Assembly: GCA_034660535.1 (NCBI GenBank)
Contig: JAYEJK010000148.1
Span: 1 to 40,965 of the forward strand
Direction of reading: 5' to 3'
From: Thermodesulfobacteriota bacterium
GTDB taxonomy: Bacteria; Desulfobacterota; Desulfobulbia; Desulfobulbales; DAOVYS01
DNA: 40,965 nt
The notes beneath the pieces were generated by a model that saw nothing but the letters and a program-made list of their open reading frames with translations, was not told the origin of the DNA and did not search any database. The translations under genes and the position numbers were made by a program. Below are positions 1 through 40,965 of this stretch, piece by piece (positions within the stretch are counted from its first letter, which is position 1; the number at the start of each line of letters is the position of its first letter).

Positions 1-592
1 CATCCATGGGGCAGTTCAGATAGTCGCCCGGGCCGTCGTCATAACGGGACGCCTGAAAGATTATCCCCATGTCAAGGGAATCTGCATATACGATCGGGGC
101 AATGGCATCGTAAAAGGCGAGATGATCTCTGCCTGTAATCTCAAGCAGGGAATTCGCAAGCCCGGAAGAGGTCAGGGGGCCGGTGGCAATGATTACGGGT
201 GTTGAGGAAGGAGGAGGAATTTCGGTTACTTCTTCCCGTGATACGCTTATTAAAGGATGTTCATCAATGCGTTTGGTGATGTATTCGGCAAACCGATTCC
301 TGTCAACGGCAAGCGCCTTTCCGGCCGAGACACTGGTTTTGCCGGCAGCAGCCATGATCAGTGAGCCTGTCCGCCTCATTTCTTCTTTTAGAAGCCCGAC
401 AGCCGAATGAAGATCAGAGGAGCGAAGCGAGTTGCTGCATACGAGTTCTGCAAGAAACTTTGATTTATGGGCCGGGCTGAATTTTTTCGGCTTCATCTCG
501 TACAGGGTGACCCGGCAGTTACGTCCCGCAGCCTGCCACGCCGCTTCGCACCCGGCCAGGCCGCCTCCTATAATTGTGATTTCCCTGCTCAT
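1..592 (-). CDS. trmFO: Methylenetetrahydrofolate--tRNA-(uracil-5-)-methyltransferase TrmFO (Gid), N-terminal part; the 3' part lies off the left edge
   Basis: The minus-strand ATG at 592..590 opens a frame that stays open to position 1: [58 protein letters not shown]... It has the FAD-type GGGLAG motif and a TrmFO-like N-terminus. It is absent from the ORF track because its stop lies outside the window. The + ORFs 183..410 and 432..629 are antisense artefacts. Confidence 0.85.
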
Positions 593-633
593 TGACTTAG
601 ATGGTCCCTTTGAAATTTGCAATTCGTAACTTG

Positions 634-815
634 GGGATGTGGAAATAAATAACTTACCCATCTCCCATCCCATCTTCAGGCCATCTTCGATCAAGTAACC
701 ATTTTTAAAATCCTCAACGTAGCCCGGCTATGCCTGCGGTTTTAAAAGTGATTACTTAATCGAACCTGACCTAAATCTGAGCGCTATATGGGTAAGTTAT
801 TTATTTCCACATCCC
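634..815. mobile_element. MITE-like element, family 1 (variant a), 182 bp
   Basis: Terminal inverted repeats are GGGATGTGGAAATAAATAACTTACCCA and TGGGTAAGTTATTTATTTCCACATCCC. It is flanked by a direct TTG (631..633 and 816..818). The element folds as one long imperfect hairpin. Its central core (AAATCCTCA.CGTAGCCC.GCTA.GC.TGCGGTTT) is shared with the 1007..1187 element. Confidence 0.7.
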
Positions 816-898
816 TTGCAACCCGCAACCAACATACACAAATTATATTTGAAATAATAGTCCCAAAAACAGGCTACCAACTTAAAGCGGGACAATTC

Positions 899-969
899 GT
901 AGGGTGGGCACTGCCTACCATCGGCGATTGCTGCAAACCGGGTAGAATGGTGAACATTGCCCGCCCTAC
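899..969. repeat. 71-bp palindromic unit (GTAGGGTGGGCA ... TGCCCGCCCTAC)
   Basis: The outer arms at 899..910 and 958..969 are complementary at 11 of 12 positions. There is an inner CTACC/GGTAG pairing. It lies between two MITE copies in non-coding DNA. Confidence 0.5.
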
Positions 970-1006
970 TCTGTAACTCCCGGAAATTTCAAGGTGTCCC
1001 GGCTTA

Positions 1007-1187
1007 GGGTCTGGAAAGAAATAACTTGGATTTTCCGTTTCCGAACTGTATCACACCTTTAGCCGGTTTGACATCCCCGAAATCCTCACCGTAGCCCTGC
1101 TACGCTTGCGGTTTCGTGAATATCAAACCGACTAAATCTGCAACACATTTCGGATCGGAATTACCCAAGTTATTTCTTTCCAGACCC
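1007..1187. mobile_element. MITE-like element, family 1 (variant b), 181 bp, copy 1
   Basis: It has about 23-nt perfect terminal inverted repeats, GGGTCTGGAAAGAAATAACTTGG and CCAAGTTATTTCTTTCCAGACCC. It is flanked by a direct TTA (1004..1006 and 1188..1190). By manual comparison it is base-for-base identical to the reverse complement of 20313..20493. Confidence 0.85.
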
Positions 1188-1204
1188 TTAAGTTGGTAGC
1201 CCTA

Positions 1205-1252
1205 AAACATTAAGGCCAACCCTGTTGGCGGCAGGATTGGCCTTAATGTTTG
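1205..1252. repeat. Perfect 15-bp inverted repeat with an 18-nt loop
   Basis: AAACATTAAGGCCAA (1205..1219) pairs with TTGGCCTTAATGTTT (1238..1252). No convincing T-tract follows on either strand, so it is not called a terminator. Confidence 0.5.
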
Positions 1253-1584
1253 TTACTTTACACTTAATTATACGGAAGGAGAAATAAGAGAAATAAGTGT
1301 AATGATTGTGATAAATATTAGGACCGCCTGATCTGAAAATGGTTCCAAAAAAATAAAAATTTTTATAAAAGGTAACTATCCGTGGTAGTTGATTTTTTGA
1401 AAACCATGATGAGGCGTCCCGATCATATTGACTATAAAAATAATCATGTAAATTCCATTATGTGCCGATAATCAGGTTAAAAGAATCGTACTCGTTGCGC
1501 ACCCATTCGAAGTAAAAGGGTTGCACAATCTCCGTCCTGTAATCGTTTACAAAGAATCATTTTTCTACATATGAGTATGCTCTA

Positions 1585-2232
1585 ATGAAAATATTTGTCA
1601 GGGAAACATCAACCTCTTTGGAGAGGAAGAAAAGACCGGTAGTTGCCAGGCGACGGAGGGTGGAGCGGCGTAAAAAGGCACGGGACCGACGTAATTCGGC
1701 CGGTAATGGATTGGTCGTAAGTCTTTCCACTCGTTTGGGCAAAGGACAACAAAAAAAGGAACGTCGGAAGAACATTTGGGATCGCCGTACAGCTCGTGAC
1801 CCCGGTTATGTAGTCGAATTATCCGCCAACAACCATGCGGTCGCCGGTTCCAGTAAGGAAGAGAAGGCCGGGACCACATCCGATCATACCGATTCTGTCG
1901 ATTCTACTTTGGAGAGGAAGAAAAGACCGGTAGTTGCCAGGCGACAGAAGGTGGAGCGGCGTAAAAAGGCACGGGACCGACGTAATTCGGCCGGTAATGG
2001 ATTGGTCGTAAGTCTTTCCACTCGTTTGGGCAAAGGACAACAAAAAAAGGAACGTCGGAAGAACATTTGGGATCGCCGTACAGCTCGTGACCCCGGTTAT
2101 GTAGTCGAATTATCCGCCAACAACCATGCGGTCGCCGGTTCCAGTAAGGAAGAGAAGGCCGGGACCACATCCGATCATACCGATTCTGTCGATTCTACTG
2201 AAAGCCGACATCATATCCACGTATCTGTCTAG
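1585..2232 (+). CDS. Hypothetical Lys/Arg-rich protein with four ERRKxxxDRRx5GxVVxLS motifs
   Basis: A 215-codon ORF stays open across both copies of a 291-bp tandem duplication, and 291 is a multiple of 3. The composition is strongly basic and non-random. No clear SD precedes the ATG, and the minus-strand ORFs here look like shadows. Confidence 0.45.
   Translation: MKIFVRETSTSLERKKRPVVARRRRVERRKKARDRRNSAGNGLVVSLSTRLGKGQQKKERRKNIWDRRTARDPGYVVELSANNHAVAGSSKEEKAGTTSDHTDSVDSTLERKKRPVVARRQKVERRKKARDRRNSAGNGLVVSLSTRLGKGQQKKERRKNIWDRRTARDPGYVVELSANNHAVAGSSKEEKAGTTSDHTDSVDSTESRHHIHVSV
1616..2199. repeat. Tandem direct repeat, 2 x 291 bp
   Basis: Unit 1 is 1616..1906 and unit 2 is 1907..2197, plus 2 nt. 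By eye there are only two differences (CGACGGAGGGTGG versus CGACAGAAGGTGG), both non-synonymous (RRR to RQK). Confidence 0.95.
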
Positions 2233-2269
2233 ATTTTTCATCTGTCCGATTCCAGTACAACTTACCCCC

Positions 2270-2298
2270 TTGATGCACTCGCAAAAAGTCCTTATAGT
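2270..2298 (+). promoter_or_regulatory. Candidate sigma70-type promoter upstream of ychF
   Basis: TTGATG (2270..2275), then a 17-nt spacer, then TATAGT (2293..2298), about 135 nt upstream of the ychF ATG. Confidence 0.35.
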
Positions 2299-2431
2299 GG
2301 TGTCATTTGGATCTATTCGCAAAAAGTACTTTTCGGAATTATCGCCACCAATGATATCAATAAATTACAGATGGTTAACGCTTTGGTCGAGTGATTTTTA
2401 CGAGACAAATAATATTACAGGAAAATAAATT

Positions 2432-3514
2432 ATGGGACTTAATTGTGGGCTGGTGGGGCTTCCGGGTTGCGGCAAGACCACTATTTACAATGCTGTTACG
2501 GCTGCCGGAGCTGTGGGTTTCGGTGGTTCGGAGATGAATCGTGCAGTGATTAAGATGCCTGACCCGCGCATACAACCTCTGGTTGACCTGTACAAACCTC
2601 CGAAAATCGTGCCCGCCACGCTGGAAATCGTGGACATCCCGGGGCTGAAATCAGGCTCCACTGCTAATGAAGGGCGCGGCGCCAAGCTTCTCGGGCATAT
2701 AAAGGAAGTTGACGCACTACTTCATGTGGTGCGTTGCTTTGAAGACGACAATCTACCATTTGAGTACGATACGATTGATTCGTGTCGGGACGTTGAAACT
2801 GTTGACCTGGAATTGATCGTTGCTGACAGCCAGACCTTGACCAACAAGATCAAGCGTCTATCCAAGAAGGTCAAGGGCGATAAAGAATTGGCAGGGGAAC
2901 TGGCAGACTGTGAGAAGGTGAAAGCTGGCCTGGATGATGGAGTGCCGGCGCGCAGGCAGAATCTCACTGATCATGAAATAAAAAGCATATATGACTGCCA
3001 TCTGGTTTCATTGAAACCCGTACTCTATATTGCCAATATTGGGTCTATGGATGACATAGGTAACAAACACGTCAAGGCACTGGAAGCAATCGTAAACGAG
3101 GAAGGCGCCTCAATGCTTGCTATCAGCGGCAGGGACGAGGCGGAAATAAGCCGGCTGGATCCCGAGGATCGCCAGGAATTTCTTGATGAGCTTGGTCTTA
3201 AGGAATCATCCATGGAACGACTGCTTCGCGCAGCCTACGGGATGCTGGGCCTGGTGAATTTTTTTACAGCCGGTGAGACGGAGGTCCATGTCTGGACATG
3301 CCGTAAAGGGGATACTGCTCCGGTTGCGGCAGGGCGCATCCATACGGATATGGAAATGGGTTTTATCCGGATGGAGATCATCAGGTATGAGGATCTTGTT
3401 AAACTGGGAAGTGAACAGGCTGTTGTAAAAGCAGGAAAACAGCGTCTTGAGGGAAAGACGTATGAAGTGAAAGATGGTGATATAGTGGTTGTACGTTTTA
3501 ATGCGTCAAAATAA
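2432..3514 (+). CDS. ychF: Ribosome-binding / redox-regulated ATPase YchF
   Basis: 360 aa. MGLNCGLVGLPGCGKTTIYNAVT is the P-loop GxxxxGKT. The sequence ...HVVRCFEDDN... and the C-terminal ...YEVKDGDIVVVRFN are typical YchF/OLA1 signatures. Confidence 0.93.
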   Translation: MGLNCGLVGLPGCGKTTIYNAVTAAGAVGFGGSEMNRAVIKMPDPRIQPLVDLYKPPKIVPATLEIVDIPGLKSGSTANEGRGAKLLGHIKEVDALLHVVRCFEDDNLPFEYDTIDSCRDVETVDLELIVADSQTLTNKIKRLSKKVKGDKELAGELADCEKVKAGLDDGVPARRQNLTDHEIKSIYDCHLVSLKPVLYIANIGSMDDIGNKHVKALEAIVNEEGASMLAISGRDEAEISRLDPEDRQEFLDELGLKESSMERLLRAAYGMLGLVNFFTAGETEVHVWTCRKGDTAPVAAGRIHTDMEMGFIRMEIIRYEDLVKLGSEQAVVKAGKQRLEGKTYEVKDGDIVVVRFNASK

Positions 3515-3563
3515 TTTTTTTCTGCCGGGAGAAGTCAAACTGTTTGGCTTGAGCCCTTCTTTT

Positions 3564-3742
3564 GTAACCGTTCAGAGGCGCCCCATATTTTGCAGACTCC
3601 TTAAGAATGTAATCGTTCTCAGGCGCTCCATATGGGCGCTAGCAGTTCGGCTCACTATATAAGTAATATGTGAGCCGGGCTGATCGCACCCCAAGGGCAC
3701 TTCCGTTGGGCGCGTTCAGATGGAGGGCCTGTGAACGATTAC
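3564..3742. repeat. Composite palindromic repeat, family 4 (GTAA[C/T]CGTTCA[G/C]AGGCGCCCC arms), copy 1
   Basis: It starts with GTAACCGTTCAGAGGCGCCCCA, carries an internal GTAATCGTTCTCAGGCGCTCCA, and ends with CCTGTGAACGATTAC. It aligns along its length with the reverse complement of 26474..26624. It sits directly after the ychF stop. Confidence 0.75.
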
Positions 3743-3895
3743 CTTATTTTTTACTTCTTCACGATTCTGTTTAAGGATCTCCCGCACCATAGTGTCGAAT
3801 TCCAGCGGTGTTTTGTCTACATAAATTGAGGACTTGGACAGTATTTCTCTTACTTCTTTTTCCGTGTAGAGTTTTTTTTTAAAATTTTTTTTCAT
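3716..3895 (-). CDS. Small hypothetical protein (59 aa)
   Basis: ATG at 3895..3893: MKKNFKKKLYTEKEVREILSKSSIYVDKTPLEFDTMVREILKQNREEVKNKVIVHRPSI. The last 8 codons and the stop lie inside the family-4 repeat arm. The listed 125-aa ORF 3716..4093 runs through tRNA-Cys, so only this shorter form is tenable. Confidence 0.3.
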   Translation of the reverse strand: MKKNFKKKLYTEKEVREILSKSSIYVDKTPLEFDTMVREILKQNREEVKNKVIVHRPSI

Positions 3896-3927
3896 TATAA
3901 CAGCCTTGTTCCGGCAGGCCTTTGATT

Positions 3928-4003
3928 TGGAGGCGGCGACCGGAGTCGAACCGGTGAATAACGGTTTTGCAGACCGCTGCCTTAGCCACTTGGCTACGCC
4001 GCC
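3928..4003 (-). tRNA. tRNA-Cys (anticodon GCA)
   Basis: The reverse complement is GGCGGCGTAGCCAAGTGGCTAAGGCAGCGGTCTGCAAAACCGTTATTCACCGGTTCGACTCCGGTCGCCGCCTCCA. It folds as a cloverleaf with a 7-bp acceptor stem, a CUGCAAA anticodon loop, a GTTCGACTCC T-arm, the U73 discriminator typical of tRNA-Cys, and an encoded CCA. Confidence 0.93.
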
Positions 4004-4204
4004 CTCAACCAAAAAACCGAACAATTTTAAACCCTGACAAGATTTTTGACAAGGACAAAAGTGAAGAAAAAGCGAATTATTGAAAATCCGCATGAAATCA
4101 GGCCGCGAGAAAAGCTTGATGCACTCGTAAAAAGTCGCGAGTAATGTTCACGATGGACCTTAGTATTTATTTTGCGATGTCATCAGGCTTGATTTTTAGT
4201 TGCA

Positions 4205-4954
4205 GTGACATTATCCGGGATGTACACTTTTACCATGACATTAACACTGGAATCACTTACAGACCAAAATCGGACGGCTTTGGCTGAACTGGAAGGCGAA
4301 CTCGGGTACGGATTCAAATACCGGACCCTTCTGCAGAAGGCATTGCTTCATAAGTCCTATGCGTATGAACAGGGCAGATCGATTGGTCTGAACAATGAGA
4401 CGTTGGAATTCCTAGGAGATGCCGTGCTGGGGCTCATTGTGGGTCATATGCTGTTTGAGCGTTTTCCGGAAATGAACGAAGGAGAATTAACCAAACTGAG
4501 GTCCGGGTTGGTCAAGGAAGGTCATTTGGCTGTCATGGCCAAAGCTATCGGACTCGGGAAATATCTTCTGCTCGGCAAGGGTGAGGATGCATCCAACGGT
4601 CGAGAAAAGCCGTCTATTCTTGCGTGTACGTACGAGGCTGTCATAGGCTCTATCTTCCTGGACCGGGGATATGAGGCATCAAATAATTTTGTTGAGAGAC
4701 ACTTTGTTTCCCGGATTGCCGAACAGAAAGAGGCAATGTATTTTTCCGATTTCAAGAGCAGGTTGCAGGAGATATTTCAGGAGAAGTACAACCATGCGCC
4801 AATCTACGAGGTTGAAAAGGAGGAAGGCCCTGATCACGACAAGGTTTTCACTGTGTGTGTAAAGTTCCGCGGTAAAGCCTTGGCTTTCGGAACCGCGGGG
4901 AGCAAAAAAGAGGCTGAGCAAAAGGCGGCGGCATTAGCCCTACAGGATCTTTAA
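4205..4954 (+). CDS. rnc: Ribonuclease III
   Basis: ...LGYGFKYRTLLQKALLHKSYAYE...NETLEFLGDAVLGLIV... carries the RNase III signature ExLEFLGD. The C-terminal dsRBD reads ...GPDHDKVFTVCVKFRGKALAFGTAGSKKEAEQKAA. The start is uncertain: GTG at 4205, or ATG at 4220 or 4235. Confidence 0.92.
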   Translation: MTLSGMYTFTMTLTLESLTDQNRTALAELEGELGYGFKYRTLLQKALLHKSYAYEQGRSIGLNNETLEFLGDAVLGLIVGHMLFERFPEMNEGELTKLRSGLVKEGHLAVMAKAIGLGKYLLLGKGEDASNGREKPSILACTYEAVIGSIFLDRGYEASNNFVERHFVSRIAEQKEAMYFSDFKSRLQEIFQEKYNHAPIYEVEKEEGPDHDKVFTVCVKFRGKALAFGTAGSKKEAEQKAAALALQDL

Positions 4955-4961
4955 ACAACCT

Positions 4962-5990
4962 ATGCCTCCATTTGTTATTCCACTTTTTATTGCACACCAG
5001 GGGTGCCCGCATCGCTGTATTTTCTGCAATCAGCATGTTATTGCAGGCGGAGCCGGCGATAGAGGCGGGCGGATCACGGCAGGGGATGTTGAAAAGGAGA
5101 TAATCAAGCGACTTTCATGGCCGCGGAAACATCCGGAAAGCGAGGTCCAGGTCGCTTTTTACGGGGGCAGTTTCACAGGGCTGTCTCAGGAAAGGCAGGA
5201 GGAGTTGCTTGGCGCTGTTCAGCCTTTTCTAAACCAAGGCACGGTAAAAGTTGTCAGGCTTTCCACGAGGCCGGATTATGTGAATCACGAAACCCCTGCT
5301 TTTTTACAGAACAGGGGCGTGGGAATTGTCGAACTTGGAGTACAATCCATGGATTCGGCGGTGCTTGCAAAAAGCCTGAGGGGTCACACGGATGATCAGG
5401 TTGAGTCAGCCTTTGATATTTTAAAACAGGCCGGCTTGAAAGTCGCGGGGCAGTTAATGATCGGACTGCCAGGTGAGACTACGGCAGGGCTCCTGGCCGG
5501 CGCCCGCCGTCTTGCGAGCCTGAAACCCGATTTTATAAGAATATATCCGACTCTGGTTGTCAGAGGCAGCGGACTGGCAAATTTTTATAAAGCAGGTAAA
5601 TACAGGCCGCTTTCCTTGAACAGGGCCGTGGCTCTGACTGCCGGATTAAAGAGAATTTTTGACCGGCACGGAATCAGAATTGTACGGATGGGGCTTCAGC
5701 CCTCGTCTTCTCTTGAGGAGAATCTTCTCGCAGGGCCTTATCACCCGGCATTCGGGGAATTGGTTCTTTCCAGGATGATGTTTAAGAGGACGCGTGAGAT
5801 TTTGTCCTGCATAAAGGGGGCGAAGAAAAAAGAAATTTCTGTTTCCGCGGCTGATGAGTCTATTTTCAGGGGGCAGGGAAAAATGAATCTCAATCGGCTT
5901 GATTCCCTTGGACTGATGGATGGAATCCGTGTATTGTTTGATCCGGAACAGCCGCGAAATACTGTTAGAAGTGTGAATTGTGAAGGCTGA
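4962..5990 (+). CDS. Radical SAM protein (ELP3/MiaB/NifB-type superfamily)
   Basis: 342 aa. The N-terminal FIAHQGCPHRCIFCNQ carries the CxxxCxxC 4Fe-4S/SAM cluster motif. It lies 8 nt downstream of rnc on the same strand. Confidence 0.8.
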   Translation: MPPFVIPLFIAHQGCPHRCIFCNQHVIAGGAGDRGGRITAGDVEKEIIKRLSWPRKHPESEVQVAFYGGSFTGLSQERQEELLGAVQPFLNQGTVKVVRLSTRPDYVNHETPAFLQNRGVGIVELGVQSMDSAVLAKSLRGHTDDQVESAFDILKQAGLKVAGQLMIGLPGETTAGLLAGARRLASLKPDFIRIYPTLVVRGSGLANFYKAGKYRPLSLNRAVALTAGLKRIFDRHGIRIVRMGLQPSSSLEENLLAGPYHPAFGELVLSRMMFKRTREILSCIKGAKKKEISVSAADESIFRGQGKMNLNRLDSLGLMDGIRVLFDPEQPRNTVRSVNCEG

Positions 5991-6001
5991 AGGGTAAAAA
6001 A

Positions 6002-6385
6002 ATGGATTCTTTGAGGTTGATTGCTGAGAGAAAGATCACCAAGGCCATCAAGGAGGGAACTTTAAACACCGAGGGGTGGAAAGGCAGACCTCTGCCCATG
6101 GAGGATGATCACCTGATCCCGGCCGATCTCAAGATGGCCTACAAGATGCTTAAGAACGCGGGTTTTGTGCCGCCTGAGATCGAGGCGAAAAAGGAAATCC
6201 ATAAGCTTGAAGAAATGATTGCTCAGACCGAGGATGAGCATGTGCGGATAAAGCAGCTCAAAAAACTCGACTTACTGCTTTTCAAGCTGAACGTTCAGAT
6301 GAATCGGCCGATAAATTTGGAGGAAAATAAAAAATACCACAGAAAAGTGGTGGAGAAGATAACTGTCAAACAGTCTCCGCCTTGA
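6002..6385 (+). CDS. DUF1992 (DnaJ-C28-like) domain protein
   Basis: IAERKITKAIKEGTLNTEGWKGRPLPMEDD...ADLKMAYKMLKNAGFVPPEIE matches the DUF1992 pattern (ErkI.eA...G.fdnl.GkGkPL ... N.g..P). Confidence 0.7.
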   Translation: MDSLRLIAERKITKAIKEGTLNTEGWKGRPLPMEDDHLIPADLKMAYKMLKNAGFVPPEIEAKKEIHKLEEMIAQTEDEHVRIKQLKKLDLLLFKLNVQMNRPINLEENKKYHRKVVEKITVKQSPP

Positions 6386-7325
6386 GAAAAACCCTGATGG
6401 GCGCGGGATATCCCTCCACTGTGCGGGATTTATCCTCAGGGTCAATAAAGTCCTCAAATGATTCATACTGCATCCAGTCCGTACGTCGCTGTTCAAGGTT
6501 GTTCATCGGATGAGTGCGGAAGATTTCTACGTTTTTAAATCCTGTCCGGACCATCCAATTTTTCAGGCACGCTGCCGTCGGCACAAAATAGATGCCGGGC
6601 GCCTTTGCATACCGTTTTTCCGGAAACAGGGCCACAGGCTCATCTCCCGGAATGGCCTGGGATTCAACAATAATAGCGCCGCCGGGCCGCATTGCCTTCC
6701 TGATATTCTTAAGCACATCAACCGGCGATGCCCGGTGATAGATGATCCCCATCAAAAAGACCACGTCAAAGACGCCTTCAAAGAGCCCGATCTGTTCAAC
6801 TCCCAGCAGTTCCATCTTCAGGTTGCCTATCCCGGCAAAGCTGTTTAAGGTCTTGAATGTGAAGTAATGCTGGAGATACGGATCAAAACCCATAACCCAT
6901 CCGGGTTTATGGTGGGCCATTCGGAACATGTAGTATCCGTTATTGCAACCTATGTCGGCCACGATCTTACCTTTAATATCCGGAAGATCAGGAAGCACCA
7001 TGTTCCATTTCCGTTCGCTGCGCCATTCTGCGTTGATATCGATTCCAAATACGCTGAACGGCCCCTTTCGCCATGGCATGAAAGCACGCATGACTTTAAG
7101 GACCTTTTTGCGCTCTTTTTCCGAGATTTCCTCCTCTCGGCCGATGATTACCACGTCCCCTGACACATCCACGAATTCAGCGTGAATGTGACTCACCGAT
7201 TCGCAGGGTTCCCTGAAACGAACTACACCTTTTTTATCGGTTTCGAGCTGACTGCGGCTATCTTCAATCGCACGCCGAATTTCGTCTTTCCGTTTGGTCC
7301 GGATGTTATTTAAGATGTCGAGCAT
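6366..7325 (-). CDS. cmoB: tRNA U34 carboxymethyltransferase CmoB
   Basis: ...MPWRKGPFSVFGIDINAEWRSERKWNMVLPDL...IADIGCNNGYYMFRM...RTVEGYPAPIRVFL is collinear with E. coli CmoB. The start is placed at the internal ATG 7325 (MLDILNN...). The ORF-track start at 7385 would overlap the upstream gene by 80 nt. Confidence 0.88.
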   Translation of the reverse strand: MLDILNNIRTKRKDEIRRAIEDSRSQLETDKKGVVRFREPCESVSHIHAEFVDVSGDVVIIGREEEISEKERKKVLKVMRAFMPWRKGPFSVFGIDINAEWRSERKWNMVLPDLPDIKGKIVADIGCNNGYYMFRMAHHKPGWVMGFDPYLQHYFTFKTLNSFAGIGNLKMELLGVEQIGLFEGVFDVVFLMGIIYHRASPVDVLKNIRKAMRPGGAIIVESQAIPGDEPVALFPEKRYAKAPGIYFVPTAACLKNWMVRTGFKNVEIFRTHPMNNLEQRRTDWMQYESFEDFIDPEDKSRTVEGYPAPIRVFLKAETV

Positions 7326-8550
7326 ATATTTTTGCCAGAAAAACCCCGAGATGTGTGGCTTCGGCAGCGCTTTTTGCGGCCGCAAGACCTTGCCGCCATT
7401 GGAGAAGGCATCCGGAACAGGTGGTTACGACAGTATCGGCCCCGAGAGATTCAAAATCCGTTATCAGACGGTCACGGATATCATGTGAAAGGCCGGGGTG
7501 GAGTAAACTGAAGAGGCCGCCGTGGCCGCAGCATTGAGAGCCATGGGGTAATTCCATGAGTTCAATGCCGGGGAACCGCGCAAGGAGTCTTCTGGGCGCA
7601 TCTATTATCTTTAATCCGAATTTCAGGTGGCAGGGATCATGATAGATCACTCGCCTTTTGACAGACCCGGAACCATTAAATATCTCTTCACAACGTGCCT
7701 GAAATTTCATGGAGTTTACAAAATAAGTTGAAAATTCCTGTAGACGACCGGCAAAATGAATCGCCCGATTTTTCCAGTCGTCGTCATCCTCTAAAAGATC
7801 AGGATAGGTTTTAAGATGGGAATAACACGAGGCACAGGAAGTAAAAATGGGCAGGGAGTTCGCCTCAAAGGCCGCGATATTCGTCTTGGCGAGTTTTTTT
7901 GCAAGTTTTAAGTCGCCGGCGGCCTGCGCTGCAAGACCGCAACATGCCTGGGTCGCGGGCACGTCCAAGGATGAACCGCATCCTTTCTGTAAAAGCATTT
8001 CAGTCGCAGAGCCGATCTCAGGAAACAGGTAATCGGCTGCGCATCCGGTAAAATAGGAAAGATCGGGATTCCCCTGCGCCGGCCCGGCCTTCAAACGGGC
8101 GACAGCGTACCGTTCAGAAGTTACAGGCAAGATCCATTGTTCGGCAAATTCAAGCAGGCGTAATCGCAGACCGCTATCAGCCGGCAGGTTTTTTATAAGG
8201 ATCTCATTAGCTCTGCCGGCAGTTTTAATAAACCGTGAAACAAGACCAAGGTGCGAAAGGGCCTTCTGGGAAATCAACTTTTTTGTAAAGTATATATCTT
8301 CAAAACACCCAAGCTTGTGTCTGGCCGTGATTACAAGAGCCGGCGTATCAAGAAATCTGGGACACACGTCATTACAGGCGCCGCACAGAAGACATTTCGA
8401 GATGATGTCCGGATAAGCTGATGATCGTTTTGAAGCGGAAAGGCGGTTTATAAGATGATGTTTGCCTCTGGCTGTAAGGGACTCACGTCCGGTCACCCGG
8501 TATATCGGGCAAACGGATGTACAGGCGCCGCATTTTGCACATTGATTCAC
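7306..8550 (-). CDS. (Fe-S)-binding oxidoreductase, GlcF/GlpC/HdrD-like, with two CCG domains
   Basis: There are two ferredoxin-type motifs, CAKCGACTSVCP and CLLCGACNDVCP. They are followed by two cysteine-rich CCG-type segments, ...ACCGLAAQ... and ...SQCCGHGG... Confidence 0.8.
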   Translation of the reverse strand: MNQCAKCGACTSVCPIYRVTGRESLTARGKHHLINRLSASKRSSAYPDIISKCLLCGACNDVCPRFLDTPALVITARHKLGCFEDIYFTKKLISQKALSHLGLVSRFIKTAGRANEILIKNLPADSGLRLRLLEFAEQWILPVTSERYAVARLKAGPAQGNPDLSYFTGCAADYLFPEIGSATEMLLQKGCGSSLDVPATQACCGLAAQAAGDLKLAKKLAKTNIAAFEANSLPIFTSCASCYSHLKTYPDLLEDDDDWKNRAIHFAGRLQEFSTYFVNSMKFQARCEEIFNGSGSVKRRVIYHDPCHLKFGLKIIDAPRRLLARFPGIELMELPHGSQCCGHGGLFSLLHPGLSHDIRDRLITDFESLGADTVVTTCSGCLLQWRQGLAAAKSAAEATHLGVFLAKIYARHLK

Positions 8551-8556
8551 TAAAAA

Positions 8557-9655
8557 CTATCTCGGCTGCCAAAGCAGAAACGCCTTGATAAAGGGATCCA
8601 GATTCCCGTCCAGCACACTGTCCACGTTTCCGATTTCACGGCCGGTCCGATGGTCCTTGATCAACCTGTAAGGCTGCAGAATATAGGATCTGATCTGGCT
8701 TCCCCAGGCGATTTCTTTTTTTTCGCCGTGCATTTCCTCCTTCTGCTCCTTTTTAATCTCTTCTTCCCGTTGATAGAGCCTGGCCTTAAGCATTTTCATG
8801 GAGATTTCCTTGTTTCGATGCTGGGACCGTTCATTCTGGCACTGTACCACGATGCCTGTGGGAAAGTGTGTTATCCTGACGGCGGAGCTGGTCTTATTCA
8901 CGTGCTGACCGCCGGCCCCGCTGGCCCGGTAGGTGTCAATCCGGAGATCCTTTTCATTGATCTCGATCTTAATTGAGTCGTCAAGTTCAGGAAACACAAA
9001 GACCGAGGCAAACGAGGTGTGTCTTCTGGCGCCTGCGTCAAAGGGAGAGATACGGACAAGCCTGTGAATCCCCATCTCGGACCTTAAGTGTCCATAGGCA
9101 TTTTTCCCCTTGATCATAAGCGTTACGCTCTTAACCCCAGCCTCATCACCGGCAATGTAATCCAGGGTCTTGGCGGGGAATTTTTTTTCTTCCGCCCATC
9201 TGAGATACATGCGGAGCAGCATGCTCACCCAGTCCTGGGCCTCTGTGCCGCCTGCTCCGGCATGAATGGTCACCATGGCATTGCATTTGTCATGCTCACC
9301 GGAAAACATGCATTCCATTTCAAATGACACGACTCGGGCGTGCAAAGTGTCCAGGAGTTCGGAAGCTTCATTCTCAGTCTCAGCATCCCGCTCTTCCACG
9401 GCAAGTTCCAGAAGAATTTCGCCTTCTTCCCAAGTGGAATAGAGGGATTCCCAGCCTTCTATAGCTTCCTGAAGCCGTCCCCGTTCTTTCTGGACCTTTC
9501 GGGCGTTTTCCTGATCATCCCAGAAATTTTGGACCAGGCTTTGCTTTTCCAATATTTTCAGCCGCTCTCTCTTGTCGGCTAATTCAAAGATGGTCCTGTA
9601 ACGCTAGTAAACGGTTTTTAAGATCCTGAAGCTTCTGCTTAAGTTCTGCTGACAT
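8557..9655 (-). CDS. prfB: Peptide chain release factor 2, with programmed +1 frameshift
   Basis: ORF0 runs from ATG 9655: MSAELKQKLQDLKNRLLALQDHL, then CTT TGA (TGA at 9586..9584). A +1 shift continues ELADKRERLKILEKQSLVQNFWDDQ..., giving 365 aa in total. The SPF and GGQ (RASGAGGQHVNK) motifs are present. An AGGA lies just upstream of CTTTGA. Confidence 0.93.
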
Positions 9656-11266
9656 TTCATTTTTCCTTGGTTTAAATTTTACCTGCCTGACCAGGATGAA
9701 ACCTGGAAGCAGTAAAATCAGGCAGAGAGTTGCAAACCAGTGACCATAGGTCACAAAAAAAGTTTCCTCTTCAAGCAGTGAAACCTGCTCGATGAGGAAA
9801 TATGGTTCAAAAAGCGGGGAAATCTCCGACAGCCGGCCAAGAGGGTCCACAAAGCCGCTGATTCCGGTATTGGCTGCCCTGGCCAGGCTTATCCTGGTTT
9901 CAACCGACCGGAACACCGCCATGGAGAAATGCTGCCACGGGGCCCCGGATCGGCCGAACCAGGCATCATTTGTCAGATTCACCAAAAGATTTGCGCCGCC
10001 TGCCGCCTGCGCCCGGACCAGTTCCGGGAAAATGCTCTCAAAACAGATTAATACACCAATTTTTGCATTCCGGCAAGAAATTGGTTCTCTAAATGTACCC
10101 GGTGTAAAATCGCCCATGGTTTCCACAAGCGGTCCTGGAAAAGGGAGAATTTTTTTTAAGGGAATGTATTCCCCGAACGGAACAAGATGCTGCTTGTCAT
10201 ATCTGCCTGTAACATCTCCGGTATCCGTAATCAGAAAGGCGCTGTTGAAATACCTTATTGAGGCCGAACCAGGTGAAAATTCACGGTGCGGCGCCCCTGT
10301 CAGAAGAAATACCCGGTTTTTTTTGGCCAGACGGTCGACCAACCCGGAAAAGAGCCGGCTCTCCATAGGATAGAAGGGCATGGCCGTCTCAGGCCAAACC
10401 ACCATGTCAATCTTCTGTTCTGAAATAGCGGATTCAGACAAGCGCAGGTAACTTCGGACCGTATTTTTTTGAAGGCTTGGAATCCATTTTTGGTCCTGGT
10501 CAATATTGCCTTGAATCACTGCAACGGTCATCGTATCCGCCGAGTCCGCGATTTCGGCCATCTGATTATAGCGCAGAAAGCTGTAGGAAAACGCCGCCGT
10601 TACCAGCAGGACAGCAGGAAAAATAACCAACGCCCGGACCTTCCCCTTACTCTCCTTTCCAATTGTCGCTCCTTTTTTTTGAAACAGAAAAGAAAATATA
10701 GCAAGGATAATCCCATTTACAAGGACAATCAGGAACGTAATACCGTGATGACCGACAAGATCGGCTGACTGGATAAGAATAGGAAAATTGTACTGTGAAT
10801 AGGCCAAATCCTGCCAGGGAAATCCGGAAAAAAGCCGGCTTCGGACAAGATCAAGGGCCACCCATAGAACAGGAGCCGCCCACAGCCAGGGAACCGTCCC
10901 GGTCGACCAGCTTAAGCCGGCGGAAAAGAGAGCCATATAGAGACTCATGTAAAGAGAGAGCAAGAGAAGGGCAGGAATTGAAACCCACAAGGATAGATGA
11001 CCGTACGTGCCCAGAACGATCAGGATCCAGGAAAGCAGCAGGGTGTAGTAAACCAGGCCCGTGACAAGCCCCAGACACGCGGCCCTTTTCGGCGCCGCCT
11101 TTTTTGAAGCCCATAGGAGCGGAATGAGCGCGACCCAAGCCAGCATCCCATTTCCCATAGGCCCGGGAGAGGAAAAAAAGAGTAGCAGTCCGGACAGGAG
11201 GGGTGCAAAAAACAACCTGAAAACCGATCCGGCCCGATTCAAGCAGTTCATCCCGTTAAGGCGCAT
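9584..11266 (-). CDS. lnt: Apolipoprotein N-acyltransferase
   Basis: It has a multi-TM N-terminal half and a CN-hydrolase domain (...VVWPETAMPF..., ...IGVLICFESIFPE...). It lies downstream of corC, as in the ybeX-lnt synteny. The ORF has no stop of its own and runs in frame through prfB ORF0 to the frameshift-site TGA. Confidence 0.88.
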   Translation of the reverse strand: MRLNGMNCLNRAGSVFRLFFAPLLSGLLLFFSSPGPMGNGMLAWVALIPLLWASKKAAPKRAACLGLVTGLVYYTLLLSWILIVLGTYGHLSLWVSIPALLLLSLYMSLYMALFSAGLSWSTGTVPWLWAAPVLWVALDLVRSRLFSGFPWQDLAYSQYNFPILIQSADLVGHHGITFLIVLVNGIILAIFSFLFQKKGATIGKESKGKVRALVIFPAVLLVTAAFSYSFLRYNQMAEIADSADTMTVAVIQGNIDQDQKWIPSLQKNTVRSYLRLSESAISEQKIDMVVWPETAMPFYPMESRLFSGLVDRLAKKNRVFLLTGAPHREFSPGSASIRYFNSAFLITDTGDVTGRYDKQHLVPFGEYIPLKKILPFPGPLVETMGDFTPGTFREPISCRNAKIGVLICFESIFPELVRAQAAGGANLLVNLTNDAWFGRSGAPWQHFSMAVFRSVETRISLARAANTGISGFVDPLGRLSEISPLFEPYFLIEQVSLLEEETFFVTYGHWFATLCLILLLPGFILVRQVKFKPRKNEMSAELKQKLQDLKNRLLALQDHL

Positions 11267-11268
11267 CT

Positions 11269-12162
11269 TTAATCCCTACCACTTGATTTTTGATCGTCGA
11301 TCCGGGATTTTTCTATGGACTTATGGATTTTGACTGAAATGATTCGCCGCCTGGTCGCTGAAATAACCTCAAAAGTGAGCGGAGCAAGTTCCACCGTGGT
11401 TCCGGTTTCAGGGAGACGTCCGAGTTGATGAATGATCAGTCCGCCCACGGATTCACAAGGTCCTTCAGGTAATTTTATGTCAAAATATGATTCCACATCC
11501 TCAATATTGACCTTGGCCGCGATCATCAGGGTATTGGGGTCAATCTCGTCCCAGTCAAATTCCGGCTTGTCGTATTCGTCGTCTATTTCACCGACTATTT
11601 CTTCCAGAACATCTTCAAGCGTCACCAGGCCGCGCACCCCGCCGAATTCATCAGTGACAATGGCGAGGTGAAACTGTCTGGCCTGAAAACCCTTTAACAG
11701 ATTAAGGATCTTTTGAGTCTCAAGGGCAAAATAGGCTGGACTGGCCATCTCTCCGGCCTGAGGAGGAACTGAATCCACAGCAAAATAGGCAAGCAGATCC
11801 TTGGCGTGAAGGACGCCGACAATGTTGTCGGGAGACTCTGAATATATCGGAATACGCGTGAAGCCTTTCTCTGTGATCAGACGCATGATGTCCGCGGCAG
11901 AGGCGGTGTCCGGAGCGCAAACCATTTCCGTGCGGGGCGTCATAATTTCTCGAGCAAGTGTATCTCTAAGGTCAAAAATGTTACTGATCATTCGGCCTTC
12001 ATGGCTGGTGATCAGGCCGGACTCCTCGCCCTCGTCGACCAGAACCTGGATTTCCTGTTCCAGGTCCTCGTGTGTGTCAGGGGAGCAGGGAACACCGACA
12101 AACTCAAGAAAGCGTTTAATAAATGAAGATTCTTTTGATTCAGGAGGGGGATTGTTGTCCAT
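11269..12162 (-). CDS. corC: CBS-pair / CorC_HlyC domain protein (CorC/YbeX family)
   Basis: ...IFDLRDTLAREIMTPRTEMV... is the entry to the CBS pair. The C-terminal transporter-associated domain reads ...VELAPLTFEVISATRRRIISVKI. Confidence 0.85.
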   Translation of the reverse strand: MDNNPPPESKESSFIKRFLEFVGVPCSPDTHEDLEQEIQVLVDEGEESGLITSHEGRMISNIFDLRDTLAREIMTPRTEMVCAPDTASAADIMRLITEKGFTRIPIYSESPDNIVGVLHAKDLLAYFAVDSVPPQAGEMASPAYFALETQKILNLLKGFQARQFHLAIVTDEFGGVRGLVTLEDVLEEIVGEIDDEYDKPEFDWDEIDPNTLMIAAKVNIEDVESYFDIKLPEGPCESVGGLIIHQLGRLPETGTTVELAPLTFEVISATRRRIISVKIHKSIEKSRIDDQKSSGRD

Positions 12163-12413
12163 TAAATTTGATGTGATCGTTTACAGGGCAAGGGGTTTGC
12201 GATCCGGCAGGGCTTTTGCTATCCCTGATCGGTTACAATTTGATAGCATCGTAAAAAAGTCCCATCTAACGCGTTGTAGCAATTTTTTGAGCCTTCTGGG
12301 CCCGTTCACCATAAAACAGGACAGGACTTGGCAAAAGTGCCTGAAAGCCACGGATTTCAGGCTATAAATATAGTTCATGGCTAAGAAAAAATATGGGTAT
12401 TGTCAAGAAAAAA

Positions 12414-12442
12414 TTGACGTCCTTCCCCAAAATCGGTATAAC
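12414..12442 (+). promoter_or_regulatory. Candidate sigma70-type promoter upstream of the carboxylase cluster
   Basis: TTGACG (12414..12419), then a 17-nt spacer, then TATAAC (12437..12442), about 190 nt upstream of the 12630 ATG. Confidence 0.4.
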
Positions 12443-12629
12443 TCCCGGCTCAATTTGGTAGAAATAAGAGTGCTACGATGTTATATAGTTCAATCTGGAT
12501 TTTGCAAAATTGCGGGCCATTTTTTTGTGTGATAATACCAGTTAGCTGTTTTTTTAACTACTTTTTTAATTCCCAAGCTCTGCCTGGAAACGAGTAAAAC
12601 CCCGGAACCCGGAACGGTTACAAATAAAC

Positions 12630-14039
12630 ATGCTCAGAGAAAGAATTCTTATAGCCAACAGGGGCGAAATCGCTATAAGGATCATGGATGCGTGCAAGGC
12701 CCTGGGGCTTGAGTATATTGTGGTCTACACCACTGAGGACGAGAGTTCGGAACACGTCCGGCGAAACATCGACACTAAAAGCAACCGGAAACGGGCCTGG
12801 CGCGTCTCAAGTTACAATGATCCGAATGATATTCTCTCTGTGGCGGATTATACCAAATGCACCGCAATTCATCCTGGTTACGGCTTTTTTTCCGAGGATT
12901 TTCGTTTTGCCAGGCGTGTGTCAATCCGAAACAGGCCCTTGAAGTTCGTGGGGCCCAAGTGGGAAGTGATCAAGGACCTTGGCGATAAGATCAACACAAA
13001 AAAGGTAGCCAACCAACTGGGCATACCTACGATCCCCGGAACCGACGGCCCGATCTATAATGAAATTGAGGCGGAGGAGATTGCCTCAGGACTGTTTGAT
13101 CTTCAGCTTGATCAGAACGTTATAATGCCTTCGGTCCTGATTAAGGCTGCAGCCGGCGGCGGCGGAATGGGCATTGAGGAGGTCCATGAAATCGAGCAGT
13201 TCCGGCGTGTTTACAGAAAGGTGAAAAATTACGCAAAGCGTCAGTTCGGCGATGAAGGCGTGCTGATTGAACAATGCCTGAGAGACTACAACCATCTGGA
13301 AGTGCAACTGGTCTGCAGTCGCTACGGGGAGCGGATCCATTTCGGCACCAGGAACTGCACTATACAGAGCACAGGCCGCCAGAAACGGCTGGAAGCCGCG
13401 CCGGGCTTTGATAATTACTGCTTTTCCTATGACTTTAATTCCTCTCAGGTGCTCGATAAAATTGTGGAATATTCCTTGGATCTCGCGACTCATGTGATGT
13501 ACGACAATGTGGGAACATGGGAATGGATAGTCAGTAAAACCGGGGATCCGTACTTGTTGGAAGTAAACACCAGGATTCAGGTCGAAAACGATGTGTCTGC
13601 CCGAATAAGCTATTTAAGGGGAAAACACCCGAACCTTATCAAAGAGCAGATCCGCCTCGCTTTGGGAGATCGGATCGGATATGAGCAGGAAGACATCACC
13701 TTCAAGGGGTCAAGCATTGAGTTCCGGATCATAGCCGAAGATGCTTACCGCGGTTTTTCTCCCTGGATCGGCGCTATCTCGGAATTTCAGTTTCCTGAGC
13801 ACGAATGGGCCGCTGTTTACACCCATGTTCCGATGGACCGGCCTTACGTGATTCCAAGTGAATATGATCCCAACCTGGCTCTTGCCGTTGTATGGGGTGA
13901 TTCCATGAAGGAGACCAAAACACGGGGACGAAAATTTTTAAACGAAATCGTCATTAAGGGTAAAAATGCTGCAAATGATCCCATTCTCACAAACATACCC
14001 TACCTGAATAAAAATATAGATCGATTGCTCACCTTCTGA
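12630..14039 (+). CDS. Biotin carboxylase-like ATP-grasp enzyme (divergent AccC)
   Basis: MLRERILIANRGEIAIRIMDACKALG... and ...IHPGYGFFSEDFRFA... are collinear with AccC but clearly divergent, with an insertion near residues 45-60 and an atypical Gly-rich loop (AAAGGGGMGI). Confidence 0.85.
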   Translation: MLRERILIANRGEIAIRIMDACKALGLEYIVVYTTEDESSEHVRRNIDTKSNRKRAWRVSSYNDPNDILSVADYTKCTAIHPGYGFFSEDFRFARRVSIRNRPLKFVGPKWEVIKDLGDKINTKKVANQLGIPTIPGTDGPIYNEIEAEEIASGLFDLQLDQNVIMPSVLIKAAAGGGGMGIEEVHEIEQFRRVYRKVKNYAKRQFGDEGVLIEQCLRDYNHLEVQLVCSRYGERIHFGTRNCTIQSTGRQKRLEAAPGFDNYCFSYDFNSSQVLDKIVEYSLDLATHVMYDNVGTWEWIVSKTGDPYLLEVNTRIQVENDVSARISYLRGKHPNLIKEQIRLALGDRIGYEQEDITFKGSSIEFRIIAEDAYRGFSPWIGAISEFQFPEHEWAAVYTHVPMDRPYVIPSEYDPNLALAVVWGDSMKETKTRGRKFLNEIVIKGKNAANDPILTNIPYLNKNIDRLLTF

Positions 14040-14069
14040 TGGTGAGGTAAACGTTCATCATGTGTAAAA

Positions 14070-16328
14070 ATGGAAGATTTGAGAAAACGTCTTCTCAAGA
14101 TTGAAGACCGGATAAAATACCTTGCACAGATCAAGGAAGGCAATGAATGGGGTAATTTGTCCGGCATTGAGGAAAAATACCACCATCTTACAAATTTTTA
14201 TTACGACTTTTCACAGGATGACATAGGCAGAGGAATCCTGGATATTGAAGATTCTCTCGCCTTTCTTGAAGAACTGTGCGAGGAAAATCTGACCTCCATG
14301 GAAAGGGTTCGCATCGTTCGCAGTCCATTGCGATTCAGCCTTAAAGATATTCTTGAAAACGTTTATGAAGATTACACCGAACTCGGCGGGGAGAATGAGG
14401 CCAGCATTGACCCCTCAATGGTTGCAGCCAAGGCAAATATCTTAAGAAAGGTGAAAAACAAGACAGTTACCCGACAGGTAATGGTAATCGGCCAGGAAAA
14501 GGGCCACGGAGAAGAATATCGTAACGGCGGGTCCGTAAAACCATGGGGCAATGAAAAGGCATTAAGATTCATGCTGGTTGCCCAGACCGAAGGGATTCCA
14601 ATTCATTTTTACATCTTTACGCCTGGTTCGTTTCCGGTTGAGGAGTATCCGGGAGCTGCACAGCAGATCGCTAGAAATCTTTATGTTTTGTCAAAACTCA
14701 GGGTTCCGACCGTTTCCGTCATCTCCGAGGGCGGGTCCGGGGGGGCCGAGGCTATTGGACTTACCGATATCAGGCTCATGTTCTCCCATGGATACTACTC
14801 TGTAATCTCTCCGGAAGGCGCGGCTGCAATTGAGGGTAAGATCAGAGAAGGTAAAAAGGCGTCTAGTGAACTAATTGAAGTCTGCGCCCAACGACTCCGT
14901 ATCACATCCGCAGACAACCTGGAACTGGGCACGATTGACCGGATTATAGAGGAACCGCGACTTGGCGCCCGCAGGGATGATTTCAGTTTTTTCAGGAGGT
15001 TGAGGTTTGAAGTCATCCGCGCAACGGATGAAGTCGTTTTAGGGGCAAAAAGAAAGAGTCTCAGGGCTTTCAGGGCCCACGAGGTGAAAATCAACAAGGC
15101 TAAAGGCGCGAATCTGGATCACCACGTGGATATCTCCTGGGACTTAAATCATGATGAGATAAAACGTCTTGTGCGCCTGCGCGCTAAAAAATACCGAAAC
15201 ATGGCGTCAGAGGCTTACGGTGGAAAACCTTCAGCCCTGGCGGCCTTCTGCCGGAAGAGAACAAACCGGATAGCCAGAGTCTTTTACAGTTTTCATTTCA
15301 ATCTGATCAAAAGGCAGAAACAGGTTGAACAGGTATGCAAAGATGTCTCAGGGGAAGGATCCATGCTGTGGAAACGGATTATATCTCCGTTTCACTCAGC
15401 ATATAACTTCATCTCCAAAAAATCAAAAGAGAAAACTATCAAATTCGCAACCACGGCGGAACTCCCGGTTCCCGTCTCAAAAATCGTATATGGAGATACT
15501 TACACCAGCCCCCGGGCCAATGAAGACAAGACAATAACCTGTCCGAATGCGGCGAAAAACGGCTGCAAAGACCTATGGCTGCCGGACCTGTACGGTGAAT
15601 TTTGCGGGGTATGTGAAAACTGCGGCCACCATTTTCCAATGGAATATGAGTGGTATTTAAAGCATTTATTTGACTGTCATACCATTCGGGAATTCAATGC
15701 TAAAATTTCGTCACAAAATCCTCTTTCTTATGAGGGACTTAACGATCGTCTTAAGGCGGCGACTAATAAAACCGGCAGAAAGAGCGGGATTATCACCTTT
15801 TTCGCCGACTTGATGGGCCTAAATCTCGTCGTGGCCATACTTTACAACGATTTTCGAAACGGCACCGTGGGCGCGGCAGAAGGGGAAAAGTTTGCCCTGG
15901 CCTGTGAGGTTGCCAAACTACAGAGAAAACCCCTGCTCTTCTATGTACATACGACAGCCGGCATTCGCATCCAGGAGGGAACGATCGGGGTCGTGCAGAT
16001 GCCCAAATGCACCCTGTCTGTTCGGGAATATATTGATTCCGGCGGGCTATACATTGTTGTATACGATAACAATTCCTATGCCGGCCCGGTGGCGAGTTTC
16101 CTGGGCTCTTCGCCTTACCAGTTCGCCATTCGTTCAAGCAGGATAGGTTTTGCCGGCCAGAGAGTGATCAGGGAGACCACGGGCCAAGACATCCCGCCGG
16201 ATTATCACAGCGCTAGAAACGCGTTAAAGCGCGGTCATATCCAGGGCATCTGGGATCGTCGTGAATTCCGCGGTAATCTTTACCGTTCCCTGCTTACAAT
16301 GGGAGGACGGAATCTCTATTACAGGTAA
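14070..16328 (+). CDS. Fused carboxyltransferase (AccA-like N-terminal half plus AccD-like C-terminal half with a Zn ribbon)
   Basis: 752 aa. The AccA-type segment reads ...ISEGGSGGAEAIGLTDIRLMFSHGYYSVISPEGAAAI... The AccD-type Cys4 ribbon reads CPNAAKNGC...CGVCENCGHHF. It is followed by the beta-subunit fold ...TTAGIRIQEGT... Confidence 0.82.
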   Translation: MEDLRKRLLKIEDRIKYLAQIKEGNEWGNLSGIEEKYHHLTNFYYDFSQDDIGRGILDIEDSLAFLEELCEENLTSMERVRIVRSPLRFSLKDILENVYEDYTELGGENEASIDPSMVAAKANILRKVKNKTVTRQVMVIGQEKGHGEEYRNGGSVKPWGNEKALRFMLVAQTEGIPIHFYIFTPGSFPVEEYPGAAQQIARNLYVLSKLRVPTVSVISEGGSGGAEAIGLTDIRLMFSHGYYSVISPEGAAAIEGKIREGKKASSELIEVCAQRLRITSADNLELGTIDRIIEEPRLGARRDDFSFFRRLRFEVIRATDEVVLGAKRKSLRAFRAHEVKINKAKGANLDHHVDISWDLNHDEIKRLVRLRAKKYRNMASEAYGGKPSALAAFCRKRTNRIARVFYSFHFNLIKRQKQVEQVCKDVSGEGSMLWKRIISPFHSAYNFISKKSKEKTIKFATTAELPVPVSKIVYGDTYTSPRANEDKTITCPNAAKNGCKDLWLPDLYGEFCGVCENCGHHFPMEYEWYLKHLFDCHTIREFNAKISSQNPLSYEGLNDRLKAATNKTGRKSGIITFFADLMGLNLVVAILYNDFRNGTVGAAEGEKFALACEVAKLQRKPLLFYVHTTAGIRIQEGTIGVVQMPKCTLSVREYIDSGGLYIVVYDNNSYAGPVASFLGSSPYQFAIRSSRIGFAGQRVIRETTGQDIPPDYHSARNALKRGHIQGIWDRREFRGNLYRSLLTMGGRNLYYR

Positions 16329-16483
16329 GCAGGTTCAGGGTTCAGGGGTTTAAGGGGAGTTCAGGGGGGGTTAGTTTAAAGAAAATTGCAAAACGATCAA
16401 TCTTGAACCTTTTAACATGCAATACGTTTTTTGAGCCCATAACAAACCGATTTGTTTAATTATTTTCAAACCCAGACAATATA

Positions 16484-17167
16484 TTGGCGATATTACGGCG
16501 CTGGCCGACGCCTGAAAAAATGACACGGGAAGTTGACTACAACGAAATAATAAATCAGTATCGTTCCGATCCTTTTGATTATGTGGACATCTTTACGCCT
16601 CATACCGGTAAGGTCAAATACCAGGTGCGTAAAAATGATCTGGTGGAGGCGCCGGGTGGTGAATGGCAACATGTGCCCGGAACGCTTCTATATGTGCTGA
16701 CCAGGGAGAGAAATCCCAAGCCCATACACTCCTCGACCAACGGGGAGATTTCTTTTATAAGGGACGATCTTGACGGACATTTCGTTGAGGCTGGTGAAAA
16801 AATCCTTACGATTAAACATCCCTTAAAAAAACGGGAAATAATTGAGAATATTCTCAGAAAGGTGCTTTATTCGTTTCCAGCGCCTGAACGGGCTAAATAC
16901 TTTTTTTCTCTTGATATCCAGTCCAGGATTAAAAAATCAGGAATCAAGTCTGTATCTATAAATACCGGGGACGAGATTTTAACCATGTCTCTTATGAAAA
17001 GGGATATCCCTGTCTGTTATTCAGGGGAGCCTGGAATCATTCATTCCGTCTATTTTCGGCCAGGCGTTACCGTGGATCAGGATGAACCGCTTATAGGCGT
17101 CTGCTCCCAGGAAAAACTGCCCTTGATAAAACAAATTGTAAACCGTGTCAAAGCTGAATGGCACTGA
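16484..17167 (+). CDS. Two-domain biotinyl/lipoyl-like carrier protein (BCCP-like)
   Basis: The C-terminal domain, ...GDEILTMSLMKRDIPVCYSGEPGIIHSVYFRPGVTVDQDEPLIGV, fits the biotinyl-domain pattern with SLMK in place of AMKM. The N-terminal half has the same hammerhead-like pattern but no MK motif. The start is uncertain: TTG at 16484 or ATG at 16520. Confidence 0.6.
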   Translation: MAILRRWPTPEKMTREVDYNEIINQYRSDPFDYVDIFTPHTGKVKYQVRKNDLVEAPGGEWQHVPGTLLYVLTRERNPKPIHSSTNGEISFIRDDLDGHFVEAGEKILTIKHPLKKREIIENILRKVLYSFPAPERAKYFFSLDIQSRIKKSGIKSVSINTGDEILTMSLMKRDIPVCYSGEPGIIHSVYFRPGVTVDQDEPLIGVCSQEKLPLIKQIVNRVKAEWH

Positions 17168-18099
17168 TTTCAGACCGCTATGCCCGGCTTGTCCGTGAAC
17201 TCGTCCTTTTCGACGAAATTCCGGCAAGAACCCGTTATCTTCCGCCAAAAACCGTACAGGAAATATTCAGGTACGGCGCTACAGTAGCCACTACAATCCA
17301 CAAATTTGAAAATCTTACAAGGTGCATGGACCACGCCCGCTTACTGATTCGGGACTACGAGGAAAAGGGACTCTCGTTCCCGTGCGGAATGGTGATAATG
17401 GCAGATAAACTGACCGGAAGCACGGGCCGGTTCGGGCGTTACTGGCATGCTCCCAGGGGAGGGTTGTGGATGACCCTGGTTTTTGTCAATACACTTCTTC
17501 CGGGAAATAAAGGGATTATCCCCTTGGCAGCAGGGGTTGCGTGCTGCGAAACAATCCGTGAATACGGGATTTACGCACACGTCAAATGGGTCAATGATGT
17601 TCTTGCAGGTGGTAAAAAAGTTGCCGGGATCCTGACCGAGACCATGACAGGCCCCAGGTATGGCGAAGAGTATATCCTTGTCGGCATCGGAATTAATGTG
17701 AACAATGATTCTTTCCCGGACGAGTTGGCCCCCCTCGCCGTTTCCATGAAAAGCATCCTGAAAAAAGAGCTGGATATTAACATGGTTGCCGCACGTCTGT
17801 TTGCGAAACTCTCCTGGAATATGGGTATCTTGCATTACGAAGACAGACTGTGCCTGGAACACATAACACCTTATGAGCAGGAAAATAAAAAGGAGCATAT
17901 GCTCTTAAAACAGTGGCGCTCCTTAAACAACACAATCGGCCGAAAGGTTCGTTTTGCCTATAACCTTGAAAAAGGCCCGGCGTACGAGGCGAATGTAGAA
18001 GATCTGGATGCAAAAGGCGGCCTGATACTCAGGCTGGTGGAAAATGAAAGAATTGTAGTGGAAAAATCGGGTGAAATTTTTTATTTGGATGACAAATAA
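17158..18099 (+). CDS. birA: Biotin--protein ligase (BirA-type catalytic domain, no obvious N-terminal HTH)
   Basis: ...GSTGRFGRYWHAPRGGLWMTLVF... matches the GRGRxGRxWxSPxGxL signature. ...KWVNDVLAGGKKVAGILTE... matches the KWPND..-type motif. It overlaps the previous gene by 10 nt. Confidence 0.85.
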   Translation: MALISDRYARLVRELVLFDEIPARTRYLPPKTVQEIFRYGATVATTIHKFENLTRCMDHARLLIRDYEEKGLSFPCGMVIMADKLTGSTGRFGRYWHAPRGGLWMTLVFVNTLLPGNKGIIPLAAGVACCETIREYGIYAHVKWVNDVLAGGKKVAGILTETMTGPRYGEEYILVGIGINVNNDSFPDELAPLAVSMKSILKKELDINMVAARLFAKLSWNMGILHYEDRLCLEHITPYEQENKKEHMLLKQWRSLNNTIGRKVRFAYNLEKGPAYEANVEDLDAKGGLILRLVENERIVVEKSGEIFYLDDK

Positions 18100-18306
18100 T
18101 CATTTTCTTTGTGTCATTCCCGTGAGGCTGAAATGATACGGTAAATATTTGAAAAACCAAATGGAGGCGGAGGGAAAGAATGGGGGTGTTTTTTTAAAAA
18201 AGAGTTTACCTCAGTATTTATTTATGGTATCCAGCAAATCATAATCATGCTCCAAGTTTGGCCAAGAAGGCTAAACATCAGCAACGTAGAAAAAAATAGG
18301 ATAATA

Positions 18307-18368
18307 TAAAAAAAGGCCATGAAGGCTTAAAAGGGGAATAATCCCTTTAAGCCTTCATGGCCTTTTTC
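18307..18368. terminator. Bidirectional rho-independent terminator-like hairpin
   Basis: AAAAAAAGGCCATGAAGGCTTAAAAGGGG-AATAA-TCCCTTTAAGCCTTCATGGCCTTTTT. The core stem is 17 bp perfect, preceded by an A-run and followed by a T-run. It lies downstream of birA. Confidence 0.7.
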
Positions 18369-18437
18369 AGTTTTGAAGCCACGAAGGTTTCCGTAATGGT
18401 CGTAAGACCGGACAACCTTTGCGGCTTTTCGTTTTAA

Positions 18438-18520
18438 TACCTTAGAAAATATTTTCGTAAAGGTACTTAGGGTCTGGAAAGAGTCCAGGACCTTTAAAAA
18501 TTCCAGTTTATCCGGGTTAG
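18438..18520. mobile_element. Family-2 small mobile element, internally deleted copy A (83 bp)
   Basis: It shares the left end TACCTTAG and the right end TCCAGGACCTTTAAAAATTCCAGTTTATC[C/T]GGGTTAG with copies at 30830..30957 and 40006..40187. It lacks the internal roughly 70 nt. It carries a 14-nt insert, GGGTCTGGAAAGAG, after ...GGTACTTA. Confidence 0.7.
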
Positions 18521-18533
18521 GAGGGTGCTTGAA

Positions 18534-19448
18534 ATGGAACAGGTGTTACGATCAATCGGCAGCGGACAGGTAGAATGGATTCAGCGTGCCGTACACGTGG
18601 AGTACGATAACGGGAATCAACGGCCAATCGGATTTTCGTTCAACGGACAATGCAACCAGGTGATCAAGTTACTCGGGACATTCAAGGGTGATCTGTCTCC
18701 CGAGGATATTACGTACTTGGTAAAGACTGCGGATGGGAACGTCTACCACCTCTGCCTTCATCTTATTGATCCCGATCAACGATATACCCGGTCTTCTATT
18801 AGATGGACCCTCGTGTTTCGAGTATTAAAAGAGGGATCAAGTATAGTTCCGCCTCTCTGGAAGTCACCTATCCATATGCGCCTGAATGGAATAGCCGATT
18901 TTCACGGGGATTTTTGTCCTGAATTGCTTCTTGGCTGCAAGGCGTGTCACATAGCCCTCAGACTTCTGCCGGAATTAAATACCTCAAGGGATCTCATAGT
19001 TATTGCGGAAAACAACAGCAGCCCTGCGTTAGATGCTATACAGTTTATATTGGGCTGTACCATAGGGAATGGGAGGCTCAGGACAATTGATAACAACCGG
19101 CATATTTATCTATTTACATCAGGGGTAGGTGGATACGGGGTGAAGCTTTCTTTAAAAGAAATCTGTTTTAACGACGAGGATCGCTTCAACGAATTTGAAA
19201 AAAAAGTTGTCGGGAGAGATGCCACACTTAATGATGCGACCTCCTATCAGAAACTTTTAGATGATAGGGTGGCGAAACTTATGGATCTGGATAACGAGGA
19301 AGTATTTGCAGTTGAAAATGTTCGCAAGTGTTTTGTGTGCAACAATTTTGTAACGGAATCTCTGGTTCACGAAAATTACGATTTCCCCATGTGTACACTC
19401 TGCCTGTCGAATATGCCTGGAAACAATTCAGATGTGGCATATCAATAA
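18534..19448 (+). CDS. FmdE-family protein with an approximately 110-aa N-terminal extension and a C-terminal Zn ribbon
   Basis: ...GIADFHGDFCPELLLGCKA... matches the FmdE pattern fHGH.CPgl.iG. The C-terminal segment is CFVCNN...CTLC. The ATG at 18534 is preceded by AGGAGG (18519..18524). The ORF track starts at GTG 18525. Confidence 0.7.
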   Translation: MEQVLRSIGSGQVEWIQRAVHVEYDNGNQRPIGFSFNGQCNQVIKLLGTFKGDLSPEDITYLVKTADGNVYHLCLHLIDPDQRYTRSSIRWTLVFRVLKEGSSIVPPLWKSPIHMRLNGIADFHGDFCPELLLGCKACHIALRLLPELNTSRDLIVIAENNSSPALDAIQFILGCTIGNGRLRTIDNNRHIYLFTSGVGGYGVKLSLKEICFNDEDRFNEFEKKVVGRDATLNDATSYQKLLDDRVAKLMDLDNEEVFAVENVRKCFVCNNFVTESLVHENYDFPMCTLCLSNMPGNNSDVAYQ

Positions 19449-19534
19449 GCGACCGGCAATCGCATGTAAAGGGTCTGATTTTTAAAAGAATCTGCGTAAT
19501 CTGTGGATTAAAAATGAGCTGTGAGGAGGACAGG

Positions 19535-19720
19535 ATGAGCGAAAAAGTAACAAGGAGTTGTCCCAACTGTAAGACTGAAATCACGGTTGCCTTTAAAGGA
19601 GGACCGTTGGGGGAAGGTGTGATCAAGGAGTGCCCGGACTGTAAGTCCCCTATCCTTTTCTGCCCTGAAGGATACATTCTTCAGGCAGTGACCCCGTTTG
19701 TAAGCCGCAAACAGAATTAG
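19535..19720 (+). CDS. Small zinc-ribbon protein (61 aa)
   Basis: MSEKVTRSCPNCKTEITVAFKGGPLGEGVIKECPDCKSPILFCPEGY... has a CxxC...CxxC arrangement. A strong SD, GAGGAGGACAGG, lies directly upstream of this ATG. The longer ORF 19328..19720 overlaps the FmdE gene. Confidence 0.6.
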   Translation: MSEKVTRSCPNCKTEITVAFKGGPLGEGVIKECPDCKSPILFCPEGYILQAVTPFVSRKQN

Positions 19721-19742
19721 CCGGAATTTTCCACGGATAATT

Positions 19743-19786
19743 CGTAATCGTTCACAGACTACCTCAGAAGTCTGTGAACGATTACG
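19743..19786. repeat. Perfect 17-bp palindrome carrying the family-4 arm motif
   Basis: CGTAATCGTTCACAGAC-tacctcagaa-GTCTGTGAACGATTACG. It sits immediately after the Zn-ribbon gene stop. Confidence 0.8.
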
Positions 19787-19815
19787 AAGATTCTGTTGAT
19801 TCATTGGATATACAA

Positions 19816-20298
19816 ATGAAACTCATCATATTGTGGTTGGGTGTCACTATCGGCTTGTCGGCAATGGCGGAGGATGTGTGGTCTCACGGTGTGCTCGGAA
19901 GAATCAGTTCGGAAGAAGGACTTCTCGTCGAAGCTGAGTATGATGATGGTGAGCCCATGAGTTATTCGAGCGTTGAAATATTCGATTCAGAGGAAAAGAT
20001 TCCCTTTCAATCAGGAAGAACCGATAGAAATGGAAGGTTTATTTTTTATCCGGATAAGATGGGGAACTGGAAAGTTGTTGTTAATGATGGAATAGGTCAT
20101 CGCCTCGCATTGGAGACAAACATTGACAAGACACTCAATCTCAACAAAACCGGACAACAGGCTGAAAGTATAAAACAAGGTTCCCTTTCCAGATACGAAA
20201 GGGCGCTTATGGGCATCTCCATCATCTTTGGAATTTCCGGGATTTTCTTTTGGTGGAGAGGTAGGAGAATTTATAGAAGAAATAAAGAGGAAATCTAA
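19816..20298 (+). CDS. Secreted transthyretin/carboxypeptidase-regulatory-like domain protein with a C-terminal TM anchor
   Basis: The signal peptide is MKLIILWLGVTIGLSAMA. A beta-rich domain follows: ...SGRTDRNGRFIFYPDKMGNWKVVVNDGIGH... The C-terminal helix is GISIIFGISGIFFWW. The start is set at ATG 19816, because GTG 19774 lies inside the palindrome. Confidence 0.55.
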   Translation: MKLIILWLGVTIGLSAMAEDVWSHGVLGRISSEEGLLVEAEYDDGEPMSYSSVEIFDSEEKIPFQSGRTDRNGRFIFYPDKMGNWKVVVNDGIGHRLALETNIDKTLNLNKTGQQAESIKQGSLSRYERALMGISIIFGISGIFFWWRGRRIYRRNKEEI

Positions 20299-20312
20299 AG
20301 ATAAGGAGATAA

Positions 20313-20493
20313 GGGTCTGGAAAGAAATAACTTGGGTAATTCCGATCCGAAATGTGTTGCAGATTTAGTCGGTTTGATATTCACGAAACCGCAAGCGTAG
20401 CAGGGCTACGGTGAGGATTTCGGGGATGTCAAACCGGCTAAAGGTGTGATACAGTTCGGAAACGGAAAATCCAAGTTATTTCTTTCCAGACCC
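20313..20493. mobile_element. MITE-like element, family 1 (variant b), 181 bp, copy 2 (inverted relative to copy 1)
   Basis: It is the exact reverse complement of 1007..1187 by manual comparison. It is flanked by a direct TAA (20310..20312 and 20494..20496). Confidence 0.85.
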
Positions 20494-20594
20494 TAAGTCT
20501 GAAGCCTTGGTCCAGCCTGCGCGTGACAATAGCTTTGACAGGAAACCGGCTACCAAGAAATCCGGGCCAAGATCCCAGGATTAAGGGGCTAGCA

Positions 20595-20837
20595 ATGGAC
20601 ACAAAACAGGACAGAGGTTGTCCCTATTTCAATAAACCAATGAAAGATTGTTATTGTCTTGTTTTCAACTCCCTCACTATTCCGTTAATTGTACAGCACT
20701 GCTTCAAAGATTACGAGAAATGTCCTCATTATAAACAGGCGGTCTTGATGAATTCAAAGCAAGAAGTTCCAAAAAATAGCGCCGATTTCTGCGTTATGTG
20801 CCGTGAAACAAATACCCTTGGGGTGTTCAAAAAATAA
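20595..20837 (+). CDS. Small Cys-rich hypothetical protein (80 aa)
   Basis: MDTKQDRGCPYFNKPMKDCYCLVFN...QHCFKDYEKCPHYKQ...FCVMCRE. It has 9 Cys and a GGGG SD-like element 7 nt upstream. No family was recognised. Confidence 0.4.
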   Translation: MDTKQDRGCPYFNKPMKDCYCLVFNSLTIPLIVQHCFKDYEKCPHYKQAVLMNSKQEVPKNSADFCVMCRETNTLGVFKK

Positions 20838-20853
20838 TCCTCATAATCATTTT

Positions 20854-21612
20854 TTAAGAATGACTATGGTTTTTACTCGTCAGCAATGCCGCACCCAGAG
20901 CACCGACCATCTGGGGACTTTCAGGTATGAGAATATTTGTGTCAAGCATACTTTCAAGCAAGTTTCGCATGCATGGATTCAATGCCACTCCCCCGGCAAA
21001 GAGGATTGGTTTTTTAACCGAGACCCTTTTCAGCATCCCGGCCGCACGACGCACAACAGAGTGGTGCAGGCCCAAGGCGATATCTTGACGGGATTCCCCT
21101 TTAGCCAGAAGGGAGGTTGCCTCGGATTCAGCAAATACGGTGCACATGCTGTTGATCCTGATATCACCGGTCGACCGGAGCGCCTCTGTACCGAATTGAT
21201 CTAATCTATAGCCAAGTGTCTGGGCCATGATCTCAAGAAATTTCCCGGTCCCTGCGGCACAACGATCGTTCATCTCGAACTTGACGACTCTGCCTGCATC
21301 ATTAAGCGCAATAGCCTTGGAATCCTGCCCGCCTATGTCCAGAATAGTTCTGGTATCAGGGAAGAGGGCCCTGGCGCCCACGGCATAGGCCTTGATCTCC
21401 GTGACTGTGGGCGTGTCAAATGAGAGTTCAAAGAGGTGTCTTCCATACCCGGTTGCCGTAATCCGGTCATACTTAACCTGCTCAAGCAGTTCTCCGGCAT
21501 GCAGAATGGGATCAAACCCGGTGTCCGCCTGTAGAAAATCTACAACTTCAGACCCTTTTAATACGACTAGTTCTATAGAACGGGAACCTATGTCAATACC
21601 TGCAAAATGCAT
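20854..21612 (-). CDS. BcrAD/BadFG-type ATPase (activase for 2-hydroxyacyl-CoA dehydratase / double-cubane reductases)
   Basis: MHFAGIDIGSRSIELVVL... is the ASKHA fold. ...NDRCAAGTGKFLE... carries the cluster-bridging Cys motif. ...FAGGVALN... is also present. Confidence 0.85.
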   Translation of the reverse strand: MHFAGIDIGSRSIELVVLKGSEVVDFLQADTGFDPILHAGELLEQVKYDRITATGYGRHLFELSFDTPTVTEIKAYAVGARALFPDTRTILDIGGQDSKAIALNDAGRVVKFEMNDRCAAGTGKFLEIMAQTLGYRLDQFGTEALRSTGDIRINSMCTVFAESEATSLLAKGESRQDIALGLHHSVVRRAAGMLKRVSVKKPILFAGGVALNPCMRNLLESMLDTNILIPESPQMVGALGAALLTSKNHSHS

Positions 21613-21623
21613 GAAACAAGTCC

Positions 21624-22901
21624 TTATTGTAGTAATTCTATAAAAGCCTCTACCCTGGTCTTTAACTGCCCGACATCTTCCATGCTGTAATCCGTATCGA
21701 TCCGGAGTATGGGGATGTTTTCCGCTTCAAGGATTTTTTCCACGCCCATTGCTTCTGTGAGATAAGGCTGACAGAATTGGAGACCATAATGTATCACACC
21801 GTCTGCTCCATAGGCATCGACCATCTCGCGGATATGATTGAGCCGATCAGGATTGGGAGTAAAGATGGCACAGTCGACCTTAAAGTGTCGATCCACAATT
21901 GCATCCATGAGTTCTTCCACTGTTTCTCCCGTATCATCGGTCAGATTGCGCGTCCCCCGCTCGCCAACGCAGGATTCCTCCCCCACGACAACAGCTCCGG
22001 AGGTCTCAATTATCCATGGCAGTTTCCAGTTAGGAACAGCCATTGGACAGCCCGAAATCAGGATTCTCGGGGTTCCCTTGGGGAAGACGCCTTTGTTGAT
22101 TGCGATTCGATTTTCAAGTTCATCACAGATATTATTGACCGATTCGGTAAATCGGGCCACATCATCATAAAAAAAGACCTGGTTGGCCAATAATGCATCC
22201 AGGCCGGAAATCGGAGCAGGGTCAGCCTTGCGTAATTCGCTGAGTCTGTGCATGGCCTTTCTTTTATTATTGACGATTTCGATCCCTTTCCTGAGCCTGG
22301 ACGCATCAATGGATACTCCTGTGAGTTTTTCCACCGCATCTTTGAATCGTTGGTATTCCGCCCTGAGAAGGGCTCTTCCTTCCTCTGATTTCATCTGAGG
22401 CAGGTCCATAACATAGAAATTTGGAACAAGGTCCTTGAGTATCTCATGGGATTTTTTTTTGCCGTCACAGGTGTTCTCTCCTACGATCATGTCGGACGCT
22501 TCGACAAAAGGACAGACCTTGCCCAGCTTAAACCCGAAGGCGGATTTAATCAGGGAACAGGTGTTGCGGGGCAGAAGTTTTTCCACCTCGTCCATGGCAA
22601 AATCAGCGCCTGCGCAGAGCCCCACAATCGTGGCATCTGCTGCGCGTACGATCTCCTCCGGCACAAAGACGCAGAATGCTCCGATGACTTTTCTGCCGGC
22701 CTCTTTCTCATCCAACAATTCCTTAATGCGCAGGCCATGCACCTCGCTCATAACAAAGTCAAAGTAGCCCATGCCGTCAGGGCGATCCTTCTGTGCAAGA
22801 TATATATCCTGATACCCTTTCCCCAGGACTTCAAGCAAGGCATCGTGCGCCCCAAGGTCCATGCCCAGATTTTTCCACATGTTTCTGTAATCTTCGCTCA
22901 T
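21624..22901 (-). CDS. 2-hydroxyacyl-CoA-dehydratase-family protein, double-cubane-cluster reductase (DCCP/YjiM)-like
   Basis: About 425 aa. Family-typical Cys segments are ...GAFCVFVPEEIV..., ...NTCSLIKS..., ...GENTCDGKKK... and ...ISGCPMA... It is adjacent to the activase. The likely start is ATG 22901, preceded by GAGGTG. The ORF-track GTG at 22913 abuts the selB stop. Confidence 0.75.
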   Translation of the reverse strand: MSEDYRNMWKNLGMDLGAHDALLEVLGKGYQDIYLAQKDRPDGMGYFDFVMSEVHGLRIKELLDEKEAGRKVIGAFCVFVPEEIVRAADATIVGLCAGADFAMDEVEKLLPRNTCSLIKSAFGFKLGKVCPFVEASDMIVGENTCDGKKKSHEILKDLVPNFYVMDLPQMKSEEGRALLRAEYQRFKDAVEKLTGVSIDASRLRKGIEIVNNKRKAMHRLSELRKADPAPISGLDALLANQVFFYDDVARFTESVNNICDELENRIAINKGVFPKGTPRILISGCPMAVPNWKLPWIIETSGAVVVGEESCVGERGTRNLTDDTGETVEELMDAIVDRHFKVDCAIFTPNPDRLNHIREMVDAYGADGVIHYGLQFCQPYLTEAMGVEKILEAENIPILRIDTDYSMEDVGQLKTRVEAFIELLQ

Positions 22902-22914
22902 TTTTTTATGCACC

Positions 22915-24837
22915 TCATTTGTCTTTATTTATCAATATCCGTTTATTTCCCTCTCTGCGGGTGAAATCGATAGAATCCAGATATTCAAGAACCGGGACCC
23001 CTACGGTCCTGCCATAGCCAAGGATCTCTTTGCTGTCCGAAAGGGTGAGACCTCCTTTTTGGATAATTGTTTTTCCAACCCTTGCCTTTATTTCCTCCAT
23101 GGCATCGGGAGACAGGAAACGCCTGTCATTCAGAAGAATCAGCCTTTGCTTGCCATGAAGGTGACTTAGTAATCTCTCGATTCTATTTTTCGGAATTTTC
23201 CCGTGATGGAGTTTCCAGATTGTATGTGCACTAAAAGGCGTAAGGCCCGAATTCCGTGCGTAATCCAGGCAGAATCTGACTAAAGACTCCTGTTCAACAC
23301 ATATTTTTGCCGCACTGTTCTTGCTGCGAAAACCGTTATGATTTTTTTCAAGCCTCCCTTCGTTTGAGAGTTCCGCCAGCATCCTCTGGACAAGGCGCTC
23401 GCCGGCTGAAAAGCGCAACAAATTTTTGATTTCCTGAGAATTAAGTGACAATTTCAGTGGATGTTTTGTTAATTCCTTTTCAATTAATGACGGCAAATCC
23501 TTTTTAAGCTTTTTATAATGATCACGTCTGAGGAACCCTTCCTCGCCAAAAGACAACAGCTCTCTCTTTTTGACCCTTTCCTCTATCTCTATATCGATTG
23601 CCCTCAAGGGGAAACCGGTATCCCTTGCAATATCCCGGGCTGTCACAAAATGGGCCCAGTGTCTTTGAAAAAGATAGTCAAGGAAAATGGCTGTATTGTT
23701 CTGCTTAAGGGCCTGCAGGTAAGGAATAGCCGTAGATGCTTTTGCATGCCTGTACTTTTCTCCAGTGGTCTCCAGAACAGTGCCTCCTCCGATGACTGTG
23801 TGTTTATTCAGCAGGCAGATCACAAAATGGTCTTTTGGAAGGGCAGCCACGGGCTTTATCAGCCGGAATTGCACCAACCCCTTTTCGCCGGGTGTCAGTT
23901 CTTCTTTTTCCATGATGACAACAAGCGCGTTGGTTACTGATGTCCCCAGGAATAGTTTCACCCTCTGCCGGTTTCTGACTCCTTTTTTCACGGTTTCGAG
24001 GATTTTGAGTTCCACATTGAGGAGATAGGGCGTATTCAAGGACTTAGGAGTTGCCAGGGCCATTCCCCTGCTTATTGCTTTAAGCGGGACCTTGTGAAGG
24101 TTTATTCCTACCCTTTGGCCGGTGGAGACCTGGCCGACTTTACGATGATGAACCTCGATAAAACGAGCCCGGGTCTCAATCCCGGATGGCAAAAGAGTAA
24201 GAGAATCATTTTGTTTCAAGGTTCCGGACAGGACTGTCCCGCTGACCACGGTTCCGAATCCTGTAGAACTACTGATACGATCAATCCAGAGCCGAAAGGG
24301 ATTATGAACGTCTTTATTCTCAGTGTCCTGCGAAATGGTGTCCAATTGTTCGAGAATGTTCTCAACGCCTCTCCGGTCTACTGCGGAAAAGGGAATTACC
24401 GGCCTATTCTCCAGAAAAGAGCCTTTTACCAGTTCACTGATTTCAAGCTCGGCAAGTTCCAGTGTTTCGCTGTCCACCAGATCCGCCTTGCTCAAAACAA
24501 TAAAACCTTTTTTCACTTTAAGAAAACGGAGGATTTCCATATGCTCTCCGGTCTGGGGCATGACTCCATCATCCGCGGCCACAACCAGGACGGCTGCATT
24601 AACACTGCTTAACCCTCTTATGGTGTTTTTTAGAAAATCGGTGTGTCCTGGAACATCCAACAAGGCCACCTGAATTCCTGAAGGAAGATCCAGAATGGCG
24701 ACGCCGCTTTCAATGGACAGACCACGCTGTTTTTCAAGTTGAAGACGATCCGTGTCAATGCCGGTCAAAGTCAGAACCAGGGCGGTCTTCCCGTGGTCCG
24801 CATGTCCGGCTGTTCCAATAGTAATGGATCTGTTCAT
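22915..24837 (-). CDS. selB: Selenocysteine-specific translation elongation factor SelB
   Basis: MNRSITIGTAGHADHGKTALVLTLTG... is the GTPase G1 motif and DVPGH is G3. The long C-terminal winged-helix region is present. It lies immediately downstream of tRNA-Sec. The start is set at ATG 24837, because the longer ORF-track start at 24891 overlaps the tRNA. Confidence 0.9.
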   Translation of the reverse strand: MNRSITIGTAGHADHGKTALVLTLTGIDTDRLQLEKQRGLSIESGVAILDLPSGIQVALLDVPGHTDFLKNTIRGLSSVNAAVLVVAADDGVMPQTGEHMEILRFLKVKKGFIVLSKADLVDSETLELAELEISELVKGSFLENRPVIPFSAVDRRGVENILEQLDTISQDTENKDVHNPFRLWIDRISSSTGFGTVVSGTVLSGTLKQNDSLTLLPSGIETRARFIEVHHRKVGQVSTGQRVGINLHKVPLKAISRGMALATPKSLNTPYLLNVELKILETVKKGVRNRQRVKLFLGTSVTNALVVIMEKEELTPGEKGLVQFRLIKPVAALPKDHFVICLLNKHTVIGGGTVLETTGEKYRHAKASTAIPYLQALKQNNTAIFLDYLFQRHWAHFVTARDIARDTGFPLRAIDIEIEERVKKRELLSFGEEGFLRRDHYKKLKKDLPSLIEKELTKHPLKLSLNSQEIKNLLRFSAGERLVQRMLAELSNEGRLEKNHNGFRSKNSAAKICVEQESLVRFCLDYARNSGLTPFSAHTIWKLHHGKIPKNRIERLLSHLHGKQRLILLNDRRFLSPDAMEEIKARVGKTIIQKGGLTLSDSKEILGYGRTVGVPVLEYLDSIDFTRREGNKRILINKDK

Positions 24838-24879
24838 GAGTCCGAGAGTAACTCCGTTTGTTAAAGGTTTGTTTACAAA

Positions 24880-24971
24880 TGGAGGGGGCAAGGGGAATCG
24901 AACCTCCTCCCGGTTTTGCAGACCGGGCCAACGGGTTTGAAGCCCGCGGGGCGCCCAGCACCATTGCCCCC
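24880..24971 (-). tRNA. selC: tRNA-Sec (anticodon UCA)
   Basis: The reverse complement is GGGGGCAATGGTGCTGGGCGCCCCGCGGGCTTCAAACCCGTTGGCCCGGTCTGCAAAACCGGGAGGAGGTTCGATTCCCCTTGCCCCCTCCA. It has an 8-bp acceptor stem (GGGGGCAA/TTGCCCCC), a CUUCAAA anticodon loop, a long variable arm, a GGTTCGATTCC T-arm and a CCA end. It is 92 nt long. Confidence 0.9.
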
Positions 24972-25087
24972 GAAAAACAGGGCCGTCTTAGTCATATCGG
25001 CCTTGCTGCAAAGGATAATACCTGGAAGTATTCCTTGTGAAAGGAGTTAAATATTGAGGATAGGCGGAGGATAGAGCGAAAAAGCCG

Positions 25088-25184
25088 ATTTGTCAAACTG
25101 GAAATTCCGATATAAAATAGGGAAGAGGTTCGGTTTTTCCTATAAAAAGCCGGTTTAATTATCGGAAAAACCAGTTTGACAAAT
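25088..25184. repeat. 97-bp inverted-repeat structure in the selC/selB-yedE divergent intergenic region
   Basis: The arms are ATTTGTCAAACTGGAAATTCCGATA (25088..25112) and TATCGGAAAAACCAGTTTGACAAAT (25160..25184). The outer 14 nt are perfect. Confidence 0.5.
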
Positions 25185-25378
25185 AGAAATTCCCTCTGTA
25201 TTTTGTTGTTCATAGTTTTTTTTAATGATCTAAAAATATCATCACAAGGAATCCATCCATACTGCTTAGGTTTTTTAGGGTCTATCCACTTGATGTATCG
25301 GAAAAATAAAGTGTTCTGTGTTTTTGCCCATAGGGCATTATGTTCAGTAGATATAAAATCGATGAAAGGGGGAAATAA

Positions 25379-26467
25379 ATGGCACAATTGAAAAATTTTT
25401 TTTCGACACGCTGGGGAATTATAAGTGTAGGAGCCTTTATCGGAGTGCTTGCTTCGCTTTTACAGAAATTAGGCAATCCTGGGAATATGGGTATTTGCGT
25501 TGCCTGCTTTGAAAGAGATATTGCAGGGGCAATCGGAATTCATAGGGCGGCTGTGGTCCAGTATATGCGGCCCGAAATCATCGGCTTTGTTCTGGGTTCA
25601 CTAATTGCCGCATATCTTTTCAAGGAATTTCGGTCCCGGACAGGCTCAGCTACTATTGTTCGATTCATGCTGGGAGTTTTTGCCATGATCGGGGCACTGG
25701 TCTTCCTGGGATGCCCGTGGCGAGCTTTACTACGCTTTTCAGCCGGTGATGGAAATGCCGTTTTGGGATTGCTCGGACTGGTCGGCGGCATCTGGATAGG
25801 CACTCTTTTTCTTAAAAGCGGGTATAACCTGGGGCGTGCCGAGAAGACATACACCTCGGTGGGATGGTTATTACCTTTGACCATGATCGGTTTTTTAATG
25901 TTGATGCTCATCTTTCCGCAAATTGATGGAGAGGCCAAAAGCGGAATCCTGTTTTACAGTGTAAAAGGTCCCGGCGTGATGCATGCACCTCTGATTATTT
26001 CCCTGCTGGCCGGCCTTGCTATAGGGTTTGCTGCGCAGAGAAGCCGTTTTTGTACTATGGGTGCTTTTCGGGATTTAATTCTGTTTCGACAGGCCCACCT
26101 TTTCTCAGGGCTTATTGCCCTGGTGGTTTTCGCTTTTATAACAAACCTGATAGTGGAGCAGTTTCATCCAGGCTTTGTCAAACAGCCGGTGGCCCATACC
26201 ATGCATGTCTGGAATTTCGGCGGGATGGTTCTGGCCGGCCTTGCATTTGCCCTGGCAGGAGGATGTCCGGGACGGCAGCTTTTTCTGGCTGGTGAAGGCG
26301 ATGGAGATGCAGCGGTTTTCGTGCTGGGTATGATAGTCGGAGCAGGTTTTGCTCACAATTTCGGCCTGGCGAGTTCTCCAAAAGGTGTTGGCCCTCACGG
26401 TATTGCCGCTGTGATCATCGGGCTTTCGGTCTGTCTGTTTATCGGTTTTACCATGAGAAAAAAATAA
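25379..26467 (+). CDS. yedE: YedE-family putative selenium/sulfur-compound transporter
   Basis: 362 aa, polytopic. LGNPGNMGICVACFERD and the second-half repeat ...RSRFCTMGAFRD... are the paired Cys motifs typical of YedE/YeeE. Confidence 0.85.
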   Translation: MAQLKNFFSTRWGIISVGAFIGVLASLLQKLGNPGNMGICVACFERDIAGAIGIHRAAVVQYMRPEIIGFVLGSLIAAYLFKEFRSRTGSATIVRFMLGVFAMIGALVFLGCPWRALLRFSAGDGNAVLGLLGLVGGIWIGTLFLKSGYNLGRAEKTYTSVGWLLPLTMIGFLMLMLIFPQIDGEAKSGILFYSVKGPGVMHAPLIISLLAGLAIGFAAQRSRFCTMGAFRDLILFRQAHLFSGLIALVVFAFITNLIVEQFHPGFVKQPVAHTMHVWNFGGMVLAGLAFALAGGCPGRQLFLAGEGDGDAAVFVLGMIVGAGFAHNFGLASSPKGVGPHGIAAVIIGLSVCLFIGFTMRKK

Positions 26468-26473
26468 TCAAGG

Positions 26474-26624
26474 GTAATCGTTCACAGGCGCCCCACCTGC
26501 ACGCGATCAGTCCGGCTCACATAGCTTACTATAGTTCGCCGGCCTGCTAGCGTACATCTGGGGCGCCTGTGAACGATTACATACTGAGGAGTCTGCTAAG
26601 TAGGGGACCTCTCTGAACGGTTAC
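26474..26624. repeat. Composite palindromic repeat, family 4, copy 2 (inverted relative to copy 1)
   Basis: GTAATCGTTCACAGGCGCCCCA ... TGGGGCGCCTGTGAACGATTAC (26474..26580), plus an extra half-arm ...CTCTGAACGGTTAC (to 26624). It sits directly after the yedE stop. Confidence 0.8.
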
Positions 26625-26642
26625 AATCAAGGGAGGTAAAAG

Positions 26643-26861
26643 ATGAGTATAATAGTCGATGCAGGAGGGCTTTCCTGTCCACAACCGGTCTTGATGACGC
26701 TAAATAAGATCAAAGAGATACAAAAAGGGGAAATTATAGTAAGGGTGGATACGGACACTTCAAAGGAGAATGTGAGCCGTGCGGCCGAGAGCCGGGGGTG
26801 GGATGTGGCTGATATTCAAAAGGATGAGACAGGATACCGGCTTATTATCAAAAAGGAGTAG
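26643..26861 (+). CDS. TusA/SirA-family sulfur(selenium)-carrier protein
   Basis: 72 aa. ...DAGGLSCPQPVLMTLNKI... carries the CPxP active-site motif. The size and fold pattern match TusA. Confidence 0.85.
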   Translation: MSIIVDAGGLSCPQPVLMTLNKIKEIQKGEIIVRVDTDTSKENVSRAAESRGWDVADIQKDETGYRLIIKKE

Positions 26862-26867
26862 TAAGAT

Positions 26868-27419
26868 TTGTCTTTTTTAGGCTTTTTAAAACAGAAACGA
26901 TCTGAAACCGGGGATGATCAAAACGTAGATCGCGGGATTCTGGTGTTCGAGAACACCAGTGAGGTAATCAGGGCTGAAAGTGTCCTTAAATCAGAAGGAT
27001 GGAAGATAAAAGTTGTGGGCCCTCCGCCTGAAATCCGAAGCGGCTGTGATCTGGTTATTGAGATTCCCCTCATAGAAGAACTGAACATCCTGCGGACTCT
27101 TGAGAAAGCCGGGGCTTCGCCGCTGGAAACAGTGCCTGTCAGCAGTCCATTGCTGCAACCCGTGGATCTCTTCCAGAATAAAGATTTCGGAAAATACCTG
27201 ATGATCCGGGCGGCCAATATGAAATTGACCATTGATAAGGAGACATTGAATATCGTAAATGTCTCCGGTGGCGGCTGCCCGGACGTTCCTTATCTGGCTC
27301 AGGAGATGGTGGGTAAAACAATGGCTGAAGCGCCGGACCCACGGGAAATCGGTCATACCCTGTGTGGCTATGCGCTCCAACTGGCATATGAGGAGATGTC
27401 GCGCCGATGTTCGCTGTAG
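26868..27419 (+). CDS. DUF3343-like (putative Se/S carrier) domain protein with a C-terminal extension
   Basis: The N-terminal part, ...GILVFENTSEVIRAESVLKSEGWKIKVVGPPPEIRSGCDLVIE..., fits the DUF3343 pattern. An additional roughly 90 aa (...VSGGGCPDVPYLAQE...CGYALQ...) belongs to no recognised family. The start is TTG. Confidence 0.6.
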   Translation: MSFLGFLKQKRSETGDDQNVDRGILVFENTSEVIRAESVLKSEGWKIKVVGPPPEIRSGCDLVIEIPLIEELNILRTLEKAGASPLETVPVSSPLLQPVDLFQNKDFGKYLMIRAANMKLTIDKETLNIVNVSGGGCPDVPYLAQEMVGKTMAEAPDPREIGHTLCGYALQLAYEEMSRRCSL

Positions 27420-28270
27420 CGGGGACCGTACCGGTTCAAGATTTCCCCCTGGTGGCAGGAGAAGTTTTTCTGGAAGATGATAATATCCGTATCCGGGAAA
27501 TGCGGGTCCCGGTAAATCGAGGGACTCCGGCTTTGATGGCCGCGGCCGTCAAAGCATGCGAAGCGCTGGATCAAGGCGCTCCCTTTGGATATCTTGTGGG
27601 AGACATCGGACTGGGAGATGGGAGCCGCAGGCTGTATGAATACATGACCGGACATCTTGATAAATTCGATTTCCAATCAAAATACGGAACAGGTCTGCAA
27701 GCAATTACTTTTCATTATCTTCAGCCTGATGTGGACTGGCATAACAGAGTCCTGTCTACCGTGAAGGAAATGGAAAAGGCGCCCATATTAATCGCTGACG
27801 CCGGTTTTATGTATGCTGCCAAGATGAGCGGGAAGGCAGCGGAATATGATCTTTTTACACCGGATGTCGGTGAACTGGCTTTTCTGGCGGATGAAGAGGC
27901 CCCGCATCCATTTTACACAAGGGGTTTTATTTTACACGAAGAAGACCGGATACCTGAGCTGATTGCCCGGACATATAAATATAAAAATGGAGCGCGTTGT
28001 CTCCTGGTAAAAGGGAAACAGGATTATGTGGCAGACCGGCATGGAATTCAGGCGACGATTGACAGTCCAATGGAAGAGGCCATGGAAGCCATGGGCGGCA
28101 CAGGAGATACCTTGACCGGTATTGTAACGGCTCTGATCGGAACAGGCATGGAGGTTATGAAGGCTGCTACTATTGCTGCAAGAGTAAATCGACTGGCCGG
28201 GTATTATGCAAAGCCGACACCCGCCACCCAGGTGATGGAGATTATTAAGCATATACCGACCGCTTTGTAA
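27407..28270 (+). CDS. YjeF_C / ribokinase-superfamily (NAD(P)HX-dehydratase-like) protein
   Basis: ...AMGGTGDTLTGIVTALIG... matches the GGxGDxLxG anion-hole motif of the YjeF C-terminal/carbohydrate kinase fold. It overlaps the previous gene by 13 nt. Its TAA stop (28268..28270) lies inside the inserted family-3 element. Confidence 0.65.
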   Translation: MFAVAGTVPVQDFPLVAGEVFLEDDNIRIREMRVPVNRGTPALMAAAVKACEALDQGAPFGYLVGDIGLGDGSRRLYEYMTGHLDKFDFQSKYGTGLQAITFHYLQPDVDWHNRVLSTVKEMEKAPILIADAGFMYAAKMSGKAAEYDLFTPDVGELAFLADEEAPHPFYTRGFILHEEDRIPELIARTYKYKNGARCLLVKGKQDYVADRHGIQATIDSPMEEAMEAMGGTGDTLTGIVTALIGTGMEVMKAATIAARVNRLAGYYAKPTPATQVMEIIKHIPTAL

Positions 28271-28419
28271 ATATTCGGCTTGATGCCGGAAAATAGCTAA
28301 AATTACCAAACTGTAAATGTTTGGCAACGCTTCACAGGGAGGTGAGCAGGCTGATCAGCTATACTTGGGTATGCTGGGCAGCCTGATCGCCTTCCTGTGG
28401 AGTGTTGCCGAATATTTAC
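28267..28419. mobile_element. MITE-like element, family 3, 153 bp, copy 1
   Basis: It has 13-nt terminal inverted repeats, GTAAATATTCGGC and GCCGAATATTTAC. It is flanked by a perfect 8-bp direct repeat ACCGCTTT (28259..28266 and 28420..28427). The interior is self-complementary. Confidence 0.85.
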
Positions 28420-28448
28420 ACCGCTTTTGCTAATGAAAAAGGAGAATC

Positions 28449-28679
28449 GTGGATAAAAAAGTCATAAAGAAAGATCAACAAATCCGTCCGGAAATGACCG
28501 TACTGGATGTTGTTTCCGGATACAAAAAAACCGAGCAAGTGTTTAAACAGTATGATAAACAGGCAGGCGTTTGTATTTGCTGCCAGGCGCTTTTTGAACC
28601 CTTAAGAAAAGTTGCGGTAAGATATGGTTTAAACCTGGAAAAATTTCTGGCTGACCTGGAGGCCGCAGCCGCTCAATAG
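28449..28679 (+). CDS. DUF1858-type small redox-disulfide protein (hybrid-cluster-protein-associated family)
   Basis: ...MTVLDVVSGYKKTEQVFKQYDKQAGVCICCQALFEPLRKVAVRYGLNLEKFLADLE fits the DUF1858 pattern with a Cys cluster. The GTG start is preceded by AGGAGAA. Confidence 0.65.
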   Translation: MDKKVIKKDQQIRPEMTVLDVVSGYKKTEQVFKQYDKQAGVCICCQALFEPLRKVAVRYGLNLEKFLADLEAAAAQ

Positions 28680-28956
28680 TAAATGTTCACGCACCGCATC
28701 CGGAGTCTCGCAGGCTTGCTTAACCTGCACGCGATTAGGGCAACCAGTATAAGGTGGGCTATAAATATTCGGCAGCACTCCACAGGAAGGCGATCAGGCT
28801 GCCCAGCATACCAAAGTATAGCTGATCAGCCTGCTCACCTCCCTGTGAAGCGCTGCCAAACATTTACAATTTGGTGGTTCTAGCTATTTTCCGGCATCAA
28901 GCCGAATATTTACGGTGGGCTATAGCTGATTGCCCTGATCACGCACAGGTACGATT
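28679..28956. repeat. Degenerate family-4 palindromic repeat, interrupted by family-3 element copy 2
   Basis: GTAAATGTTCACGCACCGC...ACCTGCACGCGATTAGGGCAACCAGTATA is mirrored, after removal of 28761..28921, by TATAGCTGATTGCCCTGATCACGCACAGGTACGATT. The core resembles the family-4 core ACCTGCACGCGATCAG... Confidence 0.45.
28761..28913. mobile_element. MITE-like element, family 3, 153 bp, copy 2 (inverted relative to copy 1)
   Basis: Its reverse complement matches 28267..28419 with about 8 mismatches by eye. It is flanked by a perfect 8-bp direct repeat GGTGGGCT (28753..28760 and 28914..28921). Confidence 0.85.
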
Positions 28957-29389
28957 TTTTTGTGATCAGCTTCACTTCAGGTCCCATCCATTCTTCAATC
29001 GAGAGACTTTGATTTTCAGTAAAAAATTTTTCCCGGCTTTTCGTTATTAAATAACTCGACAGTCCAAAGTTTTCATATTTAAGTTTGACGACAACTTCAA
29101 ATTTTCAGAGTTGACGATACTGAGATGAATAAATGCCGGATTTAACCCCATTGGCCCCCCAATAGCAATTACAGTTGACCATCACCGAGTCAATCGGTCT
29201 AAGTCGGTAAAACCCATAATACAATCGGAAATAGCGTTTGACAATAGGCCTTCGTCTGATATATTTTTGTTTATCCCTGTTTGTATGGATGAAAGACCCG
29301 TAAGTCAGGTCAATGGCAAACATAACCATGAACCGATAGCAGAAGGCCATTGCGAGACAACCTATGGGGCCAAGTGTGAGTGGATACAA

Positions 29390-29605
29390 ATGATGGAAGA
29401 CCGATGGCTCTCCGCAGATGATATTGTGGCTTATCTCGGCATCAAGCGGGATACCGTTTATAGATGGATAAGTGAAAGAAATATGCCTGGGCACAAGATC
29501 GGTCGCTTGTGGAAGTTTCGTAAAGAAGAGGTCGACGAGTGGATGCGAAGCGGAGGTGGCCGGAGTGATGCCAACGATAAGCCGGTCGACGAACCGCAAT
29601 CCTGA
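29390..29605 (+). CDS. Excisionase-family / MerR-like helix-turn-helix DNA-binding protein
   Basis: MMEDRWLSADDIVAYLGIKRDTVYRWISERNMPGHKIGRLWKFRKEEVDEWM is the canonical excisionase-type HTH pattern (L...e.A.yLg.s..t.y.w......P..k.G..w.f...e.d.W.). Confidence 0.8.
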   Translation: MMEDRWLSADDIVAYLGIKRDTVYRWISERNMPGHKIGRLWKFRKEEVDEWMRSGGGRSDANDKPVDEPQS

Positions 29606-30265
29606 GGACTTTGAGGATTTTGTTCTGGCAGCAGCCCCCAATAACGAACCCGTCGGAAAACTAATGCGTGAACTTCGGGAACCGTGCCACGGCAGAGCCG
29701 TTCTTATCCTCGATGCGCGCTCTCTGCGTGGGTCTCCCTGGATCATTCACGGCGCTGCCGAGCGCGGATTCACGATTCACGATGCAAGAGCTACCGGAGT
29801 CGAACTGCCTGCGGACACTACCTCCTTCGCCAAGGCGCTCGGATTTTCCCAACGTTGGCGCTCGACAACAACGGTGCAGGATCTGCTCACAAATTGACCG
29901 GAGCGCGAACGGAATCTACGGACATTGCCTGGAAGGATTGCGCTGACTTCATCGGCTCTGAACCCGATTGGGTGTTCTGGCATCACTGGCCGGATCATCG
30001 CCTGCACCATCATGATGAGGCGGGCAAGGGCCTGTCGACGCTGACCAAGGAGATACGGGAACAGCGGACGCTGGATTGATGAAAATGGAGACACGGGTCA
30101 TTGGGTGCCGGCCATCGATCTTTCCCTGAATACGTGGCACGGACAGCATCAGTTTGTACTGGGACGTCGAAAATGGAAGAGCGCGGGCGGATATCCAACG
30201 CTGACGCAGGGAGGATTAAGCGTGCTCGAAGTTGCAGTGCCTTGGATAGAACTATCGAAATGAGG
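29590..30265 (+). pseudogene. Remnant of an unidentified gene spread over three reading frames
   Basis: Protein-like translation continues from frame to frame. The first piece is ...NPEDFEDFVLAAAPNNEPVGKLMRELREPCHGRAVLILDARSL...TTVQDLL. The second is ...KLTGARTESTDIAWKDCADFIGSEPDWVFWHHWPDH...LTKEIREQRT. The third is ...RWIDENGDTGHWVPAIDLSLNTWHGQHQFVLGRRKWKSAGGYPTLTQGGLSVLEVAVPWIELSK*. The region looks more GC-rich than its surroundings by eye. No family was recognised. Confidence 0.4.
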
Positions 30266-30272
30266 CTATTAC

Positions 30273-31521
30273 ATGGCAAAAGACCTTAATAAAAAGCCTT
30301 ATGACGAGGCAACGCTCACCAAACTGGAAATCTTCGAACAATATCTGATCGCGTGGCTACCTGTGTTCATACATACACCCCATACAAGCAAAGCCATGAT
30401 CTGCGATTTTTGTGCCGGTTCTGGATATGATTCTATTGGCATAGATGGAAGTCCTATTCGCATCGTCAAGCGAATAGACAATTATCGCGACCAGATTTTC
30501 CAGAATGATATTCATATCGATATTCTTCTAAATGATGTAAAAATCAAGAAATACCGTGAACTGGAGAACGCTGTCGCCGAATCGTTTCAGGAGGAATCCT
30601 GGCATGGCAAGGTTACTCTTTCTTGTCACAACGAAGATTTCCAGCAGCTCTTCCGGCAACAATACGAGCGCCTAAAACAACAGCCAAACCTCCTTTTTAT
30701 CGACCAGTCCGGCGTCAGGCAGGTCACGAATGAAATCTTCCAGATGCTGATCGGCCTGAATAAAACGGACTTTCTGTTTTTCATTTCGTCATCAGCGATA
30801 AAGCGGTTTGCCGGAACAGCCGAGTTTAGTACCTTAGTGGTAATTTTCTTGTTTTTTCTGGCAGGAAATCAAAAAGGTGAAATATTTTTAAATAGTTACA
30901 CGCTGCTGTTAAGGTACTTATCCAGGACCTTTAAAAATTCCAGTTTATCTGGGTTAGGAGTCTTTTTCCTGACATTGATCCCGATAAGATTTCGGCTGCC
31001 AAGCATGAAGATATTCATCGAATCATGCTGGACTACTACACGCTGAAAATCCCAGAGACAATCTCACAAGGTTGTATCCCTTTTCGCTTAAAAAAGGGTC
31101 AAACATTTACGGTTTAATTTTTGGTTCAAAGCATCCCCTCGGTGTTGAGAAGTTTCTCGATCTGGTATGGGTCCAAAACGCCATCAACGGGGAAGCTAAT
31201 TTCGACATCAATGACGACGTTGAAAAAGGGCAACCGACCCTATTCGATTTGCTACCCGACTTCGAACGTCCTAAAACCAAACGAGAATTGTTTGAAGACT
31301 ATCTGGAAGAGTTCATTCACAATCACGGCCAGGTCACAAACCGTGAAGTATACGACTTTACATTGATTCATGGCCACCCAAAGTCTCATGCGGGCGAATG
31401 CATAATACGCTTGAAAAGTGAAGGTAAAGTAGAGTATAGCGGGCGAATCGGGTTCAGCTATAAATCCTGCGGCAAGAAGAATTCCGTACTAAAGACAATA
31501 AAATGGATAACTAATGGCTAA
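30273..31521 (+). pseudogene. tcmP: Three-Cys-motif partner protein TcmP, disrupted by a family-2 element insertion and one frameshift
   Basis: It lies immediately upstream of, and overlaps, a DUF5131/Gp37-Gp68 gene, which is the usual TcmP pairing. The frame is intact from 30273 to 30829. Removing 30830..30957 rejoins ...GTAEF|RSLFPDIDPDKISAAKHEDIHRIMLDYYTLKIPETISQ... in frame. A further 1-nt shift near 31068..31075 leads into ...YPFSLKKGSNIYGLIFGSKHPLGVEKFLD... (the frame of ORF 31072..31521). Confidence 0.7.
30830..30957. mobile_element. Family-2 small mobile element, copy B (124 bp plus a 4-bp TTAG duplication)
   Basis: TTAG at 30826..30829 is repeated at 30954..30957. The sequence is collinear with 40006..40187, apart from two 27-nt inserts in the latter. 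There are no long terminal inverted repeats. Confidence 0.8.
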
Positions 31522-32887
31522 TTCCAAAATAGAATGGACAGATTCAACATGGAATCCAGTGACGGGTTGCAGAAAAACAAGTGCAGGATGCCTGAACTGC
31601 TACGCGGAACGTATGTCCAAGCGGTTGAAGGCAATGGGGCAGGCAAACTATGCTAATGGCTTTGAGGTAACGATGCACCCGCACGTCATTGAGCATCCGC
31701 TGAAATGGAAAAAGGCACAGGTCATATTTGTGAACTCTATGAGCGACTTGTTTCACGAGGATGTTCCGCTGGAGTTTATCCGGCAAATCTTTGATGTGAT
31801 GACCAGGGCAGACTGGCACACATTTCAGATTTTGACCAAACGGTCCAAGCGTCTGGAAGAATTGGCTCCGCTGCTGGAATGGCCCAAAAACGTTTGGATG
31901 GGTGTGACGGTCGAGAATGCCAGTTGTGCCTACCGTATCGAGCACCTTTGCACTGTCCCTGCAGCAGTGCGGTTTTTATCAATGGAGCCGCTGTTGTCAG
32001 CGGTGGATGACATGAACCTTGACGGCATCGACTGGGTTATCGTTGGTGGCGAATCAGGCCCGGGGGCACGCCTAATACAAAAACAATGGGTATATGGCAT
32101 CCGCAAGCAATGTCGAGAAGCAAAGGTACCTTTCTTTTTCAAGCAGTGGGGAGGTATTAATAAGAAAAAGGCAGGCCGGGAACTTGACAGCCGGATTTAT
32201 GACGAGATGCCGGAACAACCTTGGAAATATTGTCATCCGCCGATGAAAAAGACTGAATGGCTGGCCAGAGAGGTGGCCATGGTCGTAAATGCAGGCAAGG
32301 CCTGGGACTGTGAAACGGTTGACTTTTCAAATCCCAACCGTCCGCCAACGTGTTTGGAGGTCGATTTTCCGATCCTGCCTATCAACCAGATTGCGGCTAT
32401 CGAAGGCAATGCGGGCAAGCCCATTTACCAGATGTCCAAGTGGTGGGCGCGGAGATGCAGCAGCGTATTCCGTGCCATGCTCATAACCGCTGCCATGAAA
32501 GCCCCGGAGGACCCGTCCGAGGCAGCCAAGCAGGTATGGGATGCCTATTACGGCAACCATCAGAAAAAGGGCGCGTTCAAGCATCTCAAGGTTGCCGACA
32601 TCTTCATGGGCGGCAGCACCACAGTCGTGGAAGGCTCGCGTCTCGGCATGCAGATGTACGGCAACGATCTGAACCCCGTGGCCTGGTTCGTGGTCAAGAA
32701 CGAGATGGCCAAAGTGGAGAATGCCGAGGTCAAGGCGCAGATCATGCCTTTCTACGCCTGCGATTGCCCGTGCGGCCACAAGGGCAAATGGACAAAGGTC
32801 GGTACCGGGGAGGTGATGGGTGATGATTTCGAGCCTACCTCACTTTGCCCCGAGGAGCATAAAGAGTATAGCTATGAAGGCCCCTAA
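31514..32887 (+). CDS. DUF5131 (phage Gp37/Gp68 family, three-Cys motif) protein, continuing in frame into an N-terminal DUF1156-type methyltransferase fragment
   Basis: Residues 1 to about 235 read ...IEWTDSTWNPVTGCRKTSAGCLNCYAERM... and ...VPFFFKQWGG...GRELDSRIYDEMP, which is the Gp37/Gp68 pattern. From about residue 244 (nt 32243) the sequence reads ...CLEVDFPILPINQIAAIEGNAGKPIYQMSKWWARR... and ...VADIFMGGSTTVVEGSRLGMQMYGNDLNPVAWFV. That is the DUF1156 N-terminal motif plus SAM-binding motif I. No stop codon separates the two parts. Confidence 0.7.
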   Translation: MANSKIEWTDSTWNPVTGCRKTSAGCLNCYAERMSKRLKAMGQANYANGFEVTMHPHVIEHPLKWKKAQVIFVNSMSDLFHEDVPLEFIRQIFDVMTRADWHTFQILTKRSKRLEELAPLLEWPKNVWMGVTVENASCAYRIEHLCTVPAAVRFLSMEPLLSAVDDMNLDGIDWVIVGGESGPGARLIQKQWVYGIRKQCREAKVPFFFKQWGGINKKKAGRELDSRIYDEMPEQPWKYCHPPMKKTEWLAREVAMVVNAGKAWDCETVDFSNPNRPPTCLEVDFPILPINQIAAIEGNAGKPIYQMSKWWARRCSSVFRAMLITAAMKAPEDPSEAAKQVWDAYYGNHQKKGAFKHLKVADIFMGGSTTVVEGSRLGMQMYGNDLNPVAWFVVKNEMAKVENAEVKAQIMPFYACDCPCGHKGKWTKVGTGEVMGDDFEPTSLCPEEHKEYSYEGP

Positions 32888-33345
32888 TCATCTATGTCTT
32901 TTGGGCCAAGCACGGTCCCTGCCAGGTCACGGGCTGCGGCCATCGCACGCCGATCATGACCAGCCCCGCGTCATGGTGGTAAAAACCATTTCCGTGAAGT
33001 ATTGGGTTCACCAATGCCCTCACTGCGGTGGCAAATACGACCTGGAAGAACGAGAAGCACGCATGGCCCCTGGTGGTAATCTCGCTTTCACGTTTCCACC
33101 ACAGTGAGGACGCGCCGTGGGTAGCGGTTTTGGAGTCGTTGTTTGACGCGGGATTCTACCTTGCGGCCACCTACCTGATTCGCAGCGACGAGACCAAAGG
33201 CACGGGTGAATTCGGCTCCGAGAAAATCGAATACGACATCATCCACGTCTGCCGTAAGCGCATGGAGGACCCCGAGCCCATAAGCTGGAACACAAGATGC
33301 GCCGCCAGTGTCCGCTGCCTGCAGGAGATGCTGGAACATCACCGA
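32243..33345 (+). pseudogene. DUF1156-type (anti-phage-associated) DNA methyltransferase, heavily degraded
   Basis: Collinear fragments lie in different frames. The N-terminal part is in the 31514 frame. It is followed by PLIIYVFWAKHGPCQVTGCGHRTPIMTSP (shifted at about 32880), then VVKTISVKYWVHQCPHCGGKYDLEE (shifted again). The C-terminal piece is ...FHHSEDAPWVAVLESLFDAGFYLAATYLIRSDE...DIIHVCRKR... (33028 frame). The total of about 1.1 kb compares with about 2.7-3 kb expected for this family. Confidence 0.6.
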
Positions 33346-33372
33346 CGGACCAATTCAGAGCGAGGAAATAAA

Positions 33373-36048
33373 ATGAGCAAGACAGACTCAATCGTGAATG
33401 CCCAAGAATTACCCTGCGGCGCTCGTTTTTTTCGTTGCGCCCTTCAAGTGAATCCATTTGATTATATTGTACGGCATAGCAAAGAGACGGTGTTCAACAA
33501 CGAATCGGATTATAATGCGGCGATAGTGAAGGCGTGTAAGAGAATCGGTATTGAGGTGATCGCTATTACCGATCACCAGCGTTGCAGCACCGGACAGTCA
33601 CTGGCCGAAGCGGCCCGCGCTGAAGGAATTATTGTTTTTATCGGAGCAGAATTGGAAACCAAAGAGGGTGTTCATATGTTGCTTCTTTTTGAACCGGATG
33701 CCTCTTGGGAGCGCTGCAACGGTATATTGGGCGATTGCGGAATTCATGACCAGGCGAATCCGCCTTCGGCAATCAAATATGATGTACATGAGTTACTGCG
33801 TGAATCTGTCCGATGGAACTGTATCTGTGTTGCCGCCCATGTAGCGAGTGAAAAAGGCTTGTTGCAGGTACTGGATAATCAGGCCCGGGCGGCGGCATGG
33901 AAATCCGAGTATCTTCCGGCCTGCTCTCTGCCCGGCCCGGCGAAAGATGCACCACCGAACCTGCGGCCAATTTTGCTCAACAAAAACTCTGACTATCTTC
34001 GTGATCGACCTGTAGCTGTAATCAACGCTCAGGACGTGTCAAGTCCGGATGATTTTGAAAAAGCTGGCTCGTCTTGTTGGATAAAGATGTCAGATGTTAC
34101 GATTGAGGGATTACGACAGGCGTTTCTTGATCCTGCTTCCAGGATACGTATGGCCAGTGATCCACCTCCGGAGGAGCACACCGAGTTCATTGCCATATCA
34201 TGGCAAGGTGGTTTTCTCGATTGTGCGGCAATTCATTTAAATGAAAACCTGAATGTCCTAATCGGCGGACGAGGAACAGGGAAATCAACTGTCGTTGAAA
34301 GTATCCGTTATGTCCTTGGCATGCAACCACTCGGTGAGGAAGCCCTTAAGGCTCATAGTGGCATTGTTCGCCAGGTACTTCGTAGCGGCACAAAGATTTC
34401 AATGCGGGTCCGCTCTTACCACCCGGATAAGCGTTATTACCTGATCGAACGAACTATTCCGAATCCACCTGTTGTCAAAGACGAGACCGGCAATGTTCTC
34501 AATCTGACTCCCACGGATGTCGTCCCCCAGACCGAAATATACGGACAACATGAGATCTCGGAACTTACTAAAAGCCGCGAAAAACTCACACACCTTCTCG
34601 ACCGTTTCGTAGAATGCGATACCGATATCTTAAAACGAAAAAGTGGCGTTCGCCGGCAGTTGGAGCGTTCACGCTCGCGTTTGCTTGAAACCCACAGAGA
34701 GCTTCTGCAAATTGAGGATCGTCTCGCCACTCTGCCGGCTCTTGAGGAGACATTGCGTCGGTTCCAGGATGCCGGGCTTGAGGAGAAACTTAAGGAGCAG
34801 AGCCTTCTTGTTCGGGAAGAAAGGGTGCTTAAGACTTCAGGGGAACGGCTAAGCCCCTTCAAGGAACTGCTGAATCAATTGGAGAGTGATCTTCCAATTG
34901 ATCGTGCTTTTATCTCTCCAAAAGCGCTGGAGAATCTTCCCGGAAAGGAAATTTTGGGTGATACGAACGACATCCTGGAACAGTTCACAAAGGACATGAA
35001 TAGTATCGTCGCTGAAATAAAGAAGGCTATCGGAAACGCAGAGACTGGTTTGGGTGAAATACGGAGCCGCTGGGGGGAACGAAAAAAGGCGGTTATGGCG
35101 GCGTATGAAGCCATCTTGCTTGAACTGCAGAAATCGAAGATTGATGGTGAGGAATTCATCCGCTTAAGGCGACAAATGGAGGAACTCCGTCCGCTAAAAG
35201 AAAGGCAAACCGCGTTACAGCGCAATTTGAAAGAGTATGAAACTGAACGGCGGAATCTTCTCTCTGAGTGGGAAGACGTAAAGGCCGAAGAATTCCGGCA
35301 TCTGGAACGTGCGGCAAAAAAAGTAAACAGGAAACTTGAAGGACGTGTTTTGGTCGATGTTGCTGCAGGCGGAAATAGGGAACCGCTGATTCAGCTTCTG
35401 CGTGATCAAATTGGAGGACGCTTGTCCGAGACGATTGAGTCCTTGACGCAAAGCACAGACTTCTCTCTTCCGATATTCACTGAAGCATGTAGAGAAGGTC
35501 GGGAGGCTTTGTCCCTGCAGTTCAACATCCCTACCAGCCAATCAGAACGTATTGCTCAGGCAAAGCCCAATATCATAATGCAAATCGAGGAATTGGAGCT
35601 GCCGCCTACCACAACCATTAAACTAAATGTCGCTGCTGACGATCAACCACCAGTGTGGCAGACGCTTGAAGACCTTTCCACAGGACAAAAAGCAACTGCG
35701 GTTCTCCTTCTCCTGCTGCTTGAGTCGAGCGCACCTCTGGTTGTGGACCAGCCGGAAGATGATCTCGATAATCGCTTTATTTCCGACGGAATAGTGCCAA
35801 AAATGCGAGAAGAAAAACGCCGACGTCAGTTCATCTTCGCCACCCATAACGCCAATATCCCGGTGCTGGGAGACGCCGAGTTGATAGTCGGGCTAACAGC
35901 GTTCGGTGAGGCGGGACAAGGCAAAGCGAAGCTTTCTCAGGAGCATATGGGGTCTATCGACACACGCCTCGTCCGTGAACTTGTTGAAGAAGTCCTGGAA
36001 GGTGGAAAGGACGCTTTTGAGATGCGACGCTTAAAGTACGGATTTTGA
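33373..36048 (+). CDS. PHP-domain phosphoesterase fused to an SMC/Rad50/RecN-like ABC ATPase with a long coiled-coil insert
   Basis: The ATG at 33373 is preceded by GAGGAAAT. The PHP-like N-terminus reads ...FRCALQVNPFDY...IEVIAITDHQ...VFIGAELETKEGVHMLLLF...VAAHV... Walker A is LIGGRGTGKST, followed by about 350 aa rich in heptad-like E/K/L/R. The signature-like motif is LSTGQK, Walker B is PLVVDQPEDDLD and the H-loop is FIFATHN. The ORF-track start at 33028 adds methyltransferase-remnant codons. Confidence 0.8.
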   Translation: MSKTDSIVNAQELPCGARFFRCALQVNPFDYIVRHSKETVFNNESDYNAAIVKACKRIGIEVIAITDHQRCSTGQSLAEAARAEGIIVFIGAELETKEGVHMLLLFEPDASWERCNGILGDCGIHDQANPPSAIKYDVHELLRESVRWNCICVAAHVASEKGLLQVLDNQARAAAWKSEYLPACSLPGPAKDAPPNLRPILLNKNSDYLRDRPVAVINAQDVSSPDDFEKAGSSCWIKMSDVTIEGLRQAFLDPASRIRMASDPPPEEHTEFIAISWQGGFLDCAAIHLNENLNVLIGGRGTGKSTVVESIRYVLGMQPLGEEALKAHSGIVRQVLRSGTKISMRVRSYHPDKRYYLIERTIPNPPVVKDETGNVLNLTPTDVVPQTEIYGQHEISELTKSREKLTHLLDRFVECDTDILKRKSGVRRQLERSRSRLLETHRELLQIEDRLATLPALEETLRRFQDAGLEEKLKEQSLLVREERVLKTSGERLSPFKELLNQLESDLPIDRAFISPKALENLPGKEILGDTNDILEQFTKDMNSIVAEIKKAIGNAETGLGEIRSRWGERKKAVMAAYEAILLELQKSKIDGEEFIRLRRQMEELRPLKERQTALQRNLKEYETERRNLLSEWEDVKAEEFRHLERAAKKVNRKLEGRVLVDVAAGGNREPLIQLLRDQIGGRLSETIESLTQSTDFSLPIFTEACREGREALSLQFNIPTSQSERIAQAKPNIIMQIEELELPPTTTIKLNVAADDQPPVWQTLEDLSTGQKATAVLLLLLLESSAPLVVDQPEDDLDNRFISDGIVPKMREEKRRRQFIFATHNANIPVLGDAELIVGLTAFGEAGQGKAKLSQEHMGSIDTRLVRELVEEVLEGGKDAFEMRRLKYGF

Positions 36049-36059
36049 GGGGTAATTAA

Positions 36060-37277
36060 ATGACAAAGACAGAGCTGTTAGAGCTAATCAAGAACGGTGA
36101 AAACTCTGGAATTGAGTTCAAGCGCGACACTATAGACAACCGGGCCATGGCCAAAGAGCTAGTTGCATTTGCTAACTTACGAGGCGGCCGTGTGCTTTTG
36201 GGAGTGGATGATGATGGCAGCGTGGTTGGGATAACCAGGGATCGGTTAGAAGAATGGATTATGACTACCTGTCGAGATAAAATTCGCCCTGAGTTAATCC
36301 CGTATTATGAAATAATCCGCGATGTGGAGCCAGGGAAAGATGTAGCTATTGTTCAAGTTGACCGCGGATGGGCGGTCCATCATGTTTGGCACAATAACCA
36401 TCGGACTTACTATATTCGTGTTGGAACACAGAGCCGCGAGGCCAGTGCCGAGGAACTTGAGCGGTTGTTTCAGCAGCGTGGGGCCTTCCGGCTGGAGGTA
36501 CGCGGGGTATCGGGCTCATCCATGGACAATTTTGACTATCGTCGCTTAAACGATTATTTTCAGCGTATCCGCTCTCAAGAAACGCCAGGCACGGATGATA
36601 CGAATGCCTGGCAAAATCTGCTTGTAAACACCGAATTCCTGGTTGATGAAGACGACACGACTCCGGCGACAGTTGCGGGCTTACTTCTGTTTTGCGCTAA
36701 TCCGAATCGTTTCTTGCCCCAAGCCGGAATAGATGCCGTTGCTTATCCTGGAAAGGAAAAGGATTATGCCGCTAAAGAACGGTTAGCTATTCGCGGTCCT
36801 ATGACGGCCCTGTTTGGGAGCGAAGGACTCGTTGAAAATGGACTTGTGGAACAAGCGGTGGAATTCACAAGGCGAAATACCGAAGTGTCGGCCGGTTTTG
36901 CTGATGGTGCGAGGCGCGAGGAACGATGGTTGTATCCGGAAGAAGCGATTAGGGAAGCCATTGTCAACGCCCTTGTTCATCGGGACTACCTTTTGTCGGG
37001 AACGACTGTGGAATTGTCTATATATGAAGATCGATTAGAGGTGGTTTCTCCCGGACGTCTTCCTAACGGCATCACTCCACAGCGTATGATAACGGGGTGC
37101 CGTTCAGCCCGGAACCAATTGCTCAAAGATGTCATGAGAGACTACGGTTATCTTGAGCACATGGGCATGGGTGTGCCTCGCAAAATCGTTAAAGAAATGC
37201 AAAAACATAACGGCACTTCGCCCGATTTGGTCGAGGATGAGGAGCGCTTTTTGGTCAGACTGTGGAAGAAGAAATGA
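36060..37277 (+). CDS. AlbA_2 (Schlafen-type) DNA-binding domain protein with a C-terminal HATPase_c_4-like domain (RecG-like putative regulator)
   Basis: ...LIKNGENSGIEFKRD...ELVAFANLRGGRVLLGVDDDGSVVGI... is the AlbA_2 signature. The C-terminal part reads ...EAIREAIVNALVHRDY...IEIYEDRLEVVSPGRLPNG... It lies 11 nt after the ATPase gene, with a GAGGGG SD. Confidence 0.8.
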   Translation: MTKTELLELIKNGENSGIEFKRDTIDNRAMAKELVAFANLRGGRVLLGVDDDGSVVGITRDRLEEWIMTTCRDKIRPELIPYYEIIRDVEPGKDVAIVQVDRGWAVHHVWHNNHRTYYIRVGTQSREASAEELERLFQQRGAFRLEVRGVSGSSMDNFDYRRLNDYFQRIRSQETPGTDDTNAWQNLLVNTEFLVDEDDTTPATVAGLLLFCANPNRFLPQAGIDAVAYPGKEKDYAAKERLAIRGPMTALFGSEGLVENGLVEQAVEFTRRNTEVSAGFADGARREERWLYPEEAIREAIVNALVHRDYLLSGTTVELSIYEDRLEVVSPGRLPNGITPQRMITGCRSARNQLLKDVMRDYGYLEHMGMGVPRKIVKEMQKHNGTSPDLVEDEERFLVRLWKKK

Positions 37278-37870
37278 AAGAAATAGACGTCAGGGGTTTG
37301 GCCTGCCCGGCTCCGGTATTGCGGACAAAAAACGCCATAGAAGAGAACAACTTAAATAGTATAAAAGTCCTGGTGGATAATGAAGCGTCCATGCAAAACG
37401 TCGACCGTTTTCTTAAATCCCGGGGTTTTAAAGTCTCATTACAGGTGAAGGATGGGGATTTTCATGTTACAGGGAGGCATGAAGGTGGAACTGAGACTGA
37501 AGTCGCGGCGGCTGAAAAACCGGATGATGAAAAGAAAAAAACCATGGTTATGGTTGTAACGGACTGCATGGGTCACGGGGATGATGAGCTTGGCTCAAAG
37601 CTTATGGTGAGTTTTTTAAAAACCATAAAGGAAATGGGTGATGAACTGTGGCGGCTGGTTTTTGTGAATAACGGCGTTAAACTTACTATCGAAAATTCCG
37701 AGGTGCTGCCGATTTTGAAAGAATATGAAAAAGACGGTCTGCATATCCTGGTCTGCGGGACATGCCTGACTCATTTTGATTTGCTGGACAAAAAACAGGT
37801 GGGCGAAACCACAAATATGCTCGATATTGTTACAGCCATGCAACTGGCCGATAAGGTGATTAGTATTTGA
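37274..37870 (+). CDS. yedF: Selenium metabolism protein YedF (TusA/SirA-like N-domain plus DsrE-like C-domain)
   Basis: MKEIDVRGLACPAPVLRTKNAI... carries the CPxP motif. The C-terminal half, ...MVMVVTDCMGHGDDELG...LVCGTCLTHFDL..., is the DsrE-like fold. The ATG overlaps the upstream stop as ATGA (37274..37277). Confidence 0.8.
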   Translation: MKEIDVRGLACPAPVLRTKNAIEENNLNSIKVLVDNEASMQNVDRFLKSRGFKVSLQVKDGDFHVTGRHEGGTETEVAAAEKPDDEKKKTMVMVVTDCMGHGDDELGSKLMVSFLKTIKEMGDELWRLVFVNNGVKLTIENSEVLPILKEYEKDGLHILVCGTCLTHFDLLDKKQVGETTNMLDIVTAMQLADKVISI

Positions 37871-37917
37871 CAAAGGAAATGAATATGGTTTACCTATTTG
37901 TTCTGAGGAAATAAATC

Positions 37918-38973
37918 ATGGCAGATGAAAAAATAAAAGCACTTCGTCTCACGGAAACAGTAACAGGTTCGGGGTGAGCGTCGAAACTGCCTCCAGGGGA
38001 CCTGGACAGGGCGCTATGCGGGATGGAATTTCCCACTGATTCGAATCTGATCGTAGGTCTTGATCGTGCGGATGACGCCGGTGTTTACAAGATCACGGAT
38101 GATATAGCCATTATTCAGACTGTGGATTTTTTTACGCCCATTGTGGATGATCCATACCAGTTCGGGCAGATCGCTGCTGCAAATGCCTTAAGCGATGTAT
38201 ATGCCATGGGTGGTGTGCCGAAAACCGCAATGAATCTGGTGGCCTTTCCGCTAAAGCAGATGGATATGTCCATTCTCCGTCAAATTCTTCAGGGCGGAAT
38301 GGATAAGATGAAAGAGGCGGGCGTGGTGCTGGTGGGCGGGCACAGTGTGGAGGACAATGAACTGAAATACGGTTTGTCTGTCATGGGTTATATTCACCCG
38401 GATCGAATTCTTTTAAAGAAAAACCTTAAACTCGGAGATCGACTGATTTTGACAAAACCCCTGGGAACAGGAATCGTGAATACAGCAATTAAGGGAGGGC
38501 TCGCTTCCGAAAAAGTCGTTGAGTTTGTCACAGGTCTTATGGCGACCCTGAACAGGGATGCGGCAGATGTAATGAATGATTACCCTGTCAGCGCATGCAC
38601 GGATATTACCGGTTTCGGCCTGATCGGTCATTTGGCGGAGATGGTGTTTGATTCCAGGTATGGTATAGAAATTTGGACTGAAAAAATACCGATTATCCCC
38701 GAAGCCATAGAGTATGCCGGTATGGGTTTGGTGCCCGCGGGAGCTTACAAAAACCGTGAATTTCGAGAATCAATGGTCGATTTTGCCCCTTCCGTGGATA
38801 TCCTGCTTCAGGATGTTCTTTTTGATCCCCAAACATCCGGAGGGCTATTGATCTGTGTGGAAAAAGAAAACGCTGATGATATGGTGAAAAGTTTAAAGAA
38901 AAAGGGAGTAGATAATGCGGCTGTTATCGGAGAAGTGTTGTCCGGGCCAAAGGGAAGGATTGTTGTAATTTAA
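37918..38973 (+). CDS. selD: Selenide, water dikinase SelD, selenocysteine-containing form (in-frame UGA at 37975..37977)
   Basis: ATG at 37918: MADEKIKALRLTETVTGSG-U-ASKLPPGDLDRALCGMEFP..., in frame with ORF 38023..38973 (an offset of 105 nt). The UGA sits at the position of the catalytic Cys/Sec in the SelD N-terminal Gly-rich loop (E. coli ...HGAGCGCK...). The remainder shows the AIR-synthase-like SelD fold (...DDPYQFGQIAAANALSDVYAMGG...). Confidence 0.88.
37989..38012 (+). promoter_or_regulatory. Candidate SECIS hairpin for the selD UGA
   Basis: GCC-UCCAGG-GGA-CCUGGA-(CAG)-GGC. The stem begins 11 nt after the UGA, the canonical bacterial SECIS spacing, and the apical loop is G-rich. Confidence 0.5.
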
Positions 38974-39155
38974 TTGTATAGAAATTTCCATTTTCCTTAA
39001 CCTTGAACAGTGAACGTCCAACATCAAACGTCCTAACATCGAATGGTGAATGGAAAAGATAAAGAAACAGACTCAAGCAGGGCATATCGGTGCTTGCGGA
39101 TGAAATATTCCGCAATATGATGTTGGAATTTTTTTCCGGTCCTTCAAACATGATT

Positions 39156-39338
39156 TTACAGCGATTCCTGGCGCATTTCATCTTCAACAGGTTGCATTAT
39201 AATTCGACCGTCTTTATAAATAACAAGCGGTGTACGGGTTTCCCTTGCTGTTTTACGGGCTTTTTGAGCCGCCCGCAGCAACGCCGCTTCAACCCTGGCA
39301 AGATCGGGGTCTTGAATTGTCTTTTTTGTTGTGGTCAT
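39156..39338 (-). CDS. Small protein, putative cognate antitoxin/partner of the zeta-like ATPase
   Basis: 60 aa: MTTTKKTIQDPDLARVEAALLRAAQKARKTARETRTPLVIYKDGRIIMQPV... Its start overlaps the upstream gene stop by 4 nt (ATGA-type coupling). Confidence 0.55.
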   Translation of the reverse strand: MTTTKKTIQDPDLARVEAALLRAAQKARKTARETRTPLVIYKDGRIIMQPVEDEMRQESL

Positions 39339-39859
39339 CGATTTTTTCCCTCATCAATGAGTTGTGGGCTTTCGCCTGAATTATTATACAGCACCCAGGC
39401 ATCGACTAAATTTTTATAGATATTATGAAAGTTATTCCATCCTTTGTCAAACCGGCGATGGATAACCGGCTCATCCACATTGTGACCGCCCTGGGCAACA
39501 CGAATCCGCACCCGTTCCACAGCAATTTCCACGTCCGGCAGACTGAGAAAAATTAGTTTGGTCCGATATCCGATATCCTGCCACTGCCGGATATATCGGG
39601 CGTAAAGGCGGCCGCTCAGCGTGGTTTCAAAGGCAAAACTTTCTCTGCGTCCAACATATCCCCTGATTTCTTCGATCATCAGACGACCAGCCCTGAATGC
39701 TGCTTGTTCAGGGGTGAATGGCGACAGCCCGGCCGCGATAAGATCAGCATTGACAAAGGAGGGACAGGCCGCTTCCCTGACCAGAAATTCTCTGGCGAAT
39801 GTGGTCTTGCCCGCACCATTTGGCCCGGCAATGATAACAATTTTTTGCTCTTCACTCAT
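39335..39859 (-). CDS. Zeta-toxin-family P-loop kinase-like protein
   Basis: MSEEQKIVIIAGPNGAGKTTFAREF... is the Walker A motif, and ...FAFETTLSG... follows. The size of about 174 aa and overall pattern fit the zeta toxin/AAA_33-like kinase fold. Confidence 0.7.
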   Translation of the reverse strand: MSEEQKIVIIAGPNGAGKTTFAREFLVREAACPSFVNADLIAAGLSPFTPEQAAFRAGRLMIEEIRGYVGRRESFAFETTLSGRLYARYIRQWQDIGYRTKLIFLSLPDVEIAVERVRIRVAQGGHNVDEPVIHRRFDKGWNNFHNIYKNLVDAWVLYNNSGESPQLIDEGKNR

Positions 39860-40607
39860 AATTGACCCTGCACATCATTCTCTGTTATCCGTCGCTTACC
39901 GGTGACGCATTCGTGGATCAGGGACTTGCGGTATTGTTCGAGGGTTGAGATTTGTTTTTCGATGTTATCATGTAGCGTTGATAACTCTACACATTTTTTG
40001 TTTAGTGCCTTAGTGGTAATTTTCTTGTTTTTTCTACCCCTCAAGGGGGTACTGAAATGAGTGGCAGGAAATCAAAAAGGTGAAATATTTTTAAATAGTT
40101 ACACGCAGCTGTTAAGGTACTTATACCCCTCAGGGGGGTACTGAAAATAGTCCAGGACCTTTAAAAATTCCAGTTTATCTGGGTTAGATAGCTGACGATA
40201 AATTTTTGTTCGGTGTCAGGAGGCAGTGGTATCGTGCCGTTTTTTACATGTCTGTTGGCAATTGCCCATCGTGTTATTCCCGTTGCTTCTCTGTGCAATT
40301 GGCTGGCAATAGATGCATCTCGCAAAACCCAAAAAAGATATGAACCTCTAAGCCTTTGATTATTACTGCGAATTATTGATAGATGGTACCCACATAGCAA
40401 TTTGGGCTGAGTCTCAACTACTAAGGCGGGGACAGCAATGTCATATGGGTCTTCAGAGTCTTTTGTAATAAGAACATCTTTTTTAAAGAACATCTTCGCC
40501 ATGAAATCCTCTATCCCGTACCCCACCGTCAATACGTTTTCAGTATCCCCAAGATACTCAGGGTCTATTTCAAATACGACCGTAAACTCCTTGGCAAACT
40601 CTGTCAA
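39856..40607 (-). pseudogene. hsdS: Type I restriction-modification specificity subunit HsdS remnant (single TRD plus C-terminal conserved helix), disrupted by a family-2 element
   Basis: ...GYHLSIIRSNNQRLRGSYLFWVLRDASIASQLHREATGITRWAIANRHVKNGTIPLPPDTEQKFIVSYL, then the insertion, then NKKCVELSTLHDNIEKQISTLEQYRKSLIHECVTGKRRI. Removing 40006..40187 rejoins both parts in frame. No Met or N-terminal TRD is present, and upstream lies a transposase fragment. Confidence 0.7.
40006..40187. mobile_element. Family-2 small mobile element, copy C (182 bp, carrying two nested 27-nt inserts)
   Basis: TTAG at 40002..40005 is repeated at 40184..40187. It is collinear with copy B, apart from the inserts ACCCCTCAAGGGGGTACTGAAATGAGT (40036..40062) and ACCCCTCAGGGGGGTACTGAAAATAGT (40125..40151). 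Confidence 0.8.
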
Positions 40608-40640
40608 TGCGCAAACGCAAGCTTGCTTACTTTTTTAAGA

Positions 40641-40965
40641 ACCGCTACCGGAATTGAGGACGGAGTCCTCGGCGCGGTTATGACTATCCACACCTTTGGC
40701 GATTATTGCCGTTGGCATCCTCATGTGCATGGCATTGTGGCCGATGGCCTTTTCTACGGCAACGGCAAATTTTACGTCATGCCCAAAAAAGTTGAGAAGA
40801 GTTTATTGCTCTCATCACGCAACATATCCCGGATAAAAGGGCACTGGTTCAGTTTAATTGGGAAAATTTATTACCGCATATTAAATGGTTACGCCATTCT
40901 AATTTTGAAAAGATCTTGCGGCGAAATTCGCTGTTCAATCACTCCCAAAGCCACAGCCGGTACCT
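40641..40965 (+). pseudogene. IS91-family (Y2/HUH-type) transposase fragment, frameshifted; runs off the right edge
   Basis: ...GAVMTIHTFGDYCRWHPHVHGIVADGLFYGNGKFYVMP... matches the IS91-type HTFG...HPH.H motif. A shifted frame then reads ...EFIALITQHIPDK... There is no start codon or N-terminal part. Confidence 0.55.

Follow-up and report, generated by a model that had tools for sequence, protein, structure and literature searches.

The block at about 28684-37273 of the window (the whole 40,965-nt stretch of Thermodesulfobacteriota DNA that we analysed) is, with a probability of roughly 0.8, a composite, horizontally acquired defence island made up of an eroding Type-3 BREX-related (BR) backbone, an embedded TcmP-DUF5131 pair and an attached TrlF-Schlafen pair. 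It is a further case of known kinds (the wreck of a Type-3 BR system, a candidate pair and a TrlF-Schlafen pair) and not a new type of system. A preliminary description of this DNA had already proposed a horizontally acquired, decaying defence island, which our analysis supports, and every item on its gene list was confirmed by Pfam, PADLOC and NCBIfam profiles. Its reading of the island as one restriction-modification (RM)-like cassette holds for the part from the HTH gene to the methyltransferase, which belongs to one RM-like system (the order from DUF499 to the methyltransferase is intact in locus L169), but not for the whole, which consists of three nested modules.

The island occupies a site that is empty in relatives

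The borders of the island are formed by the following features:
28267-28418, no strand: MITE-1 copy A (152 nt), separating the kinase-like gene from the DUF1858-like one; outside the island and absent from L001
28449-28679, + strand: DUF1858-like small gene, the actual left flank, conserved in the selenium cluster; Pfam DUF1858 match below cutoff (E=6.8e-4)
28684-29389, no strand: left border region, comprising 78 nt of sequence without assignment, MITE-1 copy B and a leader of 44% GC
28762-28913, no strand: MITE-1 copy B, 152 nt, with a 9-bp duplication (GGTGGGCTA), at the left border of the island
37274-37870, + strand: yedF (TusA + DsrE-like; Pfam), the right flank, with its true start at ATG 37274 according to the L001 alignment

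The closest relative found, L001 (JAYEGR010000116), has flanking proteins 92-96% identical to those of the window and the gene order yedE-tusA-DUF3343-kinase-DUF1858-yedF; just 35 nt separate the stop codon of DUF1858 from the yedF ATG. Since nucleotide homology to L001 stops at window position 28683/28684 and collinearity resumes at about 37270-37274, we place the inserted block at about 28684-37273 (8.6 kb). The alignment of the yedE...selD region of relatives thus bears out, through the empty site in L001, the earlier proposal that the island splits the selenium cluster. The start proposed at the time, 28922, lies 239 nt inside the block, just after the MITE, and the proposed end, 37277, is the stop codon of the AlbA_2 gene. 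The conserved DUF1858-like gene, the true left neighbour, had been overlooked; tblastn detects it in most of 80 relatives, and it is 96% identical in L001. That the selenium genes normally travel together is true of 39 of the 66 informative relatives, with a gap of at most 300 nt between kinase/DUF1858 and yedF/selD in 19 of these.

Those 19 relatives span 64-95% identity and none carries an island remnant; among all 80 relatives checked for island genes there is no close copy of any, the one distant AlbA_2-like match (L043, 32% identical) lying on the opposite strand beyond selD. It is therefore barely credible that the site carried the island ancestrally and that L001 and the other relatives lost it by precise deletion: short-repeat deletions are clearly frequent in the region and L001 is the only very close relative available, but besides the 19 closed sites there is a mosaic base composition unlike that of the flanks, and the nearest kin of each module sit in unrelated genomic contexts. 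The GC-rich parts that had been noted by eye were confirmed by computation, with 57.4% at 29501-30000 and 57.8% at 32501-33000 against a window mean of 47.8%; tcmP has 42-44%, so that GC ranges over 42-57% across the island.

At the right junction, the stop codon of the Schlafen gene overlaps the yedF ATG (ATGA), as had been described and as the comparison with L001 confirms, and a 6-nt microhomology is present. At the left, the border region has no match in any fetched locus, and its leader contains a sigma70-like promoter match (11/12, at 29238-29265) in a consensus scan. The repeat search identified MITE-1 copies A and B as inverted and 95% complementary, and copy A provides the present stop codon of the kinase-like gene. 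Nested MITEs had been reported here; a MITE does mark the left border, the nesting being doubtful. The window may be metagenome-assembled, and the left junction of the island sits in repeats.

An assembly chimera, with contigs of a metagenome-assembled genome joined at repeats, deserves hardly any credence. The MITE copies in the left border and the contigs of close relatives that stop near the locus would fit such an artefact, but at the right junction the sequence is unique and the overlap, at the microhomology, is exact to the codon, and a MITE of a host family inside tcmP ties the island to the genomic background. This second element, MITE-2, belongs to a family with members in L001 too, which makes it evidence on the residence time of the island.

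Profile searches revealed no recombinase or integrase domain in any island ORF on either strand, in agreement with the preliminary description; the repeat search found no flanking direct repeats, no tRNA lies inside the island (the nearest are 3.9 and 24.9 kb away) and, by comparison with L001, the host spacer was replaced and not duplicated. We therefore rejected an integrase-mediated genomic island, there being neither a recombinase nor an att-type direct repeat nor an adjoining tRNA at a site where the spacer was replaced.

The backbone is an eroded Type-3 BR system

From the HTH gene to the methyltransferase, the island is recognisable by its sequence as a heavily eroded Type-3 BR system, that is, a DUF499-centred, BREX-related and Hma-like one, with these remnants:
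29390-29605, + strand: excisionase-type HTH gene, MAD1-like, intact; HTH_17 57.8 bits, NF047737 MAD1 76.1 bits (cutoff 80)
29600-29696, + strand: DUF499 ATPase remnant, 97 nt; blastn to L169 2592-2688, 90.7%
29686-30263, + strand: standalone PglZ pseudogene, 86-91% identical to the 329-aa PglZ of L169 and fused to the DUF499 remnant
32206-33345, + strand: DUF1156-type N6-adenine methyltransferase pseudogene, 1.14 kb in three frames

The class is described by Rakesh & Krishnan (NAR 2026; PMC12839542), and the match means that the island is not of the poorly characterised kind that had been supposed. The window has in common with Type-3 BR and with the overlapping PADLOC class Hma a DUF499 ATPase, a DUF1156 methyltransferase and a standalone PglZ of ~330 aa, all three as pseudogenes, the DUF499 remnant speaking for ancestry and not for function; no BrxHII-like helicase was found. 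Intact homologous operons are present in L165, L167, L168 and L183, and in L165, L168 and L183 a nuclease-less Snf2 helicase follows 3′ of the methyltransferase in the same operon order. The order DUF499-PglZ-TcmP-DUF5131-methyltransferase is intact in L169, which at 84-92% nucleotide identity to the window defines the breakpoints and to which the retained pieces of DUF499, PglZ and methyltransferase show 80-97% amino-acid identity. The full set including TrlF-Schlafen, in contrast to this partial order, was not found elsewhere. Relative to the class, the window is a pseudogene array with ~4 kb left of an estimated 12 kb at least, lacks the helicase and the small downstream gene, has a MAD1-like HTH gene at its head and carries TcmP-DUF5131 between PglZ and the methyltransferase.

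The HTH gene, the first of the BR-type operon, is 72% identical to that of L165, and the junction sequence shows that its stop codon now comes from DUF499 sequence. By tblastn, only residues ~678-706 of the 900 of DUF499 are left, deletions having taken ~2 kb at the N-terminal end as well as the C-terminal part; the L169 protein clears the Pfam DUF499 cutoff (26.7 bits versus 23). In PglZ, an 837-nt deletion joined at the microhomology ACGGCAG removed residues 1-89; 1 nt is also missing at 29856, and 150 nt inside the gene at ~30063. The gene previously described as unidentified and broken over three frames is thus real, being this PglZ pseudogene together with the 97-nt DUF499 remnant. The PglZ assignment is supported by 893 homologues of ~330 aa, many with precomputed PF08665 matches, and by the L165 protein, which scores 26.7 bits with the PADLOC PglZ profile.

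The methyltransferase, correctly described as about 1.1 kb of out-of-frame fragments, retains residues 1-240, 240-269 and 270-303 in three frames (-1 at 32884, +2 at 32971); residues ~304-783 are deleted, 784-870 kept, and what followed is deleted, the Snf2 helicase and the 174-aa gene included. In tblastn, the stretches 1-303 and 784-870 match the methyltransferases of L165 and L169 at 74-97%, and the fused ORF scores 24.3 bits for DUF1156 (cutoff 24) and also matches the HmaB/DUF1156_MTase profiles. Profile searches and tblastn found no Snf2 helicase sequence anywhere in 28684-37273, and the helicase was presumably lost from this copy by deletion. Candidates for iSTAND in relatives are a 628-aa STAND-like protein and the 174-aa proteins, neither of which the window has; an iSTAND component is given in the class description (PMC12839542) for 82% of taxa with Type-3 BR.

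Two other assignments were rejected. A MADS system (mad1-mad8) is represented by the MAD1 match below its cutoff and by weak mad3/mad8 domain matches on the ATPase, with no other mad genes. Canonical BREX (types 1-6), defined by a long multidomain PglZ together with BrxC/PglY, PglX and type-specific genes, does not fit a short standalone PglZ, that of L165 scoring 23.7 bits with NF033449 against a cutoff of 250, and BrxA, BrxB and BrxL are absent.

TcmP-DUF5131 is a separate pair in an exchangeable position

Within the backbone lie two further genes and a MITE:
30273-31521, + strand: tcmP pseudogene (PDC-M30A), broken by MITE-2 and a 1-nt deletion at 31050
30830-30953, no strand: MITE-2, 124 nt, inside tcmP, with the duplication TTAG; delimited by the L169 alignment
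31514-32205, + strand: DUF5131 gene (three-Cys, radical-SAM-like; PDC-M30B); PF07505 336 bits, PDLC04569 382 bits

Both lesions of tcmP, the MITE and the frameshift, had been noted correctly. Against TcmP of L169 the two pieces show 90% and 81% identity, and they score 224 and 147 bits with PDLC04568, and 95 bits with TIGR04474 (cutoff 53). DUF5131 is 93% identical to its L169 counterpart and its frame is intact, although a 52-nt deletion between 11-nt repeats (GATGCCGGAAC) cost its last 6 codons and the spacer and fused it in frame to the start of the methyltransferase, so that the ORF reaches 32887.

In 79 of 80 DUF5131 loci no other BR-system gene was detected, and the content of the junction between PglZ and methyltransferase varies: nothing lies there in L183, SIR2-HerA does in L165 and L168, and TcmP-DUF5131 does in L169, in L092 (TcmP-DUF5131-methyltransferase) and in the window. 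On these grounds TcmP-DUF5131 is to be regarded as a separate pair embedded in the BR system and not as part of the BR core. As in PDC-M30, a candidate pair of PADLOC-DB v2, both genes are adjacent with overlapping stop and start, TcmP first; it differs in that TcmP is broken and DUF5131 is fused to the methyltransferase remnant. It is embedded within another system, like the Hma-embedded candidates of PADLOC. We found no established function for the pair in the literature.

TrlF-Schlafen is an independent module

The 3′ part of the island consists of two intact genes:
33346-36048, + strand: TrlF-family protein with a conserved RBS leader of ~25 nt; ATG 33373, 891 aa
36060-37277, + strand: Schlafen/AlbA_2 + HATPase_c_4 protein, 405 aa; PF04326 72 bits (cutoff 25.3), PF13749 77 bits

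The first appears as a 1006-aa ORF, which is the TrlF frame plus an in-frame run-on from the methyltransferase remnant, the true start being ATG 33373. The protein matches NF045780 with 517.9 bits (cutoff 350) over profile positions 2-944 of 944 and is 91% identical to P0001 at 100% coverage. It has an N-terminal PHP domain, an SMC/Rad50-type ABC ATPase head with a coiled coil of ~240 residues, and the motifs GGRGTGKS (Walker A), LSTGQK and DQPEDD; an AF2 model (pLDDT 78) gives Foldseek matches to SMC, MukB, JetC, Rad50 and a PHP phosphoesterase. Its nuclease activity is uncertain, because the canonical first HxH motif of PHP domains was not evident on motif inspection.

The second gene, previously listed as an intact AlbA_2 ATPase, is indeed intact, but its product is not simply an ATPase: it combines a nuclease domain of the Schlafen type and an ATPase fold like that of histidine kinases. 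The E-x4-E-x-K motif is present as ENSGIEFK at residues 14-21, and the protein is 90-95% identical to the TrlF partners in L081 and L083.

The pair lies 3′ of an intact type I RM system in L082 and L176 and 3′ of the BREX-1 gene brxL in L083/84 and L175; it stands beside mere HsdS or AAA_15 fragments in L173/174, L182, L081 and L181. Citrobacter, E. coli IncC and Vibrio plasmids carry it inside type I RM and BREX-1, and on Pseudomonas pPsv48B it occurs alone. Among the 40 plasmid matches listed for the Schlafen protein, 35 are linked to TrlF (by an adjoining ORF or a TrlF gene in the record), and 29 of those 35 adjoin an ORF annotated TrlF or histidinol-phosphatase. Homology shared between copies is limited to the leader of ~25 nt and the two ORFs, and the pair was not found in the intact Type-3 BR loci fetched (L165, L168, L169 and L183). 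Because the pair accompanies type I RM or BREX-1 or stands alone, we regard TrlF-Schlafen, on its distribution, as a third module, independent of the BR system and promoterless in the window.

This makes it very unlikely that all seven genes form one RM-like system in which the modification genes decay while the PHP-SMC and AlbA_2 ATPases are kept as the working core. The genes are co-oriented, tightly packed and jointly absent from L001, and the orders in L169 and L092 associate TcmP-DUF5131 with the backbone; however, TrlF-AlbA_2 is found elsewhere alone or with unrelated systems and in no intact Type-3 BR locus fetched, the trend here being that it is no commoner with Type-3 BR than with other systems. 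L183 has the BR core without TcmP-DUF5131, 79 of the 80 DUF5131 loci are without a detectable BR gene, and the ATPase and helicase of the BR system itself are its most thoroughly deleted parts. The earlier statements that the modification side is rotting while the ATPases stay intact, and that the two intact genes belong to an RM-like system, hence have to be given up: the BR ATPase, the putative effector PglZ, the methyltransferase and the helicase are all destroyed or deleted, and TrlF and Schlafen belong to the separate module.

TrlF shares with Ppl, reportedly a single-gene defence protein, its architecture (a PHP domain at the N-terminus, then an ABC/SMC-type ATPase into which a coiled coil is inserted) and the occurrence in defence islands. 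Identity with Ppl was rejected on scores of 197 bits with NF042955 (cutoff 1000) and 132.7 bits with the PADLOC Ppl profile, the latter at the C-terminus only; TrlF also differs in being paired with a Schlafen-type gene, here and on many plasmids. Our literature search returned neither an experimental paper on TrlF nor a published mechanism for it or for TrlF-Schlafen. PrrC and RloC are RM-linked anticodon nucleases, the former encoded within the EcoprrI type Ic hsd operon; by analogy, TrlF-Schlafen would resemble them in joining an ABC/Rad50-like ATPase with a tRNA nuclease in or after type I RM operons, and possibly in the second-line abortive response proposed for when restriction is countered. 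It differs in that ATPase and nuclease are separate proteins, in the Schlafen fold that stands in place of the PrrC/RloC anticodon-nuclease domain, and in having a PHP domain.

Bacterial Schlafens are phage-activated tRNases (bioRxiv 10.1101/2025.07.24.666596), and the window protein has the AlbA_2 N-domain, E-x4-E-x-K motif and HATPase_c_4 C-terminal region of the pSlfn HisKinase-HTH class of that work. For at least 1017 taxa, PMC12839542 reports a linkage of Schlafen-HisK-wHTH proteins to BREX/BR loci, and it describes Schlafen ‘backup effectors’ of such loci, with which our case shares the physical linkage to a BREX-related locus. Whereas the tested pSlfn proteins are single genes with fused sensors, the Schlafen gene here is preceded by TrlF in all loci examined, and the accessible portions of the pSlfn and BREX/BR papers make no mention of a TrlF partner.

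The backbone is dead while TrlF-Schlafen shows no lesions

Four frameshifts, one host-native MITE and at least 5 deletions joined at microhomologies of 5-11 nt have inactivated the backbone and TcmP. Since DUF499, PglZ, methyltransferase and helicase are all destroyed or deleted, methylation and restriction by the BR system are no longer possible in the window. Counting small lesions (the four frameshifts and the MITE), 5 fall in the 3.96 kb that remain of the backbone and TcmP-DUF5131, and 0 in the 3.89 kb of TrlF-Schlafen; at the backbone rate (~1.3 small lesions per kb) ~4.9 would be expected in the latter, with P(0) ~0.007. For TrlF, dN/dS comes to 0.09-0.12, and for Schlafen to 0.04-0.055. 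Given the absence of lesions and the strong purifying selection, TrlF-Schlafen is probably the only working defence function of the island.

The pseudogene fragments themselves give a dN/dS of only 0.12-0.25 against L169, which implies that decay is recent relative to the divergence from L169 and that TrlF-Schlafen might simply not be hit yet. The whole island, TrlF-Schlafen included, could accordingly be dead cargo, with the intact genes spared by chance or kept open only to avoid polarity on yedF-selD; DUF5131 and the HTH gene are still open though their partners are broken, and the ATGA coupling to yedF supplies a non-defence reason for continued translation. We consider this unlikely, as 3.9 kb stays free of lesions next to so damaged a stretch, the catalytic motifs are kept with a low dN/dS, and the pair survives intact beside RM remnants in the independent loci L173/174 and L182.

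A model for the history and function of the island

On the composite-island reading, the island would have entered the 35-nt DUF1858-yedF spacer after the split from the L001 lineage and have been eroding since. The original backbone may have had the order HTH - DUF499 ATPase - standalone PglZ - DUF1156 N6-methyltransferase - small protein - Snf2 helicase, and Type-3 BR systems would, according to PMC12839542, methylate self DNA and restrict unmethylated invaders. TcmP-DUF5131 would have taken the PglZ-methyltransferase junction, a swap slot of the BR family, and the promoterless TrlF-Schlafen cassette would have become attached beside the methyltransferase remnant, presumably in a 3′ accessory position. 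The complete combination of Type-3 BR, TcmP-DUF5131 and TrlF-Schlafen was found in no other locus, so we infer the original arrangement and the order of module arrival.

In the surviving pair, TrlF, which would combine an SMC/Rad50-like ATPase and a PHP phosphoesterase, may sense or process foreign DNA, DNA ends or anti-restriction activity and control the Schlafen tRNase, which would abort infection, making the pair a possible split analogue of PrrC and RloC. We tentatively suggest, with the odds somewhat against the proposal as a whole, that TrlF-Schlafen is both a distinct autonomous anti-phage pair of this kind (sensor/processor and abortive effector) and a promoterless cassette that lodges in or 3′ of any methylation-based operon (type I RM, BREX-1 or Type-3 BR), uses its transcription and routinely outlives it, serving here as a bridge, in transcription and in translation, to yedF-selD.

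The island offers a breakpoint-resolved case of a multi-gene, methylation-based defence system dying by microhomology deletions, frameshifts and a MITE, while the accessory pair TrlF-Schlafen stayed intact. It presents the PglZ-methyltransferase junction of Type-3 BR as an exchange slot that is empty or holds SIR2-HerA or TcmP-DUF5131, and the 3′ end of the operon as a site of interchangeable accessories: GmrSD follows right after the helicase in L183, and TrlF-Schlafen, beside a deleted helicase, would be another. As a conserved pair tied to type I RM, BREX and BR operons, TrlF-Schlafen is a concrete experimental candidate. Finally, because the cassette ends at a stop codon fused to the yedF ATG, yedF-selD most likely now owe their transcription to the island, possibly to the promoter-like sequence at 29238-29265, and their translation is most likely coupled to that of the Schlafen gene. 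A defence island inside the selenium operon with such an overlap implies that the selenium genes depend on island expression, and would represent a small case of defence DNA wired into core metabolism.

An insertion within a selenium-utilisation locus

An ORF list for 24-41 kb, together with family scans, reproduced the gene list of the preliminary description and added a small DUF1858-like gene that it had overlooked on the left flank. The genes on either side of the island are as follows.

Genes flanking the island (left flank from ORF listing and family scans)
25379-26467, left: yedE-like gene
26643-26861, left: tusA
26868-27419, left: Se_S_carrier/DUF3343 gene
27407-28270, left: Carb_kinase-like gene
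28449-28679, left: DUF1858-like small gene
true start ATG 37274, right: yedF (TusA + DsrE)

Directly upstream of yedE, and divergent from it, lie selB (GTP_EFTU and SelB wing domains) and tRNA-Sec (22915-24971, minus strand), which makes the entire region a locus for selenocysteine and selenium utilisation.

Relatives were sampled via the kinase-like gene, at one genome per species, yielding 80 loci. The closest of these is L001 (JAYEGR010000116), with 92-96% identity to the window in the flanking proteins; here an A-rich spacer of 35 nt separates the DUF1858 stop codon from the yedF ATG. Homology between the two sequences ends at 28683 and picks up again at the ATG region (~37270-37274); thus, ~8.6 kb has been inserted, with the host spacer being replaced rather than duplicated. 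Close copies of the island genes were found in none of the 80 relatives, the single distant AlbA_2-like match (L043, 32% identity) lying on the opposite strand beyond selD. The gene yedF or selD is located downstream of the kinase/DUF1858 genes in 39 of the 66 informative loci, and within 300 nt of their end in 19 relatives.

We also considered whether the slot between DUF1858 and yedF/selD is a general defence hotspot. This was rejected, since distant relatives hold three conserved genes there and the one scanned is not a defence protein. These extra genes (278, 276 and ~464 aa; L022, L056, L066 and L076), the last encoding a Metalloenzyme/PhosphMutase-type protein, probably belong to the selenium cluster as well.

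Two features of the right flank were observed in passing. The selD gene (37919-38973, ATG 37919) is itself a selenoprotein gene, with an in-frame TGA at ~37966 in a motif, GGTTCGGGGTGAGCG, that is identical in L001; because of this TGA the ORF tool lists selD only from 38023. In addition, compared with L001, the spacer from the yedF stop to the selD start carries an insertion of ~31 nt (ATGAATATGGTTTACCTATTTGTTCTGAGGA, 37878-37910).

The island backbone is a decayed Type-3 BR operon

We joined the three frames of the broken gene that the preliminary description had left unidentified and used the product as a search query. This retrieved 893 proteins of ~330 aa, many of them with PglZ (PF08665), and the contigs of these PglZ homologues carry an intact operon. 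A sequence search of the PDB with PglZ gave no match.

Gene orders in related loci
L165/L167 (GCA_964474505.1) and L168: HTH_17 (69 aa), DUF499 ATPase (900 aa), PglZ (332 aa), SIR2, HerA, 628-aa protein, 222-aa protein, DUF1156 methyltransferase (~1091 aa), 174-aa protein, Snf2 helicase
L183: same BR core, PglZ directly before the methyltransferase with nothing between, GmrSD after the helicase
L169 (84-92% nucleotide identity to the window): DUF499, PglZ, TcmP, DUF5131, methyltransferase
L092: TcmP, DUF5131, methyltransferase

The architecture of the intact relatives matches that of the ‘Type-3 BR’ (BREX-related) class as defined in sections 28-33 of PMC12839542: a DUF499 AAA+ ATPase, a DUF1156 N6-methyltransferase, a nuclease-less Snf2 helicase and a standalone PglZ. 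According to the same paper, the broader group centred on DUF499 corresponds to PADLOC's ‘Hma’. The HTH protein at the head of the operon resembles MAD1, with scores of 76 bits (window) and 86 bits (L165) against a cutoff of 80; membership of MADS was considered and rejected, as the other mad genes are absent.

Among viral contigs we found no close TrlF relative and one Type-3 BR locus, the intact operon of L183 (an IMG/VR contig). Its GmrSD type IV restriction gene (17651-19567) directly follows the helicase; this placement is comparable to that of BrxU in BREX and identifies the 3′ end of the BR operon as a docking position for accessories.

TcmP and DUF5131 strongly match the PADLOC candidate PDC-M30 and TIGR04474/PF07505. 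A metagenome scan with DUF5131, which carries a three-Cys motif (C19-x6-C26-x2-C29), returned 80 loci at 61-83% identity, and BR genes were detected next to it only in L092. This makes the pair a module in its own right, one that fills the slot between PglZ and the methyltransferase in some cases. A literature search on DUF5131, TcmP and PDC-M30 found no functional or mechanistic study.

Lesions in the window were defined relative to L169 and L165. The HTH gene (29390-29605) is intact, with its stop now provided by DUF499 codon 678 onwards; thus, ~2 kb of DUF499 has been lost, and the ATPase gene survives only as 29600-29696. An 837-nt deletion joins this remnant to PglZ residue 90 at the microhomology ACGGCAG, and PglZ has further lost 1 nt at 29856 and 150 nt near 30063. 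The tcmP gene is interrupted by the 124-nt element MITE-2 (30830-30953, duplication TTAG) and lacks 1 nt at 31050. Loss of 52 nt between two copies of GATGCCGGAAC took out the DUF5131 stop codon, fusing DUF5131 in frame to the methyltransferase start in a 457-aa ORF (31514-32887). The methyltransferase is frameshifted at 32884 (-1) and 32971 (+2) and has lost residues ~304-783; the retained piece encoding residues 784-870 (33094-33345) reads in frame into the downstream ATPase gene, which explains a 1006-aa ORF. Relative to L169/L165, the window also lacks the C-terminal part of the methyltransferase, the 174-aa gene and the helicase. These lesions have destroyed both the modification and the restriction functions of the BR-type system, which cannot function.

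Parts of the island had looked GC-rich by eye, and computation bore this out: GC is 56.5% in both 29600-30263 and 32216-33345, versus 47.8% for the whole window, with 42-44% in tcmP and ~50% in the two genes that follow the methyltransferase remnant.

TrlF and Schlafen form a conserved pair

The first of these two genes encodes a PHP and SMC/Rad50-like ATPase that scores 518 bits against the NCBIfam TrlF equivalog cutoff of 350; an assignment to Ppl was rejected on score (197 bits against a cutoff of 1000). Its true start is ATG 33373, and its homologues are ~891 aa long, the best of them sharing 91% identity with it at 100% coverage. The protein has the Walker A motif GGRGTGKS, the signature LSTGQK and DQPEDD. 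In the AlphaFold model (pLDDT 78), a confidently predicted α/β domain at the N-terminus (residues 18-250) is accompanied by an ABC head and by long helices that make up ~240 residues, and Foldseek matches the model to the heads of SMC, MukB, JetC, Rad50, RecN and RecF and to a PHP phosphoesterase (3e0f); by sequence, only weak SMC-head matches were obtained in the PDB. The downstream gene encodes an AlbA_2/Schlafen domain, with the Schlafen motif E-x4-E-x-K at residues 14-21, and HATPase_c_4.

Close TrlF homologues (83-91% identity) have the Schlafen gene next in 10 of 10 loci, which represent eight distinct contexts (L083/84 and L173/174 each being counted once).

Contexts of the TrlF-Schlafen pair
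L082, L176: after an intact type I RM system
L083/84, L175: after BREX-1 BrxL
L173/174 (9541-9891), L182 (536-1378): beside mere HsdS fragments
L081, L181: beside an AAA_15 fragment

In L173/L174 and L182, which are independent loci, the pair is intact and the adjoining type I RM system is cut down to an HsdS fragment, the accessory outliving the system as in the window. More distant pairs (28-42% identity) occur on plasmids: between hsdS and hsdR in Citrobacter, between hsdR and hsdS in E. coli IncC pNDM102337, between pglX and pglZ in Vibrio, and alone in Pseudomonas pPsv48B. Among the 40 Schlafen plasmid matches listed, 29 have an ORF annotated as TrlF or histidinol-phosphatase among the features under the match, and 6 more are in records whose TrlF gene was found separately. 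TrlF also occurs without a Schlafen partner. Homology between contexts extends only from ~25 nt upstream of the TrlF ATG to the Schlafen stop codon; with homology confined to a short leader and the pair, the two genes thus behave as a promoterless cassette.

Probable maintenance and proposed action of the pair

Estimated against relatives, dN/dS is 0.09-0.12 for TrlF and 0.04-0.055 for Schlafen. Since the pseudogene fragments still give 0.12-0.25 against L169, they decayed recently, and dN/dS by itself does not settle the matter. The density of lesions says more. Four frameshifts and one MITE, all of them small inactivating lesions, fall in the retained DNA of the backbone and TcmP-DUF5131 (3.96 kb), against none in the 3.89 kb of TrlF-Schlafen, for which our own arithmetic gives P ~0.007 at that rate; by the same test, the short DUF5131 and HTH genes staying open is not significant. 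We infer that TrlF-Schlafen is the surviving defence of the island.

Bacterial Schlafens are phage-activated tRNases (bioRxiv 10.1101/2025.07.24.666596). Section 35 of PMC12839542 links Schlafen-HisK-wHTH proteins to BREX/BR loci in at least 1017 taxa, and its account of these proteins does not mention a PHP-ATPase partner. A literature search for ‘TrlF’ returned unrelated matches only, and we found no description of the mechanism of the pair in the literature, although the MANTIS preprint (on a BREX-related DUF499 system) or Krishnan et al. 2020 (on ABC ATPases) may cover parts of what is described here. In the mechanism that we propose, the SMC/Rad50-like ATPase and PHP domain of TrlF would sense or process foreign DNA or anti-restriction activity, and TrlF would then license the Schlafen tRNase, aborting the infection. 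By analogy, resting on established literature, such action can be likened to that of PrrC and RloC, which are RM-embedded anticodon nucleases. The persistence of the pair beside dead partner systems, here as well as in L173 and L182, is an argument for its autonomy and against a role as a guard needing a partner.

Each component of the island thus falls within an already described class. What the window adds is a well-resolved decay series, evidence of module swapping in Type-3 BR operons and a selenium operon with an unusual insertion in it. Of the leads that it offers, the conserved TrlF-Schlafen cassette, with its links to type I RM, BREX and BR operons, is the most interesting.

Junctions and arrival of the island

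The right junction lies inside AAATGA. Schlafen genes of relatives end in ...TGGAATAAATGA (L083) and the host has ...AAAAAATGAAAG, and the ATGA overlap with yedF is thus a join by microhomology, made where the cassette naturally ends. The left junction is blurred by the 152-nt element MITE-1 (28762-28913, 9-bp duplication), an inverted twin of which lies on the opposite side of the DUF1858-like gene. Of the nested MITEs described earlier at this border, a MITE is indeed present; the nesting is unproven, there being a weak alignment to the REP-like family of the window with no canonical arms. As the preliminary description had stated, the island has no integrase according to family scans on both strands; nor did a repeat search or tRNA positions implicate an att repeat or a tRNA. 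Arrival was probably by illegitimate recombination, followed by deletional trimming. A consensus scan located a near-consensus, TG-extended promoter-like site (TTGACA-16-TATATT) at 29238-29265, and yedF-selD would now be expressed from the island. There were no convincing operator-like repeats upstream of the HTH gene, no Rfam match in the island and no antisense ORF in it with a family match.

MITEs, repeats and other remnants

The MITE-2 family is also present at 40000-40187 and, 94% identical, upstream of yedE in L001; therefore, the tcmP lesion arose in the present host lineage. At 28253-28425, copy A of MITE-1 rewrote the 3′ end of the kinase-like gene, whose stop TAA comes from the MITE terminus. 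The L001 kinase-like gene has seven more residues than the window copy, and ~60 nt of L001 spacer is missing in the window.

Downstream of selD (39335-40607, minus strand) lie an AAA_33/zeta-toxin-like gene and a 148-aa HsdS (Methylase_S) fragment, the latter abutted by the 188-nt MITE-2 copy at 40000-40187. Together the two genes resemble the remains of another decayed RM or defence system, at the window edge.

Two 188-nt elements 19 kb apart (1003-1190 and 20310-20497), 100% reverse-complementary and each an imperfect palindrome (76%), constitute a third MITE-like family. A REP-like palindromic family with arms GTAATCGTTCACAGGCGCC occupies intergenic positions, some of them between yedE and tusA, at 3564, 3609, 3724, 19744, 19767, 26474 and 26562, and is also found in L040. 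Finally, a 291-nt tandem duplication (1616-2197, 99% identical) inside the ORF at 1585-2232 creates an exact 97-aa repeat in a 215-aa protein.

Follow-up and report, generated by a model that had tools for sequence, protein, structure and literature searches.

A TTAG-bounded, gene-less insertion element without terminal inverted repeats in uncultured Thermodesulfobacteriota-like genomes

On one contig of an uncultured Thermodesulfobacteriota bacterium, two genes, tcmP and hsdS, are each interrupted by a related short sequence that has TTAG on either side. What kind of sequence is this, how might it move, and did it destroy the genes in which it sits? A sequence-only reading of the locus had described an element that duplicates a 4-bp target, that matches the target preference of IS5-type transposases, and that inactivated two defence genes, perhaps under selection for their loss. 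Here, we compare the locus with its orthologues, follow the element through related genomes, and weigh the mechanisms that could account for its ends.

The window, that is, the whole stretch of DNA that was analysed, is a complete MAG contig of 40,965 nt. It contains three copies of the element (A, B and C), all three on the + strand, and for copies B and C both the coordinates and the sequences are as originally described (Table 1). Comparison of the two sequences shows that copy C equals copy B plus two 27-nt hairpin inserts. Copy A is the short variant, with 4-24 nt between its right end and an FmdE-like ORF downstream. The repetition is not a chance effect of composition: a shared 28-mer and a shared 20-mer occur three times and twice in the window, respectively, and not once in 100 shuffles. 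Across all copies recovered, the element ranges from 83 to 186 nt and carries no gene.

Table 1. Positions in the window of the element copies, their parts and the genes that surround them
Feature	Position	Strand	Remarks
Copy A	18438..18520	+	short variant, intergenic; left flank TTAA, right end TTAG
DUF499 and PglZ-like gene remnants	29600..30063	+	patchwork; complete in orthologous islands; mark deletion joints
tcmP pseudogene	30273..31521	+	broken by copy B and by a 1-nt deletion at ~31053
Left TTAG of copy B	30826..30829	+	target or transposon-adjacent motif; sole TTAG at the empty site
Copy B left-end stem, 5' arm AGTACCTTA	30828..30836	+	takes in the final AG of the flanking TTAG
Copy B	30830..30957	+	124-nt body and terminal TTAG; zero hairpin modules; sense orientation in tcmP pseudogene
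Copy B left-end stem, 3' arm TAAGGTACT	30910..30918	+	
Copy B conserved right-end module TCCAGGACCTTTAAAAATTCCAGTTTATCTGGGTTAG	30921..30957	+	
Small hairpin TCCAG-TTTAT-CTGGG in copy B right end	30939-30953		abuts the terminal TTAG
hsdS 3' fragment	39856..40478	-	part of target recognition domain and C-terminal conserved helix
Left TTAG of copy C	40002..40005	+	
Copy C	40006..40187	+	178-nt body and terminal TTAG; antisense in hsdS fragment
Copy C hairpin module H1 ACCCCTCAAGGGGGTACTGAAATGAGT	40036..40062	+	27 nt, short GC hairpin
Copy C hairpin module H2 ACCCCTCAGGGGGGTACTGAAAATAGT	40125..40151	+	27 nt, short GC hairpin
5' end of unrelated gene fused upstream of hsdS fragment	40488-40607		

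Empty sites and the state of the host genes

When copy B and one TTAG are removed from tcmP in silico, the protein reads through as ...AGTAEF-RSLFPDIDPDK..., and the N-terminal 238 aa of the restored TcmP match TIGR04474 in one continuous stretch (101.7 bits). The same operation on hsdS yields ...FIVSYL-NKKCVELSTL..., with a Pfam Methylase_S match that spans the junction of the restored fragment. Intact homologues of TcmP (84-88% identity, 369-373 aa) and of HsdS (70-81% identity) align over the respective junctions without a gap. The decisive evidence comes from the DNA of orthologous loci, a comparison that the sequence-only reading had proposed. Four tcmP loci (L013-L016) read ...GCCGAGT TTAG GAGTCTTTTT..., and one hsdS locus (L017) reads ...TTTTTTGT TTAG ATAGCTG.... 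All of these sites are colinear with the window, lack the element, and consist of the window's left and right flanks joined via a single TTAG, while copies B and C have TTAG on both sides. Because the orthologues join both flanks through one TTAG, copies B and C are genuine insertions at that sequence, and the original view of a real insertion element is borne out.

Did these insertions silence two defence genes? The claim that excision restores both frames exactly holds for the junction peptides, but neither gene is made whole by it. In tcmP a run of C residues is one base short, relative to homologues, at ~31053; after excision the frame therefore still meets a stop at ~31117, and the last ~135 codons lie in a different frame, which corresponds to the ORF at 31072-31521. 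The surroundings are no better preserved. In orthologous loci tcmP belongs to an island of DUF499, PglZ-like, TcmP, DUF5131, methylase and helicase genes, of which the window retains 97 nt of the DUF499 gene and 379 nt of the PglZ-like gene, together with a methylase that has lost 1.4 kb internally and is joined to the ORF that follows. The remnant shows at least four internal deletion joints in addition to the further frameshift. PADLOC, moreover, treats TcmP/DUF5131 as a candidate defence pair only (PDC-M30).

The hsdS locus tells a similar story. Only the 3' ~620 nt of the gene are present, joined upstream to the opening ~40 codons of an unrelated gene that encodes 174 aa, and neither hsdM nor hsdR accompanies the fragment in the window. 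In close relatives, with DNA 95-99.7% identical to the window, the 174-aa gene is intact and directly adjoins selD; in the window, 354 nt of it have been swapped for a 1.5-kb piece that carries a zeta-toxin-like gene and the hsdS fragment.

Since both host genes carry other lesions, the element cannot be credited with inactivating the TcmP or the HsdS system. Both genes already were, or soon became, functionless remnants, and the simplest reading of copies B and C is that dead genes tolerate insertions. The claim of two insertionally inactivated defence genes is therefore not supported, as one sits in a decayed island with an extra frameshift and the other is a fused 3' fragment. Nor does the distribution of the element speak for selection for loss of defence, since the 15 further copies described below are all intergenic and none lies in a recognisable defence gene.

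Copies, anatomy and target site

The copy census with flanks, another step that had been suggested, used the conserved right-end core to scan representative genomes and metagenomes, once each, and was supplemented by relatives reached by protein look-up. It added 15 independent copies, located in three MAGs and several short contigs, and brought the total, window included, to 18. The carriers are JAYEGR01 (MAG241), JAYEFH01 (MAG278), DAOVYS01 (CSMAG_1789), ERZ25748485, ERZ25748493, ERZ23498918 and ERZ23498674; two of the MAGs are labelled Thermodesulfobacteriota and one Pseudomonadota. The neighbours of the additional copies are mostly housekeeping genes: 49 ORFs from the flanking loci L001-L012 matched 82 Pfam families, and the best 25 of these 82 are all housekeeping families. 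The source lineage is isolated, because the identity of the window's SelB drops from 94% in relatives straight to 61% in the next best match. Two of the window's proteins, looked up as exact sequences, have no record. The family is undescribed and confined to a few uncultured Thermodesulfobacteriota-like genomes.

BLAST of the element against plasmid and phage collections gave zero matches, and a scan of viral contigs with right-end and left-end patterns returned nothing. A peptide derived from the element, run against 1.84 billion representative proteins, hit no transposase C-terminus; it matched one spurious repeat protein and a 92-aa ORF (P0324) that reads through another copy, located just upstream of a gene start. 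No transposase, TnpA and TnpB included, is encoded in the 41-kb window or appears among the best 25 of the 82 Pfam families from the flanking loci, and a literature search for TTAG together with IS605, TnpA or TnpB found nothing useful.

The element is modular. It begins with TACCTTAG... and ends with ...CTGGGTTAG, and its parts are, in order, a left module (TACCTTAG-TGGTAATTTTCTTGTTTTTTMT), a hairpin module H that may be missing, a middle part of variable make-up with TTAAGGTACTTAT at its end, a second H in some copies, and a conserved right end (CCAGGACCTTTAAAAATTCCAGTTTATCTGGGTTAG). The hairpin module, ACCCCTCARGGGGGTACTGAAA, is thus present zero, one or two times per element. Some copies consist of left module, H and right end (L005, L008, L011), others are short like copy A (A, L003, L004b, L001, L018), and three have unrelated or decayed left parts (L009, L010, L012). 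Conservation is much stronger at the right end than at the left, and in decayed copies such as L012 the right end outlasts the rest of the element.

Terminal inverted repeats were found in no register, either in the window or in the other copies; the two ends have in common only a weak subterminal match, TGG(T)AATTTT, noted by eye. Clear terminal inverted repeats do occur in another repeat family on this contig. What the element does possess is a left-end stem, AGTACCTTA/TAAGGTACT, which pairs its first bases with the end of the middle module and includes the flanking AG. The subterminal pairing GTACCTTA...TAAGGTAC that was first noticed in the window is present, and so is the G-U-compatible change in copy C (wobble TGCC/GGTA); in two other copies the stem pair TACC/GGTA has become TGCC/GGCA, a full compensatory change. 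Covariation over the stem is nonetheless weak, with 92.5% of cells paired and one pair changing on both sides, a score that 56 of 500 shuffles equal. The hairpins at the left and right ends are dissimilar.

Folding of either strand, as DNA or RNA, is no more stable than that of shuffles (z = -0.5 to -1.3). At the right end, AAAT lies 5' of TCCAG...CTGGG and is, by analogy, a possible guide; no convincing guide tetranucleotide could be assigned in the element. Rfam, applied to the window at gathering thresholds and to copies B and C at E<=10, returned only tRNA-Cys, tRNA-Sec and noise, with no match of the element to a transposon-associated RNA family. The same search disposed of a group II intron or an ORF-less derivative of one (no intron match for copies B and C at E<=10) and of a CRISPR repeat (CRISPR-DR matches at E 3-10, not significant). 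Neither an outward sigma-70-type promoter nor a terminator is predicted at the right end.

Among the 14 copies with a recognisable left end, 12 have TTAG as the left flank, usually within TTTAG, and the exceptions are TTAA and ATAG. CTAA and CTAG do not occur (0/14), and if all YTAR sequences were used evenly the observed left flanks would have a probability of ~6e-5. The right tetranucleotide is TTAG in 11 of the 18 copies; in the remaining seven it is TTAA (twice), TTAC, TTTG, TTGG, TCAG or TTCG, and wherever the left flank of such a copy is readable the two sides differ. The first base 3' of the element is mostly G, and the flanks show no conservation past about TTTAG on the left and this G on the right. 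At one locus (L002), two members of different subfamilies are arranged head to tail with one TTAG common to both.

How do these flanks bear on the proposed 4-bp duplication of TTAG? It is supported to the extent that copies B and C have the motif twice and the empty sites once, but the non-TTAG right ends of seven copies in 18 do not agree with it, and empty sites and a terminal TTAG are compatible alike with no duplication and with a duplication of 4 bp. The final AG is variable in 5/30 cases versus 5/165 at the preceding 11 positions (p=0.009, for copies ascertained via the right-end core). Such an excess fits a crossover at TT^AG better than a TTAG borne by the element; it could also reflect the survivorship of immobilised copies. 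Two candidates were rejected by inspection. An integron attC site pairs an inverse core, RYYYAAC, with a core, GTTRRRY, over an imperfect hairpin; GTTAGRx occurs at the right junction, but the element contains no CTAAC-type inverse core. GU-AG or group II intron boundaries were excluded likewise.

Orientation is not random. Of 13 sources, 11 have a positive GC skew on the strand of the element, which is thus the G-rich one (p=0.02), and in 13 of 16 cases the element and the gene downstream of it point the same way (p=0.02), a preference that is confounded with the strand-composition bias. Nine intergenic copies, and P0324 in addition, precede a start codon of the same orientation by 1-70 nt (start-codon-proximal copies include A, L003, L004b, L006, L008, L009, L010, L012 and P0324). 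Start-proximal targets such as TTAG followed by GAGG are rebuilt by the TTAG end of the element, so that the ribosome-binding site would be kept and the insertion tolerated.

Possible routes of mobility

How could an element with these ends move? The reading that we favour, tentatively and at somewhat less than an even chance, is a non-autonomous IS200/IS605-like single-strand element whose flanking motif is identical to its terminal motif. In this scheme an HUH/Y1 transposase, provided in trans, would cut a single strand at two places: 3' of the flanking TTAG (the transposon-adjacent motif) and 3' of the TTAG with which the element itself ends (the transposon-encoded motif). The single-stranded circle released in this way would then be pasted 3' of another TTAG, and excision would be scarless. 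Because both motifs are the same tetranucleotide, the product would mimic a 4-bp target-site duplication. IS605-type elements have near-identical adjacent and encoded motifs that are read by DNA guides, they insert without duplication and excise without a scar, and gene-less derivatives of them, the PATEs, exist (Meers et al., PMC10055086).

Tandem copies with a common TTAG, as at L002, are what one would predict for a terminal motif that can itself serve as a target. The single-strand reading also accommodates an element that is small and free of inverted repeats, keeps strictly to one tetranucleotide, mimics a duplication, shows orientation biases and has the better-conserved end on the right, and it is consistent with the stems at both ends, one pair of which changes on both sides in two copies. 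It agrees, too, with the description of ISGst elements and PATEs by Meers et al. (PMC10055086). Against it, no transposase was found in the window or among the best 25 of the 82 Pfam families from the flanking loci, the ends are not IS608-like, the terminal AG is variable, folding is no better than in shuffles, covariation is weak, and both an Rfam match and a convincing guide are missing. An IS200/IS605-like mechanism, initially mentioned as a possibility, has become the favoured one, even though its transposase partner was not found.

Could the element instead be a MITE mobilised by a DDE transposase of the IS5 or IS701 type? A staggered cut at TTAG, followed by repair, would then produce a true 4-bp duplication, which accords with one TTAG at empty sites and TTAG on both sides of filled ones. 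TTAG is one of the four YTAR sequences, and YTAR is documented as the target of IS5 and of IS711; even tandem copies sharing one TTAG are compatible with this scheme. Several features, however, speak against it. Terminal inverted repeats are missing whether a duplication of 2, 3 or 4 bp is assumed, CTAA and CTAG are absent from the 14 left flanks, and 7 of 18 copies have a right tetranucleotide other than TTAG although the adjoining right end is perfectly conserved. Double-strand cut-and-paste, furthermore, does not predict an orientation bias with respect to strand composition or genes. We therefore regard a DDE-driven MITE as unlikely, and the fit to an IS5-type YTAR target, as first put forward, is not upheld, given the lack of terminal inverted repeats and the left flanks, of which 12 in 14 are TTAG and none is CTAR; an IS5-type origin of the element is unlikely.

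Site-specific recombination of a circular form, by a serine recombinase (IS607-like) or an IS110-like enzyme with the target TT^AG, is another route, and one that we consider improbable. The element proper would be AG-TACC...CTGGG-TT, the junction of the circle would read ...GGGTT joined to AGTACC..., and the apparent duplication would be a shared crossover core. In favour of this scheme, the left AG, which pairs within the left-end stem, is kept in 13 of 14 copies and the right TT in 17 of 18, while the right AG has become AA, AA, AC, TG, GG or CG in six copies, an excess of variation over neighbouring positions (p=0.009). The small size and the lack of terminal inverted repeats are likewise in keeping with it. 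On the other hand, no recombinase was found, the statistic concerns five to six copies and could be explained by the decay of immobile ones, and the strand bias is not predicted. The absence of flank conservation past about TTTAG and G argues against guide-RNA targeting of the IS110 type in particular; the IS110 family, for which a target of ~10 nt or more is expected, was set aside for this reason.

The hairpin module raises a quite different prospect. A scan of viral contigs placed the H module of 27-34 nt in two further settings, one a group II intron, the other a type II hammerhead ribozyme. A second intron on the same viral contig has a homologous hairpin with compensatory changes, and the hairpin is therefore native to the group II intron; in the hammerhead it is placed within a 69-nt expansion of a stem-loop. 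H alone is common to the element and to the intron or ribozyme. Perhaps, then, the element moves through RNA, a structured transcript being copied back by target-primed synthesis with a reverse transcriptase acting in trans, for example that of a group II intron. Consistent with such a route, the 27-34 nt module is 91-97% identical to the native intron hairpin, it recurs in the loop of the viral-contig hammerhead, it always occupies the tip of a predicted hairpin, and the 3' end of the element is constant while its 5' parts are variable or truncated (L009-L012). Yet no intron core, ribozyme or reverse transcriptase occurs in or near any copy, the element strand has no EBS-like complement to the target, a fixed 4-nt motif and precise boundaries are untypical of RNA-mediated insertion, and deletion and decay can explain the differences at the 5' end. 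We judge mobility through RNA to be highly improbable.

Only marginally better are the prospects of a broader version, in which propagation or selection acts on the element as a structured RNA, the hairpin is an exchangeable unit that group II introns and a hammerhead ribozyme also use, and mobility depends on a reverse transcriptase in trans, in the manner of a bacterial SINE-like retro-element; this we hold to be very unlikely. In a milder version of the structured-RNA reading, the conserved right end would provide the guide-RNA scaffold for a TnpB-type nuclease that acts in trans.

Finally, that the repeat is not mobile at all, being a recurring regulatory leader or promoter motif or an assembly artefact, is scarcely credible: its right end does often precede a co-oriented start codon by 1-70 nt and is the best conserved part of decayed copies such as L012, but two copies lie inside ORFs, orthologues with precise empty sites refute the idea for copies B and C, no outward promoter or terminator is predicted, Rfam gives no match, and the neighbouring genes are unrelated. 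A share of the probability is assigned to none of the readings weighed here.

Relation to known elements

We thus arrive at a non-autonomous bacterial insertion element, a member of a family without terminal inverted repeats. Which known systems does it resemble? The closest parallels are with the PATEs, which are likewise small and ORF-less, lack terminal inverted repeats, and have subterminal stem-loops. Like them, the element inserts beside one fixed sequence of four or five nucleotides and carries a similar motif at its own 3' terminus; an apparently scarless empty site, an apparent strand bias and a right end more conserved than the left are further points of likeness. In PATEs that retain an RNA scaffold at the right end, that end is likewise the better conserved (Meers et al., PMC10055086). 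Unlike for PATEs, no partner insertion sequence or Y1 transposase was identified for the present element, which also matches none of the known transposon-associated RNA families. Its adjacent and terminal motifs are the same (TTAG/TTAG), which mimics a duplication, its left stem starts at base 1 and includes two bases of the flank, and its end hairpins are dissimilar. The position of that stem, which begins at the first base and pairs with the flanking AG, is also what separates the element from IS608.

MITEs of IS5 or IS701 (YTAR target, 4-bp duplication) are similar in size class, in the inclusion of TTAG within YTAR, and in the apparent duplication, but the element differs from them in its lack of terminal inverted repeats, its use of TTAG only, its unequal flanks and its orientation bias. 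The IS607 family shares with it the lack of terminal inverted repeats and of a true duplication, as well as a short core on both sides, and a core of this type would explain the variable right-hand AG; against this comparison, no serine recombinase was found and the strand bias would be left unexplained. We know of no established non-autonomous IS607 derivatives of this size. Pneumococcal BOX and enterobacterial REP/BIME and REPIN sequences are modular, mostly intergenic and near gene starts, as is the element with its zero to two internal hairpin units. BOX and REPIN sequences, however, have rarely been shown to interrupt ORFs with precise empty sites, and the GC-rich palindromes of the REPs have a GTAG-type foot and are tied to RAYT genes, neither of which is seen here.

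These comparisons carry a caution for annotation. An IS200/IS605-type element whose flanking and terminal motifs coincide looks as if it had generated a 4-bp duplication, and is easily misfiled as a DDE element. For the contig itself, tcmP and hsdS are marked as pseudogenes, and nothing indicates that the element turns immunity off; copies B and C are situated in decaying islands. Repeats of the element explain contig breaks in the relatives. The occurrence of the hairpin module in a group II intron and in a ribozyme loop, the one real lead here, may indicate that mobile elements exchange small structured modules. For the uncultured, sulfate-reducer-like lineage, the analysis adds an unclassified family of tiny insertions without terminal inverted repeats.

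Copies of the hairpin module outside the element

The hairpin module, a 27-nt unit present as H1 and H2 in copy C of the TTAG-targeting element, recurs in viral sequences. Two group II introns of one viral contig (L023) have a native hairpin that is 91-97% identical to the copy C module, and in another viral contig (L024) a segment like it lies in a type II hammerhead ribozyme (RF02276, 53 bits), within a stem-loop that is expanded. The module is the only part of copy C that is common to these introns and the ribozyme.

A further short copy, of the type of copy A, lies in two contigs of close relatives (L018/L019), about 0.5 kb past the point matching the window's right end and oriented opposite to copies A-C. 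In the genome collection, the middle of the MAG241 element copy (L001, about 7405-7500) is masked with N, and its internal module is unreadable.

Locations of the repeats, modules and gene cluster
Feature	Sequence	Positions (strand)	Length or identity
Hairpin module, copy C	window	40036-40062 and 40125-40151	27 nt each
Module matches in group II introns	L023	1776-1809(-) and 6576-6601(-)	91-97%
Module match in hammerhead ribozyme	L024	5170-5200(-)	91-97%
Further A-type copy in close relatives	L018; L019	26-62; 42-78	
Selenium and sulfur-relay cluster	window	22915-28270 and 37262-38973	
Second repeat family	window	26468-26628, 3562-3743, 19730-19799	
Inverted repeats	window	28267-28418 and 28762-28913	152 nt, 95%
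Palindromic repeat pair	window	1003-1190 and 20310-20497	188 nt

Decay and replacement around the candidate defence genes

Relative to the orthologous tcmP island of L014, the window has at least four internal deletion joints in 29600-33343, where only fragments of the DUF499/PglZ-like/TcmP/DUF5131/methylase/helicase island are left. In ORF 33028-36048 a methylase remnant is joined to a TrlF/Ppl-like ATPase. The decayed island is enclosed on both sides by the selenium and sulfur-relay cluster, whose members are selB, tRNA-Sec (24880-24971), a sulfur-transport protein, TusA, an Se/S carrier, YedF and SelD.

Compared with L018/L019, which are 95-99.7% identical to the window, 1.5 kb (38975-40487) stands in place of 354 nt of a 174-aa gene adjoining selD, and the sequences part again beyond 40839. 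Besides the hsdS fragment, this replacement holds a zeta-toxin-like AAA gene and one small ORF. Elsewhere, 152 nt 5' of the sulfur-transport gene (25205-25356) stand in place of 36 nt in relatives (L020 2762-2797); this stretch adjoins a 42-nt inverted repeat (25071-25201).

Other repeats

The second repeat family is unrelated to the TTAG element and has clear terminal inverted repeats (GTAATCGTTCACAGGCGCC...). Its 161-nt copy separates the sulfur-transport and tusA genes in the window; the close relatives' contigs L020-L022 are without it, and the gap there is 12 nt. ORF 1585-2232, which has no Pfam match, carries a 291-nt tandem duplication (1616-2197, 99% identity).

Between the 152-nt inverted repeats lie 343 nt with two short ORFs of 76 and 66 aa, neither with a Pfam match. 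Pieces of the arms are also present in L001, L005 and L006, and relatives' contigs stop at about 28270. The two 188-nt repeats are 100% complementary to each other, and each is by itself an imperfect palindrome with 90-nt arms. Relatives' contigs stop near 20.5 kb, which suggests that the 188-nt repeat is present in high copy and breaks assemblies.

What the first reader, a model, noticed from the sequence alone, without database searches (positions are those of the whole stretch)
33373..37277. Intact PHP-nuclease/phosphoesterase-SMC-like ATPase paired with an AlbA_2/Schlafen-type ATPase: candidate two-gene effector module
The 891-aa protein combines an N-terminal PHP domain with a Rad50/SMC/RecN-style ABC ATPase. 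Walker A is GGRGTGKST, the signature is LSTGQK, Walker B is VVDQPEDDLD and the H-loop is ATHN. The ATPase is split by about 350 residues of coiled coil.

From memory, a PHP + ATPase architecture was reported as the single-gene Ppl anti-phage system (Gao et al. 2020). That resemblance needs verification.

Here the gene is followed after 11 nt, with its own SD, by an AlbA_2 (Schlafen-like) DNA-binding protein with a GHKL-like HATPase_c_4 domain. The stop of that gene overlaps the yedF start as ATGA.

Both genes are uninterrupted while every other island gene carries lesions. This suggests they are under selection as a functional pair, for example a DNA-sensing SMC clamp delivering a PHP nuclease, with the AlbA_2 protein as sensor or regulator.
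Basis: partly seen in the sequence, partly recalled or inferred. Interest (0 to 1): 0.65.

Follow-up and report, generated by a model that had tools for sequence, protein, structure and literature searches.

The report
TrlF–TrlG two-gene growth-arrest/defence cassette
The two intact genes are a divergent copy of the already named TrlF–TrlG operon, which pairs a Ppl-like PHP/SMC-type ATPase with a Schlafen-type RNase–ATPase. The pair is inherited as a tight unit across many phyla, often inside restriction-like systems. It is a real and plausible, but not new and still untested, immune module.

Summary
Window 33373-36048 encodes an 891-aa PHP + split ABC/SMC-like ATPase, and 36060-37277 encodes a 405-aa SLFN_AlbA_2 + GHKL (HATPase_c_4) protein. 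The 11-nt spacer, the quoted motifs and the ATGA overlap with yedF are all present.

The large protein passes NCBIfam's cutoff for the "TrlF family AAA-like ATPase" (518 bits against 350). It fails the Ppl model (198 bits against 1000).

The pairing is not chance:
- 71 of 79 informative genome loci, spanning many bacterial phyla and ANME-1 archaea, carry the AlbA_2 gene beside the TrlF gene.
- 61 of these have it immediately downstream, with a median gap of 9 nt.
- None has yedF or selD next to the pair.

The pair matches the TRL operon of Photorhabdus (trlF-trlG). There, trlG loss-of-function mutations relieve growth arrest at 36 °C.

TrlG keeps the Schlafen nuclease motif (E14, E19, K21), so it is more likely the RNase effector than a DNA-binding regulator. 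In this clade the PHP motif I of TrlF reads QxN instead of HxH.

About 15% of loci place the pair inside Hma (DUF499-type) systems, and plasmids place it inside type I restriction-modification operons. In the window only remnants of the Hma methylase remain.

Verdict: a new member of a known kind. Its defence role is inferred, not shown.

The parts
33373..36048 (+). trlF homologue: 891-aa PHP domain + split ABC/SMC-like ATPase
   Evidence: NCBIfam NF045780 TrlF_fam_ATP scores 518.5 bits (cutoff 350) over aa 16-890. Pfam finds PHP, SMC_N and AAA_21. Homologues are 891-892 aa long. The AlphaFold2 model has mean pLDDT 78.
33424..34128 (+). PHP-fold domain of TrlF (aa ~18-252), with variant motif I CALQVNP at 33436-33456
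   Evidence: pLDDT is about 90 over this region. Foldseek matches EndoQ, RNase AM and the PolC/DnaE PHP domains. C22, Q25, N27, H68, E93, H101, H156 and D221 are conserved in 71-76 of the loci. The canonical HxH occurs only in distant clades.
34264..34290 (+). Walker A GGRGTGKST (aa 298-306)
   Evidence: Read directly from the sequence. K304 and S305 are present in 79 of 80 aligned sequences.
34576..35334 (+). Antiparallel coiled-coil arm (aa ~402-654), with its apex near aa 507-524 and no CxxC hook
   Evidence: The AlphaFold2 secondary structure shows long helices. Foldseek matches SMC, JetC, MukB, Rad50, RecN and LmuB.
35674..35850 (+). ABC signature LSTGQK, Walker B VVDQPEDDLD and H-loop ATHN (aa 768-826)
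   Evidence: Read directly from the sequence. S769, G771, Q772, D792, E795 and H825 are conserved in 78-79 of 80 sequences. Q793, in place of the usual Glu after the Walker B Asp, is invariant in alignment A2.
36049..36059 (+). 11-nt intergenic spacer with an SD-like GAGGGG that overlaps the trlF stop codon
   Evidence: Sequence. The median gap in 63 intact homologous pairs is 9 nt, and 61 pairs have gaps of 3-24 nt.
36060..37277 (+). trlG homologue: 405-aa Schlafen (AlbA_2) nuclease + GHKL ATPase ('Schlatpase')
   Evidence: Pfam SLFN_AlbA_2 scores 72 bits and HATPase_c_4 scores 77 bits. PADLOC matches the N-terminal part of SLFN-pAgo models. The Photorhabdus TrlG has the same architecture.
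36099..36443 (+). SLFN/AlbA_2 domain (aa 14-128). The catalytic motif E14-NSGI-E19-F-K21 lies at 36099-36122, and the Schlafen box VAFAN at aa 35-39.
   Evidence: E14 and K21 are present in 69 of 69 aligned residues and E/D19 in 69 of 69.
36942..37262 (+). GHKL-type ATP-binding region (aa ~295-401), including E299/N303 and the G369/G371 lid
   Evidence: PF13749 matches aa 314-401. N303, H307, D309, G332 and G369 are invariant in 72 sequences. E299 is invariant in alignment A4. PF13749 is identified as a GHKL domain. Equivalence to RzAgo E314/N318 is inferred from the sequence pattern.
32357..32698 (+). N-terminal remnant of a DUF1156 (HmaB-type) DNA methylase, lying in the same ORF as DUF5131 (31514-32887)
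   Evidence: tblastn with an intact HmaB matches its aa 11-168. Pfam DUF1156 and PADLOC HmaB/MTase_II hits support this.
33028..33372 (+). Internal fragment of the same methylase (HmaB profile positions 673-755), running in frame into the trlF ATG
   Evidence: PADLOC HmaB hit and the ORF list. The last ~200 aa of the methylase, HmaA and HmaC are absent.
37274..37870 (+). yedF, the host gene at the right-hand boundary; not part of the module
   Evidence: NCBIfam TIGR03527 scores 223 bits. No yedF or selD lies next to the pair in any of the 80 loci.

Best explanation
The locus is a TrlF-TrlG cassette. It is a self-contained, horizontally mobile two-gene module of the same family as the Photorhabdus TRL operon. 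Here it is the surviving part of a decayed Hma (DUF499/DUF1156-type) restriction-like island inserted next to yedF-selD.

Proposed mechanism:
- TrlF is a Ppl-related dimeric SMC/Rad50-like ABC ATPase carrying a PHP-fold phosphoesterase domain. It engages DNA, probably ends or single-stranded 3' termini.
- TrlG is a Schlafen nuclease joined to a GHKL ATPase. It oligomerises on ATP and cleaves tRNA or another RNA, which stops growth (abortive infection).
- TrlF either senses the trigger and licenses TrlG, or restrains it until triggered.

Status of each step:
- Shown here: family membership, domain and motif integrity, and conserved tight pairing.
- Taken from the literature: TrlG-dependent growth arrest, Schlafen-GHKL tRNase activity, and Ppl exonuclease activity.
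- Inferred: DNA sensing by TrlF, TrlF-TrlG communication, and an anti-phage or anti-plasmid role.
For: Family assignment: TrlF scores above the NCBIfam cutoff over its full length. RefSeq annotates plasmid homologues as 'TrlF family AAA-like ATPase' followed by an 'RNA-binding domain-containing protein'.

Pairing:
- 71 of 79 informative loci from many bacterial phyla and ANME-1 archaea have the pair.
- The median gap is 9 nt.
- No other neighbour is found in more than 12 loci.
- Pairwise identities of the two proteins correlate (r = 0.62; 0 of 2000 Mantel permutations reach this value).
- One 1354-aa TrlF-TrlG fusion exists.

Integrity: the ATPase, PHP-site and Schlafen catalytic residues are conserved.

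Fold: the ATPase resembles SMC, JetC, Rad50, RecN and LmuB heads with a coiled coil. The PHP domain resembles EndoQ and RNase AM.

Literature:
- trlG loss-of-function mutations or operon deletion relieve growth arrest at 36 °C (PMC7554251).
- Prokaryotic Schlafens are anti-phage tRNases with an Ex4(E/D)xK motif.
- SLFN+GHKL proteins tetramerise on ATP and cleave tRNA.
- Schlafen-HisK-wHTH genes are linked to BREX and DUF499-centred loci.
- Ppl is an NTP-regulated 3'-5' ssDNA exonuclease.

Context: the pair sits inside Hma operons in about 10 loci. It sits inside type I RM operons on IncC plasmids.
Against: - No anti-phage or anti-plasmid phenotype has been reported for any TrlF-TrlG pair in the literature I could search.
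- The only known phenotype is heat-dependent growth arrest. It mapped to trlG alone and never to trlF.
- TrlF-family genes often occur alone on plasmids: 756 records hold TrlF against 53 holding TrlG.
- TrlG-like genes occur without TrlF in about 44% of metagenome loci, for example inside a BREX locus. Each partner can therefore work without the other.
- PHP motif I is QxN, not HxH, so nuclease activity is unproven.
- The residue after the Walker B Asp is Gln, not Glu.
- The TrlG structure model was too poor to use (pLDDT 45).
- No complex prediction was possible.
- Most flanking genes in other loci have no PADLOC match at E ≤ 1e-10.
Confidence: 0.6

Rival explanations
1. These are two independent single-gene systems that merely travel together. 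One is a Ppl-like nuclease-ATPase (TrlF) and the other a stand-alone Schlafen-GHKL effector (TrlG), with no functional coupling between them.
For: - Solo TrlF-family genes occur on Staphylococcus, Shigella/E. coli and Xanthomonas plasmids.
- Ppl works as a single gene.
- TrlG-like genes lack an upstream TrlF in 19-20 of 45 metagenome loci, and one sits alone inside a BREX locus.
- All Photorhabdus suppressor mutations fell in trlG.
Against: - The pair is adjacent in 90% of loci of this TrlF clade, with a conserved 3-24 nt gap.
- The order and strand are the same across phyla.
- The divergence of the two proteins is correlated.
- A fusion protein exists.
- No other gene is conserved beside them.
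Confidence: 0.18
2. The pair is an accessory or back-up layer of a restriction-like system (Hma/DUF499-type or type I RM). It is triggered when that system is inhibited, as PrrC is by EcoprrI, and is not autonomous.
For: - The order HmaA-TrlF-TrlG-HmaB-HmaC recurs in about 10 loci.
- The pair lies between type I hsd genes on IncC plasmids.
- An HmaB remnant lies directly upstream of trlF in the window.
- Schlafen-HisK genes are reported as back-up effectors of BREX and DUF499-centred loci.
- The PrrC analogy is from my own knowledge, not from a tool result.
Against: - About 80% of loci show no restriction-modification or Hma gene within 10 kb by tblastn.
- In the window the methylase is destroyed and HmaA and HmaC are absent, yet the pair is intact.
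- The Photorhabdus operon lies between polA and dsbA with only a small regulator gene.
Confidence: 0.12
3. The pair is a stress-response or addiction (toxin-antitoxin-like) module that limits growth under heat or other stress, and it has no role against phages or plasmids.
For: - The only experimental phenotype is growth restriction at 36 °C with temperature-induced transcription.
- trlF mutants were never recovered. This is compatible with TrlF restraining a toxic TrlG.
- Plasmid carriage is frequent.
Against: - Both protein families have experimentally shown anti-phage relatives.
- The pair is embedded in restriction-like operons.
- Its patchy distribution points to horizontal transfer.
Confidence: 0.08
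4. These are housekeeping DNA-repair proteins, as some automatic annotations suggest (RecN/SbcC-like ATPase plus 'RecG helicase').
For: Source annotations read 'DNA repair ATPase RecN' and 'ATP-dependent DNA helicase RecG'. Foldseek finds similarity to Rad50 and RecN.
Against: - TrlG has no helicase domain, and the 'recG' label is a known misnomer.
- RecN and SMC NCBIfam scores are far below their cutoffs.
- The operon can be deleted.
- Its distribution is patchy and it is carried on plasmids.
Confidence: 0.02

Closest known systems
TRL (temperature restriction locus) operon trlR-trlF-trlG of Photorhabdus laumondii (Hapeshi et al. 2020, PMC7554251); NCBIfam NF045780 'TrlF family AAA-like ATPase'
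   Same: - The gene order is the same: a PHP-ATPase followed by an AlbA_2 + HATPase_c_4 protein.
- The AlbA_2 domain has the same coordinates (aa 14-128).
- The window TrlF passes the family cutoff.
- The relatives on Y. ruckeri pYR3 named in that paper, and those on IncC plasmids, are recovered with both window proteins.
   Different: - Identity to the pYR3/IncC-type pair is only about 27-28%.
- There is no trlR-like small regulator upstream, either in the window or conserved in the 79 loci.
- PHP motif I is QxN here, against DFHLHT in the pYR3/IncC type.
- The genes are separated by 11 nt here, whereas they overlap by about 20 nt in the IncC and pYR3 types.
- The second acidic residue of the Schlafen motif is E here but Q in the IncC/pYR3 TrlG.
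- The Photorhabdus sequences themselves were not available to align.
Ppl (Gao et al. 2020 single-gene anti-phage system; NCBIfam NF042955, PADLOC PDLC02208)
   Same: The architecture is the same: an N-terminal PHP domain plus an ABC-type ATPase with a helical insertion. The homology is significant (198 bits in NCBIfam, 133 bits in PADLOC).
   Different: - The score is far below the Ppl equivalog cutoff of 1000 bits.
- Ppl acts alone, whereas this clade is almost always paired with TrlG.
- Motif I of this clade lacks the HxH histidines.
- Ppl's reported mechanism, an NTP-inhibited 3'-5' ssDNA exonuclease that senses 3'-OH ends, is untested for TrlF.
Prokaryotic Schlafens / 'Schlatpase' (SLFN + GHKL) proteins, including SLFN-pAgo (RzAgo) and the pSlfn-HisKinase(-HTH) classes
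   Same: - TrlG has the SLFN_AlbA_2 domain with the E-x4-E-x-K motif and the Schlafen box.
- It also has the PF13749 GHKL domain.
- PADLOC aligns TrlG aa 32-334 to the N-terminal part of a pAgo model.
   Different: - TrlG has no Argonaute, Ig-like or other fused sensor.
- Its conserved partner is a separate SMC-like PHP-ATPase, an association not mentioned in those papers.
- RNase activity of TrlG itself has not been tested.
Hma system / DUF499-centred BREX-related (BR) systems (HmaA helicase, HmaB DUF1156 methylase, HmaC DUF499 ATPase)
   Same: A DUF1156/HmaB-type methylase remnant lies directly upstream of trlF. In about 10 other loci the pair sits inside intact Hma operons.
   Different: In the window only two methylase fragments remain, and HmaA and HmaC are absent. 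Most TrlF-TrlG loci have no Hma genes.
SMC-like defence ATPases (Lamassu LmuB, Wadjet JetC) and Rad50/RecN
   Same: TrlF has a split ABC head with a coiled-coil arm. It shows Foldseek matches at E = 1e-7 to 1e-3 and PADLOC LmuB hits.
   Different: - The arm is short and has no hinge or zinc hook.
- The nuclease-like domain is a fused PHP domain rather than a separate Mre11, JetD or LmuA protein.
- Sequence scores lie far below all the family cutoffs.

Membership tests
TrlF family (NCBIfam NF045780) | Whole-protein score at or above the curated cutoff, with full-length coverage | tested here: met
   518.5 bits against a cutoff of 350; aa 16-890 align to profile positions 2-944.
TrlF family (NCBIfam NF045780) | Architecture of an N-terminal PHP domain plus an ABC ATPase head split by a coiled coil | tested here: met
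   Pfam domains, AlphaFold2 model and Foldseek matches.
TRL operon (Photorhabdus trlR-trlF-trlG) | trlF is followed on the same strand by an AlbA_2 + HATPase_c_4 gene (trlG) | tested here: met
   11-nt spacer in the window. The pair is present in 71 of 79 loci. The architecture is described.
TRL operon (Photorhabdus trlR-trlF-trlG) | A small HTH regulator gene (trlR, 79 aa) upstream of trlF | tested here: not met
   A methylase remnant lies upstream in the window. No small upstream ORF is conserved across the loci.
TRL operon (Photorhabdus trlR-trlF-trlG) | TrlG-dependent growth arrest on temperature up-shift | not testable with these tools
   The phenotype is known only for P. laumondii.
Ppl (NF042955 / PADLOC Ppl) | Equivalog-level sequence score | tested here: not met
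   197.7 bits against a cutoff of 1000. PADLOC Ppl scores 133 bits in two partial stretches.
Ppl (NF042955 / PADLOC Ppl) | A single-gene system | tested here: not met
   A conserved downstream partner is present in 90% of loci.
Canonical PHP metal-dependent phosphoesterase | Motif I HxH together with the downstream His, Glu, His, His and Asp ligands | tested here: inconclusive
   H68, E93, H101, H156 and D221 are conserved, but motif I is C-A-L-Q-V-N-P (Q25/N27) in 75 of 82 pairs. Activity is unknown.
Prokaryotic Schlafen nuclease (pSlfn) | SLFN_AlbA_2 domain with the catalytic E-x4-(E/D)-x-K motif and the Schlafen box | tested here: met
   Pfam scores 72 bits against a cutoff of 25.3. E14, E19, K21 and V35-AFAN39 are conserved. 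The motif is defined.
Schlatpase (SLFN + GHKL supradomain) | A PF13749 GHKL ATP-binding domain C-terminal to the SLFN domain, with Mg/ATP ligands (E...N) | tested here: met
   PF13749 scores 77 bits. E299 and N303 are invariant. Their equivalence to RzAgo E314/N318 is inferred from the sequence pattern, not from a structural alignment.
Schlatpase (SLFN + GHKL supradomain) | tRNA cleavage and ATP-driven oligomerisation | not testable with these tools
   The TrlG model was of low confidence (pLDDT 45).
Hma / DUF499-centred BR system | An intact HmaA helicase, HmaB methylase and HmaC ATPase | tested here: not met
   Only HmaB fragments are found, at 32357-32698 and 33028-33372. tblastn finds no HmaA or HmaC.

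The most novel reading that the evidence does not exclude
TrlF-TrlG may be a widespread, so far unvalidated immune system in which an SMC/Rad50-like, Ppl-related DNA sensor controls a Schlafen tRNase. This would be a two-protein prokaryotic counterpart of DNA-stress-coupled tRNA cleavage, as in human SLFN11 and bacterial RloC (both comparisons are from my own knowledge). In this reading the QxN PHP domain is repurposed from a nuclease into a regulatory nucleotide- or DNA-end-binding module. The cassette would act as a back-up layer inside Hma and type I restriction operons, including those on clinically important IncC blaNDM plasmids.
Probability: 0.3. Interest if true: 0.65.

Novelty: new member of a known kind. 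Interest (0 to 1): 0.4.

Why it matters
The cassette is very common. The family has 1449 clusters at 50% identity with E ≤ 1e-30. It spans many phyla and archaea, and it occurs on 53 plasmids, including IncC NDM plasmids. Yet its only published phenotype is an unexplained 'temperature restriction'.

Three bodies of work have not been joined in the literature I could search: the TRL operon, Ppl, and the recently characterised Schlafen-GHKL tRNases. Joining them yields a concrete hypothesis: a DNA-sensing ATPase coupled to a tRNase. It also yields point mutants to test it, and E. coli-compatible homologues to test it in.

For this particular window the result is mostly annotation. The island is a decayed Hma-type system, and only the TrlFG pair has remained intact.

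Tried and rejected
- **TrlG structure.** The AlphaFold2 model had pLDDT 45, so no fold search was run on it.
- **Reciprocal degeneracy.** I tested whether the PHP and Schlafen active sites degenerate reciprocally (HxH TrlF paired with a Q19 TrlG, QxN TrlF paired with an E19 TrlG). This was rejected: HxH-type TrlFs also pair with canonical E..E.K TrlGs.
- **trlR-like regulator.** A search for a conserved small ORF upstream of trlF found none.
- **Phage carriage.** The viral-contig scan found no relatives.
- **Near-identical DNA in complete E. coli genomes.** A megablast with the Citrobacter pair found no match.
- **Rfam scan of 28-41 kb.** It returned nothing.
- **Promoter and terminator scan.** It found no more sites than in shuffled sequence, so the transcription unit is unresolved.
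- **PDB sequence search.** It gave only weak SMC hits and 3lmm, and no Ppl or TrlF structure.
- **Krishnan et al. 2020 (ABC ATPase classification).** This paper may describe the association, but it is not held in the library. Prior description there cannot be excluded.
- **Third conserved gene.** Neighbour clustering and PADLOC scans of the flanking genes found only Hma genes, in 6-7 of about 50 loci.

Full report
**1. Observation**

Two co-directional ORFs lie at 33373-36048 (891 aa) and 36060-37277 (405 aa). The first ORF is open upstream to a GTG at 33028. That extra stretch is the tail of a degraded methylase (PADLOC HmaB profile positions 673-755). Homologues are uniformly 891-892 aa long, and a GAGGA box precedes the ATG at 33373. 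The spacer between the genes is 11 nt. The stop codon of the second gene overlaps the yedF start as ATGA.

Pfam finds PHP, SMC_N/AAA_23 and AAA_21 in the large protein. It finds SLFN_AlbA_2 (aa 14-128) and HATPase_c_4 (aa 314-401) in the small one.

**2. What the large protein is**

NCBIfam assigns it to NF045780, 'TrlF family AAA-like ATPase', with 518.5 bits against a cutoff of 350 and full-length coverage. The Ppl model scores 197.7 bits against a cutoff of 1000. PADLOC gives Ppl 133 bits and weaker LmuB, GajA and PtuA hits. The protein is therefore homologous to Ppl but is not a Ppl equivalog.

An AlphaFold2 model (mean pLDDT 78; PHP domain about 90) shows three parts:
- a PHP-fold domain at aa ~18-252;
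- an ABC head;
- a coiled-coil arm of about 250 residues with no CxxC hook.

Foldseek matches the ATPase and arm to SMC, JetC, MukB, Rad50, RecN and LmuB. It matches the PHP domain to EndoQ, RNase AM and the PolC/DnaE PHP domains.

The family is large. There are 3696 homologues at E ≤ 1e-10 among the candidates scored, and 1449 clusters at 50% identity with E ≤ 1e-30.

**3. An unexpected detail in the PHP site**

Motif I reads C-A-L-Q-V-N-P, where canonical PHP enzymes have D-x-H-x-H. Q25 and N27 are conserved in 71-72 of the aligned loci. So are H68, E93, H101, H156 and D221. The canonical DFHLHT occurs only in distant members, including the Y. ruckeri pYR3 and IncC plasmid proteins.

The site is clearly under selection, but its chemistry (nuclease or ligand binding) cannot be read from sequence. 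In addition, the residue after the Walker B aspartate is an invariant Gln (D792-Q-P-E795).

**4. What the small protein is**

It is a Schlafen/AlbA_2 domain followed by a GHKL-type ATP-binding domain. Recent work defines the Schlafen catalytic motif as E-x4-(E/D)-x-K, together with a 'SAFAN' Schlafen box. That work shows that prokaryotic Schlafens are anti-phage tRNases. It also shows that the SLFN+GHKL 'Schlatpase' unit tetramerises on ATP to form the active nuclease.

The window protein carries:
- E14-NSGI-E19-F-K21;
- V35-AFAN39;
- E299 and N303.

All of these are conserved in about 70 partners. PADLOC aligns aa 32-334 to the N-terminal part of a pAgo model, which fits the SLFN-pAgo relationship. 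The 'RecG helicase' labels in the databases are a misnomer, because the protein has no helicase domain.

**5. Is the pairing real?**

A scan of one genome per species returned 80 loci encoding TrlF relatives at 40-94% identity. They come from Thermodesulfobacteriota, Chloroflexota, Acidobacteriota, Verrucomicrobiota, Nitrospirota, Gemmatimonadota, Actinomycetota, Bacillota, Spirochaetota, Pseudomonadota, ANME-1 archaea and other groups.

- One locus ends at the contig edge and is uninformative.
- Of the other 79, 71 carry a TrlG-like gene beside trlF.
- In 63 intact pairs the median gap is 9 nt, and 61 have gaps of 3-24 nt.
- None has yedF or selD nearby.
- All-against-all clustering of the flanking ORFs found no other family in more than 12 loci.
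- Pairwise identities of the two proteins correlate (r = 0.62; 0 of 2000 Mantel permutations reach this value). Shared organismal history contributes to this correlation.
- One 1354-aa protein is a TrlF-TrlG fusion. Its junction looks frameshifted, so I give it little weight.

The association is asymmetric. Among TrlG-like genes from metagenomes with at least 2.7 kb of upstream sequence, 25 of 45 have TrlF upstream. One close TrlG relative sits alone between PglX and PglZ of a BREX locus. On plasmids, 756 records hold a TrlF-family gene but only 53 hold a TrlG-like gene, and solo TrlF genes are common.

**6. The pair already has a name**

'Trl' stands for temperature restriction locus (PMC7554251). 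In Photorhabdus laumondii an operon comprises trlR (a 79-aa regulator), trlF (annotated 'histidinol phosphatase') and trlG (AlbA_2 at aa 14-128 plus HATPase_c_4, mis-annotated as recG). This operon stops growth at 36 °C.

- Spontaneous temperature-tolerant mutants carried substitutions, stop codons or IS insertions in trlG. None carried a mutation in trlF.
- Deleting the operon gave the same tolerance.
- The substitutions include S16N, V35I and A36V. In the IncC TrlG and the window protein, these positions fall in the Schlafen catalytic motif and the Schlafen box. This mapping rests on shared numbering. I could not align the Photorhabdus sequence itself.

The paper notes homologues on Y. ruckeri pYR3 next to type I RM genes, and I recovered these. 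I found no later paper in the library that connects TRL with phage defence.

**7. Genomic context**

In about 10 of the 79 loci the pair lies inside an Hma (DUF499/DUF1156, 'BREX-related') operon. The usual order is HmaA-TrlF-TrlG-HmaB-HmaC. In L043 the order is HmaA-HmaB-TrlF-TrlG-HmaC.

On plasmids the pair lies inside type I RM operons:
- Citrobacter IncC pCFR-0b27: hsdM-hsdS-trlF-trlG-hsdR;
- E. coli IncC pNDM102337: HTH-hsdR-trlF-trlG-hsdS-AAA-hsdM.

A 2026 survey reports Schlafen-HisK-wHTH genes as back-up effectors linked to BREX and DUF499-centred loci in at least 1017 taxa.

In the window, only two fragments of a DUF1156 methylase remain. One is fused behind a complete DUF5131 domain and the other runs into trlF. 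HmaA and HmaC are absent. The neighbouring TcmP gene is split.

The window therefore holds a decayed restriction-like island in which trlFG alone is full length with all conserved residues. This is consistent with selection on the pair, although I did not test intactness statistically.

**8. Mechanism**

Shown here:
- family membership;
- intact ATPase, PHP-site and Schlafen residues;
- tight, conserved operon coupling.

Taken from the literature:
- TrlG is required for growth arrest.
- Schlafen-GHKL proteins cleave tRNA after ATP-driven oligomerisation.
- Ppl is an NTP-regulated 3'-5' ssDNA exonuclease that senses 3'-OH ends.

Inferred:
- TrlF dimers engage DNA ends or single-stranded DNA through the SMC-like head and the PHP domain.
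- TrlF then either licenses TrlG or releases it from restraint.
- TrlG cleaves tRNA and halts growth.

The absence of trlF mutants among the Photorhabdus suppressors fits either of two models: TrlF is dispensable for toxicity, or TrlF restrains a toxic TrlG. I cannot decide between them.

**9. Verdict**

The PHP 'nuclease' is uncertain.

The module is a divergent member of a named family and operon. It is therefore a new member of a known kind rather than a new system. Its defence function remains a well-motivated but untested hypothesis.

Noticed in passing
window 37918-38973 (TGA at 37975-37977); tRNA-Sec at 24880-24971 (-): selD is a selenoprotein gene. Its true start is the ATG at 37918, and an in-frame TGA falls in the motif TGSG-U-ASK. 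This is why the ORF finder starts the gene at 38023. Together with yedF and a tRNA-Sec about 13 kb away, the island sits inside a selenium-utilisation gene neighbourhood.
   Followed up: partly
window 30273-32220: There is a TcmP / DUF5131 pair (PADLOC candidate system PDC-M30). TcmP is split into two ORFs (30273-31046 and 31072-31521). The DUF5131 domain is complete but has no stop codon of its own and reads on into DUF1156 methylase debris (ORF 31514-32887).
   Followed up: partly
window 29267-29605: An HTH_17/AlpA-type (excisionase-like) gene lies at the left edge of the island. It is followed by about 700 nt (29.6-30.3 kb) of overlapping ORFs with no family match. This stretch may be a degraded integrase region.
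   Followed up: partly
window 39156-40607 (- strand): A second patch of defence-type remnants lies beyond selD. It contains a zeta-toxin/AAA_33-like 174-aa gene with a small upstream partner ORF, and fragments of a type I RM specificity subunit (Methylase_S).
   Followed up: partly
L001 (QENJ01000018.1, a Ca. Methanophagaceae bin) 439-4211: This is the closest relative of the pair (94% and 97% identity), found in an ANME-1 archaeal bin. TrlF is cut at aa 850 and TrlG is inverted against it. The cause could be an inversion, an assembly chimera, or a contig from a bacterial partner that was binned with the archaeon.
   Followed up: no
P0340 (1354 aa): A single polypeptide joins TrlF (aa ~77-941) to TrlG (aa 951-1354, 51% identical to the window TrlG). 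The junction sequence looks like a frameshifted TrlF tail. It may be a sequencing artefact rather than a natural fusion.
   Followed up: partly
L165 (E. coli IncC pNDM102337) 3377-7164; L081 (Citrobacter IncC pCFR-0b27) 6013-9926: TrlF-TrlG pairs are embedded between the hsd genes of type I restriction operons on conjugative IncC plasmids, including a blaNDM plasmid. These are convenient homologues for experiments.
   Followed up: partly
L165 6001-6150; L166 6001-7149: The IncC and pYR3 TrlG proteins have Gln at the second acidic position of the Schlafen motif (E-x4-Q-x-K). Nearly all other partners have E or D there. Whether these proteins are active nucleases is unclear.
   Followed up: partly
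L086 1707-11842: A close TrlG relative (73% identity) sits alone, without TrlF, between PglX and PglZ-BrxL of a type 1 BREX locus.
   Followed up: partly
window 35746-35760 (TrlF aa 792-796): The Walker B aspartate is followed by an invariant Gln (D-Q-P-E) instead of the usual catalytic Glu. In engineered SMC and Rad50 proteins an E-to-Q change at this position blocks hydrolysis (my own knowledge). Here E795 may take over that role.
   Followed up: no
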